NCBI GenBank assembly: GCA_963674965.2
Contig: CAXXFL010000001.1
Location: forward strand, 1,504,001 to 1,568,000
Reading direction: 5' to 3'
Length of the DNA stretch: 64,000 nt
DNA from: a bacterium
GTDB lineage: Bacteria > RBG-13-61-14 > DATKZS01
Position numbers and translations under genes: made by a program. This document shows, in pieces, positions 1-64,000 of the stretch. Positions within the stretch are counted from its first letter, which is position 1. Each line of letters starts with the position of its first letter. The notes under the pieces were generated by a model, which did no database searches, had not been told where the DNA came from, and saw only the letters and a list, made by a program, of their open reading frames with translations.

Positions 1-542
1 ATGCACACGCCGCAACCGCGGCAACCCCTCGAGTTGCGGTATATCTTCTCCCCTTTCCAGCCGATGTTCTCGCAGCCTCTTTGCATGAGCAGGTTGTTCA
101 TGCCCAGATAATCGTCGTCCTCCTGGCTTATATTGGCGATTTCCTCCACTTCCTCGAAAAGGGGCGCGAGTCCCTCCGGTGTGAGACCCTCAAGCTTCTC
201 CGTCTCGACCCACTCGTCCAGCACGTCGTCGGGCAGCCGGAAGCAGATGGCGGAATTGACCACCGTGGTCCCTCCCACCACCCGGGCCTGCAGGGTGGGA
301 ATGACCATCTTGCCGCCCATGGCCCTCATGCCGCCGTCCCGGTATAGCTGGCGCATGGCCGCCCAGGAGTCGGTGGTGAACCGGTCGGGAGTGATCGGGC
401 TTCCCTCCTCGATGATGACGACCGACTTGCCGGCCCGGGCCAGCCGATGGGCGCAGGAAGCCCCGCCCGCTCCCGTGCCCACCACCACGACGTCGCAATC
501 GAGGCTCAGCTTTCCTTTTATATCCTTGAAGGTCCTGGTCAT
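1..542 (-). CDS. GMC-family FAD-dependent oxidoreductase (5' part; runs off the window)
   Basis: Not in the ORF track. Manual translation from the ATG at 542 gives MTRTFKDIKGKLSLDCDVVVVGTGAGGASCAHRLARAGKSVVIIEEG (Rossmann GxGxGG), later GRVVGGTTVVNS; ATGA overlap with the upstream gene. Confidence 0.85.
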   Translation of the reverse strand, partial: MTRTFKDIKGKLSLDCDVVVVGTGAGGASCAHRLARAGKSVVIIEEGSPITPDRFTTDSWAAMRQLYRDGGMRAMGGKMVIPTLQARVVGGTTVVNSAICFRLPDDVLDEWVETEKLEGLTPEGLAPLFEEVEEIANISQEDDDYLGMNNLLMQRGCENIGWKGEKIYRNSRGCRGCGVC

Positions 543-991
543 GAACCGGCCTCCTCGCATTTGAGATGGAAGTCCATTTTTTCGAGCACGAGCGGGTCGT
601 TATAAAAGCCCAGGCCGATGATGGTCTTTAAAAGGACCACCACCATGCGCCGGTAGTAAAGGCGGGAGTCGGACCAGTCGTGAAGATATAACTCCTGCTC
701 TTGGGGGGATAGGCGGGTGAAGCGCGAAAATCTTTGAATAAAAAGAAAAGGAGCCAGGTCGAAGGCCAGAAGGAGGGCCTTGATGCCAAGACGGGAACCG
801 GAATCCAGGTCTCGAAGATACCTGGCAACGGCCTTGTAGGCGTCGGTCTCCTCGACGCTTACGTCGATAAGGCCCCCCGCGGGAATAAGACGCCCCGCCA
901 GTTGCTCGATGATTTTGCCCACGCGCGGCCCCACGGCGGGATGGCCGCCGGGCAGGGTCACGTCGGCCGCGTACTCCCAGGCCCTTGACAT
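539..991 (-). CDS. Small helical partner of the GMC oxidoreductase (gluconate-2-dehydrogenase subunit 3-like)
   Basis: 150 aa with RFTRLSPQEQELYL...W..S...RR...LK.....GFY pattern; translationally coupled to the GMC gene. Confidence 0.6.
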   Translation of the reverse strand: MSRAWEYAADVTLPGGHPAVGPRVGKIIEQLAGRLIPAGGLIDVSVEETDAYKAVARYLRDLDSGSRLGIKALLLAFDLAPFLFIQRFSRFTRLSPQEQELYLHDWSDSRLYYRRMVVVLLKTIIGLGFYNDPLVLEKMDFHLKCEEAGS

Positions 992-1100
992 ATTTTGCCC
1001 CTTTTCGACTTTCGATTTTCAAGGCCAAGTCTAGCAGATTTGATCGCGAGGGGAAATAGGAAAGAGCGGCCCGGCCGTCCAGGCGCTCGAGAGTACAATG

Positions 1101-2024
1101 TCACCTCCATTTGTCCAGGTCCTCCAGCGAAAGAGGCTCCGGACAAATGACGTCGATGGGAGATTTTCCGGAGGGGCCGGCAAAAGCCAGCCGGTAGGCC
1201 TGGAGAGCGAAGGACCTCGAGCCGGGCGTCGGGTCCTCGCCGTACCTGTCGTCTCCCAGCACCGGGTGTCCCAAGAGGGCCATGTGGGCGCGAAGTTGAT
1301 GAGTGACGCCCGTGACCAGATCGAGTTCGACCAGCGAGGTCCCCTTATCATGGCCCAGCACCTTGTACCTGGTCAACGTCGGCCGTGGCTCGCCTCTGTA
1401 TTTAACGCCGGGCGTGACCGCCACCATGAGCCCTTTTCGTGAAGAGTGATGAGCCAGGGGGGTCTTGATCTCGCCGCTCGCCGACTTGAAACGGCCACCC
1501 ACCAGAGCCCGGTAAATTTTAGTAACCCGCCGCATGCTCACGTCGTGACGCAAAAAATCGAAGGATTTCCGGTTCTTGGCGAAAAGGACCAGGCCGAAGG
1601 TACCGGCGTCCAGGCGATGAATAAGGCCCGGCTCGAGTTCCTTGTCTCCCACGCCGCGAAGCTTCGGATACTCGGCCACAACCCCGTTCACCAGGGACCC
1701 GGTTTCCTCGGGCGAAAGAGGCTGGGTGGGTATGCCGCTTGGCTTGTTGACGATTAGAACGTCGTCGTCTTCATATACGATCTCGACGGCAATGGAATCG
1801 TCGGCCAGGGGTATGGGTCCCGTTTCGGCCAGGACGACCTCGACCACGTCGCCGACCGACAACTGGCGGCCTTTTTTCGACCTGACGCCATTGACGAGCA
1901 CCCGGCCGCCGGCGATAATATCGCGCACGCTGGACATGGAATAAGAAGGCAGGTTGCGATGGAGCCACCTGTCCAGTCGGTCGGGACCGTTTTCCACGAT
2001 GTCTTCCCAGTGGTTTTTTTCCAT
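1101..2024 (-). CDS. RluA/RluD-family RNA pseudouridine synthase
   Basis: N-terminal S4 domain (RLDRWL), VNKPSG, HRLD catalytic motif, TGxTHQLRAH, HPVLGD. Confidence 0.92.
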   Translation of the reverse strand: MEKNHWEDIVENGPDRLDRWLHRNLPSYSMSSVRDIIAGGRVLVNGVRSKKGRQLSVGDVVEVVLAETGPIPLADDSIAVEIVYEDDDVLIVNKPSGIPTQPLSPEETGSLVNGVVAEYPKLRGVGDKELEPGLIHRLDAGTFGLVLFAKNRKSFDFLRHDVSMRRVTKIYRALVGGRFKSASGEIKTPLAHHSSRKGLMVAVTPGVKYRGEPRPTLTRYKVLGHDKGTSLVELDLVTGVTHQLRAHMALLGHPVLGDDRYGEDPTPGSRSFALQAYRLAFAGPSGKSPIDVICPEPLSLEDLDKWR

Positions 2025-2096
2025 GCTATAAAAATCCGTTTTTGACCTCTCGATTAACGAGAGTAACTTTGGGCCTGATCCGCCGGACTCCCGCCG

Positions 2097-2969
2097 TTAT
2101 TTTGGAGAGGTCTGGTTTTCCATCAGGGCGGGGTCGAAATGGACCTTGGGCGGCGCGGGGTTGGCGTCGTAGAGCTTGATGTTGGGAAGCGGCCCGGCCT
2201 TGTCCTTGTTTTTTTCCCACCAGTCCTTCCACCTGGCAAGGTCCGTACCGTAATCGAGTCCGGTGATTTTTTTAAGGGCGCTCGCCGCTTCCTCCCGGCA
2301 TTTGTTGGCCTCGTCCTCCAAGGCGAGGGCCTTGGCTTCGTCGCCTATCGACCGAAGGGAAGGGGCCATCTGGGCCTTCATAAAGGCGTCGTCCATGTAT
2401 TTGATTAATGCCGGCACGGCGCGGGGGTCCTTGATCTCGCCCAGGGCATAGGCGTAGAGCGAGCGGAACTCGAGGGAGTCGTTAACGAGAGCGCGACTAA
2501 GCTCGTCCACCGACTTGGGTCCCATGCCGATCAACTCCTGGACCGCGGCGTTGCGGTTCGAGTCGACCTTGGCCTGCATGGCCGCCAGTCCCTGGGTCGG
2601 GTCGGGCGTAACGGTGAAATTCTCGTTCCTGGTCCCATCGGGATTGAACGGCTGGTGATCGGGCGGGGCCTGTACCTCACCGTTGTTGATGATGACCACG
2701 CCCGAGGGATGGCTTTCGATTACGCCTATTAGCTCCCTGACTCTGGCGTCGGCCGCGGGATCGGGCTTGTGGTTTTTAGTGCGCTCGAAGTCGGCCGTGG
2801 ATTTGGGATTGGTTTTGGACGCCGGCTCCTTTTGAGGTTTGTTTTTGTTTTCGGCGTTGTCTTTATTTTTCTTCTTTGGTTTCCAGGCCGCGCTCGCCTG
2901 GGGGCAGGCGGCAAGCAAAAGCGTTATTATCGCCAGCATGGCGGCGAGTCGCGACGGGATCGTATTCAT
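2097..2969 (-). CDS. Exported HEAT-repeat protein
   Basis: Start placed at ATG 2969 with GGAGG RBS; signal peptide/possible lipobox LLLAAC; AYALGEIKDPRAVPALI HEAT motif; C-terminal LKKITGLDYGTDLARWKDWW. Confidence 0.7.
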   Translation of the reverse strand: MNTIPSRLAAMLAIITLLLAACPQASAAWKPKKKNKDNAENKNKPQKEPASKTNPKSTADFERTKNHKPDPAADARVRELIGVIESHPSGVVIINNGEVQAPPDHQPFNPDGTRNENFTVTPDPTQGLAAMQAKVDSNRNAAVQELIGMGPKSVDELSRALVNDSLEFRSLYAYALGEIKDPRAVPALIKYMDDAFMKAQMAPSLRSIGDEAKALALEDEANKCREEAASALKKITGLDYGTDLARWKDWWEKNKDKAGPLPNIKLYDANPAPPKVHFDPALMENQTSPK

Positions 2970-3009
2970 GGTTCCTCCGGCGTTTGTGGGAGGAGGGAAA
3001 TGAGGGGAA

Positions 3010-3204
3010 TTATTTTTTCTGAACGTCCAGGGTCCCGGTCTGGGGGTCCATGACGATCTTATAGGAGACGTCTTTATCCTTGAAAGACGTGGTATGATCG
3101 AAGTTCGTTCTAACCTCGGTAACCAAGTACTTAAGGTAATCTTTTCGCTCCTCACGCATCCTTTTGAGCGCCTCGATTCCGTCTGGGTCCCCTGTAAATT
3201 TCAT
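3010..3204 (-). CDS. Small hypothetical protein (~64 aa)
   Basis: MKFTGDPDGIEALKRMREERKDYLKYL..., purine-rich RBS, co-oriented directly upstream of the HEAT gene. Confidence 0.6.
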   Translation of the reverse strand: MKFTGDPDGIEALKRMREERKDYLKYLVTEVRTNFDHTTSFKDKDVSYKIVMDPQTGTLDVQKK

Positions 3205-3341
3205 TTCCCCGTTCTCCAAGCGGTGCAGTCAATGGCCAATTCAATATCGACCCTATTATGGCACAGTGAGATTTCAGGCGCAAGTGGCCATATAAATGAT
3301 CCTCGACTCAAACAAAAAATCCTTGAAGTATCTTTTTAAGA

Positions 3342-3370
3342 TTGACAGGCGAAGTATCTAAGGTTACAAT
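3342..3370 (+). promoter_or_regulatory. Sigma70-type promoter for the SPOR gene
   Basis: TTGACA (3342-3347), 17 nt, TACAAT (3365-3370). Confidence 0.75.
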
Positions 3371-3534
3371 GTAAACGTCGGTCCAAAAAGCCGGCGTCGC
3401 TCTTTTTGACAAAAAGGTTTTCCGGGTACGAAAGTCGATCTTTCGTGCTCCATGATGAAGCTGAAAGCTAGTTATCGACGCTGAAGTGATTTATGTGAAC
3501 GTTGACGCAATCGAAGCAGAGGAGGAATAAGGTT

Positions 3535-4290
3535 ATGGAAAAACTTGGCGACGCGAAGAATCGTTATGAGTTCGCCCTCGACGGCCGCCAGGCCGGTCTC
3601 ATCGTATCGGGTCTTATCCTGGTGCTTATGCTTTCCTTTTTAATGGGTACCCTTTTCGGCCGCAATCTGGCCGCCACGCCCGATGATAATTCCATGAATC
3701 TTGCCTCGTCCCAACTGGTAGTCGAGGAAGGAACGGCAAAAGGCGCGGACATGGCCGTTACCGGTGAGGAGTCCGCCGCTCCCGAGGCCGGCGGTGAATC
3801 GAATCCTGAGAACTGGCCGGTTGGTTCCGAAGCCTCCCGTGACGATTTTATCAAGGAACTGGAGAGCATGAAGGTCCCCACCAAGGTTGAGGAGGGCGAG
3901 GACATGGAGGGAGACCCCATAGCCCCCATGCTGGCCAGCATGAAGGTGGAAGAGCCGGCCTCCGATGAAACCGAGAAGACCGAGCAGCCGGCCCCCAAAC
4001 CCGAGCCGGAGAAAGCGGTCAAGCCCGCCGCTCCCAAGGCGCCCGTGGTCGCGGGCTCCTATACCATCCAGTTGGCGTCCTTCCCGGAAAAAGGAGACGC
4101 CGACTCCCTGGTGGAAGACCTGCAGGGGAAAAAATACGACGCCTACCTGTTGCACGTGGCCATTCCCGGCAAGGGCTCTTTTTATCGAGTCAGGGTGGGC
4201 CATTACAAGGACCTTGACCAGGCCGAAAAAGCCAGAAGGATTCTCCAGGCAAGAGAAGGAAAATTTTTCGACGCCTGGATAACTCAATAA
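3535..4290 (+). CDS. SPOR-domain cell-division protein (FtsN/DedD-like)
   Basis: Single N-terminal TM, acidic/Pro linker, C-terminal YTIQLASF...YRVRVG; GAGGAGG RBS before ATG 3535. Confidence 0.85.
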   Translation: MEKLGDAKNRYEFALDGRQAGLIVSGLILVLMLSFLMGTLFGRNLAATPDDNSMNLASSQLVVEEGTAKGADMAVTGEESAAPEAGGESNPENWPVGSEASRDDFIKELESMKVPTKVEEGEDMEGDPIAPMLASMKVEEPASDETEKTEQPAPKPEPEKAVKPAAPKAPVVAGSYTIQLASFPEKGDADSLVEDLQGKKYDAYLLHVAIPGKGSFYRVRVGHYKDLDQAEKARRILQAREGKFFDAWITQ

Positions 4291-4474
4291 GCTTAGGGAT
4301 TTGAAGCTCCGGCGCTTGCCGGCGCCCGGCTATATCGTCCAGGTTTTGGCGGCGAAAACGGCACAAACCGTTTTCGCCGCTTTTGCTGCCTGGCCTTTTC
4401 TCCGATCGTGTTTTGCTTAAGGCCCCGCTTTGAGATATAAATTCAGGTAAGGTCTCTTTGCTTGGAGGCAATTG

Positions 4475-4930
4475 ATGATTGACGGAGTGATCGTAAAAAG
4501 GCTGAAGGTAATCCCCGACGAGCGCGGACGTTTGATGGAGATGCTCAGAAAGGACGACCCTTTTTTCAGCGAGTTTGGTCAGACCTACATGACCACGGCC
4601 TATCCGGGGGTGGTCAAGGCCTGGCATTATCACCGCTTCCAGACTGACCACTTTACCGTGGTCAAGGGCATGGCCAAGGTCGTGCTTTACGACGACCGGG
4701 AAGGATCGAGCACGCAAGGAGAAGTAAACGAGTTCTTTATGGGCGAGCACAACCCCATCCTGGTCAGGATTCCCAACGGGGTTTACCACGGGTTCAAAAA
4801 CATCTGCGGCGAGGAATGCATCATCGTTAACTGTCCGGACAAGACCTATAATTATGACGACCCGGACGAGGTCAGAAGGGACCCCAATGACGAGTCGATA
4901 CCCTACGACTGGTCGAGAAAAGACGGCTGA
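4475..4930 (+). CDS. rmlC: dTDP-4-dehydrorhamnose 3,5-epimerase family
   Basis: DERG, VVKAWHYH, GVYHGF cupin motifs; upstream of rmlB. Confidence 0.85.
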   Translation: MIDGVIVKRLKVIPDERGRLMEMLRKDDPFFSEFGQTYMTTAYPGVVKAWHYHRFQTDHFTVVKGMAKVVLYDDREGSSTQGEVNEFFMGEHNPILVRIPNGVYHGFKNICGEECIIVNCPDKTYNYDDPDEVRRDPNDESIPYDWSRKDG

Positions 4931-4984
4931 ACCCGGTCGGCCGGCCGGCGCTTAAGCTTTAAGACGGGAAGAAGTGGTGACCTC

Positions 4985-6034
4985 TTGAAGATACTAGTCA
5001 CCGGGGGGGCCGGGTTCATCGGCTCCAATTTTATCAGGACCCTTCTGAAGGAAACCGACTCCCACTCGGTTATAAACCTCGACGCCCTTACCTACGCGGG
5101 CAACCTCGAGAACCTCTCGGACCTCGAGCGTGACGAGAGGTACAGGTTCGTGAAAGGCGACGTTCGGGACGGCCGTCTCTTGGAGAAGCTTTTCTCGAGC
5201 CGGGTGGACGCGGTGGTCAACTTCGCGGCCGAGTCCCACGTGGACCGCAGTATCGATAACCCGGCCCAGTTCCTCGATACCAACGTGGGCGGGACCATGA
5301 AGCTTCTCGAGGCCTCGCTCAAGGCGGACGTCAGGGTCTTTCTTCAGGTATCGACCGACGAGGTGTACGGGTCGCTGGGCCCGACCGGCCGCTTTACCGA
5401 GGATTCTCCCATGCGGCCCAACTCTCCCTACGCCGCCTCGAAGGCCTCGGCCGACCTTCTCGTCCGGGCGTGGCACAAGACCTATGGACTGCCGGCGGTC
5501 ATTACCAGGAGCTCGAATAATTACGGGCCTTACCAGTTCCCGGAAAAGTTCATTCCCCTGTTCGTCACCAACGCCATCGAGAGAAAAAAACTTCCCCTTT
5601 ACGGCGACGGTTTGAACGTAAGGGACTGGATACACGCGCGCGACAACTGCCGGGCCATTCTTCTGGCCCTCGAGGAGGGCTCGCCCGGCGAGGTCTACAA
5701 TATCGGAGGGAACGAGGAAAGGACGAACCTCGAGGTGGCGCGGTCCATACTGGATATCCTGGAAAAACCGCGCGACCTCATCAGGCTGGTGGAGGACAGG
5801 CCCGGGCACGACCGGAGGTACGCGCTCGATTCTTCCAAAATCGAGGAGCTTGGCTTCGAGAGGGAGTTCGGCTTTGAGGACGGACTGGCGGCCACCGTCA
5901 AGTGGTACGTGAAGAACAAGGAGTGGTGGAAAAGGATTAAAAGCGGCGAGTACGCCGAGTATTATAAAAAGATGTACGGCGCGAGACTGAAGGGTCCGGA
6001 CGCGGGCTCGCGGAAGAAGAACGGGCGGTCATGA
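4985..6034 (+). CDS. rmlB: dTDP-glucose 4,6-dehydratase
   Basis: [50 protein letters not shown]. Confidence 0.95.
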   Translation: MKILVTGGAGFIGSNFIRTLLKETDSHSVINLDALTYAGNLENLSDLERDERYRFVKGDVRDGRLLEKLFSSRVDAVVNFAAESHVDRSIDNPAQFLDTNVGGTMKLLEASLKADVRVFLQVSTDEVYGSLGPTGRFTEDSPMRPNSPYAASKASADLLVRAWHKTYGLPAVITRSSNNYGPYQFPEKFIPLFVTNAIERKKLPLYGDGLNVRDWIHARDNCRAILLALEEGSPGEVYNIGGNEERTNLEVARSILDILEKPRDLIRLVEDRPGHDRRYALDSSKIEELGFEREFGFEDGLAATVKWYVKNKEWWKRIKSGEYAEYYKKMYGARLKGPDAGSRKKNGRS

Positions 6035-6873
6035 AGGTCCTGGTGCTGGGCTCGGGCGGCCTGCTCGGCCGGGCCGTATCCCTGGAACTCGATCGCTTCC
6101 ACGCCGTCGAGAAACGAACCAGACGGGACTACGACCTTCTTGATTACGCGTCCCTTAGGGCCGACCTCGAGTCGACAAGACCCGAGGCGGTAATCAACTG
6201 CGCGGGCTACGCCAGGGTGGACGACGCGGAGGACGACGAGGACTCGGCCCGCGAGATAAACGTAAGGGCCGCGGCCGCCATGGCGGAAAAATGCTCGGAG
6301 CTTGGGATTCGGCTCGTCCATTTCAGCAGCGATTACGTGTTCGACGGGAGGAAGGGACCGCCCTACAAGGAGGACGACGCGCCCAACCCTCTCAACGTTT
6401 ATGGCCGGACCAAGCTCGAGTCCGAGCGGGAGGTCCTGGCGGCGCTGCCTTCCTCCTCCCTGATAATCAGGACCAGTTGGCTTTTCGGGAAAGGCGGAAA
6501 AAGCTTCGTCGGCACGCTGCTCGGACGTTATGAGGAGGGAGTAAGGAAATTCCGGATCGTGTCCGACCAGGTGGGACGGCCGACCTACGCGCCCGACTTG
6601 TCCCGCGCGGTGAGGCTTTGCCTTGAAAAGGGCCTGACGGGGATTTATCATGCCTGTAACGAGGGAGAGGTGAGTTGGCACGGTCTTGCCCTGGCCCTGT
6701 TCGAGGCCGCGGGCCTGGCGGACGAGGTCGAGGTCGAGGCCATCGTGGCGGGTCAATTCCCGGCCCGGGCAGTGAGGCCCGCCCGCTCCGTCCTTGACAC
6801 GGGGAAACTGTCCGGCGCCGGGATCGAGCTGCCGGATTTCAGGGACGCGCTCAGGCGCTGGTTCGGCGGCTGA
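6031..6873 (+). CDS. rmlD: dTDP-4-dehydrorhamnose reductase
   Basis: GSGGLLG, SSDYVFDG, PLNVYGRTK, DQVGRPT; ATGA overlap with rmlB. Confidence 0.93.
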   Translation: MKVLVLGSGGLLGRAVSLELDRFHAVEKRTRRDYDLLDYASLRADLESTRPEAVINCAGYARVDDAEDDEDSAREINVRAAAAMAEKCSELGIRLVHFSSDYVFDGRKGPPYKEDDAPNPLNVYGRTKLESEREVLAALPSSSLIIRTSWLFGKGGKSFVGTLLGRYEEGVRKFRIVSDQVGRPTYAPDLSRAVRLCLEKGLTGIYHACNEGEVSWHGLALALFEAAGLADEVEVEAIVAGQFPARAVRPARSVLDTGKLSGAGIELPDFRDALRRWFGG

Positions 6874-6907
6874 TTATCCCCGCCGGGACCGGAAAAGGAG
6901 AAATATC

Positions 6908-7477
6908 ATGGCCGACCGTCGAGTGTGCCTTTGGTGCGGCCGGGGACCGGAGAGTTCGGTAAAATTAATTCCCGGCCCGGTCATGAACATTTGCGAGGAA
7001 TGCGTCGGCCGTCTTTCAGGCGCGGTCAGGGAGGAAGAGGCCACCCTGGCGGCGAAGGTCAGGGAAGAGATCGACGCGGCGGTGCAGAAAAGCTTTCAGG
7101 GCATGGTCAAGCAACTGAACCTTGGTCCTCTCCAGGACAAGTACCAGCGCCTTATGCGCGTCAAGTTCAAGGAGGAGCCGGGCAGCCCCTCTTTCCTCGA
7201 GGTGTTCCAGGAGTTCAAGAAGGGAGTCGAGGCCGAGGTGGCGGGCGACGACTACGAGACGAGGTATGACCTTGCCATCGCCTATCACGAGATGGGCCTC
7301 GCGGAGGACGCCTTCCGTGAAATGCTAAGAAGCTTGAGAGGATCGCTGAGGCAAAAGGATTTCGACCGGTCCGCCGAGATCATAAGCGCCCTGCTGTATT
7401 TTCACGGCGACTCGAGCCGGGCCATCTCGGGAATTTACAGGGTTCTGGGAGAGGCCGGGATCGAGCCGGCCAAATAG
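6908..7477 (+). CDS. ClpX-type C4 zinc finger fused to a TPR/FimV-C-like helical domain
   Basis: AAGGAG RBS before ATG 6908; CLWC...LIPGP..NICEECV; FQEFKKGV...DDYETRYDLAIAYHEMGL. Confidence 0.7.
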   Translation: MADRRVCLWCGRGPESSVKLIPGPVMNICEECVGRLSGAVREEEATLAAKVREEIDAAVQKSFQGMVKQLNLGPLQDKYQRLMRVKFKEEPGSPSFLEVFQEFKKGVEAEVAGDDYETRYDLAIAYHEMGLAEDAFREMLRSLRGSLRQKDFDRSAEIISALLYFHGDSSRAISGIYRVLGEAGIEPAK

Positions 7478-7495
7478 GTATAAAGAGGTGTTGAT

Positions 7496-8809
7496 TTGAA
7501 TATCTGCGTGATCGGGACCGGATACGTTGGACTGGTGGCTGGCACCTGCCTGGCCGAGAGCGGCAACGAGGTCGTTTGCGTCGACGTTGACGAGTCCAAG
7601 ATTAACAAGCTTAAAAAGGGCGAGTCGCCCATTTACGAGCGGGGCCTCGAGGAATTGCTCGAGAGGAACGTCAAAGAGGGCCGGCTCAGGTTCTCGACCA
7701 GGCTCGAGGAGGGCGTGCCCGAGGCGGAGGTGGTTTTCATCGCGGTGGGAACGCCACCCGGCGAGGACGGGGCCGCCGACCTGTCGGCCATCTTCGCGGT
7801 GGCCGAGGGAGTGGCGGACCTCGTGTCCGATGGGACGGTGGTGGTGATAAAGTCCACCGTCCCAGTGGGAACCACCGAGCGCGTTGGGGAGACGATCGCC
7901 GGGCGGACCAAGGCTTCCTTCGACATGGTCATGAACCCGGAGTTCATGAAGGAGGGAGCGGCGGTTGACGATTTCATGAAGCCCGACCGGGTGGTCTTAG
8001 GCACGAAAAGCGAAAAAGCCGCCAAGCTGATGACCGAGCTTTACGAGCCCTTCGTCAGGACGGAAAAGCCCATCCTGGTCATGGAACCCAACAGCGCGGA
8101 GATGACCAAGTACGCGGCCAACTCCCTTTTGGCCACCAAAATTAGTTTCATCAACGAGATAGCCTCGATTTGCGAGAGCCTGGACGCGGACGTGAACGAC
8201 GTGAGACGGGGCATCGGTTTCGACGCCCGCATCGGTTTCCAGTTCCTGTTTCCGGGCCTAGGCTATGGCGGCTCCTGTTTTCCCAAGGACGTGGACGCCC
8301 TGGTAAGGACCGCGTCCGCCTCGGGCGCCGAGCCGGCCGTTCTCAAGGCGGTCCAGCTAGTCAACCGGGCCCAGCGTGAGAGGATGGCCGCCCGTATCCT
8401 CGGGCATTTTCCCGATGGGATCAAGGACCCCATCGCCATCTGGGGGCTCTCTTTCAAGCCCCAGACCGACGACGTCCGCGAGGCGCCGTCCCTGGATATA
8501 ATCCGGGCCCTGCTTAAAGCCGGGGCCGAGGTCCGGGCCTACGACCCGGTGGCTGGAGAGAACGCGGAAAAGGAACTGGGAGACCAGGTCATCTTCTGCG
8601 ATACGGCTTATGAGGCCCTGGGCGGAGCGGTGGCCCTGGTCATCGTTACCGAGTGGAACGAGTTTCGCCGTCCCAATTTCAAGCGCATGAAAAGCCTGAT
8701 GAAGAGCCCGGTAATCTTCGACGGCAGAAACCTTTACGATCCCGCGTCCATGGCCGAGCGGGGCTTTACCTATTTCTCGGTCGGCCGAAGAACGGTCCGC
8801 CCGGAATAG
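7496..8809 (+). CDS. ugd: UDP-glucose 6-dehydrogenase
   Basis: GTGYVGL, KSTVPVGT, NPEF, GYGGSCFPKD, SFKPQTDDVRE, DGRN. Confidence 0.95.
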   Translation: MNICVIGTGYVGLVAGTCLAESGNEVVCVDVDESKINKLKKGESPIYERGLEELLERNVKEGRLRFSTRLEEGVPEAEVVFIAVGTPPGEDGAADLSAIFAVAEGVADLVSDGTVVVIKSTVPVGTTERVGETIAGRTKASFDMVMNPEFMKEGAAVDDFMKPDRVVLGTKSEKAAKLMTELYEPFVRTEKPILVMEPNSAEMTKYAANSLLATKISFINEIASICESLDADVNDVRRGIGFDARIGFQFLFPGLGYGGSCFPKDVDALVRTASASGAEPAVLKAVQLVNRAQRERMAARILGHFPDGIKDPIAIWGLSFKPQTDDVREAPSLDIIRALLKAGAEVRAYDPVAGENAEKELGDQVIFCDTAYEALGGAVALVIVTEWNEFRRPNFKRMKSLMKSPVIFDGRNLYDPASMAERGFTYFSVGRRTVRPE

Positions 8810-8878
8810 GCGCGGGCGGGGCAATATTATTATCCTCATCCGCGGGATGCCTTCTTTATTTTGAAAGGACCTTATTAA

Positions 8879-9817
8879 ATGTCTAAAAAGCGAGCGTTGA
8901 TAACGGGGGGGGCCGGGTTTATCGGGTCCCATTTATGCGAGCGTTTCCTTGACGAGGGCTACAAGGTCCTTTGTTACGACAACCTTTTAACGGGCGAGAT
9001 GGACAATATTGCTCACTTGTTCGCGAACCCGGACTTTTGCTTTTTCAAGCAGGACGTGACCAATTACATTCACGTGAAGGGGGACTTGCATTACATCCTG
9101 CATTTCGCGTCACCCGCCTCTCCCATCGATTATCTCGAGCTTCCCATCCAGACCATGAAGGTGGGCAGTTTGGGAACGCACAAGGCCCTGGGCCTTGCCC
9201 TGGACAAGGGCGCGCGTCTTCTCCTTGCCAGCACCTCCGAGGTTTACGGCGACCCGCTGGTGCATCCGCAAAAGGAGGACTACTGGGGACACGTGAACCC
9301 CATCGGGCCAAGGGGAGTATATGACGAGGCCAAGCGCTTTTCCGAGGCCATGGTGATGGGGTATCACAGACATCACGGGGTCGAGACTCGCATCGTGCGC
9401 ATCTTCAACACCTTCGGTCCCCGGATGAGGAAAAGGGACGGCCGGGTGGTGCCCACCTTTATCGACCAGGCCCTGCGGGGCGAGGACCTTACCGTCTTCG
9501 GCGACGGGTCCCAGACCCGGAGCTTCTGTTACGTCTCCGACTTGGTGGAGGGCATATTCAGGCTGCTGCTTTGCGACTACGACCAGCCCGTCAACGTGGG
9601 CAACCCGGCGGAGATGACCATTTTGGACTTCGCCAGAAAAATCGTGGAGATGACGGGAACGTCCTCGAGGATAGTCTTCAAGGACCTGCCGGTGGACGAC
9701 CCCAAACAGAGGAAGCCGGATATATCCCTGGCCAAAAAGATACTAGACTGGGAGCCAAAGGTCGATCTCGAGTCCGGACTTAAACTTACCATCGACTGGT
9801 TCAAGGAAAAAGCCTGA
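8879..9817 (+). CDS. uxs: UDP-glucuronate decarboxylase (UDP-xylose synthase)
   Basis: [41 protein letters not shown]. Confidence 0.92.
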
Positions 9818-9827
9818 CGATCGAGGA

Positions 9828-10343
9828 TCAGGCCTTGTAGTTGAAGGTCTCGAACCTGTCCCGCCTGGCGCGGCACACGGGGCATTCGTCCGGCGGGACC
9901 TCCCTGCCGCAAAGATAACCGCATACCTTACAGCGCCAGGCCTTAAGCCCCGCGGCCTCGGGGTCTTCCCTTCGCTTCCTGCTCAACTCGAGCCGCTCCT
10001 CCTTGTCGAGCCTTCGCTCGGGAATGCTCGCGACCTCCCTTTTGCCGTCCACCACGTCCCGGGTCACGTAAAGAGAACAGTAACAGGCGCCGTACTCGAA
10101 CAGGTCCATGTCCCGATAGTCGCACGGGCAGATAACGTCGAGGTCCTCGAACTTGTCCCCCTCCAGAAGGCGGCAGGGACATCCCATGTAGCCGAAGCGC
10201 TCCATGTTCTGGACCATGCCCCCCATCAGGCTGACGACCATTTCATCGTCCGGGTTAAGGTGGTATCCGCCCGCCTCGGCTTCCCTTTCCAGTCTGGCCT
10301 TAAGGCGAAGCGCGGACTCGAGGACCGCTTTTTCATCCATCAT
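9828..10343 (-). CDS. Ferredoxin:disulfide reductase (FTR catalytic domain plus C-terminal rubredoxin)
   Basis: CPC...CPC...CYC FTR motifs; WRCKVCGY...ECPVC rubredoxin; start overlaps the glutaredoxin stop. Confidence 0.88.
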   Translation of the reverse strand: MMDEKAVLESALRLKARLEREAEAGGYHLNPDDEMVVSLMGGMVQNMERFGYMGCPCRLLEGDKFEDLDVICPCDYRDMDLFEYGACYCSLYVTRDVVDGKREVASIPERRLDKEERLELSRKRREDPEAAGLKAWRCKVCGYLCGREVPPDECPVCRARRDRFETFNYKA

Positions 10344-10600
10344 CCGAGGCATTCCTCCAACTCTTCCACCTTGTAGCCCTGGATTACCCTCGCTCCGTCG
10401 TTAACGATCACCACGGGAAAGGAAAGTCTGGAAACGAACTGAAGCACCCTGTCCTTGATCCGCTCGCGCTCTTCCCCCTGGGTCAGGTCCACGTAGACGG
10501 ACTCGTAGTCAATCCGGTTGTCGTCCAGCCACTGCTTAGTCTTCTTGCACCACCCGCAGGTGCTGAGTCCATAAAACTCAACCTTGGAGTTCCCGGCCAT
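10340..10600 (-). CDS. Glutaredoxin/NrdH-like redoxin
   Basis: LSTCGWCKK active site, SFPVV cis-Pro; GGAGG RBS before ATG 10600. Confidence 0.88.
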   Translation of the reverse strand: MAGNSKVEFYGLSTCGWCKKTKQWLDDNRIDYESVYVDLTQGEERERIKDRVLQFVSRLSFPVVIVNDGARVIQGYKVEELEECLG

Positions 10601-10861
10601 AACTTCCTCCTTTTCTTGTTGCCCTCGAACCAAAAAGCACGCTCTTCAACGAGTTCTATTATAGACGCCCGCTTGAAGATTCGGTTTCAATAATACGGCA
10701 ACTTGGCGGGAAAGCACAAGAGACCGCGGGGAGCGGGGCAAAGAAAACTCGAAAGACCGGACGGGCGTGGCGCCATATCCTTGAACTCACGCCCTCCCGC
10801 ATGTCATACAGGATATATCTTGGCCAATATGCAATTTTTATACTTTGCCTTTGGCTCGGTC

Positions 10862-10890
10862 TTGACATTCGGGAACTCTTTGGCAAGAAT
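10862..10890 (+). promoter_or_regulatory. Possible sigma70 promoter for the zinc-ribbon gene
   Basis: TTGACA, 17 nt, AAGAAT (weak -10). Confidence 0.4.
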
Positions 10891-10923
10891 AAGTATGTAA
10901 GCAGGATTAAAGACGAGGTTTCA

Positions 10924-11343
10924 ATGGAAATAATCGAATGTAAAGAATGCGGCGCCCGTTTGATACCGGAGTTGCCCTTCTGCCCGAAATGCGGGGCCGA
11001 CGCCGGCATCGAGATACCCACCGACGTGCGATGCGAATGCGGCTTTCTCCTTTGCAAGCTCTCGGAGGACGCCATCGAGGTCAAGTGTCGCCGGTGCAAG
11101 CGCCTGGTTTACGTGCCCATCGACGACGTGCCCGCCCGGTTCGAGCGCAACAAGAAGATGGAGGAGAAGCGCTCCCAATTCGTTCCCCGGAGCAGCCATC
11201 CGAGGGAGCCGAGGCCGGCCGGCGACCACAAGGGTCAGTATTGCTCGGTATGCGGGAAATACAAGCCCAACGTGGTTTACGGCAAATGCCTTGACTGCCG
11301 CACCGAGTCGATCAAGATACAGTACCGCACCAGGACGAGGTGA
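10924..11343 (+). CDS. Triple zinc-ribbon protein with a Mu Com-like central domain
   Basis: GAGG RBS; CKEC/CPKC, CEC/CRRC and CSVC/CLDC pairs; basic C-terminus. Confidence 0.7.
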   Translation: MEIIECKECGARLIPELPFCPKCGADAGIEIPTDVRCECGFLLCKLSEDAIEVKCRRCKRLVYVPIDDVPARFERNKKMEEKRSQFVPRSSHPREPRPAGDHKGQYCSVCGKYKPNVVYGKCLDCRTESIKIQYRTRTR

Positions 11344-11511
11344 TCTCGGACGCAACACCGTACTGGGCTTTGGATGGGTACCATCAAGCCTTCCAGCATG
11401 ACTCCACTTCACGATCGCCAATGACGGACGCTTGCCGGGTTTTTACCGCTTTCACGCTTATTCACGGGCCTTTTGACGCGGCGCCATAGCCGCGTCCATG
11501 CGCCGCTCGCC

Positions 11512-13230
11512 TCAATACCCGCCTCCGCCGCCGGAGAACTCCTCGAGGGGAAGATCGGTCTTGCCGATGGCGGCCAGGGCCACCGAGCCCGGGCTAATCA
11601 CGTCGCGCTCGGCGATGACGTTGACCAGGGCCGGTTTTCCCGAGTCCACGGCCCGTTGCAGGGCGGGCTTTATGTCCTCGGGTTTTTCGACCTCCTCGCC
11701 GTGGCCTCCAAGGGCCTCGACCAGCTTGTGGTAAGGAACGTAGCCAAGGTCGGTGCAGGGATGGCGGTCCATGCCGAAGCGGAGCTGGTGGCTATGCCTG
11801 ATCATGCCCCAGGCCTGGTCGTTGTTTACTATGACCACGATGGGAAGGTTGAGCCTCACGGCCGTGTGAAACTCCATGAAGTTGAAACCGAGCGACCCGT
11901 CGCCAACCACCGCGAACACCCGCCGCTCGGGCTCGAGCATCTTGGCCGCGGCCGCGTAGGGCAGTCCCACTCCCAAGCAGCCGAAGAGCCCCGACTCGAT
12001 GGAGCCGCCGGGACGGTGATTGGTCCGGACCATGTTCATCCAGATCGAGGTGTCGCCTCCATCGAGGGCCAGGGTGTCCTCCGGCTGAAGGAACTCGTCG
12101 ATCTCCTTCATCAGCCGGGCCGGATGAATAGGCGTCTGGTCCGAGCCGCTTTGCGCCGCGAAGGACGCCAGCGACGCGGCCGCCGCCCCGTCCAGGGCCT
12201 CGCGCCAGGGCGCGTATTTTTGCGGGTCGGCCTTGCCCTCGAGAAGGTCCGCCAGTTGGGTAAGGGCCCGTCCGGCGTCGCCCACCAAAGCCACGTCCGC
12301 CGGCCGGTTGCGGTCCACCTCCTCGGGGTCGATGTTGATATGCACGATTTTGGCGCCCGCGTTAAAGAGCTTGCCGTGAGCGTAGAAGAGGCTGACCCTG
12401 GTCCCGCATAAAATAACGAGGTCGCTCTGGGACAGCCCGAAAAGGGCCGCTCCCGGACGGATGGCCAGGGAAGGCCCGTAGCAAAGGGGATGGGAGTCGG
12501 GCAGACATCCCTTTCCCATGGAGGCGGTGAAGCAGGGAACGCCCGAGGTCTCGACGAAGCGTTTAAGCTGCTCCATGGCCTTGGCCATCCATACTCCCGA
12601 GCCGGCCACGATGATGGGCTTCTCGGCGGCGAGGACCGCCTGGGCCACTTCCTTAGCCGCGGCCGGGTCGGCCGCGGGGGGCGAGGGCTCGGTAACCTTG
12701 CCCCAGCTTATATATTGCTCGTCAACCTGGGCGCCCAGAATATCGGTGGGTATCTCGACGTAGACCGGGCCCGGACGGCCCGAGCGGGCCCGGGTCATGG
12801 CCTCGTGGATCACCGCCGGGATGCGCTCGGGGTTCTCTACCCGGCGCGACCACTTGACCATCGGCTTGATCACCGAGTGCTGGTCCATTTCCTGAAGGTC
12901 AAGCCGCCCGACCATGTTGGTGGGAACCACGCCCGAGAGAACGACCATGGGAACGCCCGCCAACTGGGCGTTGGCCACTCCAGTTATGGCGTTGGTGAAG
13001 CCCGGTCCCGCCGTGACCAGGGCCACGCCGGGAAGGCCCGTCAGACGGGCCTGGGCGTCGGCCATCATCACCGAGGCCTGCTCGTGGCGGTTGTCGTAAA
13101 GGCTTATGTCCGAGTCCATAAGGGCGTCGGTAATATGCGAGATATGACCGCCCCCGATGTGGAAAACGTGCGCCACCCGCTCCTCGGTTAACGCCTTGAC
13201 AACCATCTGACCGCCGTGAATTTTGCCCAT
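11512..13230 (-). CDS. Thiamine-diphosphate enzyme, 2-hydroxyacyl-CoA lyase/IlvB-like family
   Basis: RHEQAS, TAGPG, GRPGPVY, GDGSLGF...NND TPP motif; GGHI and DGG features. Confidence 0.85.
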   Translation of the reverse strand: MGKIHGGQMVVKALTEERVAHVFHIGGGHISHITDALMDSDISLYDNRHEQASVMMADAQARLTGLPGVALVTAGPGFTNAITGVANAQLAGVPMVVLSGVVPTNMVGRLDLQEMDQHSVIKPMVKWSRRVENPERIPAVIHEAMTRARSGRPGPVYVEIPTDILGAQVDEQYISWGKVTEPSPPAADPAAAKEVAQAVLAAEKPIIVAGSGVWMAKAMEQLKRFVETSGVPCFTASMGKGCLPDSHPLCYGPSLAIRPGAALFGLSQSDLVILCGTRVSLFYAHGKLFNAGAKIVHINIDPEEVDRNRPADVALVGDAGRALTQLADLLEGKADPQKYAPWREALDGAAAASLASFAAQSGSDQTPIHPARLMKEIDEFLQPEDTLALDGGDTSIWMNMVRTNHRPGGSIESGLFGCLGVGLPYAAAAKMLEPERRVFAVVGDGSLGFNFMEFHTAVRLNLPIVVIVNNDQAWGMIRHSHQLRFGMDRHPCTDLGYVPYHKLVEALGGHGEEVEKPEDIKPALQRAVDSGKPALVNVIAERDVISPGSVALAAIGKTDLPLEEFSGGGGGY

Positions 13231-13383
13231 GACTACTCCTTTTTTTTATTTACCGCCCGGCCCCGCCGCCGGGACATGCGCCGGCAACGGGCTTTATTAC
13301 TCTTCATTTCTCGGCCGTCCGGCCCGGATAGGAATGCTCGGGGGATTGGCGAGGGCGGGACGGATAACGTAAAAAGCTTATCT

Positions 13384-13424
13384 TAAAAAGCCCGCCGGTC
13401 CAAGTTAAGGTTTTCATGGACCGG
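13384..13424 (-). terminator. Possible intrinsic terminator after ackA
   Basis: CCGGTCCA/TGGACCGG stem followed on the minus strand by CGGGCTTTTT. Confidence 0.4.
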
Positions 13425-13427
13425 GAT

Positions 13428-14651
13428 TTATAATCGCGACCGTTCGTCCGGCGAGAGCGCCTCGTGGGTTTTCCTCGCGATCTCAAGCTCCTCGTTGGTC
13501 GGTATGACCAGCGCTTTCACGCGCGAGGCCGGCGAGCTTATCTCGCGGGCCTCATGGCCGGGCTTTTCGTTTTTCTCCCGGTCCAACTCTAGGCCGAGAC
13601 ACTCGAGGCCCTCGAGGCAGGCGGCCCTTATTTCCGGGGAGTTCTCGCCAATGCCGGCGGTGAAAACGACCGCGTCGGCCCCGCCCAGGGCGGCCATGTA
13701 GGCGCCGATGTATTTCTTGACCCGGTAGGCGTAGACCTCGAGGGCGAGGGCCGCGTCGCCGTCGCCCTTGGCCTTTCGGGCAAGGATTTCCCTTACGTCG
13801 TTCTCGCCGCAAAGTCCCTTCAGGCCGCTCCTTTTATTGAGGGCGTCGTTTATCTCGTCAAGACCCATGCCCGCGTTCGAGGCAAGGTGGAAGACTATCG
13901 AGGGATCGACGTCGCCCGATCTCGTTCCCATGACCAGCCCCTCGAGCGGCGTCATGCCCATGGAGGTGTCGATGCATTTGCCCTTTTTGATCGCGGCCAT
14001 GCTGGCGCCGTTTCCCAGGTGTATGGTTATTAGCGAGACTTCATCCGGCTTTTTGCCCAGCATCCGGGCCGCCAGTTCCGAGACGTGTCCGTGCGACGAG
14101 CCGTGGAAGCCGTAGCGCCTTATCCCGAACTCGATGTATAACTCCGGGGGCAGGGCGTAGCGAAAGGCCCGGGCGGGCATGGTCTGGTGAAAGGCCGTGT
14201 CGAATACCGCCACGTGAACGGCCTTGTCGAACACGGACATGGCCACCTCGATACCGACCAGGTTGACCGGGTTGTGAAGAGGGGCGAGGGCAAAGTTACG
14301 TTTGATGGCTTCGATGACGCGGCCATCGATGATGGCGGGTCTTACGAAGTCCTCCCCCCCGTGGACCACGCGATGTCCAACCGCCTCGACCTCGGAGGCT
14401 GCGGTTAGCACTCCCGTCTCCGGGTCCGTGAGCGCGTCCGCCACCAGCCTCATCCCGCTCCGATGGTCGGGCGCGAGCCTTTCACCGGACTTTTGCCTCA
14501 CCTCGCCGTCGCGAAGGAAGGTCGCCGTGAGGGCGCTGGTTTCCTCCCCGATCCTCTCGAGCACGCCCGAGGCAAGGACTAGGTTTCCCGCCATGTCGAA
14601 AAGCCGGTACTTGATCGAGGAGCTTCCCGTGTTGATAACCAGTATTTTCAT
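13428..14651 (-). CDS. ackA: Acetate kinase
   Basis: NTGSSSIK, GHRVVHGG, APLHNP, RRYGFHG, HLGNGAS, FTAGIGEN, PTNEE. Confidence 0.95.
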   Translation of the reverse strand: MKILVINTGSSSIKYRLFDMAGNLVLASGVLERIGEETSALTATFLRDGEVRQKSGERLAPDHRSGMRLVADALTDPETGVLTAASEVEAVGHRVVHGGEDFVRPAIIDGRVIEAIKRNFALAPLHNPVNLVGIEVAMSVFDKAVHVAVFDTAFHQTMPARAFRYALPPELYIEFGIRRYGFHGSSHGHVSELAARMLGKKPDEVSLITIHLGNGASMAAIKKGKCIDTSMGMTPLEGLVMGTRSGDVDPSIVFHLASNAGMGLDEINDALNKRSGLKGLCGENDVREILARKAKGDGDAALALEVYAYRVKKYIGAYMAALGGADAVVFTAGIGENSPEIRAACLEGLECLGLELDREKNEKPGHEAREISSPASRVKALVIPTNEELEIARKTHEALSPDERSRL

Positions 14652-14672
14652 GGCGGCCCTTCCCGCCCTTCT

Positions 14673-15545
14673 TTAGCTCGCCACCCGGGCGAACCCGGCC
14701 AGGGCCGTCTGGCCGCTCGCGTTAACGGCGTTGAAGCAAAGTACCGTCGAGTTTTTCTCGGGCCTCCTCTCGAGAAGGTTCACTTGAAAAGTCGTGCCCG
14801 GGATTATCATGCCGGTGAAGCGGCAGGCGATCTCCTTTAACCTGTCCGGGTCCTTGCCCGCTTCCCTCTCGACCAGTTCCCTGGCGCACATGGCGAGGGT
14901 GCAGGTGCCCTGCACAATTATATCCGGCAGACCCACGGCCCGGGCGAAGGCGGGCGAGGTGTGAATGGGAAAGACGACGTCCGAGCATCCGTCGTAAAGG
15001 TAAGGCGTCGCCCTGGTCGTCGGTACCGCGGCGGTCCACTCGGGCTCGGCTGCTTCACCGGCGACGGTCGGAATTACCTCTCGCTCTCCCGCGCTCTCAC
15101 CTTTCAGCTTAACGCCCCTGAACATGGCCCCGTTGTACTCGGTAAAAACGGGTTGGCCCTTTTTGTCCAGGGCCTCGATCCGCAGCACGAACAGGACGCC
15201 GGCCCGGGTCTGGATGACCGAGGAAACGCTTCCCCTTAGAAGTATCTCGTCTCCCGGCAGAACAAGCCGATGGAACACTATCCGCTCGGTGGCGTGGACC
15301 ATGGTCGAGACGACCTCCCCGGGTATGCGGTCGGAGAAGACCTCGTTCATGGCCATGGCCATGGGCCAGGTAAGGGCAACCGCGAAGAGGGGAGGGGCAA
15401 CGAGCCCGCCCTGTGACGAGTCGTCGAAGTAGCGGGGATTGTCCTCACCCGCGGCCGCCGCGTAGTTGGTGGTCATCCGCCATGTGACCTCCCGCCTGAT
15501 CTCGGGAAGCGCCGCCCCGTGGATGCTCGAGTCGAGTTCCGGCAT
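14673..15545 (-). CDS. MaoC-family double hot-dog dehydratase/(R)-enoyl-CoA hydratase
   Basis: YAAA.GEDNP.Y, APPLFAV, SD..FPIHT...A...GLP..IVQG; GGAGG RBS. Confidence 0.8.
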   Translation of the reverse strand: MPELDSSIHGAALPEIRREVTWRMTTNYAAAAGEDNPRYFDDSSQGGLVAPPLFAVALTWPMAMAMNEVFSDRIPGEVVSTMVHATERIVFHRLVLPGDEILLRGSVSSVIQTRAGVLFVLRIEALDKKGQPVFTEYNGAMFRGVKLKGESAGEREVIPTVAGEAAEPEWTAAVPTTRATPYLYDGCSDVVFPIHTSPAFARAVGLPDIIVQGTCTLAMCARELVEREAGKDPDRLKEIACRFTGMIIPGTTFQVNLLERRPEKNSTVLCFNAVNASGQTALAGFARVAS

Positions 15546-15639
15546 ATACTATCCTCCTTATGGGCCACTGCCGACCCAAGCCAGGATACCATCGATATAT
15601 GGAGTTGAGAAGAACGGGAGGCGCGGGAAAAATTTTCCC

Positions 15640-16392
15640 TCACCAGCCCATTTTCGTAAGCCACCGATTGGTGAAGAAGTAAAGAAGACCCGAGGTGACG
15701 GCGTATGCCAGGACCACCAGCCAGAAGCCGGGAAGAACGGCGGCCTCGACGGCGAAAAGCGCGAGGGCCAGGACGGCGATCAATCCGAAGAACCTGTCCT
15801 TTTGTTTTTGAGGAGCCGCGGGCCACTGGTCGGCGTAGACCTCTCCCGACACGGCGTCCACCAGGGCCTTGTGAGCGGAGTTCTGGCAGGTATAGTCAAC
15901 CTCGTACATGGGAAGGTGAAGGAGGGTGGCCGACTGAAACTTGAGGCCCGGAGTATCCAGGAGTATAAGCCCCTCGGCGGCGGCCTCCTCCAAAAGCGCC
16001 TGGGGCTCGACGACCTTAAATGACTCCGTAAGTTCCGCGCTGTAAAGTTTCAACTCTCCGGCGGGCTGGGCTACCTTTCTGAGTCCCTCCAGGGGAGTCA
16101 TGGCGGCGGGCACGACCACCACTTTGCCGCCCGAGGTCTCGAGCTTCCAAAAGGGAAGATACGATATTTTATGGGTCGTTACCTCGACGGGGTCCTTTAT
16201 TTCCATGTAAGAGATTTTGCGCTGGATCACCGGTCCCAAGTCCGAGTCCGGCTTTTGCGCGACCATGTAATAATGCTTGATGGTGCGGTCGGTCTCGACG
16301 TAGAGCGCGGTCTCGCAATAGGGGCACCTTATAAAGTCGGAGTCTTCCTCGATGGGGACCTTGGCCCCGCACTGGGTGCATTTAATATCCAT
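15640..16392 (-). CDS. Zinc-ribbon membrane protein (YdjG-like)
   Basis: N-terminal CTQCGA...CPYC, YLPFW, VDAVSGEV, two C-terminal TMs. Confidence 0.7.
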   Translation of the reverse strand: MDIKCTQCGAKVPIEEDSDFIRCPYCETALYVETDRTIKHYYMVAQKPDSDLGPVIQRKISYMEIKDPVEVTTHKISYLPFWKLETSGGKVVVVPAAMTPLEGLRKVAQPAGELKLYSAELTESFKVVEPQALLEEAAAEGLILLDTPGLKFQSATLLHLPMYEVDYTCQNSAHKALVDAVSGEVYADQWPAAPQKQKDRFFGLIAVLALALFAVEAAVLPGFWLVVLAYAVTSGLLYFFTNRWLTKMGW

Positions 16393-16499
16393 GTCGAGAA
16401 GGTCTGGTCTGGCTGGTGTCCTTTATTTTCGCGGCGCCCGCTCGGGACGGGCGGCCAATTCCGTCATCATCGAAAAACTATCAATTTCAAAGGCGTAAT

Positions 16500-17693
16500 T
16501 CATTCAGTCTTTTGTCCGCAGTTGGGGCAGAACTTGGCGCCGGGCTCCAATTCGGCCTGGCAGTTTTTGCACTTGGGTTTTTCAAGGAGGTTGAACCCGC
16601 AGTTTCCGCAGAACTTGTTGGTCGAGAGGACGGCGGCCCCGCAGTTGGGGCATTTGAGTTCCTCGGCCATTTTCTCTCCGCAGCTCGGGCAGAACTTGGA
16701 CCCCGCGGGGACGGACCCCTGGCACTTGGGGCACGCGATGGCGGCGACCGCGCCGGCGGCGGCCCCGGACGCTCCCGCGGCGGCCGTTCCCGCGCCCTGG
16801 GTTTGTCCCTGGGCCTGTCCCGGGTTCATCATTCCGCCCATGGCCTGGGCCATCATGCCGGGCATCATCATGCCCATGCCCGCGCCCACGCCTATTCCCA
16901 TGCCCGCGGCGGCGGCCCCGCCTCCGCCTTCTCCCCTGGCCGCGTCCCTCATGCTCTTGGCGGCCTGGAACTGCATGAACTTGTTCATGTCGCCCACGGC
17001 GGCCATGCTCGAGCGCTCGTCGATCATCTTCTGCACTTCCTCGGGAGGGGTGATGGCCTGGATGAAGAAGTCGCGCAGCTCGAGGCCGTACTGGGTGAAG
17101 TCGGGCTCGAGCCTGTCGGTCTTGAGATGGAAGGCCAACTCGTCGTAGCTCTGGGGCAGGTCGAAGACGCTCTCGACCCTCTCGCCCAGCACGTCGTTGA
17201 ACCTGGCCACGATCACGTCCTTTAGATAACGCTGGACGTCGTCGGTCTCGTACCTGCCCATGCCGCCTACCAGGTTGTTTATGACCAGGAGGGGTTCCTT
17301 GACCTGCATGGTGAAGTTGCCGAAGGCCCGGAGCCTGACGATGCCAAGTTCCTTGTCGCGGAAAGCCACGGGCTCCTTGGTCCCCCACTTGAGGTTGGTG
17401 AAGACCTTCATGTTCACGAACATGACCTCGGTGCGGAAGGGAGAATTGGGACCGAAGCCGGCTATTTTCTTCAGGAGTCCGGTTAAAATCGGAAGGTTCT
17501 GGGTGCTCAGGGTATGGCGGCCGGGCCCCAGGACGTCCATGCCCTTGCCGTCGCGGAAGAACACGGCCATCTGGTTCTCGCGCACGATGAGCTGGCTGCC
17601 GTACTTGGTTTCCGCCGATCCCTGCTCGGGCACGCGATGTACCAGCTCCTCGCCGGTGGGGTCCACGTATTCGATTATATCAAGCATTGCCAT
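16500..17693 (-). CDS. SPFH-domain protein with C-terminal zinc ribbons (YdjI-like)
   Basis: GSQLIVRENQMAVF, GPGRHTL, KWGT.EP, LRAFG; Gly/Met-rich linker; six CxxC. Confidence 0.88.
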   Translation of the reverse strand: MAMLDIIEYVDPTGEELVHRVPEQGSAETKYGSQLIVRENQMAVFFRDGKGMDVLGPGRHTLSTQNLPILTGLLKKIAGFGPNSPFRTEVMFVNMKVFTNLKWGTKEPVAFRDKELGIVRLRAFGNFTMQVKEPLLVINNLVGGMGRYETDDVQRYLKDVIVARFNDVLGERVESVFDLPQSYDELAFHLKTDRLEPDFTQYGLELRDFFIQAITPPEEVQKMIDERSSMAAVGDMNKFMQFQAAKSMRDAARGEGGGGAAAAGMGIGVGAGMGMMMPGMMAQAMGGMMNPGQAQGQTQGAGTAAAGASGAAAGAVAAIACPKCQGSVPAGSKFCPSCGEKMAEELKCPNCGAAVLSTNKFCGNCGFNLLEKPKCKNCQAELEPGAKFCPNCGQKTE

Positions 17694-17721
17694 GTCGTAG
17701 CCTCCTTGTCATTGGTAAGGG

Positions 17722-18246
17722 TCAAACCGCCTTGGGCAGGACCGTGGAGGAATATTGCTCGCGCTGGCCCAGCTTCTCGTCGAACTCGGCAAGGGCGTCC
17801 TCGAAGTCCATCAGGGCCTCCTTGACGCTTATGGAGGGGTCGCTGATGGACTCCTCCGCCAGGCGCTGAAGCTTCTCGACGTCGTCGAAGAGTTTCTCGT
17901 CGAAGTCAAGGAGGGCCATCAGGTCGCGCTCGGTCACCTCCTGGGGATCGAAAAGTCCCTGGTACCCTCTCGAGTCGTACTTGATGGTGTCGCGGACCTT
18001 GCGAACGCGCTTGCAGACGCGGTCGAGCCGGTCGAGTCCCTGGAGGGCGGCCATGCCCTTTGCCTGGCTTCTGGCGTCCGAGGCCTTGGCCACGGTCTTG
18101 GCCAGCTTGTCTACCCTCTTTACCAGCTCGTCCCGAATCTCCTTGTCCGCGTCGCGCAGGTTTTCCCTGGCGAGGTAGGTCTTAAGGCCGGGGACCTTGT
18201 TCTGGGCCCAGCTTTCGAGCCTCTTTGGCAGGCTTGCATAAGTCAT
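17722..18246 (-). CDS. Conserved helical hypothetical protein in the SPFH cluster
   Basis: VPG...Y..RENLRDADK and RGYQGLFD motifs; AAGGAGG RBS; co-oriented with the SPFH gene. Confidence 0.7.
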   Translation of the reverse strand: MTYASLPKRLESWAQNKVPGLKTYLARENLRDADKEIRDELVKRVDKLAKTVAKASDARSQAKGMAALQGLDRLDRVCKRVRKVRDTIKYDSRGYQGLFDPQEVTERDLMALLDFDEKLFDDVEKLQRLAEESISDPSISVKEALMDFEDALAEFDEKLGQREQYSSTVLPKAV

Positions 18247-18314
18247 GTAACGCCCTCCTTGCTATGATCGGTTTAGTCCCGTTGTCTCGCGGGCCTGAGT
18301 CTTCATGGCGGCCG

Positions 18315-18968
18315 TCATTTTTCCTTGAAACCGGGTTTGACGTACTCGCCGCCGGACTGAATATATTTATAGGCCGCCTCCATGTTGACGGGCAGGTTGT
18401 CGCGCGTGAGTTTTTTCATGACGAACTCGGGTATGATCGAGGTCACCTCGACCCTGGTGCCGTACCTGGCCAGGGTGCGCTTGTCGTCAAGCTTGAAAAG
18501 TTGCCAGTATCCGTCCACCTGTTTCATGTCGTTGTCGAAATCGGGGTCCAGATGCCACCACAGCTTGTAGTTTTCCTCGTCGTAGTGATGCATGATCCGG
18601 TAGTCGATATTCAGGATCAACTTGACGTGGAAGTCCACCTTGTCGCCTTTGTCGTCTCTCTGGACAAGCTCGCAACTATCCAGGTCCGGCAGGTATCGAT
18701 GCTGTTTCTCCGTGGCCTTGAAAAGTTTCCAGGTCTTCTCGAGCGGCTGATCGAATATCATGGCCGCCCGGATGAAGCGCTTCTGGTCCGCCCCCTCGCT
18801 TTTGTCCTCGTCCAGGATGACTATCTCGCCGGCCTTGACCTTTTTAACCTGGTCCTCGGTAAGGCCCTCCCAGGCCTGGGGAGAGTCCGCCGAAGGCGGG
18901 TCCGCCCAGGCGCAAAGACCAACGGCCAGGACCAACGCGACAAATCCGAACCTTATAAGTTTAATCAT
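18315..18968 (-). CDS. Exported SRPBCC/START (polyketide cyclase-like) lipid-binding protein
   Basis: Signal peptide; PLEKTW..., YLPDL, NDMKQVDGYWQL, IPEFV. Confidence 0.7.
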   Translation of the reverse strand: MIKLIRFGFVALVLAVGLCAWADPPSADSPQAWEGLTEDQVKKVKAGEIVILDEDKSEGADQKRFIRAAMIFDQPLEKTWKLFKATEKQHRYLPDLDSCELVQRDDKGDKVDFHVKLILNIDYRIMHHYDEENYKLWWHLDPDFDNDMKQVDGYWQLFKLDDKRTLARYGTRVEVTSIIPEFVMKKLTRDNLPVNMEAAYKYIQSGGEYVKPGFKEK

Positions 18969-19266
18969 GCCCCGATCAATGCCTCCTTGTTTCGATCATC
19001 ACGAACAATAATAACTTACGGATCGGGACCGGGCAAGGACTTCGAGCTTGGAAGCGCGATTTTTTCCCCTCTCCCGTCTCACCTCCCGTCTCGGATTGCC
19101 AGTTCCGGGTCGGCGGTGTAAAATCGATCTTGATAATTCCGCCACGCCTTCCGCGGTAAAAGTCCCGAAACCAATCCAATCAAAAGGGGCGTTTATCTTT
19201 TCGCGTGACGATATTTTCAGGCGTCAGCGCGCGCGCTCCGGATCGATTTTTCCTGGAGGGCGAGCC

Positions 19267-19295
19267 TTGACACGGCCGTTATTAGGGCCTATATT
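19267..19295 (+). promoter_or_regulatory. Sigma70-type promoter for the activase-plsB operon
   Basis: TTGACA, 17 nt, TATATT. Confidence 0.65.
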
Positions 19296-19443
19296 CGTAA
19301 AAACTAGACTGGGGTGTCATTTTTTGAGGAACGGGTTTTCGCGCGTCATCATCCGCGGGGCTGGGGTCATCGAGTCTTTCCCGCCCATCGATATTTTTCG
19401 GCGCCCTCCTCTCCCCGGATAAATTGGTTTAAGGAGGCGGCAA

Positions 19444-22400
19444 ATGACTGTAAAAAACGGGCGGTCCCTCGGCATAGACGCGGGCAGCCTTTACGTAAAG
19501 GTGGCGGCGCTGGACGCTTCCGGCGCTCTTTTGGACTCGGCTTACGCGGCCCACAAGGGGCGTCCCATCAAGGCGCTTAAGGAAATCCTTCCCGGGTTCC
19601 TTGACGGCGTCGCTTTCAAGGTAGGCCTGACGGGGGCCCTTATCGATCCCATTTGCCGCCAGTTGGGCCTGGACTCTATCGACCTGGTCCGGGCCGAGGT
19701 GGCGGCGGTCAAGGCCAACGTCCCGGAGGTAAGGAATATTATCGACGTGGGCGGCGGCAGCGTGACGCTTATCCGTCTCAACGAGAAGGGCGAGTTCGAG
19801 AGCATGGAGCGCAACTCCCTTTGCGCCGCGGGCACGGGCTCCTTTCTGGACGAGCAGGCGGCGCGCCTTGGCGTCAGCTACGAGGAGATCGAGTCCTTCG
19901 GCGCGGTGGACGAGCCGCCCAGCATCGCCACCAGGTGCGCGGTCTTCGCCAAGTCGGACCTCATCCACCACCAGCAGGCGGGCCGGAGCAAGGTCGAGTG
20001 CTGGTCCGGTCTTTGCCGGGGCATGGTAAGCACTTTCCTCGGCACCCTGCTCAAGGGCCGTCCCCTAAAGGGCCTGACGGTCATGGTGGGCGGCGTGGCC
20101 CAGAACCCTGAGATCATGAGGTGGCTCAAAGATATTTACGGCGACCGGATCACGACCTTTCCCGAGGCCCGGATGGCGGGGGCCATCGGCGCCGCCATGA
20201 TGGCCGCGGATGAATTGTCGCCCGAGAAGCTGGCGGCCCTGGTACCGGGCGAGGGCAGGGGAGAGAGCCGGGCCCTGGCCACTCGTCCTCCCCTCGAGCT
20301 CAAGAAGTCCAGGTACCCCTCCTGGGAGGTCGAGGAAAGCTACACCGACTCCCTGGCCAACGAGGTCCGCGTGACCAGACTGCCGGCCGGGCCGGCGGTC
20401 GAGTGCTACATGGGCATCGACGTGGGCAGCACCAGCACCAAGCTTTTAGTCTCCGATCTCGAGGGCGACGTTCTGTGCGACGTTTATCGCAAGACGGGCG
20501 GAGACCCCATCGGGGCCACGCGGGACCTTTTCATCGCGCTCATGGACCTGGAGAAGAAGCGCGGGCTCAAGTTCGAGGTCAAGGGCTGCGTGACCACTGG
20601 CTCGGGCCGCAAGATGGTGGGTCTCGTGATCGGGGCCGACGACGTGATCAACGAGATATCCTGTCACGTGAAGGGCGCCATGCACGTGGACCCGGAGATC
20701 GACACCATATTCGAGATAGGGGGCCAGGACTCGAAGTACATGCGCACGCAAAAGGGCAAGATCAAGGACGCGGCCATGAACTACGTTTGCGCGGCGGGCA
20801 CGGGCTCTTTCGTGGAGGAGGTCGGGCGCAAGCTTGGCTACGAGGTCCACAAGATCGGGGAAGCCGTGATGGGCATAGCCCCGCCCCACACCTCGGACCG
20901 ATGCACGGTCTTCATGGACCAGGACGTGAGGCGTCTTCTCCGGGCCGGTTACACCAAGGACGAGGCCCTGGCGGCGGTGCTTTACTCGGTGGTCCAGAAC
21001 TATTTGAACAAGGTCGTGGCCAGGCGCTATTACTCGAGGGAAAAGATTTTCTTCCAGGGCGCCACGGCCCGCAACCCCGGACTGGTGGCCGCCTTCGAGA
21101 ACCTCCTTGGCGTCGAGATGGTGGTCTCGCCCTACGCCCACGTCATGGGCTCGTGGGGAGCGGCCCTTCTCGCCAAGGACATGATGGAGAAGGCCGGCAA
21201 GTCCTCCACCTTCAGGGGACTTAACCTGGCCGACAGAAAGATCGAGCTTTACGCCGAGCGCTGCGACCAGTGCGTGAACAACTGCGAAATAACCTTCGCC
21301 AGGATCGAGGGCGTCGAGGAGACCCCCTCCTGGGGATACATGTGCGGCCGCGAGCCGGGCGAGAAGAAGAAGAACGTGAGGGAGTTCCGGCTTTTCGCCG
21401 AGCGGGAGAAGATGCTCCGGGACATTGGGAAGGTCAAAGCCAAGGAGGGCGCGCCCACGGTGGTTATACCTCGGGCCCTCTCGATGTTCACCTATCTTCC
21501 CACCTGGCGGCGTTTCCTGGGCGAGCTGGGACTCAAGGTGGTCGTCTCGCCCGTGACCAACGCCCTGATCAAGAAGCTGGGCACGGAGATTTCGGGCGGC
21601 GACTTCTGCTTTCCCGTAAAGGCGGCCCTGGGCCACGGTCGCTGGGCCTTCCAGGAGGTGGAGGCCGACTGGGTGTTCATTCCCCACACCATCAGCAACG
21701 AGCCTAACGAGCACACCAGCAACTCGCTGTTCTGCCCCTACGTTCAGTCTTATCCTTCCCTGGTCAAGACGGCCCTCGAGCTTCACGGCGTGGACGCGAG
21801 CAAGCTCCTGGCCCCGGTGATGGACCTGCGCTGGAAGGACAAGAAGACGGTCTCCGAGCTTTACGAGAACGTGGGCAAGAGATTGGGCAAGACCCAAAAG
21901 GAGGTCAAGAAGGCCTGGGAGGCCGCCCTCGAGAGCCAGCGCGAGTACGACCGGCGCTGCCGGGAGGAGGGGAAAAAGGCCCTGGCCGAGATCGAGAAGG
22001 AGGATAAGCCCGCGGTCTTGATCCTGGGCCGTCCCTACAACACCTGCGACGTGGGAATCAACCTGGGCCTGGCCCGCAAGATAGCCGAGCGGGGCCACAC
22101 GGTCATCCCTCTGGACTTCGTGCCCTTCGATCCCTCCGAGCTGGGCCAGGAGTTCTCGAACATCTACTGGAACTACCCGCAGCGAATCATCCACGCGACC
22201 AAGACGCTTCGCGGCAACAAGCGGATTTACCCGGTGTACTTCACCAACTTCAACTGCGGTCCCGACAGCTTCATCGAGACCTACGCCGAGCGCATCTCGG
22301 GCGACAAGCCCCTGCTGGTGCTGGGCCTGGACGAGCACGACGCCGACGCGGGCTACATCACCAGGATCGAGGCCTTCCTCGACGTGGTGGAGAACACGAC

Positions 22401-23691
22401 CGGTTACGACGATTTTCCCGGCGTTTACTTCCCCAAGGACTCGGACGAGGAATTCAAAAAGCGCGTCATCTGGATACCCCGCATGCACCATGTGGGGGCC
22501 GAGTTCGGCGCGGCCGCCTTCCGGGCCATGGGCTACGACGCCCGGGTACTGCCCCTCGAGACGGACGAGAGCTTCGAGGTGGGAAGGGGACTTACCTCGG
22601 GCAACGAGTGTCTGCCCACGGTGGTGACCATCGGCGCCATGGTGGCCAAGCTAAGGGAGATGGACGCCAAACCCGGCGAACACGCCTTTTTCATGGCCAC
22701 GGCCGACGGCCCCTGCCGTTTCGGCCAGTACGCTCTAAAGCATCGGATGATCCTTAACGACCTGGGCTACAAGGACGTGCCCATCATGTCTCCCTCGGCC
22801 CTCAATTCCTACCAGGGGCTTCCCGAGGCCCTGCGCCGGCAGGTGTGGCATCTTTTCGTGGCCTCTGATATATTGATGAAGCTAAGGTGCAAGGTGGCCC
22901 CTTACGAGGTTAACGCGGGCGAGACGGCCCGGGTCCTCGAGGAGGAGGTCGTCCGTCTGGCGGGGGTAATCGAGAAGAATGGCAATTTCGACGACGAGTG
23001 GGTAAAGTCTCTTAAGAGGATAAACTTGATCGAGCAAACCGGCGGGCCGCGAAAGCCGCTGGTGGGGATAGTCGGCGAGATTTACGTCCGGTGCAACTCC
23101 TTTACCAACGACAGGGTCATCGAGTCGATCGAGAGCTATGGGGGCGAGGCCTGGCTCACGCCCTTGTCGGAGTGGTTCATTTACACCGCTCATATGCAGA
23201 ACTGGAGGGCCAAGGAAGACCTTCGAGGCATCGTTTTCCGCGGCCAGAGCCTGATCAAGAACCGCTTCATCCTGGGGGTGGAGCATGGGCTTTACAAGAA
23301 GGCGGCGGCCTTCGTTGACGACCGTAAAGAGCCGCCCATTGAGGAGGTCCTGGAGGCCGGCAAGAAATACCTTCCCCTCAACTTCGAGGGCGAGGCGATC
23401 CTGACGGTGGGAAGGACGGTCAAGTTCATAGAAGACGGCGCGAAGATGGTAGTGAACTGCGCTCCCTTCGGATGTATGCCGGGAACCATTTCCGGCGCGC
23501 TGTTCCAGGAGATACAGAACAGAACGGGAGTTCCCGTTGTCAGTATGTTTTATGACGGTGAAGGCGACCTCAACAGCCTGCTCGGAATATACCTGGCACA
23601 GCTTGGCGACAGGGGAGACGAGGGTATAAGAGGGGGAACCCAACATGGCGGGTTCAAAGAAAAAGTCAAAGAGGGGGAAGCTCTTAGGTAA
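19444..23691 (+). CDS. Multidomain CoA-substrate activase/reductase fusion (PlsA/Ger-like; 2x BcrAD/HgdC ATPase + DUF2229 + HgdB-like)
   Basis: GIDAGS and GIDVGSTSTK, two CAAGTGSF, two RC.VF, EIGGQDSK; CFPVK, NCGPDSF, GPCRFGQY, GIVGEIYVR, PFGCMPG. Confidence 0.9.
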   Translation: MTVKNGRSLGIDAGSLYVKVAALDASGALLDSAYAAHKGRPIKALKEILPGFLDGVAFKVGLTGALIDPICRQLGLDSIDLVRAEVAAVKANVPEVRNIIDVGGGSVTLIRLNEKGEFESMERNSLCAAGTGSFLDEQAARLGVSYEEIESFGAVDEPPSIATRCAVFAKSDLIHHQQAGRSKVECWSGLCRGMVSTFLGTLLKGRPLKGLTVMVGGVAQNPEIMRWLKDIYGDRITTFPEARMAGAIGAAMMAADELSPEKLAALVPGEGRGESRALATRPPLELKKSRYPSWEVEESYTDSLANEVRVTRLPAGPAVECYMGIDVGSTSTKLLVSDLEGDVLCDVYRKTGGDPIGATRDLFIALMDLEKKRGLKFEVKGCVTTGSGRKMVGLVIGADDVINEISCHVKGAMHVDPEIDTIFEIGGQDSKYMRTQKGKIKDAAMNYVCAAGTGSFVEEVGRKLGYEVHKIGEAVMGIAPPHTSDRCTVFMDQDVRRLLRAGYTKDEALAAVLYSVVQNYLNKVVARRYYSREKIFFQGATARNPGLVAAFENLLGVEMVVSPYAHVMGSWGAALLAKDMMEKAGKSSTFRGLNLADRKIELYAERCDQCVNNCEITFARIEGVEETPSWGYMCGREPGEKKKNVREFRLFAEREKMLRDIGKVKAKEGAPTVVIPRALSMFTYLPTWRRFLGELGLKVVVSPVTNALIKKLGTEISGGDFCFPVKAALGHGRWAFQEVEADWVFIPHTISNEPNEHTSNSLFCPYVQSYPSLVKTALELHGVDASKLLAPVMDLRWKDKKTVSELYENVGKRLGKTQKEVKKAWEAALESQREYDRRCREEGKKALAEIEKEDKPAVLILGRPYNTCDVGINLGLARKIAERGHTVIPLDFVPFDPSELGQEFSNIYWNYPQRIIHATKTLRGNKRIYPVYFTNFNCGPDSFIETYAERISGDKPLLVLGLDEHDADAGYITRIEAFLDVVENTTGYDDFPGVYFPKDSDEEFKKRVIWIPRMHHVGAEFGAAAFRAMGYDARVLPLETDESFEVGRGLTSGNECLPTVVTIGAMVAKLREMDAKPGEHAFFMATADGPCRFGQYALKHRMILNDLGYKDVPIMSPSALNSYQGLPEALRRQVWHLFVASDILMKLRCKVAPYEVNAGETARVLEEEVVRLAGVIEKNGNFDDEWVKSLKRINLIEQTGGPRKPLVGIVGEIYVRCNSFTNDRVIESIESYGGEAWLTPLSEWFIYTAHMQNWRAKEDLRGIVFRGQSLIKNRFILGVEHGLYKKAAAFVDDRKEPPIEEVLEAGKKYLPLNFEGEAILTVGRTVKFIEDGAKMVVNCAPFGCMPGTISGALFQEIQNRTGVPVVSMFYDGEGDLNSLLGIYLAQLGDRGDEGIRGGTQHGGFKEKVKEGEALR

Positions 23692-26341
23692 CTTCCTTAT
23701 TAATAAAATACTGGGAGGCTCGCTCGATCATTACGGAAACGAGATCTCCGACGTTCACGGAATCGTATCCGGCGGGCTTTTCAAGAAGTTTTTCGACAAG
23801 ATAGCCATCGAGCCGGAAAAGGTCGAGAAGCTAAGATACTTCGCGGAGCGGGGAAGGCTCATCTACGCCCTTCCCCGCCGGAGTCCTCTGGACTTCTTTT
23901 TCCTTAACATACGACTGCGTTTTTCGGGCGTTCCCGTTCCCGAGATAGCCTATAACACGCCGGTATATCGGTTCCAGCCTCTCCGCAAAGTATTCAAGGT
24001 CGGCCTGTCCCGTTTCCTTCAGCTTATTAACTTCGGCCGGTTCTCCGATCCTTATTTAAACAAGTATTACCTGAAGAGATATCGCGACGGCGCCGGGTTC
24101 GTGCTCAATCTCGAGGACCCCGCGAGCTTCACCGCTCGCCTAATAAATCCGACGCGCGATCCCATCTATCATCTTGTCAAGCTTTATAGAAAGCACGGTG
24201 AGACGGTTATAATAGTTCCCATTTTCCCCGTTTTCGGCAAGAGCCCGACCCGAGCGAAAAGAAGACTCTGGGATATATTTATCGGGCCCAAGGACCGGCC
24301 CGGAAGGCTGCGGAAGATAGTCCATTATATTCATTATTACAACGAGGCCTTCATCGAGGTGGGCGATCCGGTCACCATCGACCGCTTCCTGGCCCGCAAG
24401 GACCAGGAGGGCCTGACCGACGAGCGGATTGCCTTTAATATCAGAAAGGAATTATGGGACCACTCCCAGCGGGAGCAGAAGGTTATTAGGGGACCGGAAT
24501 TAAGGCCCCGCACGCAAATAATGGAGTCAGTGCTTCGGGACCCGGAAATCCTGCGAGTCATGCGGCAGGAGGCCAAAAAGCGCGACAAGCCCTTTCGTTC
24601 CATCCGCAAGGAGGCGGCCAAGTACATGGACGAGATCGCCGCCAATTACTCCCATACCACCATCGAGTTCCTCGACTGGGCCCTGGCCTGGGTGTGGAAC
24701 AATTTATTCGACGGGGTCCATGTCGACGAAAAAGGACTGGCCCGCTTAAAGGAAGCCGCCAAGCGTTACCCGGTGATATACGTGCCCAGCCACAAGAGTC
24801 ACCTGGATTACCTGATTTTATCCTGGGTCCTTTATCACGCGAACATGGTCCCGCCTCACATCGTGGCGGGAGTCAACCTGGACACGTGGCCCATTGGGTT
24901 TATTTTCCGCACGGCGGGCGCTTTCTTTATACGCAGGTCCTTCCGGGACAACGCCCTTTACGGCGCGGTGTTCACCAAGTACGTCGAGGTACTGATAAAG
25001 GGCGGCTATAACATCGAGTTTTTCATCGAGGGGGGCAGGAGCAGGACGGGTCGACTTCTCATCCCGACCATGGGCATGGTCAAGTATATCATCAAGGCCT
25101 ACGAGCACGAGGCGGCCAAGGATATAATGTTCGTGCCCCTTTATATCGGCTACGACCAGATATTCGAGGAAGGAGAATATCTTGAGGAAATCAGGGGAGT
25201 TAAGAACCCTAAAAGCAATCTGTTCGAGATGATCCGTAACGCCAACCTGATTACGAAGCGCTACGGCCGGATTCACATCCGCTTTGCCGAGCCCATCAGC
25301 CTCCGATATCACCTCGAGTGCATGAGCGACCGGCTGGAGGGCAAGCTCGAGGAGAACGAGGGCCTGGTCATTACCGAGCTGGCCGAGGACATTATCCAGG
25401 GAATTAACAGGAACCAGGTGGTCACGCCCTTCTCTCTCATGGCGGCCGCCCTTTTAGCCTCGCCGGCCAAGGCCATCAGCCGGGAGGAACTGCTTAACGC
25501 TCTTGCCCTTTATTTCCAGTACCTGGCCGACGCGGACGCGAAGTTCGCCGTCACGCTCGAGAATTTCACCAAGGCCATGGACGACGTCATCGGCTATTAT
25601 CGGGAAAGGAAACTCATCGAGATCGAGGGAGAAGACGAGGCCGACGATTCCTTCGAGCCCATCTACACGCTGCCGGAGGAAAAACGGTTATCCCTTAACA
25701 TGTACTCGAACATGATCCTGCACCATTTCCTGCCCATGTGTTTCGTGACCATGAGCCTTCTTTCCGCCGATTACGGAACATGCGACGAGCAGAAGCTAAA
25801 GTGGGACTATGGCTTTTTAAAAGACCTGTTCAGCTTCGAGTTCGTTCAAGACGAGCGTTTCACGGACAAGGAAAAGATCGAGCGTTGCGTCAGGTTCCTC
25901 CAGAACGGAAGGCTTCTCGAGGCTTTCACCGAGGACGGCCACGGCCACTACAGAGTTACTTCCAAGGGCAGGGAGGAGATGGTGTATTTCGCGTCCATGC
26001 TCACCAACTTCCTCGAGGCATATGGAGTTGTGCTTAACGCGTCGGATATATTGGAGAAAAAGGCCATGACCGAGAAGGAGTTCCTGGCCAAGCTGAGAAG
26101 GACCGGAAACAGGCTTTACAAGCAGGGACAAGTGCTTCGGCGTGAGGCCATATCCCAGCTTCTTTTCAAGAACGCGATTAAGTTCTCCATTAATAATGGA
26201 ATTTTAACCAAAGTCCCCAACGACGGAAAGCCGGAGCTATTGACCAAGGGCGGAAAAGAATCCGATGACGCCAAGAACCAGTTGTTAACGCACATCTCGA
26301 AGTTTATTCGGGTCGAGAAATATCATTACCTGGAGAAATGA
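23645..26341 (+). CDS. plsB: Glycerol-3-phosphate O-acyltransferase
   Basis: PSHKSHLDY (HxxxxD), GAFFIRRSF, FFIEGGRSRTG, VPLYIGYD; 898 aa; overlaps the upstream gene by 47 bp. Confidence 0.88.
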   Translation: MAGSKKKSKRGKLLGNFLINKILGGSLDHYGNEISDVHGIVSGGLFKKFFDKIAIEPEKVEKLRYFAERGRLIYALPRRSPLDFFFLNIRLRFSGVPVPEIAYNTPVYRFQPLRKVFKVGLSRFLQLINFGRFSDPYLNKYYLKRYRDGAGFVLNLEDPASFTARLINPTRDPIYHLVKLYRKHGETVIIVPIFPVFGKSPTRAKRRLWDIFIGPKDRPGRLRKIVHYIHYYNEAFIEVGDPVTIDRFLARKDQEGLTDERIAFNIRKELWDHSQREQKVIRGPELRPRTQIMESVLRDPEILRVMRQEAKKRDKPFRSIRKEAAKYMDEIAANYSHTTIEFLDWALAWVWNNLFDGVHVDEKGLARLKEAAKRYPVIYVPSHKSHLDYLILSWVLYHANMVPPHIVAGVNLDTWPIGFIFRTAGAFFIRRSFRDNALYGAVFTKYVEVLIKGGYNIEFFIEGGRSRTGRLLIPTMGMVKYIIKAYEHEAAKDIMFVPLYIGYDQIFEEGEYLEEIRGVKNPKSNLFEMIRNANLITKRYGRIHIRFAEPISLRYHLECMSDRLEGKLEENEGLVITELAEDIIQGINRNQVVTPFSLMAAALLASPAKAISREELLNALALYFQYLADADAKFAVTLENFTKAMDDVIGYYRERKLIEIEGEDEADDSFEPIYTLPEEKRLSLNMYSNMILHHFLPMCFVTMSLLSADYGTCDEQKLKWDYGFLKDLFSFEFVQDERFTDKEKIERCVRFLQNGRLLEAFTEDGHGHYRVTSKGREEMVYFASMLTNFLEAYGVVLNASDILEKKAMTEKEFLAKLRRTGNRLYKQGQVLRREAISQLLFKNAIKFSINNGILTKVPNDGKPELLTKGGKESDDAKNQLLTHISKFIRVEKYHYLEK

Positions 26342-26421
26342 CGGCGAGGATTCGGCTTTTTGGTCTTCGGTAACCCTTTTCATGGTTTTGTATCTCTTAT
26401 AAAGCGAAAGGGGTTGAGATA

Positions 26422-26856
26422 ATGAGCGGACACGTACATATACCATGCGGTTCTTGCGGCGCGGTAAACAGGGTGATCCGGGAGAAACTGGACAATTCGC
26501 CAAGGTGCGCTAAATGTAAAACGGGAATCAAACTGGACGCTCCCTTTTCCGTAAACTCATCACAATTCGATAAGGTCGTCAAGGAATCGGACATGCCCGT
26601 GCTGGTGGATTTCTGGGCGCCATGGTGCGGACCTTGCCGCATGATGCACCCGGTGCTCGAGGAAATCGCCAGAAAATGGGCGGGAAAGGTTATGGTGGTC
26701 AAGTTGAACACGGACGAGGCCCAGGACGTGGCCGGGAGGTTCGGTATTCAGGGTATTCCCACCCTCATTTATTTAGCCAATGGCCGGGAGATCGAACGCA
26801 AGGTCGGGGCCGTCAGCGCCGAGGCCGTGGACGCTATGATCGGACGGGCAATATAA
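26422..26856 (+). CDS. trxC: Thioredoxin 2 with N-terminal zinc domain
   Basis: CGSC...CAKC, DFWAPWCGPC. Confidence 0.9.
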   Translation: MSGHVHIPCGSCGAVNRVIREKLDNSPRCAKCKTGIKLDAPFSVNSSQFDKVVKESDMPVLVDFWAPWCGPCRMMHPVLEEIARKWAGKVMVVKLNTDEAQDVAGRFGIQGIPTLIYLANGREIERKVGAVSAEAVDAMIGRAI

Positions 26857-27094
26857 TCTTGACAATTAATCCGGACAATGAGTCAAGATTTTATTCCGAT
26901 TACGTGAAATTTCCCCAGAATCGGCTATTCTCGAATATTAGCGGCAAGGCAAATATCGCCCTTTAAACGTCCGAGCGATAATGCCGTAAACCTCACTGGA
27001 TGAATTTTCGACTTATACTGTTTGCGCCCCATTTTGCGGCGACTGATAATCTGGTCGGCAAAAAGGGACGAGTAAAGTTCCCGGCGGTTATAAA

Positions 27095-30000
27095 ATGAAT
27101 AGAGATGGCGGGAAAGTGAAGTCCGAATCGGACGACTTCCTTTCAATTAAAAAAAATTCCAGCAACCATGACTCCTCCCCCAAGGCAACGGACGGAGCCC
27201 GCGAGCTTGCCCCTGAAGTCTACCGCGCCTTGTTCGACTCCGCCGAGGACGGCGTTCTCTTGATGAAACGAGACGTGGTAATCGACTGCAATCCCAGACT
27301 TCTAGAGATATACAAACTGACCAGGGAAGAGGCCATCGGCAGCACTCCTCTCGATTATTCTCCCATTCTTCAGATTGACGGAAGTCTATCCGAAGAATTG
27401 TCTCAGGCAAGAATCGACGCGGCCCTGGCCGGAGAAACCCAGCTTTTCGAGTGGATAAACGTCAACGGCCTGGGCGAGCCCCTTTGGGTTGAGGTCATGC
27501 TTAAGCGATTGGAAGCGGACGAGGATCAATTGGTTTTCGCCGTAATCCGCGACGTCACGAAAAGGAAATTCGAGGAGGAAAAGGAAAGAGCAAGAGCGCG
27601 CGCCGTCCGCGAGCGTCACGCGGTAATAGTTGAACTGGGAAAGGACGAGCGTCTTATCCAGGGGGACCTAGTGGGTTTTGCCAAGCGTCTTTGCGAGGCC
27701 GCCGCCGAGGCCATCGAGGTCGACAGGGTCGGGCTGTGGACGCTAAAGGACGAGGGAAGGGTGCTCGAGTGCATGAACATGTACGAGCGCTCTCCCAAAA
27801 AACACTCCAGCGGCCAGTCAATTGACGCCGGGGAATACCCGAGCTATTTTCAAGCGCTCGAGACGGGACGGGCCATACAGGCCGACAATGCTCCTCTCGA
27901 CCCCCGATTTTGCGAGCTTAAGGATTCTTACCTTATTCCTAACGATATAAAGTCGATGATGGACGCGCCCATACGAATATCGGGAAAAGTCGTGGGCGTC
28001 GTGTGTCACGAGAGCGTGGGCAAACCGATAAAATGGCATGGAGACGAGATCGCCTTCGCCGGAGAGATAGCCGATCTGGCCGCCATCGCCATGATCAATG
28101 AGGACCGGATGAGGGCTGAGGAGGCCCTGCGCGCCAGCGAGGAAAAATACCGGCTTTTATTCGACGCCTCTCCCGAGTCCATTACCCTCGTGGGGCTTGA
28201 CGGCCGGATAATGGACATGAATCCCGCCAACGACGACCTGTTGGGCTATAACCAGTCCAATACGGTGGGCAGACCCTTCATGGATCTGGAAAGCATCGAT
28301 CCCGCGGAACTGCCTCGGTTTATCGACGTTTTCCAGAGGCTGGTAAAAGGAGAAAAAGTCGAGCCCATCGAGCTGAAAACGGTGGACGCCAAGGGCAATC
28401 CCCGGTGGATCGAGTCCTATCCCAGTCCCCTGAAAAGAGGAGGCGAGGTATACGCCATCCTGGTCGTCTCTCGTGAGGTTACCGAAAGAAGGAACGCCGA
28501 GGAAGCCATCCGGCGCTCGGAAATCGAATACCGCGCAACCATCGACGCCATGCGAGACATGATCCACGTGGTGGACCAGGACTTGAAGATCATTCTGGCC
28601 AACGCGTCGATTCTGAGGGCCTTGAGCGAATTCGGCTACTCCACCGACGTGGAGGGCAAGACGCCCTTCGACCTTTTCCCTTTTCTTGACGACACGGTTC
28701 GCCGGGAATATGAAGAGGTCTTCAGGGATGGTAAAGCGCTTGTAACCGCGGAGTCCTTCATCATCGGGGGAAAGGAAAAATTCAGCGAGACGATTAAAAT
28801 TCCGATCCATGACGGATTTATGGTTAAGAGAGTTTTGACCGTTATTCGCGACGTGACGGAAAAAAAGATGGCCGAGAAGGCCCTTGTACGGAGCGAGGCC
28901 AAGTACCGGGAGTTGGTGGAAAACGCCAACAGCATCATCCTCAGGATGGACCCGGAGGGCAAGGTGACTTTTTTCAACGAGTTCGCCCAGCGCTTTTTCG
29001 GCTTCTCCGAGGAGGAAATCCTGGGCAGGAACGTGGTGGGAACGATCGTGCCCGAGACCGACGTGACCGGCCGGGACCTTCGGATTATGGTCCAGGACAT
29101 CGGCCGCAACACGGACCTATATCGAACTAACGAAAACGAGAACGTCAAGCGCGACGGGGAGAGGGTGTGGGTCGCCTGGACGAACAAGGCCGTTTGCGAC
29201 GCCGATGGGAATATCGTCGAGATACTTTGCATAGGAAACGATATCACCTCGAGAAAGCGCGCGGAAGAGGAAAGAGTGAGGCTCGAGCATCAGTTGCAGC
29301 AGGCGCGAAAACTTCAGGCAGTGGGACAGCTCGCCGGAGGCGTGGCCCATGACTTCAATAACCTGCTCACCCCGATCCTCGGTTACTCGGAGATGATCCT
29401 GGCCAACCTCAAAAATGACGACGCGGCCGCCGAGGGTATAAAGGAGATCAGGGAGGCCGCCTTTCGCGCCCGCGACCTGACCCGGCAGCTTCTGGCCGTG
29501 AGCCGCAAGCAGGTCATTCAGATGAAGGTCATTAATCTTTCCAGGGTCATTACCGGCATGGAAAAGATGCTGACCAGGACCATAAGGGAAAACGTCGAGA
29601 TTAAAATTGAAATCGAGACGGACCTGAAAAACGTGAAAGCGGACCTATCTCAGATCGAGCAAATTATTCTGAACCTCGCCGTTAACGCCCAGGACTCGAT
29701 GCCCGACGGAGGGACCATGTGGATCAAGGCCGGCAACGATTTCATTTCAAGGGATAGGCGGGAGGAGTTCCAGGACCTTAGGCCGGGTAACTACGCCGTA
29801 ATTTCAGTGATCGACACGGGCGTGGGCATGGATGAGGAGACCCGGGAGAGGGTCTTCGAGCCCTTCTTCACCACCAAGGACATGGGCAAGGGCACCGGCC
29901 TGGGCCTGGCCACCGTTTACGGGGTGGTCAAACAGCATCAGGGCCACGCCTTCGTCGCCAGCGAGCCGGGAAAAGGATCGACCTTTAAAATATATTTGCC

Positions 30001-30430
30001 CGCCGTGGACCAGGAGGCCCATTCGGGAATGGAAGAAGGCTCGCCGTCCGCTGAGAGGGGAAGCGCGGAAAGGATTATGGTGGTGGAGGACAATGAGCAG
30101 GTCCGGGAACTGACAAGGGAAATACTCGAGCATTACGGATACGAGGTCATCTGCGCGGCGGACGCCGAGGACTGCATGAAAAAGCTGGGCCGGGAACGGC
30201 GAGGAATCGACGTTCTTCTTACCGACGTTATTATGCCCAGGATGAGCGGAAGAGTTCTTTATGAAAAGCTTTCCCCCCAGATGCCCGGCCTTAAAGTGAT
30301 ATATATGTCGGGATACGCCGACAATGAACTGGCCCATCACGGCGTGGCCGATGGGAAGACGAACTTCATCCAGAAACCCTTTTCAGTGGACGATCTTATT
30401 AACATGGTTCGGGAGACGTTGAAGGAATGA
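27095..30430 (+). CDS. Cytoplasmic hybrid histidine kinase (PAS-GAF-PAS-PAS-PAS-HisKA-HATPase-REC)
   Basis: [50 protein letters not shown]; exact start uncertain. Confidence 0.92.
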
Positions 30431-30465
30431 GAAATGACGCTCTCACGCCCAAAACCTCGCCTTCT

Positions 30466-30494
30466 TTGACAATCCTTGGCCGATTTTCTAGAAT
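30466..30494 (+). promoter_or_regulatory. Sigma70-type promoter for the DEAD-box helicase
   Basis: TTGACA, 17 nt, TAGAAT. Confidence 0.7.
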
Positions 30495-30633
30495 ATAAGG
30501 GAATGGAAGATGAATTATTTGTTCAACGCGGACCCCGCCCCCCACGGAGGCCGCCACGCCCACCTGACAATATTTATTTTCATTAACGAATTTTTTAAAC
30601 GGCAAAGTCCGTCCGGATCGGACTGGAGGATAT

Positions 30634-31893
30634 ATGGACCCCAAACAAAAAGAAGAGACCAAACTCCTTGAGGAGGAGGCCGATTTTTCCGATACAATGG
30701 AAACGCCGGAGGAACCGGATTTCGAGAACGCCGAGCCCATTGACCGGTTTTTATGGCTCGGCCTGACCGAGGACGCGGCCAAGGGAGCGGTTGAAGCCGG
30801 CTTCGAGGCCCCCACCGAAATCCAGCGTAAAGTCATTCCCGCCGTGGTCGAGGGTTACGACGTGGTCGCCTGTTCCGAGACGGGAAGCGGCAAGACGGCG
30901 TCCTTCGCGCTTCCCATCCTGGACAGGATTCGATACAGCTCGCCTTTTGTCCAGGTGCTGGTGCTGGTCCCCACTCGAGAGCTTTGCCGCCAGGTGGCCG
31001 AGTCCTTCCGGGAGCTGGCGGGAGGACATAAGGTCAAGGTGGCCGAGATTTACGGCGGCATGAGCTACACGGGACAGCGCAGGGCCTTGGCCGACAAGCC
31101 TCAGGTGGTGGTGGGCGCCCCGGGAAGAGTGCTGGACCTGATGGGATCGCGCGACCTGGATTTTAAAGACGTGGAAATACTGGTGCTGGACGAGGCCGAC
31201 CGCATGCTCGACATGGGCTTCATGCCCCAGATTTCCGAGATCATCGCCAAGGTGCCCATGGAGCGGCAAAACCTCATGTTTTCGGCCACCATCCCCGAGC
31301 AGGTCTCGAGGTTCGTGAAGCTATGCCTGTCGGACCCCGTAAACATCGTGGTGGGAACAAGGACCAGGCCGCCCGACCGGGTTATCCAGCAGGCCCTGGA
31401 CGTTATGCCCTCGGAAAAGGACGCCAGGCTGGTCGAGATTGTGGCCCAGGAGCCGGGTACCATACTGATTTTTACCGCCACCAAGGTGGGCGCCGACAAG
31501 GTGCACAGGCTTTTGGTCAACGCCGGACAGAAGGCGTGCGTCATCCACGCCGACCGGGCCCAGGCGGAAAGAAAGAAGTCCCTTGACGGTTTTTCCTGTG
31601 GCAAGTACCGGATCATGGTGGCCACAGACGTGGCCCAAAGAGGACTCGACATATCGGGCATATCTCTCGTGGTCAACTACGACCTGCCCAACACGGTCGA
31701 GGACTACGTTCACAGAATAGGAAGAACGGGAAGGGCAAACACGCCCGGCCGCGCCCTCTCCTTGGTTACCTACAAGGAATACGCGCTGATTAAGAATATC
31801 CAGAAGGTGACCGGACACAAGTTCGAAAATTTCGGACCGCCCGGCCGGATCATGGATAGAAGGGCCAACTTGAAAAGAAGAAAGCGAGACTAA
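30634..31893 (+). CDS. DEAD-box RNA helicase
   Basis: Q motif, TGSGKT, PTREL, DEAD, SAT, RGLD, HRIGRTGRA. Confidence 0.95.
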   Translation: MDPKQKEETKLLEEEADFSDTMETPEEPDFENAEPIDRFLWLGLTEDAAKGAVEAGFEAPTEIQRKVIPAVVEGYDVVACSETGSGKTASFALPILDRIRYSSPFVQVLVLVPTRELCRQVAESFRELAGGHKVKVAEIYGGMSYTGQRRALADKPQVVVGAPGRVLDLMGSRDLDFKDVEILVLDEADRMLDMGFMPQISEIIAKVPMERQNLMFSATIPEQVSRFVKLCLSDPVNIVVGTRTRPPDRVIQQALDVMPSEKDARLVEIVAQEPGTILIFTATKVGADKVHRLLVNAGQKACVIHADRAQAERKKSLDGFSCGKYRIMVATDVAQRGLDISGISLVVNYDLPNTVEDYVHRIGRTGRANTPGRALSLVTYKEYALIKNIQKVTGHKFENFGPPGRIMDRRANLKRRKRD

Positions 31894-32211
31894 CATCTCC
31901 GCCTATTTTGCCAATCGAGCTCGAGCGTCGATAAAAAGGTTCATGGGTTGCAATCTTACGCCGCGGCGGCTATCCATTATTTCCGCGTGGGAACCAACCG
32001 GACTTCACATTTTTCCCTTTTTAACCATGGACAAACAAGGCTCAATAAGGGCGCTGCTCTTTTTTCGCCAGTCCTCTTAAGCCGATAGGAACTGGGAGGC
32101 GATGTCTCTGATTGACGCATTGGGCATGAAATCGCAACGCGTTCGTAGCGACATTGCAACTTGCGCACTCTAGAACAAAGGCCGAGGGCAAAAGCAGGAA
32201 CTGTAATTAGA

Positions 32212-32397
32212 GAGCTTCTTGCAAAAGTCCTTTTCTTTGCGGCATAGCCGCTTTGGAGTGCGGTCGCTTGAGACCGCTTTCGATGGCCTTGGCTTGACAA
32301 GGCCTATTAATACACCGGCTTGCCTCGCGTCAAGCCGCTCGGAAGAAAAGCGGCGTCGAGCCGCCGCACTCCAAAGCGGGAATTTTGCAAGAGGCTC
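32212..32397. mobile_element. 186-bp MITE with terminal inverted repeats and a 4-bp target duplication
   Basis: TIRs GAGCTTCTTGCAAAAGTCC / GGAATTTTGCAAGAGGCTC (17 of 19 matching); flanked by TAGA at 32208-32211 and 32398-32401. Confidence 0.75.
32248..32379. repeat. Inverted REP doublet (REPIN-like) inside the MITE
   Basis: Perfect 16-bp inverted repeat CCGCTTTGGAGTGCGG (32248-32263 / 32364-32379); GGAG-headed hairpins and two further internal hairpins. Confidence 0.75.
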
Positions 32398-32712
32398 TAG
32401 AAGCTAATATTTAAAGCAAAGGCTCGCGATCTTTGATAGTCGAGGCAATGATAGCGCTCAAAACACGGAATGAGGGGTTGCATCCCGCAACAAAAAACAT
32501 CCGTTTATTGCGCATAAAATCCTAGTAAGTCAATGATTTTAGTGCAAATTATAATTTTTTTATTTCTTGACTCTAAGTTTTTTTATGTTGTAATATATAT
32601 GGAGTAATTCCATGCTGTAACTCCCCGATATTAAAGAATCCGGCGAGAAGTTAATTCAACGATAACGTTATGTAAATAGTTTGGGACGTATACAAAAAGG
32701 GAGGTTTATACA

Positions 32713-34101
32713 ATGTCGGAACCCGCCAAAGACGAAGGTAAAAAACAGCTTGGCCTGTCCGAGCGAAAATTCGTCTTCCACATCGAGAACGCGCCCACCG
32801 GCGACAGGGTTGGCCAGTTCCTTAAGGCTTTCGCGGCTGCAATGGAACATACCAACTATCGGGGCGCCCTGGATATTTATTCCAGGTCCACGGCCAAGTG
32901 CGCGAGGTGCGCGGTGGCTTGCCCCATTTACGAGGTCACCGGAAACGACACGGACGTGCCGTGTTACCGTACCAACATCGTCCTCAATATTTATCGGAGA
33001 TACTTCCAGCCTTTCGGCGCCATAAGGACCCTCGGCTGGCACCTGACCGAGGGACTCATCGATGAGCTTATGGAAAGCGTATGGCGTTGCACGGCCTGCA
33101 GGAAATGCATGATGGAGTGCCCCATGGGCATCGACCACGGTTTGATGGCGCATTTCACCCGTTATATCTTCTCCGAGATCGGGATCATGCCCAAGGCCCT
33201 GCGCGTGAGCGTTCGCGAGCAGCTCGAGGGCAACACCAAGAACACCTCGGCCATTCCCGTCCCGGCGCTTACCGACACCCTCGAGTTCCTCGAGGAGGAA
33301 CTCCTGGAGATCACCGGTCAGGAGATAAAGTTCCCCATCGACCTGGCGGGCGCCGACTACCTCTTCGCCCCCGCCGTGAGCGACTTCATGATGGAGGCCG
33401 ACACCCTCATGGGCAACGCCGCCGTCATGCACGCCACGGGCTACGCCAAGCGCTGGACCATCGGCACCGGCGACTACGACGGCATCAACTACGGCCTCTT
33501 TTACAGCGACTGGGTCTGGGACAAGGTGGTCAACCAGCTCGCCCGTGAGGCCGACAGGCTCAAATGCCCCACTATCATGATCGGCGAGTGCGGACACGCC
33601 TCCCGCTCGGCCAAGGTCGGCGTTCCCCTCTTCGGACGGGAATTCGCCCGGCCCGTCGTCAACTGCATGGAGTTCGCCCACCGCATGCTCAAGGAGGGCA
33701 AGCTTCCGCTTATAAAGAACGCCATTACCGAGCCGGTCACCTACCACGACCCGTGCAACATAGCCAGGATCGGCTGGATCGTCGAGCAGCCCCGCGAGCT
33801 TATCCGGGCCTTCTGTAAGGATTTCCGTGAAATGACGCCGAACAAGCGTTATAACTACTGCTGCGGCGGCGGCGGCGGATCGGTCTCGTGCGACGAGACC
33901 TACGAGTACCGCATGGAGGTCGGCGGCAGAAGGAAAGTCGAGCAGATGAGGGCCACGGGCGCCAAGTACGTTATCGCCCCCTGCGCCAACTGCAAGAAGC
34001 AGGTCAAGGAACTAATCGACTACCACAAGCTGGACATGGAGTTGGTGGGACTTCACGACCTGATTCTCAAGGCCATCGACTGGGACAAAGTGAAGTACTG
34101 A
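32713..34101 (+). CDS. HmcF/TmcB/DsrK-like Fe-S protein with CCG domains
   Basis: CTACRKCMMECP, GECGHA, YHDPCN, CCGGGGG, PCANCK. Confidence 0.88.
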   Translation: MSEPAKDEGKKQLGLSERKFVFHIENAPTGDRVGQFLKAFAAAMEHTNYRGALDIYSRSTAKCARCAVACPIYEVTGNDTDVPCYRTNIVLNIYRRYFQPFGAIRTLGWHLTEGLIDELMESVWRCTACRKCMMECPMGIDHGLMAHFTRYIFSEIGIMPKALRVSVREQLEGNTKNTSAIPVPALTDTLEFLEEELLEITGQEIKFPIDLAGADYLFAPAVSDFMMEADTLMGNAAVMHATGYAKRWTIGTGDYDGINYGLFYSDWVWDKVVNQLAREADRLKCPTIMIGECGHASRSAKVGVPLFGREFARPVVNCMEFAHRMLKEGKLPLIKNAITEPVTYHDPCNIARIGWIVEQPRELIRAFCKDFREMTPNKRYNYCCGGGGGSVSCDETYEYRMEVGGRRKVEQMRATGAKYVIAPCANCKKQVKELIDYHKLDMELVGLHDLILKAIDWDKVKY

Positions 34102-34116
34102 GTAAGGAGCAGTTAA

Positions 34117-34827
34117 ATGGACAAGATATTGGATTTCGTCGGAGGACCGCTTTTTACGGCCGCTTTCCTCTTCATGGCCCTGGGACTTCTCAGGCTGGTA
34201 ATCCTGCAGATTTATGAAATCACCAGGGTCATGGTCAACACTCGGGATAAAACCTATCCCTGGTCCAAAAATTTCAAGGAGTTCTTCTCCTGGGCCGTTC
34301 CCGGAAAAAACCACGTCAGGGTCAAGCCCATATTCTCGGTGGCCAGCTTCATATTCCATATCGGCCTGGTGCTGGTCCCCATCTTCTTCGTGGGTCACCT
34401 GGCCCTGTGGAAAAGCGGTCTGGGAATGTCGGGCCCGGCCGCTGGACTTAACTACCCCATCTCGACCGCGCTGACCATCGTGACCATCGCGGCGGGAGTC
34501 TTCATGCTTTGCTACCGTATCTTCAGCCAGAGCATGAGGTTCCTCAGCGGCTTCATGGATTATTTCCTGCTCGTCCTTCTTCTAGTGCCCTTTATCACCG
34601 GGTTCCTTATGGTCCATCCCGCCCTCTTGCCCGTGAGCTATAACGCGATGTACCTGGTGCATATGCTCAGCGCCGAGTTGGTGATATTCCTCATCCCCCT
34701 TACCAAGATGGCCCACGTCATACTCTATCCTTTCGACCGCTTCAGCTCGGACCTTTACTGGCGCCTCACTGGCGAGGGATCGCATAAGGTCGCCGAGATC
34801 ATGCGGGGCGACGACCTCAAGGCCTGA
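34117..34827 (+). CDS. HmcE/TmcC/NarI-like membrane cytochrome b subunit
   Basis: Five TMs; candidate heme His in FHIGL, GHLALW, VHMLS, KMAHV. Confidence 0.82.
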   Translation: MDKILDFVGGPLFTAAFLFMALGLLRLVILQIYEITRVMVNTRDKTYPWSKNFKEFFSWAVPGKNHVRVKPIFSVASFIFHIGLVLVPIFFVGHLALWKSGLGMSGPAAGLNYPISTALTIVTIAAGVFMLCYRIFSQSMRFLSGFMDYFLLVLLLVPFITGFLMVHPALLPVSYNAMYLVHMLSAELVIFLIPLTKMAHVILYPFDRFSSDLYWRLTGEGSHKVAEIMRGDDLKA

Positions 34828-34847
34828 GGAAGCGAAGGAGATAAAGC

Positions 34848-35720
34848 ATGACCTACGCCATGAGAGTATTAAGGGACATTCTTTGGATAGTCGTTTTCTT
34901 CGCCGTGTCCGTGCTTATATACAGGGCCGTTACCGGCGCTCCCCTGGCCACCGGGGCCTCGAACGCCGTTATAGTAATCGCCGCCCTGGCCGCGGGCCTT
35001 CTGGCGATCCTTCCATTCGTGGCCAAGTTCAAGCCGGGAGACCCCAAGCGGGTTACCGCCTTCGACATGACCACCATTACCAGCCAGTTCGCCATGCGCG
35101 ACTCGGCGGCCCGGGTCACCCTGCTGGCCGTCATGGCCGTGCCCCTGGCGGGCGGACTCCTGCACGCGGGCGTCCTGGACGGCAAGCCCTCCCCCAGCCC
35201 CGTGGACGTGCCCAGGGCCAGGGACGCCATGAGGACGGAACTGGTGCTGGACGGGAACAGGAACGGCGACGAGGTGGTTTTCGACCACCGGGGCCACCAG
35301 GAGCGGACCGGCGGCCAGGACGGATGCGTCAAGTGCCACCACTATAGCGCCCCCGGCGACAAGACCTCGTCCTGCTACGGATGCCACGCGGACATGAAGT
35401 CCGAGACCAATATCTTCAACCACGAGTATCATCAAAAGAGGCTGGGGAACGTGGACTCCTGCCCCCAGTGCCACGGCGACTATCAGGAAAAATCGGCCGC
35501 CGCGGCCAAAGGCTGCGTCGAGTGCCACGCCGAGGACATGGGCCTGAAAAAGGGAGAAAAATTGAATCCCATGGCCCCCAGCTATCCCAACGCCATGCAC
35601 GCGGGCTGCGTGGGATGTCACCGCGAGAACGCGGACAAGACCGACAAGAAGAACCTCTCCGCCTGCGATACCTGCCACCAAGCGGTAGGTCATGAAGCCC
35701 AGGAGCTTGATCTCCAGTAA
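34848..35720 (+). CDS. Membrane-anchored class III (c3-type) hexaheme cytochrome c
   Basis: Six CxxCH (CVKCH, CYGCH, CPQCH, CVECH, CVGCH, CDTCH); VVFDH..H and FNH..H motifs; about 3 N-terminal TMs. Confidence 0.88.
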   Translation: MTYAMRVLRDILWIVVFFAVSVLIYRAVTGAPLATGASNAVIVIAALAAGLLAILPFVAKFKPGDPKRVTAFDMTTITSQFAMRDSAARVTLLAVMAVPLAGGLLHAGVLDGKPSPSPVDVPRARDAMRTELVLDGNRNGDEVVFDHRGHQERTGGQDGCVKCHHYSAPGDKTSSCYGCHADMKSETNIFNHEYHQKRLGNVDSCPQCHGDYQEKSAAAAKGCVECHAEDMGLKKGEKLNPMAPSYPNAMHAGCVGCHRENADKTDKKNLSACDTCHQAVGHEAQELDLQ

Positions 35721-35744
35721 CGGGCCAAGTCATACCGTCTACCA

Positions 35745-35782
35745 GTCGGCTCGGGTCCCTCGGCCCGGGCCGATTTTTTTCT
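35745..35782 (+). terminator. Rho-independent terminator
   Basis: TCGGCTCGGG/CCCGGGCCGA stem followed by T7. Confidence 0.8.
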
Positions 35783-35840
35783 TTATGGCATGACCCGGCC
35801 GAGGACGCTATAATGCGCCTATCGAAAAAAGGAGCGCGTC

Positions 35841-36668
35841 ATGGTTTCATTCAAGGATAAAACGGCCATCGTTACGGGAGGCGGATCGGGCATCGGCAGG
35901 GCCCTGGCGCTCGAGTTCGCGAAACGTCGCTCCAACGTCGTGATAACGGACGTCTCCAAGGAGCGTCTTGACGAGGCGGTGGATGAACTGAATCAAAAGG
36001 GCGTGAGGGCGAAAGGCTATCGCGTGGACCACTCCAGCCTCGAGGAGGTCCAGGAACTGAAGAGGAAGTTCCTCGAGGAGTGGGGCCGGGTCGACTTCAT
36101 GTGCTGTAACGCCGGCGTGGGAGCGGGCGGCCGTATCGAGGAACTGACCGTCTCGGACTGGGAGTGGCTGATGAGGATCAACTTGTGGGGAGCCATTTAC
36201 ATGGTGCAACTTTTCGTTCCCGAGATGATCTCCCAAAAAAGCGGCTCCATACTGATCACGGCCAGCGCCCTGGGCCTTTACGCGGCGCCCGCCATGGCGC
36301 CTTACTCGGCCAGCAAGTTCGCCATGGTCGGCCTGGCCGAGTCGCTTCGCCTCGAGCTTCACGCGCACAATATAAACGTAAGCGTCCTGTGCCCCGGCAT
36401 TATCGACACGAACATAGTTAAGGACGGCCGCGTTTACATGAACGACGAGGAGGGAACCAGCGCCAAGAGCAAGGTGGCCTTGTTCTACAAGACCCGGGGC
36501 ACGCCCCCCTCGGTGGTGGCCAAACACGCTCTCGACGGCCTGGCCCGGGACAAGGGCACTATCCCCTCTCCCCTCCACGCCTGGCCGCCATATATCTTGA
36601 GAAGGCTCTCGCCCGAGTTGTACCAGAAGATTATCAGGTACGTGTTTAAAAAGGGATGGATTCTTTGA
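35841..36668 (+). CDS. Short-chain dehydrogenase/reductase
   Basis: TGGGSGIG, CNAG, YSASK, CPG. Confidence 0.92.
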   Translation: MVSFKDKTAIVTGGGSGIGRALALEFAKRRSNVVITDVSKERLDEAVDELNQKGVRAKGYRVDHSSLEEVQELKRKFLEEWGRVDFMCCNAGVGAGGRIEELTVSDWEWLMRINLWGAIYMVQLFVPEMISQKSGSILITASALGLYAAPAMAPYSASKFAMVGLAESLRLELHAHNINVSVLCPGIIDTNIVKDGRVYMNDEEGTSAKSKVALFYKTRGTPPSVVAKHALDGLARDKGTIPSPLHAWPPYILRRLSPELYQKIIRYVFKKGWIL

Positions 36669-36880
36669 CGCCTCCCGGCCCGATCTCCTGAAAGCATTTT
36701 ACGGCCATATCCGTCTTGGCTTGGCAAATGAAATGAGATAATTTGGATCAAAGGCATACGCCGGCCGGTCCTCGCGGCCACTGGCTGAGCTAATTTTTCT
36801 TCAAATTGACCGCGTACCGACAAGGATGATTCCGCGTGGAACCGGAATTTACGCTGGGCCACCTTCGACAAGGCGTTATA

Positions 36881-38077
36881 TTATCCTGGACTTACGGGCC
36901 TAAGCAGGGCGGCCGTGGCCTTGCCCAGGCGCCAGACTAAAAAGGCGTTGGCCTTGCCCTCCGCCACCTTGGGCGCGACGATGGCCGCCGCCCCGGCGAG
37001 GCCGTCGGCCCCCTGGAAGATGAGTTCCGAGACCTGCTCGAAAATCTCCTCGATCTCGCTCGCCACGTAGGCGTAGACGAAGGCCCGGCCCATGATGGCC
37101 GCCGTGCCGGCCGCTCCCATCCTCAGGTTGTAGACCGCGCAAAGGTCCCCAATTAATTGGAAGCTCGAGTAGGCCACGATAAGGGTATCAACCAGTCCGC
37201 TGGGAGTGGCCGCGGTTTTGAGGCCGACCTTTAACGCCCTGGCCCGGATCACGCGGGAGGCAACGCGATCGAGCCGGGCCTGGAAACCGTCGCGGAACCG
37301 GACAATCCACTCGTCGGCCGCGGGGGCCAGGTCCTTGTTTAGGAGCATTTCCTTTTGCCCGGCCAGGAACTCGAGGTCGTTCGCCTCGAAACCCAGCGCC
37401 GTCAAGCCGACCCTCCCCTTCTTGTCCTTCAGGGGATACTCGGACAGGTACTTCTCGAGCTCGGTCTTGGCCTTGTCAAGTCTGCGGGACGCGACCTTCC
37501 TAAGCTCTCCCCTCTTGGATAACTCGCTTAAAATCTGGAAGCGGACCTCGGGGTTACGGGCCAGACGGGCGTATAAAAAAGCCAGCCTGCCGCCGGCCAG
37601 GGCCACGGCCCCGCTCATAATCCCGAGCGCCCCGTACCACAGGTATTGCGCCCATTGGGGCTGGGAGGCTATCTTGTCCAGCAGGGTGAGGACCTCGTTG
37701 GAAACGACCAGCCCCGCGATGGAGGCCGCCGCCGCGACGAGAAGAAGCGAGGTGGAGTTGAAAAGGAAACGGGGAAGCTTGAAGCTTTGCTTTTCGGTCA
37801 TGATCGCGTCCACGAGCCTTTCCATTTCCTCGTCTTCCCGCCGCCGGATGCTCTCCTTTTCCGCCTCCGTCAAAAAGGACGTGTGGCCGGGAAGCTGGAC
37901 CGGGGTACCGAGCCCCGTGTCGCCCTTGCGGATTCCCTCCGGGAGCAGGTCCGTCTCCGGGCGGGAGGTAACGTCGGCCGCCTTTTTCAGTTCCCGCTCG
38001 GAGGCGATCACCTCCTCCTCCGGGCGAAGCGACATGACCGGAACGCCGGGCCTGGTCTTGACTTTGTTCATTCCCAT
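36881..38077 (-). CDS. ycjF: YcjF-family (DUF697) membrane protein
   Basis: Two TMs, TAATPS..VD, EGKANA...RLG; downstream of ycjX. Confidence 0.78.
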   Translation of the reverse strand: MGMNKVKTRPGVPVMSLRPEEEVIASERELKKAADVTSRPETDLLPEGIRKGDTGLGTPVQLPGHTSFLTEAEKESIRRREDEEMERLVDAIMTEKQSFKLPRFLFNSTSLLLVAAAASIAGLVVSNEVLTLLDKIASQPQWAQYLWYGALGIMSGAVALAGGRLAFLYARLARNPEVRFQILSELSKRGELRKVASRRLDKAKTELEKYLSEYPLKDKKGRVGLTALGFEANDLEFLAGQKEMLLNKDLAPAADEWIVRFRDGFQARLDRVASRVIRARALKVGLKTAATPSGLVDTLIVAYSSFQLIGDLCAVYNLRMGAAGTAAIMGRAFVYAYVASEIEEIFEQVSELIFQGADGLAGAAAIVAPKVAEGKANAFLVWRLGKATAALLRPVSPG

Positions 38078-38093
38078 CCGGTCCTCCTTGGCG

Positions 38094-39485
38094 CTACTCG
38101 GCGAAGTCCTCGTCCATGAGGAACTCGAGCACGCTGGACATCCCGATCTGGCGGGGAGGAAGGTCCCGCCTCCTCGGCATGAGCGGATATACGTCGGGAA
38201 AGCAGTAATCGCCTTCCTTCCACTGGGCGTCCCATTCCTCGGGTACCCGGCTTACGCGGTACTTGCGCATCCGCTCGTCCCGCCCCAGGCAATCGCCCTT
38301 TTCGTCGATAATGGGAAAACCCGCCAAAAAGGACGAGCCCGAGTCCACCGACTCGGTCGAGACCACCGCGCTGACCGCGTTGAAATGGGTCCGAAGCCCC
38401 TCCACGTCGGCGGCCTTTTTCCATATCATTTTTTTAAGGAGTCCCACCATCCTGGCGCGGTCGTCGGGATGGACCTTGTCCGCCTTGGAGGCGGCGAATG
38501 CGATGCGCGTGATGCCGGCTGGACGCCACTTCAGGATTCCGCCGGCCTGGAAGAGGTCGAGCAGGGCGCGGGGCGCTCGATCGAGAAGCCCGGCCCCGGG
38601 ATCGAGGGCGTGGAGGAGAAGCTCGAGAATCTCCCGGTTATCGTCGTACATGCCCACGCCCGCGGCCAGGAGGGTGGTAATATCAACCAGAACCACCAGC
38701 CGGTGGCAGTCCTTCAGATAGCTCGTAATGGGAGAGGCCACGCGGCTCACGTAGTCGTCGAAGCGCGACTCGAAGGCTCGGGCCAGGCCGGGATCGAGTT
38801 CCCGGAGCCGCGCCGACATGGGGGCGAACTGGCTGGTCTGGCTTATCCCGGAGGACCTTTGCCTGGCCACGGTTTCGGCGTCGGCCATGGCGGCCCTGTC
38901 TCCCGAGGTCCCGAGCAGGAAGGTGGAGGGACTGACGAGCGGCTTGTAGTTCAAGATGAGGTTGGCCATGGCCAGCTTGTAGGCGTGGACCAGTTGTTCC
39001 TCCAAGGCCGCGTCCTTTTTCTGCAGGGCCAGGAAATCCCCGGCGTGCTCGCGGTAGTCGCCCTGGTTGGCCAGGTGTCCGAGCATGAAGTCCGACCATC
39101 TCGAATAGGACCCGTGCTCGACCATGACCACGTCGGCAATGCGCTCTCCCGGGAAATCGAAGAACTCGAGCTCGGCCCTGGTGAACCTCCAATCGGAGCG
39201 CTCGAATGAGCAGCGGTAATAGGAGACGTCGGCCGTCTTCTCGGGCCATGAGCCCTTGTTGACCAGGCTGTCGCGATTCCCCTCGTAGTTGAAGGCGGCC
39301 CTCCCGTCGCCCGCGGGCAGGGGCTGGAACCTTCGCGCGGAGACCTCGCCGTCCCCCATGGGCAAAAGGGAAGGGTCGTGGTCGCGCAGGTGGTTGATAA
39401 GGGAGGTCAGGAACACGGTCTTGCCCGAGTTGTAAAGCCCGGTTACGCCTATCCTCCTCCTCCACGTGTAAATCTTGGGCGCCAT
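38094..39485 (-). CDS. ycjX: YcjX-family P-loop NTPase
   Basis: GVTGLYNSGKTVFLTSLIN, WPEKT, DFPGE, VVLVD, FAASKAD. Confidence 0.88.
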   Translation of the reverse strand: MAPKIYTWRRRIGVTGLYNSGKTVFLTSLINHLRDHDPSLLPMGDGEVSARRFQPLPAGDGRAAFNYEGNRDSLVNKGSWPEKTADVSYYRCSFERSDWRFTRAELEFFDFPGERIADVVMVEHGSYSRWSDFMLGHLANQGDYREHAGDFLALQKKDAALEEQLVHAYKLAMANLILNYKPLVSPSTFLLGTSGDRAAMADAETVARQRSSGISQTSQFAPMSARLRELDPGLARAFESRFDDYVSRVASPITSYLKDCHRLVVLVDITTLLAAGVGMYDDNREILELLLHALDPGAGLLDRAPRALLDLFQAGGILKWRPAGITRIAFAASKADKVHPDDRARMVGLLKKMIWKKAADVEGLRTHFNAVSAVVSTESVDSGSSFLAGFPIIDEKGDCLGRDERMRKYRVSRVPEEWDAQWKEGDYCFPDVYPLMPRRRDLPPRQIGMSSVLEFLMDEDFAE

Positions 39486-39757
39486 TTTAGCTCCGTGAAT
39501 AGTATAGCCAAAGGCCCGGGATTTTTCAGAAAATCAAAGAGTCAAACGTCTTTGCCGCTTGGATCTTCCTTTGCTTAGCGCGTTACGCTTTCTCGGTCAG
39601 CTCTTATTGGACGGCGCCGCTTTACCTGATATAATCGCCGCTAATCCGGCGCGTTTATAAATAACCTGATTGGCAATGATTTTTAACAATAGGTTTTCGC
39701 GTCTGGCCGTGGTTTAATCGCCGGTATCATTCATTGCATGAGTCGCAAAAGGAAGAA

Positions 39758-42487
39758 ATGAACGAGAATGGAAACGCAAAATGGGGCCTGATTTTTGCGC
39801 TTGTATATCCCGCGTTATTTTATATTCCCTATATTTTCGACGGGACCACTTCCATATTGCCTTCCTATCAGGACGAGTCTCAGTGGCTACTGTACTACGA
39901 CTTTATCGCCAGAAGTTTTTCCGAGGGTTACTTTCCGCTCTGGACGCCCGACCTTTACTGCGGCATGCCGTTTTTGGCCTGGTCTCACTCCGCCGCGTTA
40001 TATCCTTCGAGCGTCATTTTTTCTTTTCTTGATTTCGTTACGGCGGCCTGGGCCAATCAATGGATTCACGCGGCGGTCTATTCATCAGGCGTTTATCTTT
40101 TATGCCGCCGGGCGGGCGCTCGAGTCCCCGCTTCGATAGCGGCGACCACCGCGGCGGTCCCTCTATTCCTTTTGACTAACTTGGGGCACTTCCTTCCCAA
40201 TATCAGGACCGGAGTCTGGATACCTCTTCTTTTTCTGTCGATCGTGGAACTGACGACCAGGCGAAGCGTCAAGTGGCTTTTCTTTTTTATACTCATCAAC
40301 TTCCTCATGTACCTTGGCGGCCAGGTCGAGTTGATAGGACTTGCCTATGAGGCCGCGGCCGTCGCTCTTATCGTGGCCGGAATTGTCTTTTGGAGATACC
40401 GCGGCAAAATATTGTCCGCCTACGCGCTTGTGGGAGTCGGCTTTGCTCTTGGTTTTCTTGCGTCTCAAGTCCAGTCCTTGCCCACTCTCGAACTGACCCA
40501 TTACAGCGTAAGAGGCCAGGGACTTACCTACGAATATTTCAAGATTTGGTCCAACCGCCACGTTAATCTTGTTTTTTGGCTTCCTTATCTCGTGTCTGGA
40601 CTCGGAGTGACCGCTATTGTCGCGGCCCTCTCCACTTTAAAAAAGTCGGCGGCCGTAATGATAGCCTCAATAACTCTCGTTTATTGCGCCGCCCTGGTCC
40701 ATGATCTGTTCGGTATTATGTGGGTACTTTACCAAGTCCCCGTTTTAAAGGGCTTATTGGCCCATTCCAGGATATTATTTATAGGAGAAATCATTCTCCA
40801 GGTAATCATCGCCCTGGGCGTTCAGAAAATACTTGATGATAGACGACTATCGTGGCGGATAGGTCTGGCTGGGGCCTTGACATTGGCGGCCATCGTCTGG
40901 TGGCTCGCCGTCATTCCTCGGCTTGGCGATATAATAAAGATAGGCGAACCCAACTCGCGCGGCCCCGCGGAAAAAATCCTTGTGACCATGGGGTATTGCC
41001 TACCCCTCGCGGCCCTGATCGGTTTTTCCGCGCCTTGGTGGGAAAGGATTTCAAGGCGACTGCCGGTTTTTCCCTCCGCCGCCGTCGTTTTAATTTTCGG
41101 TTTGACCTACGCCGTTCCCCTATGGGTCGGAATGCCTCACAATCCGTCCGACCCCTTCAAACACTCGAGCGATTACGTTCAATTCATGAAAAATCATCGA
41201 GGTCTTCATCGGGTCCAGACCATTTACTCATGGGAGAACTGGGAAGACGTCAGCGTGCCTTTACAATCGGGCATACTTTATGGGACGCGCTCGGCGGACG
41301 GGTTTATTACGGTCTCGCTCGACCGGTATACCCGCCTTATGGACTTGATCGCTCCAGGGACTTTAGAGGAAAAGAATGGCAAGATAAACGACCTCGAGGC
41401 CACCCGTTCCTTCAAGGAAGGCGATTTTATCAGCGCGTCCGCGGTCCCGCTGATCAACCTTTTGGGTATGCGTTATCTGGTGGCGGAGAAAAGAAACTTG
41501 AAGTTCGCGGATCATTTTTTTCTATATTACCCCGACTCCCCACTATTAATGGATACAAGTGGAGGCAAACCTTCTGAAGACGAAACGAGGGTTGGAATAG
41601 AAGGCTTCGCTTCATTCCCGCTGTCCATAAACCGGGGAGACCTTCTTGAAGGTGGACTGTTCGTAAAGGAACAACCGGCCTTTATTATTATATCGTCCCA
41701 TCCCGAGAACGAGACAAAAACGCGTCGGTTGCTCTATGCAAGGTATTTAAGAAAGGAATCGGACGCTGATCTCTTGGCCAATCTGTCCAAGGTGGAGGGA
41801 CACGCGACGATAAGTATCGCGGCGATCGGCGGCAATGGACCATCAAACATTATCTTTATTCGGCCAACGATAATAAATAATGATAAATTTCTGAGGCGCC
41901 TGCCCGTCGGGCAAGATTTCAGCGTCTTTGAGAACTCTCAAGCCTTATCGCCGGCTTTCATTCCCACCAACGCCTCGGCCATGACCAAATCCGAGGCCCT
42001 CGAATATATGGGGTCCCCTGATTTTTCACCTGAGCGTGAGGCCGTTTACGAGGGAAAGGCCGTTCATGGCCTTCGATTTGCCCCGCTGAAAAAGGGAGAG
42101 GGCGCCAAGACTAATTACTCCTCCTCGGAGAGGATCGAGATCGTCGTCATCGCGTCCGTCACCAGGCTTGTGGTGCTTACGGAATGTTATTTCCCAGGCT
42201 GGCGCGCGTGGGTTGACGGCCGGGAGGAGATTATTCGGCCCGCGGACTACGCTTTTCGAGGCGTCGAGGTACGTCCGGGGCTACATAAAATCCAAATGGC
42301 TTACGAGCCGGCTTCATTCCGGATAGGCCTCTGGATTTCTATTGGAAGCCTGTTTTTTTTAGTCACCGCGATCTTGCTCTATGGTTTAAGGCGGCGGTAT
42401 ATACTATTATCTGAGCGGGCCGAACCCCACCCGGCAAAGGGAAACGCCGTCTCTTTGGAGAATGATCGCAAAGTCCCCGTAAGTTAA
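39758..42487 (+). CDS. YfhO-family polytopic membrane protein (GT-C-like)
   Basis: FPLWTP..YCGMP...LYP N-terminus, many TMs, C-terminal YFPGWRAWVDG...ADYAFRGV...GLH. Confidence 0.8.
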   Translation: MNENGNAKWGLIFALVYPALFYIPYIFDGTTSILPSYQDESQWLLYYDFIARSFSEGYFPLWTPDLYCGMPFLAWSHSAALYPSSVIFSFLDFVTAAWANQWIHAAVYSSGVYLLCRRAGARVPASIAATTAAVPLFLLTNLGHFLPNIRTGVWIPLLFLSIVELTTRRSVKWLFFFILINFLMYLGGQVELIGLAYEAAAVALIVAGIVFWRYRGKILSAYALVGVGFALGFLASQVQSLPTLELTHYSVRGQGLTYEYFKIWSNRHVNLVFWLPYLVSGLGVTAIVAALSTLKKSAAVMIASITLVYCAALVHDLFGIMWVLYQVPVLKGLLAHSRILFIGEIILQVIIALGVQKILDDRRLSWRIGLAGALTLAAIVWWLAVIPRLGDIIKIGEPNSRGPAEKILVTMGYCLPLAALIGFSAPWWERISRRLPVFPSAAVVLIFGLTYAVPLWVGMPHNPSDPFKHSSDYVQFMKNHRGLHRVQTIYSWENWEDVSVPLQSGILYGTRSADGFITVSLDRYTRLMDLIAPGTLEEKNGKINDLEATRSFKEGDFISASAVPLINLLGMRYLVAEKRNLKFADHFFLYYPDSPLLMDTSGGKPSEDETRVGIEGFASFPLSINRGDLLEGGLFVKEQPAFIIISSHPENETKTRRLLYARYLRKESDADLLANLSKVEGHATISIAAIGGNGPSNIIFIRPTIINNDKFLRRLPVGQDFSVFENSQALSPAFIPTNASAMTKSEALEYMGSPDFSPEREAVYEGKAVHGLRFAPLKKGEGAKTNYSSSERIEIVVIASVTRLVVLTECYFPGWRAWVDGREEIIRPADYAFRGVEVRPGLHKIQMAYEPASFRIGLWISIGSLFFLVTAILLYGLRRRYILLSERAEPHPAKGNAVSLENDRKVPVS

Positions 42488-42510
42488 CTAAATTTGCCCT
42501 ATGGCCGCGT

Positions 42511-43563
42511 TCATTTCAGATACAGGATGTCTCCTATCAGCGTGGCGTTGTCCGAGACCTCGGTATCCGAGCCGGCGACCATGCCCGACAAGATTGAAGC
42601 TCCCCGCTCGCCCCTTACCATCGAAGGCTTTCCTTCCAGGACCTCGACGGCCGAGAGCCGGAGGTTCATCATCCGGCCGGCCGTGAACTCCGCCGAAAGC
42701 GCCAGTCCGTCGGCCGCCTTGTTGGGCTGGTCCTTAATGGGCTCTCCCGTGAACGCGCCCATGCCGAGCACCACCCAGGTGCCCCTGATCCTCATCAGCC
42801 CGCCGGCCGAGCGCGGCCCGTGGCCAAGGACGAGGTCCGCCCCGAAATTCACCGCCTCCCTTACCAGGGCCAACTCGTCCTCGCTCATCTCCGGGTAGTC
42901 CCTTTCCGGCCAATGAAAAACCACTATACGGTAGGTGGCCTTCTTCTTCATCTCCTGCAGGCCGTTGATCATGGACTGCCTTTCGTAAAAGGAGGGAGCG
43001 GCCTTGCCCGCCTGGACGACCTCCTCCGGCGGACGGTCCAGGGTCACGCTCATTATCGAAACCTTGACCGGCCCGCGGTAAAGATATATAGGAGAACGCG
43101 CCTGCTCGGCGTCCAACCCCGCGCCCACGACGTTGAACCCCTCGCTCATGAAGTAGTTGAGGGAAGAGGCCAACGACTCCTGACCGCAATCCAGGGCGTG
43201 GTCGTCGGCCAGGTTCAGCACGCGGACGTTGGAGGAGGAAAGGGAGGACAGCCAATCGGGGTCCCAGGTAATGGGGTCGGGCCGATAAGCCGGGACGCAA
43301 TCGATGGCAAGTGCGCCGGCAAAATCGGCCAGGGTCGCGTCCCTCTCCAATAAAAAGGGACGCATATTGGCCAGAGGGTCCTGGGAATCGCCGAACAACA
43401 AGGTCGAGCCAACCATGGGCCGGACCTCTCCCACGGCGGAGAATTTATAAAGAGAATTGTCCACCGGGTCCCTGGCGCCGGCGCACTCGAAGATAAAAAC
43501 GCAGCAGGCGGAAAGGGCCAGGCCCGATAAAATCAATCCGACGGGATAGGAGAGTCTTTTCAT
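42511..43563 (-). CDS. CapA/PgsA-family metallophosphoesterase-like protein, degenerate
   Basis: NLADDHALDCG, FHW, GADLVLGHGP; possible lipobox LSAC. Confidence 0.7.
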   Translation of the reverse strand: MKRLSYPVGLILSGLALSACCVFIFECAGARDPVDNSLYKFSAVGEVRPMVGSTLLFGDSQDPLANMRPFLLERDATLADFAGALAIDCVPAYRPDPITWDPDWLSSLSSSNVRVLNLADDHALDCGQESLASSLNYFMSEGFNVVGAGLDAEQARSPIYLYRGPVKVSIMSVTLDRPPEEVVQAGKAAPSFYERQSMINGLQEMKKKATYRIVVFHWPERDYPEMSEDELALVREAVNFGADLVLGHGPRSAGGLMRIRGTWVVLGMGAFTGEPIKDQPNKAADGLALSAEFTAGRMMNLRLSAVEVLEGKPSMVRGERGASILSGMVAGSDTEVSDNATLIGDILYLK

Positions 43564-43713
43564 TCTTTGTCTGTCGGCCTCCTTCGGTGCATAATATGGC
43601 CGGGAGGATAAAGTTTCAAATCCTCCGGCCTTTAATAATGATACACCCGGCCAATAAGGCCGCCGTCTCGGACCTTATGGCTTGGCCTTTAAGCTTGGCG
43701 CTGAAGATTTTTC

Positions 43714-44748
43714 ATGAGTATTAAAACGGACATATTGAACTTTATTGGAGGCGTTCCCGACCGGGTCCTGATTTCTCTTCCCGACCCGAGCGTGGAAAAA
43801 TGTGGTGATGGTCGCGAGACATATTTGGAAAAACTGGACCATTACTCTCGCGAGAAATGGGACCGGCAAGACAAACCCTTTTTCCAGATTCCCCATTCCC
43901 CGCCGACCTGGCAAGAAGGACCGCCGGTTCCATACCGATCGGGCGAGCGGGTCCTTATTACCTATCCGACCAGGTACGAGCCGACCCTGCCCTTTATCGG
44001 GGATGAGTTCCGCTCGTATAAGGAAAACCTGAGCGGTTATATTAACCTCTGGAGGCACGGACCCAAGCCCGGACCTTTCCTGGTCCTTTGCATCCACGGC
44101 TTCATGATGGGCTCGCCAGGAAGATCGGAGCAAATATTCAGGGTGTCAAAGATGTTCGACGCCGGCCTCGACGTGGCCCTTTACGCATTGCCCCATCACT
44201 GGAAACGCGCCAGGCGAGGCGTTCAGCGGCTGCTCAATCCCGGGAATATTCCTCTCACCATCGAGAGCTTCGGCCAGAATTTGAGCGACCTTCATTCCTC
44301 CGTGCTTCTCCTCCACGAGATGGGGTACGAGCGGATTGGAATCATCGGCGCCAGCATGGGCGGTCTGACCGCGACCCTGTACGCGACCCTCGAGGCGGAC
44401 GTGGACTTCCTGTTCATGGCCGTTCCGGCCGTCAACATGGACCACTACCTATCGCCCCGTCAAAAAAACTTCTCCTTCCAGGTGGACGGCGAATTGAGAA
44501 GAAAGACCGCCGAGGCCCTCGAGCTTATATCGCCTCTCCACCTCGAGCCCCGGTTCGACGTCTCCAAAATTTGCGTGGTCATGCACGCCGGCGACCGAAT
44601 ATGCGAGGCCGGTCTCACCAGGCAATGGATATCCAAGTGGGGCATTAAAAGACGCGTCGAGGTCACGGGCGGCCACTGGCTATATCTTGACCGCAAGGTT
44701 CGAGGCAAAACCTGGTACGGATGGCTCGCGGAGCAAGGCTATCTTTAA
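43714..44748 (+). CDS. Alpha/beta hydrolase
   Basis: CIHGF, GASMGG nucleophile elbow, GDRI, GGH. Confidence 0.82.
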   Translation: MSIKTDILNFIGGVPDRVLISLPDPSVEKCGDGRETYLEKLDHYSREKWDRQDKPFFQIPHSPPTWQEGPPVPYRSGERVLITYPTRYEPTLPFIGDEFRSYKENLSGYINLWRHGPKPGPFLVLCIHGFMMGSPGRSEQIFRVSKMFDAGLDVALYALPHHWKRARRGVQRLLNPGNIPLTIESFGQNLSDLHSSVLLLHEMGYERIGIIGASMGGLTATLYATLEADVDFLFMAVPAVNMDHYLSPRQKNFSFQVDGELRRKTAEALELISPLHLEPRFDVSKICVVMHAGDRICEAGLTRQWISKWGIKRRVEVTGGHWLYLDRKVRGKTWYGWLAEQGYL

Positions 44749-44780
44749 AGCTCTCGGCGGCGGCGAGCGAAGGAGCGGAC

Positions 44781-46902
<2,122 letters not shown>

Positions 46903-46934
46903 AAATGGAAAAGGGGGGGCTTGCCCGAGGCGGG

Positions 46935-48509
46935 ATGGATAAAAGGACCGTCATACTCGGCGCCACGCTCTCGCTCGCTTTCATCGCGATACTCGCCCCT
47001 TTCCTCGGCTTCGCGATCGACGACGCCTTTATCATATATCGGTACTCGGAGCACCTGGCCAATGGTCATGGTATCGTTTGGAACGTGGGCTACGGCCCGG
47101 AGGAAGGCTACACGTCATTTTTATGGGTGCTCCTGAACGCGGGCGCCGTCAAGTTTGGGGCCTCTCCCGTTATCTTCTCGAAGGTATTTTCCCTGGCCTG
47201 CTCGCTGGCCATCCTTTGGATTCTCGCGTATCGTGCCCGGACTCTAAGTCTTGGCGCCGGAATCATCCTGTCCGGGGCCATCGCCTTCAGCCCGGCCTTT
47301 GCCCTTCTCACGGCCCAGGGTCTGGAGACTTCCTTGGCCGCCCTTCTACTGACCCTTCTTGGCGGCGCCGCCATCTCGTCGGCCGGGAAGCCAAACTCGC
47401 GCGGGCCGGCTTTTTTCTTCGCGCTGTTCTTTCTCGCCTTCCTGGCCAGGCCGGACGCGGCGGTTTTCGCGAGCGGCGCCGCCGTAACCATGGGAGCGAT
47501 CTTTCTCGCGAAAAAGGATTACTCCTCGCTTGGTAAGATGACCCTCGCGGGAGGCGGGGCGCTGTTGCTTTTTCTCGGATACATGGGCTGGCGCTATTTT
47601 TATTTCGGACATTTACTTCCCAATCCTTACCTGGTGAAGATCGAGGCTGGACAGGGGCTAATAAAGCCCAGGGCCTTGGCGTCGGTGATCAGCTTCGTTT
47701 TCGCCGTGCTTCTTCCCTACCTTATATATTTCGTTTATAGCGCGGCGAGGAATTGGGACCGCGCCCGTTTTATCAGCGTCTTGCCCGTATTGGTCGGCTT
47801 TGTATTGCATCTTTTATATCTTTTGACGGTCCTTCCCATTCAGGCCTATCTTTGGCGCTACGTCTTTCCGGCGTATCCCGCTTTCCTGCTTGCGACCGGT
47901 TATTATTTATCCGGCGCGAGGCCCGGCAAGATTAGCGAACGGCGATGGCTTAGCCGCGCTCTTTGCGCGATGGTTCTCATTTATTGTCTGGCCACCTTCC
48001 CCCTCGCTTTTGAGTACAAGGAAAATAAAAACTCTCATGACAGGATCGAGGCGGGCAAGGCCCTTAGCGGACTCGCCGGAGTCATGTTCGTTTCCGAGTC
48101 CGGCGCCGTGCCCTATTACTCGGGCTGGAGGGCCATCGACCTTATCGGCCTCAACTACCGGCCCATCGCGGAAAAGGGCCTGGACCCGGTCATTCTCGAG
48201 GCGATCGACCCCGATCTCGTGCTCATCCATGAGCCCTCCGGCAAATATTCCCCCCATTTGAAAAACAAAATAGTGGTAAACGAGTACATGATTTCAAACG
48301 GCTTCGCGGCGGTGGCCGCCGTCAAAAAGACCGAGGGCGAGTACCATTTCTATTTCGCCAGGCAAGACTCGCCCCTTTTTAAAAAGATCGCCGTGAGGCT
48401 CAACTCGATCGAGTCGGTCGAGTACGGGGACCTTGGCAAACTTGTGTGGGAAAAAAGAATGCCTATTATAGACGGAAGGTACAGGGCCGCTCCCGGCGGC
48501 GGGCACTAA
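46935..48509 (+). CDS. GT-C-like membrane glycosyltransferase (arabinofuranosyltransferase-like)
   Basis: DDAFIIYRY..HLANGHG..WN...EGYTSFLW, GLET, ARPDA, YFGHLLPN, GAVPYYS...ID.IGL; alternative start 46905. Confidence 0.72.
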   Translation: MDKRTVILGATLSLAFIAILAPFLGFAIDDAFIIYRYSEHLANGHGIVWNVGYGPEEGYTSFLWVLLNAGAVKFGASPVIFSKVFSLACSLAILWILAYRARTLSLGAGIILSGAIAFSPAFALLTAQGLETSLAALLLTLLGGAAISSAGKPNSRGPAFFFALFFLAFLARPDAAVFASGAAVTMGAIFLAKKDYSSLGKMTLAGGGALLLFLGYMGWRYFYFGHLLPNPYLVKIEAGQGLIKPRALASVISFVFAVLLPYLIYFVYSAARNWDRARFISVLPVLVGFVLHLLYLLTVLPIQAYLWRYVFPAYPAFLLATGYYLSGARPGKISERRWLSRALCAMVLIYCLATFPLAFEYKENKNSHDRIEAGKALSGLAGVMFVSESGAVPYYSGWRAIDLIGLNYRPIAEKGLDPVILEAIDPDLVLIHEPSGKYSPHLKNKIVVNEYMISNGFAAVAAVKKTEGEYHFYFARQDSPLFKKIAVRLNSIESVEYGDLGKLVWEKRMPIIDGRYRAAPGGGH

Positions 48510-48565
48510 TTATGGAAGGCAATCGTTATGCTCTTCCGCTTGCTTATTCTAAAGTGAGGCGCCAG

Positions 48566-50152
48566 ATGAACGTCAGAACGCTAGGATTATTGATGGCCTT
48601 GATCGTCTTTTTTTTCTGCTCGGCCGCCGAGGCCATGTCCCGGCAAATCATAGCCAAGACCGAGGCCGGGCTGGCCAAGGGTTACGTCACCGAGGACGGG
48701 GCCGTCTTCTACTGGCTCGGAATCCCCTACGCGGCTCCGCCCACGGGAGACCTGAGATGGAAAAGACCCGCCCCCCATCCTGGGTGGGAAGGCGCGCGCC
48801 CCGCCGACGAATACGGCGAGAAATGCGTTCAGCTAAGCGCCCTCGGGGGCAAGGGCCTGAAAATGCATGGGAGCGAGGACTGCCTTTTCCTCAACGTCTG
48901 GCGTCCCGCCAAGAGCGGCAAGTTTCCCGTCATGGTCTGGATACACGGCGGCAGCCTGATGATGGGCGGCTCCGACTCTCCACTTTACGTTGGCGAGCGT
49001 TTCGCTCGCGAGCATGACGTGGTGGTGGTGTCCTTCAACTACCGCCTGGGCGTCCTGGGTTTTCTCGCTCACCCCGACCTACAAAAGGAGGACCCCGACG
49101 CCTCGGTGGGCGGCTATGGGATGATGGACCAGATAGCCGCGCTCGAATGGGTCCAAAACAACATCGAGAGCTTTGGCGGAGACCCCTCCAACGTGACCAT
49201 CTTCGGCGAGAGCGCCGGAGGCTGGAGCGTGTGCGCGCTTATGGCCTCGCCCGCGGCCAAGGGCCTTTTCCACCGGGCCATCCAGGAAAGCGGCGGATGC
49301 AGGCGGTCCGTGACTCTCGATCAGGGGTTCGACTTCGGCAATTCCTTCGCCAAGGAACTCGGCTGCGACGCGGGAAACGTCGCCGAATGCATGAGGGAGG
49401 TCCCCGCCTCGAGGGTCATGAAACTGGCGCCCTGGGACCCCACGGGCCGGACCGTTCCCTTCAAGCCCAACGAGGACGGATACCTGCTGAAGAAAAAACC
49501 CATTGACCACGTAAGGAGCGGCGACTACAACCACGTTCCTTACATGGCCGGGTCCAACCGCGACGAGTATAAAATACTCGCCCTCGTGCAATGGGACGTA
49601 AGAACAATGGACCGCGAGGCGTACGAGAAAAAAATCCGGGAGGAACACGGGCAGTGGGCCGACCGTTTCCTGGCCCTGTACGATCCCTCCGATTTCGACT
49701 CGCCCTCCGAGGCCTACCTGGCCAAGGAAGCCGACGGCCGACCCGGCTGCGGAGGCCTGGACGCGGTCATGGCCATGAGCGCCCACCAGCAGGAAGTCTA
49801 CTATTACCGGTTCGACTTCGACGATATCCCCTTCTCGAAAAAACTGGGGGCTTTTCACGGGCTCGAGATACCGCTGGTGTTCGGTACCTACCAGGACCCT
49901 CCGGTGAAATCCATTCTGGGCAAAAAGAACGTCGCGGCCGCGGCGCCGCTATCCGGGAAGATGCAGGCATATTGGGCCAACTTCGCCAAGACCGGCAATC
50001 CCAATGGGGAGGACCTTCCTGAATGGCCGGCCTTCGAGGGTGAGCAAAGGCAAAGGATCGTGTTCGACTCGAGCCGGACGGAGGTCATAACTCAGCCCGA
50101 AATCCAGCTCGAGCGCTGCCGGCTCTGGGAGGAATTTTCGGCCGGCGATTGA
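48566..50152 (+). CDS. Secreted type-B carboxylesterase (para-nitrobenzyl esterase family)
   Basis: Signal peptide, GIPYAAPP, SEDCL, HGG, FGESAGG, HGLEI. Confidence 0.92.
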   Translation: MNVRTLGLLMALIVFFFCSAAEAMSRQIIAKTEAGLAKGYVTEDGAVFYWLGIPYAAPPTGDLRWKRPAPHPGWEGARPADEYGEKCVQLSALGGKGLKMHGSEDCLFLNVWRPAKSGKFPVMVWIHGGSLMMGGSDSPLYVGERFAREHDVVVVSFNYRLGVLGFLAHPDLQKEDPDASVGGYGMMDQIAALEWVQNNIESFGGDPSNVTIFGESAGGWSVCALMASPAAKGLFHRAIQESGGCRRSVTLDQGFDFGNSFAKELGCDAGNVAECMREVPASRVMKLAPWDPTGRTVPFKPNEDGYLLKKKPIDHVRSGDYNHVPYMAGSNRDEYKILALVQWDVRTMDREAYEKKIREEHGQWADRFLALYDPSDFDSPSEAYLAKEADGRPGCGGLDAVMAMSAHQQEVYYYRFDFDDIPFSKKLGAFHGLEIPLVFGTYQDPPVKSILGKKNVAAAAPLSGKMQAYWANFAKTGNPNGEDLPEWPAFEGEQRQRIVFDSSRTEVITQPEIQLERCRLWEEFSAGD

Positions 50153-50170
50153 GGAAAACCGAGGAGATGA

Positions 50171-51544
50171 TCAGTTCTTGAGGCTTTGCAGGGGCGCGGG
50201 TATCCTTCCCCCGTGACGCACGAACTCGCTCGCGCTTCCCACGTTTCTGACCGGCATGATCACGCTCTCGCCAAAGAGGCCCCCGAACACGGCCTTGTCT
50301 CCCGCCTTCTTGCCCGGCACGGGTATGAGCCTGAGGGCGGTGGTCTTCGAGTTGACCACTCCAATGGCGGCCTCATCGGCGATGATGGCGGACAGCGTGT
50401 CGGCGTCCACGTCGCCGGGAATGGCGATCATGTCCAGTCCCACCGAGCACACGCTGGTCATGGCCTCGAGCTTCTCGAGGGTCAGGGTCCCGTTCGCCAC
50501 CGCCGCCGCGAGGGTGCTGTCCTCACAAACCGGGATGAAGGCGCCCGACAAGCCGCCCACCGAGCTCGAGGCGAACAGGCCGCCCTTTTTTACCGCGTCG
50601 TTTAAAAGGGCCAGGGCCGCCGTGCTGCCGGGCCCGCCGATCTTGGATATGCCCATGGCCTGGAAAATCTCTCCCACCGAGTCTCCCACCTTGGGGGTGG
50701 GCGCGAGCGACAGATCGACTATCCCGAAGCTCACGCCCAACTCGGCCGCGACTTCCCTGCCGATAAGCTCGCCCACGCGGGTCACGCGAAAGGACGTGAT
50801 CTTCACCCGCTCGGCCACGTCGCCAAGGGTGGCCTGGGGGCTGGACTCCCGCAAGCGGTCCAGGGCCCTTTTGACCACGCCCGGACCGCTGACGCCGATG
50901 TTGACGACGCACTCGGGCTCGCCAGCTCCCAGGTAGGCCCCGGCCATAAAGGGGTTGTCCTCCGGGACGTTGGCGAACACGACCAGTTTGGCGCAGCCGA
51001 AGCCGTCGCGGTCCCGGGTCTTGTCCGCGATCTTCAAAATGGTCTCGCCCAGAAGGAGGATGGCGTCCATGTTGATTCCCGCGGCCGTCGAGGCCACGTT
51101 GACCGACGCGCAGACGCGCTTGGTGCGGGACAAGGCCTCGGGCAGGGACTCGATCAGGTTTCGCTCCCCCGGGGTCATGCCCTTTTGGACCAGGGCGGAG
51201 TAGCCGCCCACCAGGTCGACGCAAACCTCGCCGGCCGCGTCGTCGATGGCCTTGGCCATTTTGAGCGTTCCCGCCGGGCCGTGGGCCTCCGCCAGGGCGC
51301 TGACGGGGGAAAGGGCCAGCCTCTTGTTAACCACGGGTATGCCGTACTTGGCTCCGATTTCCTCGCAAACCGAGGCCAGACGCCCGGCCTTGGAGACGAT
51401 CTTGCGGTGGATTTTTTCGCATACCTGGTCGATCTCGGGACCGGCGCACTCGAGCAGGTTAAGGCCAAGGGTCACGGTCCTTACGTCCAGGTTCTCCTTT
51501 TGGAGCATCCGTATGGTGGTTATTATGTCCTCGGTCCTGAGCAT
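50171..51544 (-). CDS. PFL-like UPF0210/DUF711 protein
   Basis: ENLDVRTVTLG, DNPFMAGA, GVSGPGVV, DLSLAPTP, CSVGLDM, GRIPAP; start taken as ATG 51544. Confidence 0.92.
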   Translation of the reverse strand: MLRTEDIITTIRMLQKENLDVRTVTLGLNLLECAGPEIDQVCEKIHRKIVSKAGRLASVCEEIGAKYGIPVVNKRLALSPVSALAEAHGPAGTLKMAKAIDDAAGEVCVDLVGGYSALVQKGMTPGERNLIESLPEALSRTKRVCASVNVASTAAGINMDAILLLGETILKIADKTRDRDGFGCAKLVVFANVPEDNPFMAGAYLGAGEPECVVNIGVSGPGVVKRALDRLRESSPQATLGDVAERVKITSFRVTRVGELIGREVAAELGVSFGIVDLSLAPTPKVGDSVGEIFQAMGISKIGGPGSTAALALLNDAVKKGGLFASSSVGGLSGAFIPVCEDSTLAAAVANGTLTLEKLEAMTSVCSVGLDMIAIPGDVDADTLSAIIADEAAIGVVNSKTTALRLIPVPGKKAGDKAVFGGLFGESVIMPVRNVGSASEFVRHGGRIPAPLQSLKN

Positions 51545-51546
51545 GG

Positions 51547-52119
51547 CTAATTCTCGCCTCCCCGGAAGTCGACCTTTTGAGTGGCCAGGAAGATGTTCTC
51601 GTGCTGGAGATGAACCACCATCCCCTTGCCCTTGTATAGCCCCTCGATGTCTATCTGAAGCTGCCTTACGTCCTTGGCACGAGGGACCCGAAGCTGGCTG
51701 ATGAATATGAACTTGCCGTCGTCGACATAGGCGTAAAGGTCCTCGATGTTGATATTGCGGCTGGCCAGAAAACCGCATATCTTGGCGATGATGCCGGGGG
51801 AGTCCTCCCCCATGATGGAGAGCACGAACTGGTCGCAGACCTCGCAATATGGCTCGGCCGCCGAGGATTCCCAAGGCTTGATGGAAACGCTCAATTCTCC
51901 CGGGTCGCCCGACGCCTCGATCCGGGCCCGGGCCTTCTCCATGTCGGTCCCCTCTGGAAAGGAAGCCGTGATTATGATAGTGAAATAGCCGCGCATGACC
52001 GTTTGGCTCATGGCGTCGATATTGCCGCCCAGGTCCCTTATGGCCGCCGATACGCCCGCCACGATGCCGACCCGGTCGCGGCTCATGATGGACACCACGT
52101 ATTCAAGTCTTTGGGTCAT
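51547..52119 (-). CDS. Double ACT-domain protein (GcvR-like/UPF0237)
   Basis: DRVGIVA...NI..MSQT and D.PGIIA...INIEDL, QHENIF; usual DUF711 partner. Confidence 0.85.
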   Translation of the reverse strand: MTQRLEYVVSIMSRDRVGIVAGVSAAIRDLGGNIDAMSQTVMRGYFTIIITASFPEGTDMEKARARIEASGDPGELSVSIKPWESSAAEPYCEVCDQFVLSIMGEDSPGIIAKICGFLASRNINIEDLYAYVDDGKFIFISQLRVPRAKDVRQLQIDIEGLYKGKGMVVHLQHENIFLATQKVDFRGGEN

Positions 52120-52485
52120 GAATTCGCCTTTCGGACCGGAAGAATCCGGCCATGGCCGAATATGATATCACGGTTGGCCGGATTAATCAGGATTATTAGT
52201 TGAATCGCAAAGTCATTCCGGGCGAAATTTATTTACTCACGTCGAACTCTCGATCAAGTTTTTGGTGTCATGAGAAATAAAAAAATGCTCTTAAAGAAAA
52301 AATAAGGAATGACATAAAAACTTCGTAACCGATAGACTTGCTTTTGACTCTTTATAACTGAGCGCCATTACTCAAGGCCCTTTGAAAACAACCGTATAAT
52401 TTTCTTATGCTCCTTTATAAGATTAATGGCGTTCGATTGTTTTCGGGGGGCCTTTTTCTTATTATCTTATTATCGAGAATTTACC

Positions 52486-53226
52486 TTGAGACTTAAATAC
52501 CAATTGGCCATCGCCCTTTCGGCGACCGCTGTAATACTTTGCCTTTGCATGTGGCACATCCTGAACGTCAAGGAGCCCATGACCTTTTTCGATTACTTCG
52601 TGCTGGATATTGCCACAATTCCCGTTCAGGTGATACTGGTGGGCGTCATCATCGAGCGTCTTTTACACGAGCGGGAAAAGAGGGCCATGATCAAGAAGCT
52701 CAACATGGTGGTGGGCGCCTTTTTTTCCGATACAGGCTACGAGCTTCTGCGGAGGATATCCTCTTTTTGTCCCGAGACCCCGGAGTTTTACGAGAAACTG
52801 GCCCTGGGTCTCGACTGGAAGGAAAAGGATTTCCGGGAGGCCTTAAAAACCTGCCAGGCCAGGAAGTCCAAGCCGGAGGCCTCGGCCGAGGACCTGGAGG
52901 GCCTGAAAGTTTTCATGGCCGAGAAGATGACCTTTATCCTTCGCCTGCTCCAGAACCCGAACCTTCTGGAGCACGACCGGTTCACCGATCTTTTGTGGGC
53001 CGTGACTCACATGACCGAGGAACTCATGGCGAGGGACGATCTTCTCCATGCTCCCCCGTCCGACCTGTCCCATTTATCTGGCGACGTCTCCCGGGCATAC
53101 ACGCTGCTAATCCGTGAGTGGCTCTCTTACATGAGACACCTTAAGACGGAGTACCCCTATATCTATTCTTTGTCCGTTCGGACCAATCCCTTTAAGAAGG
53201 ACGCCAGGGCCGCTATCGAGGAATAA
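52486..53226 (+). CDS. Conserved hypothetical membrane protein
   Basis: Two N-terminal TMs; KLNMVVGAFFS, NPNLLEHDRFTDLLWAV, YPYIYSL...NPF; start uncertain. Confidence 0.7.
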   Translation: MRLKYQLAIALSATAVILCLCMWHILNVKEPMTFFDYFVLDIATIPVQVILVGVIIERLLHEREKRAMIKKLNMVVGAFFSDTGYELLRRISSFCPETPEFYEKLALGLDWKEKDFREALKTCQARKSKPEASAEDLEGLKVFMAEKMTFILRLLQNPNLLEHDRFTDLLWAVTHMTEELMARDDLLHAPPSDLSHLSGDVSRAYTLLIREWLSYMRHLKTEYPYIYSLSVRTNPFKKDARAAIEE

Positions 53227-53335
53227 GCCGGACTTGTTAGGACTCTCGTCCTCATGCTAATCTTGGATAGTAACTTCCGGACCCGGGGCAGCCGGAAGCT
53301 TTCAATCACCATCTATATCAAAGGAGACGGTATTA

Positions 53336-54250
53336 ATGGAAGGCGGCGTTCTGACCGATTATATAATACCTTCTTGCCTGGCCCTGATGATGGTCGGCTT
53401 GGGCATGACCCTGACGATCGATGATTTCAAGCGCGTGGCCGTCTACCCGAAAGCGACGGCCTTGGGCGTGGTCTTTCAGATAATCTGCCTGCCCCTGGTC
53501 GGGTTCGCCCTGGCGTCCGTTTTCCCGCTTACGCAGGAGTTGGCCGTGGGGGTGATGCTCCTGGCAGCCTGCCCCGGGGGAGTGGCCTCGAACATCATTA
53601 CCCACCTGGCCAAGGGAGACACGGCCCTGGCCGTGACCCTGACCATCATCAGCAGCGCCATATCGCTTATCACCATCCCGCTTATCGTCAGCCTCAGCCT
53701 TACTCGCTTTATGGGAGTTAACTCGGAGGTTTCCCTTCCCATCCTGGACACCATCCTCAAGGTTTTCGCCCTGACCGTTCCCACGGTGATCACGGGCATG
53801 ATCATCAAGGCCAAGGCCGAGAACTTCGCCGCGAAAACGGAGCGGATAGTTAATCTGGGCGGCCTTTTTTTCCTGATCTTCCTGATCGTGGGCGTCGCCA
53901 TAAGCGAAAGGGAGACCATATTCGGAGAGGCGCTCAACGTGGGTCCCGTGACGCTGACCCTTTGCGTCCTTACCACCATCCTTTCCTACCTGGGAGCGAG
54001 GGCCTTTTCCATCTCCGTCGCGGGGAGCGTCTCGGTGGCCATCTGCACGGGCTTCCAGAACAGCGCCCTGGCCCTGGTGATCGCAACCAGCTTCCTCAAA
54101 AACGCCCAGATAGCCATAGCCCCAGCCGTTTACACGGTGGTCATGTACGCGACGGCCGGGGCCATCGTGGGTTATATGAACTTGAGAGGGCCCTTGGAAG
54201 ACCGGGATGATGAGCCTTCCGTCCTGGACGTGGAGTTGGATGAGGGGTAA
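53336..54250 (+). CDS. Bile acid:sodium symporter (BASS) family transporter
   Basis: GLGMTLT..DF, ACPGG..SN, AKGDTAL, QNSALA. Confidence 0.9.
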   Translation: MEGGVLTDYIIPSCLALMMVGLGMTLTIDDFKRVAVYPKATALGVVFQIICLPLVGFALASVFPLTQELAVGVMLLAACPGGVASNIITHLAKGDTALAVTLTIISSAISLITIPLIVSLSLTRFMGVNSEVSLPILDTILKVFALTVPTVITGMIIKAKAENFAAKTERIVNLGGLFFLIFLIVGVAISERETIFGEALNVGPVTLTLCVLTTILSYLGARAFSISVAGSVSVAICTGFQNSALALVIATSFLKNAQIAIAPAVYTVVMYATAGAIVGYMNLRGPLEDRDDEPSVLDVELDEG

Positions 54251-54277
54251 GGAGGGCCGAGCGCCGCCCGCCCGCGA

Positions 54278-55357
54278 TCACTTTTTGTAGAACTTGTCCT
54301 TTTTGCCGACCACGCCCAGACCCGGCATTTCGATTTTTCTTTCCGGGTCGCTCACGGCCTTTCCGATGGTCCAGGACTCGAGTCCGTGCTCCTTGAAGAT
54401 CGATGCCACCTTGTCCGCCTCGCCGGGAGCGCACACCACGCACATGCCCACGCCGAGGTTATAAGTGTTGGCCATCTCAGCGTTGGATACTCCGCCTTCT
54501 TTCTGGATCAGCTTAAAAATTGCCGGCCACTCGGGCATGTCGTCCAGCACGAAGCCCACCTTGGAGCGGACCCGCTGGAGGTTCCTGAAGCCCTCGCCCG
54601 TTATATGGATCAGGGCCTTGACCGTCTTGGTTTTTTTCAGGATTTCCAGCACGGGTTTTACGTAGATCACGGTGGGCTCGAGAAGGGCCTCGCCCGCGGT
54701 GACGCCAAGCTCATCCACGCGCTCGTCCACTTTCCACTTGCCGAGTATGACCTTGCGGGCCAGGGTGTAGCCGTTCGAGTGGAGGCCCGAGCTGGACGCG
54801 CCCACCACCACGTCTCCGGCCAGAATGTTCTCGCCCACGATCATGTCGCAAAGGCTGACCACGCCGAAGGCCGTGCCCACCAGGTCGAAGCCCTTGCCCG
54901 GGCGCGTTCCCTTGATCATCTCCCGAAGCTGGGCCACCTCGCCCGCCGGGATGGATATGCCCGCCTGGAGCGCGCCATCGTAAAGGCCCTTGCCGATCTC
55001 GCCCAATATGGGGCCCTCGGCGTCCTCGACCGCGATATAATCGAGCATGGCCAGGGGCTTGGCCCCCACGCAAATAAGGTCGTTCACGTTCATGGCCACG
55101 CAGTCGATGCCCACCGTGTCGTAGCGGCCCATCATCTCCGCCACCAGGAGCTTGGTCCCCACCCCGTCCGTGCTCATGGCTATGCCCAGGCCGTGGCCCA
55201 CGTCGATCACGGTGGCGTAAAGGCCGACCTCGGCCACTACCTCGGGATGGCCCTCCATGCTTTTGTTCACCCAGTGGAGAAGGGTCTTGAAGGACCCCTC
55301 CTCGCCGATGCTGATCACGCCCGAGTCCTTATATGTCATTCCCTTGTCGTCGCTCAT
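54278..55357 (-). CDS. purM: Phosphoribosylformylglycinamidine cyclo-ligase (AIR synthetase)
   Basis: TDGVGTK, GIDCVAMNVND, SSGLHSNGY, LLEPT.IY, HITG.G, YNLGVGM. Confidence 0.92.
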   Translation of the reverse strand: MSDDKGMTYKDSGVISIGEEGSFKTLLHWVNKSMEGHPEVVAEVGLYATVIDVGHGLGIAMSTDGVGTKLLVAEMMGRYDTVGIDCVAMNVNDLICVGAKPLAMLDYIAVEDAEGPILGEIGKGLYDGALQAGISIPAGEVAQLREMIKGTRPGKGFDLVGTAFGVVSLCDMIVGENILAGDVVVGASSSGLHSNGYTLARKVILGKWKVDERVDELGVTAGEALLEPTVIYVKPVLEILKKTKTVKALIHITGEGFRNLQRVRSKVGFVLDDMPEWPAIFKLIQKEGGVSNAEMANTYNLGVGMCVVCAPGEADKVASIFKEHGLESWTIGKAVSDPERKIEMPGLGVVGKKDKFYKK

Positions 55358-55470
55358 GTAAATCCCTCCAGGAAGTCAGGGTACTTGTTGCCTTCCAGGC
55401 GCGGCGAAATCCTTGCCCGCCAACTGCAATGATTATAACCCACGATCCAAAAAGGCCAAGCGCTACCACG

Positions 55471-57177
55471 TCAGCGAGGCTCTTCCGCTTTATATTTGCC
55501 GTAATCGATCTTGAAAATTATCGTTCTTCCCCGCGAGAAGACAGGCTCGAAAACTCCAGGAAGACCGCTCGTGATTTCCAGGAACAACCGGGCAACGCCC
55601 GGGGAGGTCTCGTCGATTAACGCGTGAGTCGCTCCCATTTCCCGTAACGCCGCCATGAACTTCTCGGGTCTCATCTCGGCGGGAAACTGCAAGGCCATGC
55701 CGCCGGAATAATAAGCCACCAAGCGCGGCTTCCTGGCCAGAACCACGGACTCCTTGGGCAGGTTGCCTCCCATCCATATGGACGCGGCGATCAATTTATG
55801 GTTTTTCATGGCGGGCCCGGCCGGGTCGGAGGAGGCCAGCCAGTCGGGATACTGATACCACCTGCCCCAATTAATATCACCGTCCGGGGAACGGCCCGCT
55901 TCTATGGAACTCCCCTCACCCTCGCCGAGGATATCCATGACGATGGTAGTGGTGGGAGCTTTATAAACCAGAGAAAGGTCCGACGCGAAAATAAATAGAT
56001 TAAAAATAAGCGCCGAACCCAGAAGAAAAAACGGCGCCAATCGCGTCCCGCGTGAGCCCGTGATCTCGGCGTCATCATGGCTGGAGGGCAAGGCAGCCGA
56101 AAAAGCAAAAATAATCGCCAAAGGGACAAGGGGAACGAGATATCTTGAATAGTGGCTCTGCCACGCGCAGATGATAAGCATATAGAAAAGAAAGTAACAT
56201 TCCATCGGCCCCCTCTCCCTTGGAAGTCGCCGGGCAAATCCGATGGCGACGGGAATAAGGAAGAGGGCGGCCAGGCCCAGTTTTACCGGCCCAGGAGTGA
56301 GAGACTCGCCCATGTCCAGGATTATTGCCGATGATTCCCGAAAATAAGCCCCGCCTCCCTTTAAGGCGCGTCGAGCCAGGCCGGCAATCCCGAGCGATCC
56401 GGCAAAGGGGTCCGACTCCCGGGCCATGAAAAGCTTTTGCGCGTGAGAGGCGTCAACATCGCCGGCCACTAGTACGTTGCGGACCGACCAGGACCCCGCA
56501 AATAATAAGAACCCGGCAAGCAGCCAAGCGGCCGCCTTGCCCTTGTCCTTGAGACTCATTCCTTTGGCCAGGAAAATGGCCATTATCCCCGCCGAGGGAA
56601 GGGCGAGCGCCACGTGTCGGAATAGAAAGGCCCCTCCCGCCGCCATTCCGGCCAATAGCCATGGACGAGCTTTTATAGGTACATCACGACGGAAAGCGTA
56701 TAGATTCAGGCAAAGCGCGGCCAAGGACATTGCCGTATAGGGAAGGTCCGATAATATTAAATTCGAGAACCGGGCCAGATGGGGCGTTGAAGCCGCAATA
56801 AGAGCCGCCGCCGCGGCCCATCCGGCGGACAAACCCGGCAAGGCCAGGCGCGCCAGGCGATAAGTAAGAATAACCAAGGCGAAAAGCGAGACGATGCCGA
56901 TCCATTTATAATTCCCGGCCTCAAGCGGTCCTCCTCCCGGGGTCATGGCCAGCAGGGCTGGAAGGGCGGGTCCATACTCGGTATGAGGCGGAGCTCCGGG
57001 CTTTTCGATCTCGGCGAAACCATTGCCCTCGGACAGCGCCTCGCCTAAAAGGAGGAACCTGGCCGAATCTCCCGATAGGTCAGCCATATCGTCGGACAAG
57101 AAAAAAAGTGAAAATATAAAGCCGACGGCGAAGGCTGCCGCCAGGATTAAACGATGTATGTTTGGACGACGAATCAT
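55471..57177 (-). CDS. ArnT/PMT-like (GT-C) membrane glycosyltransferase
   Basis: GDSA.FLLLGEAL..G.G, YGPALPALL, LSDLPY, RYLVPLVP; about 11 TMs plus soluble tail. Confidence 0.7.
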   Translation of the reverse strand: MIRRPNIHRLILAAAFAVGFIFSLFFLSDDMADLSGDSARFLLLGEALSEGNGFAEIEKPGAPPHTEYGPALPALLAMTPGGGPLEAGNYKWIGIVSLFALVILTYRLARLALPGLSAGWAAAAALIAASTPHLARFSNLILSDLPYTAMSLAALCLNLYAFRRDVPIKARPWLLAGMAAGGAFLFRHVALALPSAGIMAIFLAKGMSLKDKGKAAAWLLAGFLLFAGSWSVRNVLVAGDVDASHAQKLFMARESDPFAGSLGIAGLARRALKGGGAYFRESSAIILDMGESLTPGPVKLGLAALFLIPVAIGFARRLPRERGPMECYFLFYMLIICAWQSHYSRYLVPLVPLAIIFAFSAALPSSHDDAEITGSRGTRLAPFFLLGSALIFNLFIFASDLSLVYKAPTTTIVMDILGEGEGSSIEAGRSPDGDINWGRWYQYPDWLASSDPAGPAMKNHKLIAASIWMGGNLPKESVVLARKPRLVAYYSGGMALQFPAEMRPEKFMAALREMGATHALIDETSPGVARLFLEITSGLPGVFEPVFSRGRTIIFKIDYGKYKAEEPR

Positions 57178-57489
57178 ATTTTCGGCGCCTTGCGGCTTGC
57201 CCCAACTCGAGCGTTATGATGAAATCTATCAGTGGCTATCTCGCCAGTCAATCTCCGTGGATTTCTTCCGCCCTTTCTTTTGCGCCAATATAGGATTCGG
57301 CGTCAAGACTATGGGCGTGGATTACAAGCCGCGCTATCCGGACGCGTCAATCGTCAAGCAAGGCCCGGGACTCGGCCTGGCCCTTGTTTCGCTTAATGAA
57401 AAATGAATAATTTTAGGTTATCATCCTTAAATAAGATTTCGCCCCTTGGCGTTTAGCTATTAGCTCCCGCGGCGGATATCTTTTAACTA

Positions 57490-59253
57490 GTTTCTGTTGC
57501 ACAACTGCTTAATGGCTTTCATTATGCGGTGCGGAGAGGATATGGACATGCAGATTTTCAGGGCGTCCATAAAGGACGGAAAAGATTTTAACGCTTTCAG
57601 GCGAGTTGAATGCCTGAGCCGGCCCTTTTCTATCCTTTCAAAAAACACCTCTCCTTTTGCTGTTTTTCATTTCCGTTTTTCATTGCCCCCACAGGGGCGC
57701 GCCCGGCGGCGGCTAAGTCAGCAGCGCGAGTTTTCGAAGGTTCCAGGCAAAGAACGAAAGACCCACCCAGGACTTGAAGCTCTCGAAACCTCTCCACAGG
57801 CATCGGCTCAGACCGAAGCCGCGAAGAAGGGCGGAAAGGCCGCCCTCGATCCCGGCCCGGAAGCGAAGAAGCTTCTTGAACCAGCGCTGACGCTCGTGCT
57901 CGATCCGCTCCGAACTCCTTTTGCCGGGCTTGGGAATGGCCAGGCGCTCGATATAATAAGGACCTTCGGTCGCAAGCTTCTCATTGTCCTCATGATAGAA
58001 GCGGCGGTCGCCGGTAAACTCGCGTGGAGCCTTGCCGAACAGGCGGACGTGTTTTTGCAAAATGTCCTCGAAAAGGTCGGCGTCGGAAGGGTTGCCCTCG
58101 CACACTTTATATTGAAGCACAATCCCCGACCTTCCCGTCGCCGCCATCACCTTGTGACCGAACTCGGTCGGGCTCATGGTCTTGCCTCTCCGGATGATAT
58201 CAACGTGCGGCTCGAAAACGGAAACCACCTTCTCTTGCGCGGGAACCTTCTCGCCTTTTATAACCCGCCGCTCGCACTGCTCGACGCACTGCTCAGAAAG
58301 CGGCAGGTAATGATCGAGTTCGCTCTTGATCATGGTTGCCAGGCCCGCATCGCTGAAATAAAGCTCTCCGCCTTTAAGGGCCTCGTCCAGCGCCTCCCGC
58401 GCCGAGCGGGCCATGGCCAAGATTTCCGCCGAAACCTTGAGAAGGTCCCGGTACCAGACCGCCCGTTTCTTCTCGATCCCTTTGCCTTTGCCCATGGCGA
58501 TCTGGTAAGCGCGCTTCTTGGCCCGCCGAGTCCGGTCATGATATTCGAACCCGAGACCCGGCAGCTCCTTCCGCGCTCCTTTCATCAACCGGTCCAATAC
58601 ACGGATGCTGTCAAAAAGAAGCGAAGCGTCGGTCGGATAGTGGATGTTGGCCTCGGCCACCGCGGTGTCAGCGCGGACCGCCTCGCCGTCTTCTACTTTT
58701 TTTTTAATGGCCAGGGCCACGAGCATTTCGTTGATCCGCTCCCAGGTCTCGGGGCGGATGCGTTTTATCGCCCGCTCCAGGCTGCTGAAATGGGGAATGT
58801 CCCGCCCGAAGAACCTGGTGAACTTGCGGAAATTGTAATCGGAACCGAGGCGGTCGCCGAGTTCCCGGTAGGAATAACACTTGAGTTGATAGATGACCGC
58901 GCTCCTAAGGACCTGCTCGACGCTCATCCCCTCGGCGCCGGTCTCCTTGAGTCCGCTTTGGAGATCATCGGCAACAGCTTCCAGAATTTCCTTGGCCTCG
59001 TCGAGCGCTATGCTCATCTTCTCAAGCTCAGTGTCTTGTTTGAAAAGATGGCCCGCTTTCAAAAATTCGTGGTCTTCAATGGTCATTTGCATTTTAATTT
59101 TCGGTCGCATTTTTCGCCCCCTTCACAGCATCCCGGCAAGTCAATCCTTGATTTTTCAAGGAGTTATTGTATCATATCAAGACCAAAAAGGGAAGCGAAA
59201 AATGCTTACAGCACATTGTTTTTATTGGCTTTTTCTAGTTGCGCAACTGGAAC
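57490..59253 (-). mobile_element. Complete 1764-bp insertion sequence (ISNCY/IS5-like)
   Basis: 17-bp TIRs GTTTCTGTTGCACAACT / AGTTGCGCAACTGGAAC (3 mismatches); TAACTA duplicated at 57484-57489 and 59254-59259. Confidence 0.88.
57713..59110 (-). CDS. DDE transposase
   Basis: ADT.VAEANIHYPTD, EFGHK, GNPSD, GDRRF, FRAGIEG.LS.L.R.FGL. Confidence 0.92.
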   Translation of the reverse strand: MRPKIKMQMTIEDHEFLKAGHLFKQDTELEKMSIALDEAKEILEAVADDLQSGLKETGAEGMSVEQVLRSAVIYQLKCYSYRELGDRLGSDYNFRKFTRFFGRDIPHFSSLERAIKRIRPETWERINEMLVALAIKKKVEDGEAVRADTAVAEANIHYPTDASLLFDSIRVLDRLMKGARKELPGLGFEYHDRTRRAKKRAYQIAMGKGKGIEKKRAVWYRDLLKVSAEILAMARSAREALDEALKGGELYFSDAGLATMIKSELDHYLPLSEQCVEQCERRVIKGEKVPAQEKVVSVFEPHVDIIRRGKTMSPTEFGHKVMAATGRSGIVLQYKVCEGNPSDADLFEDILQKHVRLFGKAPREFTGDRRFYHEDNEKLATEGPYYIERLAIPKPGKRSSERIEHERQRWFKKLLRFRAGIEGGLSALLRGFGLSRCLWRGFESFKSWVGLSFFAWNLRKLALLT

Positions 59254-59308
59254 TAACTAAGTATAAACGCCGATATAAACGGCATATTTCGATAGAGGGA
59301 GGATTTGC

Positions 59309-60097
59309 ATGAATTTTATCAAAGGCCGCGCCAATAGGGCGCCAATCTCGATTTGCCTTGCTTTCCTTGTCTTCTTCGTGGCCGCGTATCCCGCTTTTGC
59401 CGAGGGGGTCAACGACGGCAAGAAGCGGGAGTACGTCATTCGCCAGGTGGACCAGGGCGCGAAGGACGACAACGCTGACCGAAAATTTTTTAACGTAAAC
59501 GAGTTTACCACCTGGGTGGAGGAAACGACCTACGAGGGCCAAAAGGCGTACACCTTTAAAAGGGTGGACAAAACCCTGGAGGGAGACGTCCTGGACTGGA
59601 CCGTAATCATTTCCGCCTCGGACAACTCCATATATAAAGTCGAGCGGACCATAACGACGCGGGAGGGAAAGCGTCTCGAGTCCCGGCAGGAGTATTACTC
59701 GAACCATTTCCATAAGTACGCGGGCAAGAGTTTTCCACCCGTCATGCTTCCCTTCGTCATGCAGTACCTGGACCTGACGGAGGGAGCCTCTCACGAGTGC
59801 AGCTTCGTTTTCAGTCCTGAATGGGACGGCTGGCCCATGTACCTTCACGTGGAGGGCCGGGAAACCATTACCGTGCCCGCGGGGACTTTCGATTGCATCA
59901 AGGTCAGGATCGAGTATAAAAAGGACAACCTGCCCGGCATTTTCAAGTATATTCCCAGCTTCATGGCCAAGCGCCTGATTTCCGATCTTTACATGTGGGT
60001 GGACGCCGATTCCCCCCACGCCATGGTGAAGCTACAGGGAAAGATCGAGGGGTTCGCCTCCCCGGAAAAGGTCCAGGAGCTTACAAAGGTCTACTGA
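59309..60097 (+). CDS. Exported hypothetical protein (DUF3108-like)
   Basis: Signal peptide ending AFA; GRETITVPAGTFDCIKV motif. Confidence 0.7.
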   Translation: MNFIKGRANRAPISICLAFLVFFVAAYPAFAEGVNDGKKREYVIRQVDQGAKDDNADRKFFNVNEFTTWVEETTYEGQKAYTFKRVDKTLEGDVLDWTVIISASDNSIYKVERTITTREGKRLESRQEYYSNHFHKYAGKSFPPVMLPFVMQYLDLTEGASHECSFVFSPEWDGWPMYLHVEGRETITVPAGTFDCIKVRIEYKKDNLPGIFKYIPSFMAKRLISDLYMWVDADSPHAMVKLQGKIEGFASPEKVQELTKVY

Positions 60098-60105
60098 AGG
60101 GTCTC

Positions 60106-60134
60106 GCCGGCCCGGGCGACGCGGCCGGGCCGGC
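60106..60134. terminator. Hairpin between convergent genes
   Basis: GCCGGCCCGG / CCGGGCCGGC perfect 10-bp stem; weak U tail. Confidence 0.5.
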
Positions 60135-60143
60135 TTCTAAACG

Positions 60144-60761
60144 TCAGTTTCCCAGTTCCTCGTCCACGATTATCACCGTGGTCTGGGTAAGGACCGGACG
60201 GCGGTGAAGGATGACCTCGGCCCGGCAGATGCGGACCGGAGAGTTGCAGTCCGTGCATTTTCCCGTCTCGGCGCAGGGGGTCTTGGCATCGAGTTCCTTG
60301 GCCCGGATGGGGGCCGCCACCTTCTTGATCCGCTCCCGCGCCGCCTCGAGGTCGGGGGCGATCTTGTTCCTGCCCACGATGAAGACGACCTTGCCCGGCC
60401 CGAAGATGGTGGGAGACACGCGGTTGCCGAACCCGTCCATGTTGACTATCTCGCCGGTCATGGACACGGCGTTGGCCGAGGTCACCACCGCGTCGGCCGT
60501 GATCTGCTTTTTCCTTACCATCATGACCTCACCGGGACTCAGGCCCTCGTCCCAGTGGTCGAGGACCTCGTTGCCCCTTTCCTTCAGCGCCTCGACTACG
60601 CCGATGGCCCGGGCCGAGGCCGAGCCCGGCAGGGAGACGCTTCCTTTTTTCGGAATCTCCTTCAAGGCTATCTCGAGCGCCTCGGCCTTGTCCTTGGCGT
60701 ACTCGGCCTTGAAGCCGTGCTTCTTGAGATTGTCCATCGTCTTCTGGATTACTTCTTCCAT
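60144..60761 (-). CDS. LUD-domain (lactate utilization LutC-like) protein
   Basis: SANAV...GEIVNMDG.GNRV, GRNKI, PCA.TG.C.DC.SP.RIC. Confidence 0.88.
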   Translation of the reverse strand: MEEVIQKTMDNLKKHGFKAEYAKDKAEALEIALKEIPKKGSVSLPGSASARAIGVVEALKERGNEVLDHWDEGLSPGEVMMVRKKQITADAVVTSANAVSMTGEIVNMDGFGNRVSPTIFGPGKVVFIVGRNKIAPDLEAARERIKKVAAPIRAKELDAKTPCAETGKCTDCNSPVRICRAEVILHRRPVLTQTTVIIVDEELGN

Positions 60762-60890
60762 ACCTGACCCCTCCTTCATCGAGATTACATTTATATATCA
60801 CGCCCGGCCCCGCTTGGGAAGAAGAAAAAAGCCGCCCCGGCCATCTTTAGAAAGGCGGAGCGGCCCCCGTGGCCGGTTTATACCCGCGCG

Positions 60891-62900
60891 TCAATGCTCG
60901 TAGAGCGACTCGATCTCCCGCTTGTACTTGACGTTTATAACGCGGCGCTTGATCTTCTGGGTTGGCGTCAACTCCCCCGTCTCCTCGGCGAAGGGCGCGG
61001 GGAGGAGCCTGTAATATTTTATCTGCTCGTAGCGGGCGAGCTGCTCGTTCACCTTCTTTACCTTCTCGTCGAACATCTCGATCGTCTCGGGCCTGGCGAG
61101 CAGTTCCTCCATGCTCGAGTACTTTATGCCCTTGTCCCTGGCCCATCGCTCGAGCAGCTCGAACTGAGGCACCAAAAGGGCCGAAAGATATTTCCTGGCG
61201 TCTCCTATCACGCAGGCCTGCTCGATCATGGTGTCAAGGGCAAGGAGCATCTCGATGGGATGGGGCGCTATGTTCTTGCCGCCGGCCGTTACGATAAGTT
61301 CCTTTTTTCTGTCCGTGATCCTGAGGAACCCGTCCTCGTCGAACTCTCCTATATCGCCGGTCAGGAAGTAGCCCTCCTCGTTAAAGGCCTCATCCGTCAT
61401 CTCCGGCTTGTTGAAGTATCCCTTTTCCCTTTTGAATATCTGGGGTCCCTTCACCAGTATCTCGCCGTCCTCGGCCAGTTTAATCTCCGTGTTCTTGCAG
61501 GGACGGCCGACCGTTCCCGGCTTTTGCACCAGCCGGTGGACGACGAGGTTGGTGGCCACGAGCAGCTTGAATATGCCCACGGGATGGGCGAAGGGGTTGG
61601 TCCCCTGGCTCTGCATGACGACCATGGTGTCGATCAGGTAATCGAGGGCCTTGGCGTAAAGCCAGTTGTCGGGGATTTTCTCGATGAACTCGAGGCTGTT
61701 CCAGGACACGGCGCTGCAGGTCTCGGTCAGGCCGTAGCCCTCCCCTATCTGGAGGTTCATGGCGCGGAAGAAACGGTTGATTTCCTCGGGAAGGGCCCCG
61801 CCCCCGCTGGTGGCGAAGACCAGCCGGTCCAGGCCCGCCTCTTTTCTGACCTTGTCGTAGACCAGCGTGCCGGCCAGGGCGAACTGGATCGCCAGCCAGG
61901 GAGGAAGACGCTTGCCGCTGGACATGCAGTCCACCACCCTGGCCCCAACCCTGAGGCTCCAGTCCAGGATGGTTTTCCTCGCGCCCGTCATCCTCGAGGA
62001 GGTGACGAGGACCATCTCGTAAACCTTCTCGTAAAGGCGGGGAATGGTGATGAGCATCTGCGGCCGGACCTCGCGGAGGTTCCGGGGCACGGCCTGGTAA
62101 CTTTCGGCGAAATATATCTGGCCGCCCATGGCCATCAGCACGTGATACTCGGCGGTGCGGCCGTAGATATGGCAAAGGGGAAGATGGCAAAGCGATAAGA
62201 GCCTTATGCCTTGCTCGACCATCTTGTTGGTAATGGTCGAGTCAAGAAGCATTTCCGTCTCGGCCATGAAATTCGATTGAGTGAGAATAGCTCCCTTGGG
62301 CTCGCCCGTGGTACCCGAGGTATAGATTATAGCCGCGTCGTCATCTGCTGAAAGGTCCGCCCTTCTCGCCTCGAGCTCGGCCGCGGCCGTCGAGGACGAC
62401 CCGCCTTTTTTCAGGGCGTCGTCATAAGAGATAACCGACTCCCCGGCTTTTTCCTTGAGAGGGAACAGGGCCACTATGCAATCCAGAGCGGGAGCGTCGC
62501 CCTTTACGTCAAGGACCTGCTGGAGGAGTTTCTCGTCCCCCACCATGACCATCCTGGCGCCGCAGTCTTTAAGAATATAGCCAAGCTGCTGGTTGGTGCT
62601 GGTCGGGTAAATGGGCACGCCCAGGCCACCGGCGGCCTGAATGGCCTGGTCCGATATCATCCAGCGGGGACCGTTTTGGGAGAAGATAGCCGCCCTGTCG
62701 CCCTTGCAAAGGCCCAACTCGATAAGGGCCGCGCCCAGGGCCTTGACCTGCCGAGCGGTCTCTTCCCAGGAGATGGACTCGTACTTGTCCGTTTTTACTC
62801 CGTTTGGCTCTTTGCTCCAGAGGAAGGGGTCCCCTTTAAATTTTTCCGCTTGTTTAAAAAACAGTCCGCTCAAGGTCCTTTCGGTCAAGTAAGCGTGCAA
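60891..62900 (-). CDS. Long-chain-fatty-acid-CoA ligase
   Basis: IYTSGTTGEPKG, EGYGLTET, TGDIG, DRKKELI..AGGKNIAP, LTPTQKIKR; TTG start 8 nt after AGGAGG. Confidence 0.92.
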   Translation of the reverse strand: MHAYLTERTLSGLFFKQAEKFKGDPFLWSKEPNGVKTDKYESISWEETARQVKALGAALIELGLCKGDRAAIFSQNGPRWMISDQAIQAAGGLGVPIYPTSTNQQLGYILKDCGARMVMVGDEKLLQQVLDVKGDAPALDCIVALFPLKEKAGESVISYDDALKKGGSSSTAAAELEARRADLSADDDAAIIYTSGTTGEPKGAILTQSNFMAETEMLLDSTITNKMVEQGIRLLSLCHLPLCHIYGRTAEYHVLMAMGGQIYFAESYQAVPRNLREVRPQMLITIPRLYEKVYEMVLVTSSRMTGARKTILDWSLRVGARVVDCMSSGKRLPPWLAIQFALAGTLVYDKVRKEAGLDRLVFATSGGGALPEEINRFFRAMNLQIGEGYGLTETCSAVSWNSLEFIEKIPDNWLYAKALDYLIDTMVVMQSQGTNPFAHPVGIFKLLVATNLVVHRLVQKPGTVGRPCKNTEIKLAEDGEILVKGPQIFKREKGYFNKPEMTDEAFNEEGYFLTGDIGEFDEDGFLRITDRKKELIVTAGGKNIAPHPIEMLLALDTMIEQACVIGDARKYLSALLVPQFELLERWARDKGIKYSSMEELLARPETIEMFDEKVKKVNEQLARYEQIKYYRLLPAPFAEETGELTPTQKIKRRVINVKYKREIESLYEH

Positions 62901-63273
62901 CTTCTCATCCTCCTTTTACGCCGGGGTGTACTGAAATTGTAATATTGGGACCGGCTTTTTCAAAACGGACGTTAAAATCCAGCGCGGCCCGGGGCACAGC
63001 GGCTTTTCAGGGCAAGGGAAGATTATGGGATAATCCGCGCGCGGCGAAAATCAAGATGTTATTTTGGTCCCTTTCCGTCCAGTTCGATTATATCCGAATT
63101 GGCCGGCAAAAGCATAATCCAAAAATAGAACATGACTTGCCGCCGGTTCAACCGATGGTGAAAGCTTAATAACAAAAGACCATAACCTTGGATGACGGCC
63201 CGCGAACATGCCAATGGCCGCCCCGGTTTCAGGAGGGAATCGAAACCGGGACGGCTCGGCCAATAGGAGCGGA

Positions 63274-64000
63274 TTACTTTTTGATTATCTCGATGAACGC
63301 CTCGACCCTGGTCTTGAGGACCTGCATGTCCTCCATGCTGTAGTCGGTCTCGATCTTGAGCATGGGAACGCCCGCGTCTTTAAGGGCTTTTTCCACCTTG
63401 AAGGCCTCGCTGGTATAAGGCGCGCAAAACTGGAGGGCGTAGTGAATCACCCCGTCCACCTCGAGGTCTTTGGCCATTTCGACTATATGCTCGAGCCTTT
63501 CATGGTTGGGCGTAAAGCAGGCGCAGTCGATTTTCATGTACCGGTCGGCGATGGCGTCAATCATGCCGTCAAGAGTCGAGCCCGACTCGTCGACCAGGTC
63601 GCGGGTATTCCTGGTACCGATGCACGATTCCTCGCCCACGATAACGGCGCCGCTGGACTCGATCACGAAGGGCATCTTCCAGTTGGGCACGGCCATGGGA
63701 CAACCGGCGAGCATGAGGCGAGGCGTGTCCTTGGCCGCCACTCCCTCGCCCCTCGAGATTCTTCCCTCGATCTCGTCGCAAAGCTCGTTCATCTTTTGAA
63801 TGAACCTTGGCGGGTCGTCGTAAAAGGATATCTGGTTGATCAAAAGCGCGTCCCTTCCCGAAATGGGGACGGGCAAGGACTTGCGAAGGCGGTTAAGGCG
63901 CTGGAGAACCCGGCGCTTGTCGTTGACCAGCTTGATTCCGGCGGCCAGCTTTTCCGCGGTTATTTTTTTGCCCGAGAGTTCCTCCATCTTTTTGATGAAG
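63274..64000 (-). CDS. 2-hydroxyacyl-CoA dehydratase family / double-cubane-cluster reductase (3' part; start outside the window)
   Basis: GCPMA.PNWK, EESCIGTR, CACFTPN, QFC.PY, ETDYS.ED...TRVEAF; frame open to the window edge. Confidence 0.85.
   Translation of the reverse strand, partial: FIKKMEELSGKKITAEKLAAGIKLVNDKRRVLQRLNRLRKSLPVPISGRDALLINQISFYDDPPRFIQKMNELCDEIEGRISRGEGVAAKDTPRLMLAGCPMAVPNWKMPFVIESSGAVIVGEESCIGTRNTRDLVDESGSTLDGMIDAIADRYMKIDCACFTPNHERLEHIVEMAKDLEVDGVIHYALQFCAPYTSEAFKVEKALKDAGVPMLKIETDYSMEDMQVLKTRVEAFIEIIKK

Follow-up and report, generated by a model that had tools for sequence, protein, structure and literature searches.

The locus consists of a ger/plsA-family gene (product P0001) whose 3' end overlaps a plsB-family gene (product P0002) on the plus strand of a 64,000-nucleotide stretch of bacterial DNA, the whole of which was analysed and is here called the window. 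Its features are as follows.

19267..19295, plus strand: sigma-70-like promoter, TTGACA-17 nt-TATATT, matching the consensus at 11/12 positions and the best of the 8 sites in 18900-27200
19432..19438, plus strand: Shine-Dalgarno sequence AAGGAGG for ger, 5 nt 5' of the ATG at 19444, as read from the sequence
19444..23691, plus strand: ger/plsA-family gene encoding P0001 (1415 aa), a predicted single-chain ATP-driven [4Fe-4S] ester reductase
19465..20223, plus strand: activase domain 1 (residues ~8-260), with invariant C127 and C165 and matches to PF01869 and TIGR02261
20410..21180, plus strand: activase domain 2 (residues 323-579), with invariant C449 and C487 and PF01869 at 324-577
21262..21345, plus strand: Cys-rich stretch C607-x2-C610-x3-C614 ... 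C634, fully conserved across alignments of 14 and of 29 relatives
21364..22404, plus strand: HAD/BCR-like module 1 (residues ~641-987, including DUF2229 at 672-893), with invariant C722, C764 and C938
22495..23613, plus strand: HAD/BCR-like module 2 (residues ~1018-1390), with invariant C1056, C1091 and C1344
23645..23691, plus strand: overlap of the ger end and the plsB start, 47 bp, in two different frames
23645..26341, plus strand: plsB-family glycerol-3-phosphate acyltransferase gene encoding P0002 (898 aa), with PF01553 and PF19277
24791..24808, plus strand: HX4D catalytic motif HKSHLD of P0002 (residues 383-388), found in 31/31 PlsBs compared
26422..26856, plus strand: thioredoxin-2-type gene (trx2), assigned by Pfam, 80 bp 3' of plsB

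An earlier note on this DNA described a 1415-aa protein overlapping plsB by 47 bp behind one good promoter, and both the coordinates of the two reading frames and the near-consensus promoter that precedes the pair bear this out. Promoter-like sites number 8 in the region 18900-27200, compared with 2.8 ± 1.8 after shuffling. The plsB gene has its own ribosome site (GAGGGGG, ~9 nt 5' of the ATG), and the choice of the longest reading frame does not account for its start, because the relatives align from residue 5-17 onward. The two genes lie on one strand behind one upstream promoter and leave no space between them for another promoter or a terminator, as expected of an operon, and the overlap in different frames suggests that their translation may be coupled. 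No Rfam match was obtained in 18000-27500 at E <= 0.1; the 475-nt spacer upstream of ger is therefore not explained by a riboswitch. At the other end, no convincing terminator was found in the interval between plsB and trx2. We considered trx2 as a conserved third member of the operon and rejected it since the ORFs after plsB in three related genomes (G001-G003) are different genes; trx2 is probably not part of a conserved unit. The RNA library of a wastewater study contains two matching contigs of low depth, one of 255 nt inside ger (22586-22840, 2 differences) and one of 190 nt inside plsB (25225-25414, 0 differences), and none that bridges the ger-plsB junction. DNA carry-over is not excluded in this library; the contigs are not counted as evidence of transcription, and the uncovered parts carry no meaning either way.

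P0001 contains PF01869 (BcrAD_BadFG) in two stretches (204 bits) and PF09989 (DUF2229) at residues 672-893 (188.6 bits). The two activase halves align to each other with 99.9% probability (E 8e-33, hhalign), in agreement with the two ATP-dependent activase domains noticed earlier, and activase domain 2 matches MbdQ, HadI and HgdC in the PDB (E 2e-33 to 4e-28). The Cys-rich stretch at residues 607-634 may form a metal or cluster site. The two reductase/dehydratase-like domains proposed in the earlier note were retained with different strength, in that module 1 is supported by its fold and module 2 is inferred from a profile alignment. In a structure model that covers residues 596-1415 (pLDDT 84.9, pTM 0.85), module 1 resembles 2-hydroxyisocaproyl-CoA dehydratase (3o3n_B; Z 14.8, rmsd 4.0, 269 aligned), BzdNO (8s02_B; Z 14.3) and the double-cubane protein DCCP (7yzm_A; Z 13.9). 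Module 2, compared as part of the same model, gave generic alpha/beta matches alone (Z 9.2 or less) and had no Pfam match at E <= 0.01; hhalign aligned it with module 1 at 67% probability (E 5e-5, 284 columns), with the three Cys in register.

The BBD core, consisting of the two activases and DUF2229, is therefore present in P0001 as in alkyl-ether producers, all of which have been reported to carry it (Sahonero-Canavesi et al. 2022, PMC13159169, in its accessible text), and the PlsA/Ger-type architecture claimed for the protein holds for this core. Like P0001, the Gers ('modified PlsA') of Thermotoga maritima (Tmari_0479) and Desulfatibacillum alkenivorans (SHJ90043) are single polypeptides of ~1400 aa in which the BBD is joined to a further HAD-like part, they come from anaerobic hosts, and their public annotation is 'CoA activase' alone. 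The relatives of P0001 are likewise named 'acyl-CoA dehydratase activase' or 'CoA-substrate-specific enzyme activase', as had been predicted for automated annotation. As far as the accessible text of PMC13159169 goes, both Gers led to 1-O-alkyl glycerols in anaerobic E. coli, and the authors give the domain strings of the validated enzymes as BBDHDDH and BBDHDHDH, counting PF06050 in them, whereas no PF06050 was detected in P0001 residues 596-1415 at E <= 0.01. PF06050 is not a strict criterion for a Ger, in that the same authors call the C-terminal part variable and list a BBD-only homologue for the ether producer Edaphobacter aggregans (Table S21); their homology threshold was E <= 1e-50 with a coverage of at least 30% (PMC13159169).

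P0001 has >7,500 homologues at E <= 0.001, and among the 120 matches listed most are full length. It falls in a separate and well-supported clade A (27/67 rows in the FastTree tree; 26/39 rows with SH-aLRT 100 in the IQ-TREE tree), the sister of which, clade B, holds sequences of Desulfobacteraceae, Syntrophaceae and Nitrospirota. Four PlsA-type stand-ins, from Listeria, Acetoanaerobium, Collinsella and Haliovirga, lie outside clades A and B with a branch support of 100%; they are homologues named by taxon (Firmicutes, Actinomycetota, Fusobacteriota) and drawn from chromosome-sized records of a plasmid collection, not the tested proteins, and the trees as built hold no validated Ger, PlsA or PlsR sequence. 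The phylogeny asked for in the earlier note thus separates P0001 from PlsA-type sequences as represented by these stand-ins. A homologue search starting from the locus of a 'Thermotogaceae' MAG (L043) yielded metagenome proteins of Spirochaetota and Bacteroidota but nothing from T. maritima, and the 159 pattern stretches hit in a scan of metagenome contigs with P0001 include no relative. The predicted membership of P0001 in the functional Ger group rests on its architecture, its modelled fold and an identity of ~35-38% to clade B sequences, which are themselves functionally uncharacterised.

The PlsA/PlsR system of C. perfringens (CPE1194/1195) belongs to the same superfamily with a collinear domain order, and its oxygen-sensitive Fe-S/ATP chemistry on the sn-1 ester is the chemistry predicted for P0001; PlsA also occurs in a single-gene form in Enterococcus, Lactococcus, Bifidobacterium and Listeria. 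A somewhat unlikely reading is that P0001 is a plasmalogen synthase of this type, which would stop at the vinyl ether instead of the saturated alkyl ether. Its single-chain layout and its length are those of the fused PlsA (4,248 bp in E. faecalis K-4, PMC12838417, accessible text), no published sequence rule tells the two products apart, and a 2026 paper, in the text available from it, merely hypothesises which homologue is which (PMC13274423). The TetR neighbour that the accessible part of another study describes as typical of the PlsA of facultative anaerobes (PMC9702350) is absent from the window. The 100%-support branch that parts P0001 from the four stand-ins speaks against a plasmalogen synthase, as does the identity of just 24-30% to five PlsA-type stand-ins (Listeria, Collinsella, Acetoanaerobium, Haliovirga and Paraclostridium), the nearer relatives being found in Myxococcota, Thermodesulfobacteriota and Acidobacteriota. 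We also count against it that, to our knowledge and as papers state in part, the lipids reported from anaerobic sulfate reducers are alkyl ethers, not plasmalogens.

The partner gene product, P0002, matches PF01553 at residues 373-501 (87.5 bits) and PF19277 (GPAT_C) at 512-856 (215.3 bits), both above cut-off, and it matches the GPAT 9vuq_E in the PDB (E 6e-83). In addition to the HX4D motif, the glycerol-phosphate-binding motifs are found as FIRR at 428 and EGGRS at 462. P0002 is 32% identical to E. coli PlsB (b4041) over residues 188-708, and known PlsB (b4041; PDB 9vuq) shares with it PF01553, GPAT_C and the HX4D, FxxR and EGGRS motifs. It differs in that the first ~170 residues of P0002 are not covered by the match to the PlsB models and that its gene starts inside the 3' end of ger. 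The NCBIfam equivalog scores for PlsB are below cut-off (NF003441, 478.7 vs 610; TIGR03703, 468.6 vs 618.5). Judged from its sequence, P0002 is a divergent member of PlsB with intact catalytic motifs.

The genome of the window (G000) has one PlsB copy, and PlsX was found neither there nor in 12/13 genomes of its class. PlsB is present in 13/13 genomes of the class, including two in which no Ger was found (G009, G010). From the single copy, the failure to find PlsX and the presence of PlsB in genomes where no Ger was found, we conclude that P0002 is probably the housekeeping, general sn-1 acyltransferase of this organism; for the same reasons, the 'dedicated' acyltransferase of the earlier note is not upheld for this genome.

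A survey of gene neighbourhoods revealed that the adjacency is not unique to this genome, uniqueness being one of the conditions that the earlier note had named as refuting its reading. In the class of the window, ger and plsB are direct neighbours on one strand in 6/11 Ger-bearing genomes (G000-G003, G011, G012), the two genes in the relatives either overlapping by 50-86 bp or standing 14-16 bp apart. G011 and G012 have a plsC-like PF01553 gene directly 5' of ger, which gives the order plsC-like, ger, plsB, and in G005-G008, which belong to the same order as the genome of the window, ger and plsB are apart. In a second order, which contains Leptospira-titled MAGs, the pairing occurs in 10/48 genomes with that Ger type, and in 7 of these 10 genomes the arrangement is plsC-like, plsB, ger. 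The linked PlsB of this second order is usually an extra paralog (8/10 genomes), as against two full PlsBs in 1/71 other genomes, and the linked PlsBs originated by duplication within this order. The class of the window and the second order acquired the linkage independently of each other. Among diverse Ger loci, a PlsB was nearby in 1/80, which indicates that the pairing is restricted to certain lineages; together with the separation in G005-G008, it also indicates that neither gene needs the linkage.

While ger overlaps plsB here, the accounts of Ger mention no acyltransferase neighbour in their accessible text (PMC13159169, PMC11150832). The earlier note knew of no description of such a coupling, and our literature search likewise found no publication describing ger-plsB linkage. 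We regard the locus as a variant of the known Ger/PlsA system.

The host itself is an uncultured sulfite-reducing anaerobe. Its genome encodes DsrAB, DsrA exceeding its cut-off of 393 with 597 bits, and neither COX1 nor a haem-copper oxidase was found in it, which fits an oxygen-sensitive enzyme.

Taken together, we consider it likely, with room for doubt, that ger and plsB form one operon for the sn-1 position of membrane glycerolipids in which PlsB is the housekeeping enzyme. P0001 would represent the single-chain Ger/PlsA branch of the 2-hydroxyacyl-CoA dehydratase / benzoyl-CoA reductase superfamily. Its tandem activase domains would constitute a built-in pseudo-dimer, with one [4Fe-4S] cluster presumably held by C127/C165 and C449/C487, and ATP hydrolysis would send a low-potential electron into the cluster or clusters of the two HAD-like modules. 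There, going by the chemistry of the family, the carbonyl of the sn-1 acyl ester of a glycerolipid would be converted into an ether. P0002 would produce 1-acyl-glycerol-3-phosphate from the same transcript as ger, and with the plsB start codon within the ger end both proteins would be made together. Because PlsB is most likely the sole housekeeping sn-1 enzyme, the operon would couple ether formation to bulk lipid synthesis and not to a private supply of substrate.

Other ether-lipid systems follow a like logic of acylating first and converting to the ether second, namely eukaryotic GNPAT with AGPS and the bacterial elbB-elbE genes. AGPS puts a fatty alcohol in the place of the acyl group, and ElbD is a reductase of several domains; in both cases the chemistry and the enzymes are unrelated to P0001, and a HAD/BCR radical enzyme takes part in neither. 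Glycerol-3-phosphate acyltransferase genes also lie next to some elbD clusters, according to the accessible part of a 2026 preprint (10.64898/2026.06.23.733905).

A broader idea, which we hold to be unlikely, is that Ger-type reductases act early, on the 1-acyl-glycerol-3-phosphate of the partner PlsB or on phosphatidic acid, and that the partner PlsC then acylates. Such a de novo 'ether-phosphatidic acid' module, in place of the retailoring of PE and PG, would have been assembled independently in two unrelated lineages, as ger-plsB or plsC-ger-plsB in the class of the window and as plsC-plsB2-ger with a duplicated PlsB in the order of the Leptospira-titled MAGs, and the linked PlsB paralogs would be specialised feeders.

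At the locus of the window, it seems quite unlikely that a dedicated PlsB hands 1-acyl-G3P straight to the reductase, so that the ether would form on nascent lysophosphatidic or phosphatidic acid by a private route or in a complex. The tight overlap of the ger stop and the plsB start would suit such a route, as would the plsC-like, ger, plsB order of G011 and G012. In the second order, an extra PlsB that is mostly accompanied by a plsC-like gene is what one would expect to see if the module were a dedicated one. Against it stand the single PlsB of this genome and class, the lack of a detectable PlsX in most of the class and the occurrence of PlsB where no Ger was found. A Ger-PlsB fusion protein was not found either, which argues weakly in the same direction, as the comparison of PlsB with longer proteins gave one unrelated eukaryotic multidomain protein and long proteins were poorly sampled. 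Furthermore, in the accessible text of Hopmans et al. (2024, PMC11150832), the head-group-specific ether content argues that Ger modifies PG and PE, not a precursor, a view that is called hypothetical there.

It is very improbable that the adjacency has no functional meaning, in which case P0001 would act on an ester or thioester other than a glycerolipid and plsB would just happen to lie downstream. In favour of this reading, no experimentally characterised member of clade A was identified, Ger neighbours are otherwise heterogeneous (no acyltransferase of this kind in a scan of 64 neighbours upstream and 62 downstream), and a second BBD paralog in this genome adjoins an acyl-CoA dehydrogenase and an Fe-alcohol dehydrogenase. 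Against it, the pairing arose twice, the PlsB stocks and the gene orders being different each time, a second glycerolipid acyltransferase was recruited in both lineages, and the overlap or short gap was retained across two families. Either of the two BBD copies of this genome may be the ether-lipid maker, or neither; in D. alkenivorans, one of two paralogs was inactive in E. coli (Hopmans et al. 2024, PMC11150832, accessible text).

Ether lipids of bacteria blur the 'lipid divide' that sets these organisms apart from archaea, and they are the basis of widely used sediment biomarkers. Ger was identified in 2022 (PMC13159169), and its discoverers still describe its substrate as hypothetical in the accessible text of their later paper (PMC11150832). 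The pairing of ger with plsB hints at the stage of lipid synthesis at which the ether bond forms, and linkage of ger to the acyltransferases of the first two steps in phospholipid synthesis has evolved more than once, in one case involving a PlsB duplicate. The gene context provides homology-independent evidence that clade A, part of a large family misannotated as 'CoA activase', acts on glycerolipids, and it points to a sulfite-reducing lineage about which little is known as a probable ether-lipid source.

An open reading frame (ORF) for a 1415-aa protein that overlaps plsB by 47 bp behind one good promoter had been described in the earlier note, and this arrangement was confirmed by the ORFs, their overlap, the promoter and the ribosome-binding sites present in the window. 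The features of the region are as follows; where a flanking gene is named, the name comes from profile matches.

13428-14651, minus strand: acetate kinase
14673-15545, minus strand: double-hotdog MaoC/HadAB-like dehydratase, possibly lipid-related
16500-17693, minus strand: SPFH/Band-7 protein with zinc ribbons
17722-18246, minus strand: LIMLP_15305-family protein
18315-18968, minus strand: divergent gene upstream of ger
19267-19295, plus strand: predicted promoter, TTGACA-17-TATATT
19444-23691, plus strand: ger/plsA-family ORF, 1415 aa (P0001)
23645-26341, plus strand: PlsB ORF, 898 aa (P0002)
26422-26856: Thioredoxin 2
27095-30430: GAF/4xPAS hybrid histidine kinase, 1111 aa
30634-31893: DEAD-box helicase

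The two overlapping ORFs are in different frames. The predicted promoter lies in the 475-nt spacer between the divergent gene and ger, matches at 11 of 12 positions and ranks best among 8 promoter-like sites of 18900-27200, where shuffles give 2.8 ± 1.8. The first ATG (ger) is preceded by AAGGAGG, GAGGGGG stands ~9 nt 5′ of the second (plsB), and no Rfam family matched 18000-27500 at E ≤ 0.1. Apart from the possible exception of the dehydratase, the flanking genes (13428-18968 and 26422-31893) are unrelated to lipids. Short contigs nearly identical to 22586-22840, 23747-24015 and 25225-25414 occur at low depth in wastewater metagenome and metatranscriptome runs of one study, so this organism, or one very closely related to it, seems, on this thin trace, to inhabit that wastewater.

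Pfam finds in P0001 two BcrAD_BadFG domains and a DUF2229 (residues 672-893), and NCBIfam names it only 'acyl-CoA dehydratase activase', just as had been foreseen for automated annotation. The two halves of the activase part clearly arose by duplication (hhalign 99.9%, E 8e-33), and each has two invariant cysteines (C127/C165 and C449/C487) at positions that would correspond to those holding the bridging [4Fe-4S] cluster in HgdC-type activators. Residues 596-1415 were modelled with 29 aligned relatives (pLDDT 84.9, pTM 0.85), and the top Foldseek matches of the model (probability 1.00) were the double-cubane cluster protein, (R)-2-hydroxyisocaproyl-CoA dehydratase and the BzdNO and MbdON benzoyl-CoA reductases. 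In VIA-align, residues ~641-985 fit 3o3n_B (Z 14.8, rmsd 4.0, 269 aligned), 8s02_B (Z 14.3) and 7yzm_A (Z 13.9). Pfam matched nothing in the last third at E ≤ 0.01, and the whole-model comparison gave only generic alpha/beta folds for it; residues 1018-1390 align with the first module at the profile level alone (67%, E 5e-5, 284 columns), with invariant cysteines in register (C722/C1056, C764/C1091, C938/C1344). Thus, both activase domains and the first of the two reductase/dehydratase-like domains claimed earlier are borne out, the latter because the fold matches cover it, while we infer the second from the profile alignment. According to Sahonero-Canavesi et al., two activation domains and one reduction domain (BBD) are common to all alkyl-ether producers, the remainder being variable, and their Table S21 holds a BBD-only homologue of the ether producer Edaphobacter aggregans (PMC13159169).

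P0002 contains PF01553 and GPAT_C domains, matches the solved bacterial glycerol-3-phosphate acyltransferase (GPAT) 9vuq_E (E 6e-83) and carries the motifs HKSHLD, FIRR and EGGRS. Given that it scores under both NCBIfam PlsB cut-offs and shares 32% identity with E. coli PlsB across residues 188-708, P0002 is, judged from its sequence, a divergent PlsB. The idea that it is a dedicated acyltransferase was not supported for this genome (6.5 Mb, 7 contigs, 97.6% complete), which encodes one PlsB, a PlsY and five other PF01553 matches and in which PlsX was not found with Pfam and TIGR models. PlsB was found in all 13 genomes of the window's class, PlsX in 1/13, and Ger, the glycerol ester reductase, in 11/13, with none found in G009 and G010. 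Since PlsB is single-copy, PlsX was not found in 12/13 genomes and two genomes have PlsB but showed no Ger, PlsB is most simply the general sn-1 acyltransferase of the lineage. PlsX makes the acyl-phosphate substrate of PlsY; PlsY is nevertheless present here (G000:C2:143612-144148) although PlsX was found neither in this genome nor in the other genomes that make up the 12/13. The genome also encodes DsrA (597 bits, cut-off 393) and DsrB, and a haem-copper oxidase was not found in it.

At least 7,554 homologues of P0001 were obtained at E ≤ 0.001 among 8,000 scored proteins, the best among those listed being 68-73% identical proteins of metagenome bacteria. In place of validated Ger and PlsA enzymes, we used PlsA-type homologues from chromosome-sized records of a plasmid collection (Listeria monocytogenes, Acetoanaerobium, Collinsella, Haliovirga and Paraclostridium; 24-30% identity to P0001). 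The FastTree tree has 67 rows, namely P0001, 14 extra sequences and 52 of 80 Ger loci, the other 28 having been dropped for partial, split or over-long ORFs. Four stand-ins, which are homologues and not the validated enzymes, form an outgroup clade (100). Clade A (27 rows) unites P0001 and its relatives from the class with Myxococcota, a Syntrophales MAG and spirochaete MAGs. Sister to it is clade B (35 rows), which comprises Desulfobacteraceae, Syntrophaceae, Desulfocarbo, Nitrospirota, Chloroflexota and Planctomycetota and in which Paraclostridium branches first, on a long branch (1.79). An IQ-TREE analysis of 39 chosen rows agreed, with support of 100 for clade A and 99 for clade B; its rows were clade A minus one long branch, nine representatives from clade B and four stand-ins, the long-branched C3 paralog, Paraclostridium and L062 being set aside. 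As both trees separate clades A and B from the four stand-ins, P0001 appears closer to enzymes of deltaproteobacterial type than to those of Firmicutes type, and its product may be either an alkyl or a vinyl ether.

The C3 paralog is a second BBD-type protein of the same genome (C3:548860-553465, L101:4861-9465; 1535 aa, ~27-32% identical to P0001), encoded next to an Fe-alcohol dehydrogenase, an acyl-CoA dehydrogenase and a CGGC-domain protein, and an integrase gene lies close to where the contig ends; the substrate of this paralog may differ from that of P0001. Hopmans et al. 2024 report that Ger alone also yields diethers and that a second Ger paralog was inactive (PMC11150832). The plasmalogen synthase PlsA/PlsR is described as a sister function, encoded by a single fused gene in facultative anaerobes (PMC12838417, PMC9702350). 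At ten loci (L040, L051, L053, L057, L058, L060, L068, L069, L070, L076), excluded from the trees, a break after ~1000-1160 aa divides the gene into two ORFs that resemble the two-gene PlsA/PlsR form. A radical SAM gene (~320 aa) lies directly upstream of ger on the same strand at L038, L056, L057, L059, L061 and L078, which belong to clade B and group with Thermodesulfobacteriota (titles: two Deltaproteobacteria, one delta proteobacterium); the 2022 paper's membrane-spanning lipid synthase also belongs to the radical SAM enzymes (PMC13159169). TetR-family regulators adjoin ger/pls genes in several lineages (L008, L012, L017, L022 and, in Collinsella, L104), echoing what is reported for facultative anaerobes, where a TetR gene precedes pls (PMC9702350); the window itself has no such regulator.

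The adjacency is not unique to this genome. Among the 11 Ger genomes of the class, a grouping of the genome collection whose members are kin and not independent, six are linked, four are unlinked and one (G004) has both genes cut by contig ends. In family f1 (G000-G003), plsB directly follows ger with longest-ORF overlaps of 47, 86, 68 and 50 bp; in family f5 (G011, G012) the gaps are 16 and 14 bp, and in both genomes ger is directly preceded by a PF01553 gene of ~285 aa (PlsC type). In G005-G008 (families f2-f4), the two genes are on separate contigs with other neighbours. Beyond the class, PlsB was near Ger at only one of the 80 diverse loci (≥ 3 kb available downstream in 45 and upstream in 48), L022, and the immediate ger neighbours scanned (64 upstream, 62 downstream) included no acyltransferase of PlsB's family.

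L022, from a MAG titled Leptospira biflexa, has a divergent TetR gene followed by a PF01553 gene, plsB and ger. Among 81 genomes sampled from its order, 48 have a Ger ortholog (≥ 50% identity), many with 2-4 Ger-type paralogs, and 80 have PlsB. In 10/48, the ortholog has a same-strand PlsB no more than 700 bp away, a count from hand-compared coordinates that may miss pairs split by contig breaks. PlsB is upstream in nine (gaps 92-171 bp) and 665 bp downstream in one, and a plsC-like gene is also in front in seven. A second PlsB is found elsewhere in 8/10 linked genomes, and two full copies in 1/71 others, so that the linkage here involves an extra, presumably dedicated PlsB. In a 31-row PlsB tree rooted on E. 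coli, the 20 PlsBs from this order together make up one clade (100), within which linked copies occupy at least three places. HX4D is retained in every linked PlsB, and the Ger tree requires at least three changes of the trait. Because the linked PlsBs nest within this clade and the window-class PlsBs group apart, the linkage had an independent origin here, with another PlsB stock and another gene order than in the window's class. A review credits Leptospira with a functional CarF/PEDS1 desaturase but finds no clear source for its alkyl-ether precursor (PMC9131029); a Ger could be that source.

As the earlier note had supposed, the ger-plsB coupling seems new: we found no description of it, either in full-text literature searches or within individual papers on ether lipids. 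For the other bacterial ether pathway, a 2026 preprint reports that some elbD clusters have GPAT genes as neighbours (10.64898/2026.06.23.733905). A bolder reading, that the reductase acts on nascent lyso-PA or PA, is rather unlikely and contradicts the hypothesis of Hopmans et al. that Ger modifies PG and PE, not their precursor (PMC11150832). The convergent linkage of ger with plsB, often together with an sn-2 acyltransferase gene, lends good support, from gene context, to an action of clade A enzymes on glycerolipids, and it indicates that selection favours co-expression of the Ger-family gene with the first acylation steps; it speaks for such co-expression, not for the substrate channelling proposed in the earlier note. 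In the window's organism, a single transcript from the predicted promoter at 19267 would probably couple translation of an ATP-driven Fe-S ester reductase to that of the housekeeping PlsB, with sn-1 ether membrane lipids made constitutively.
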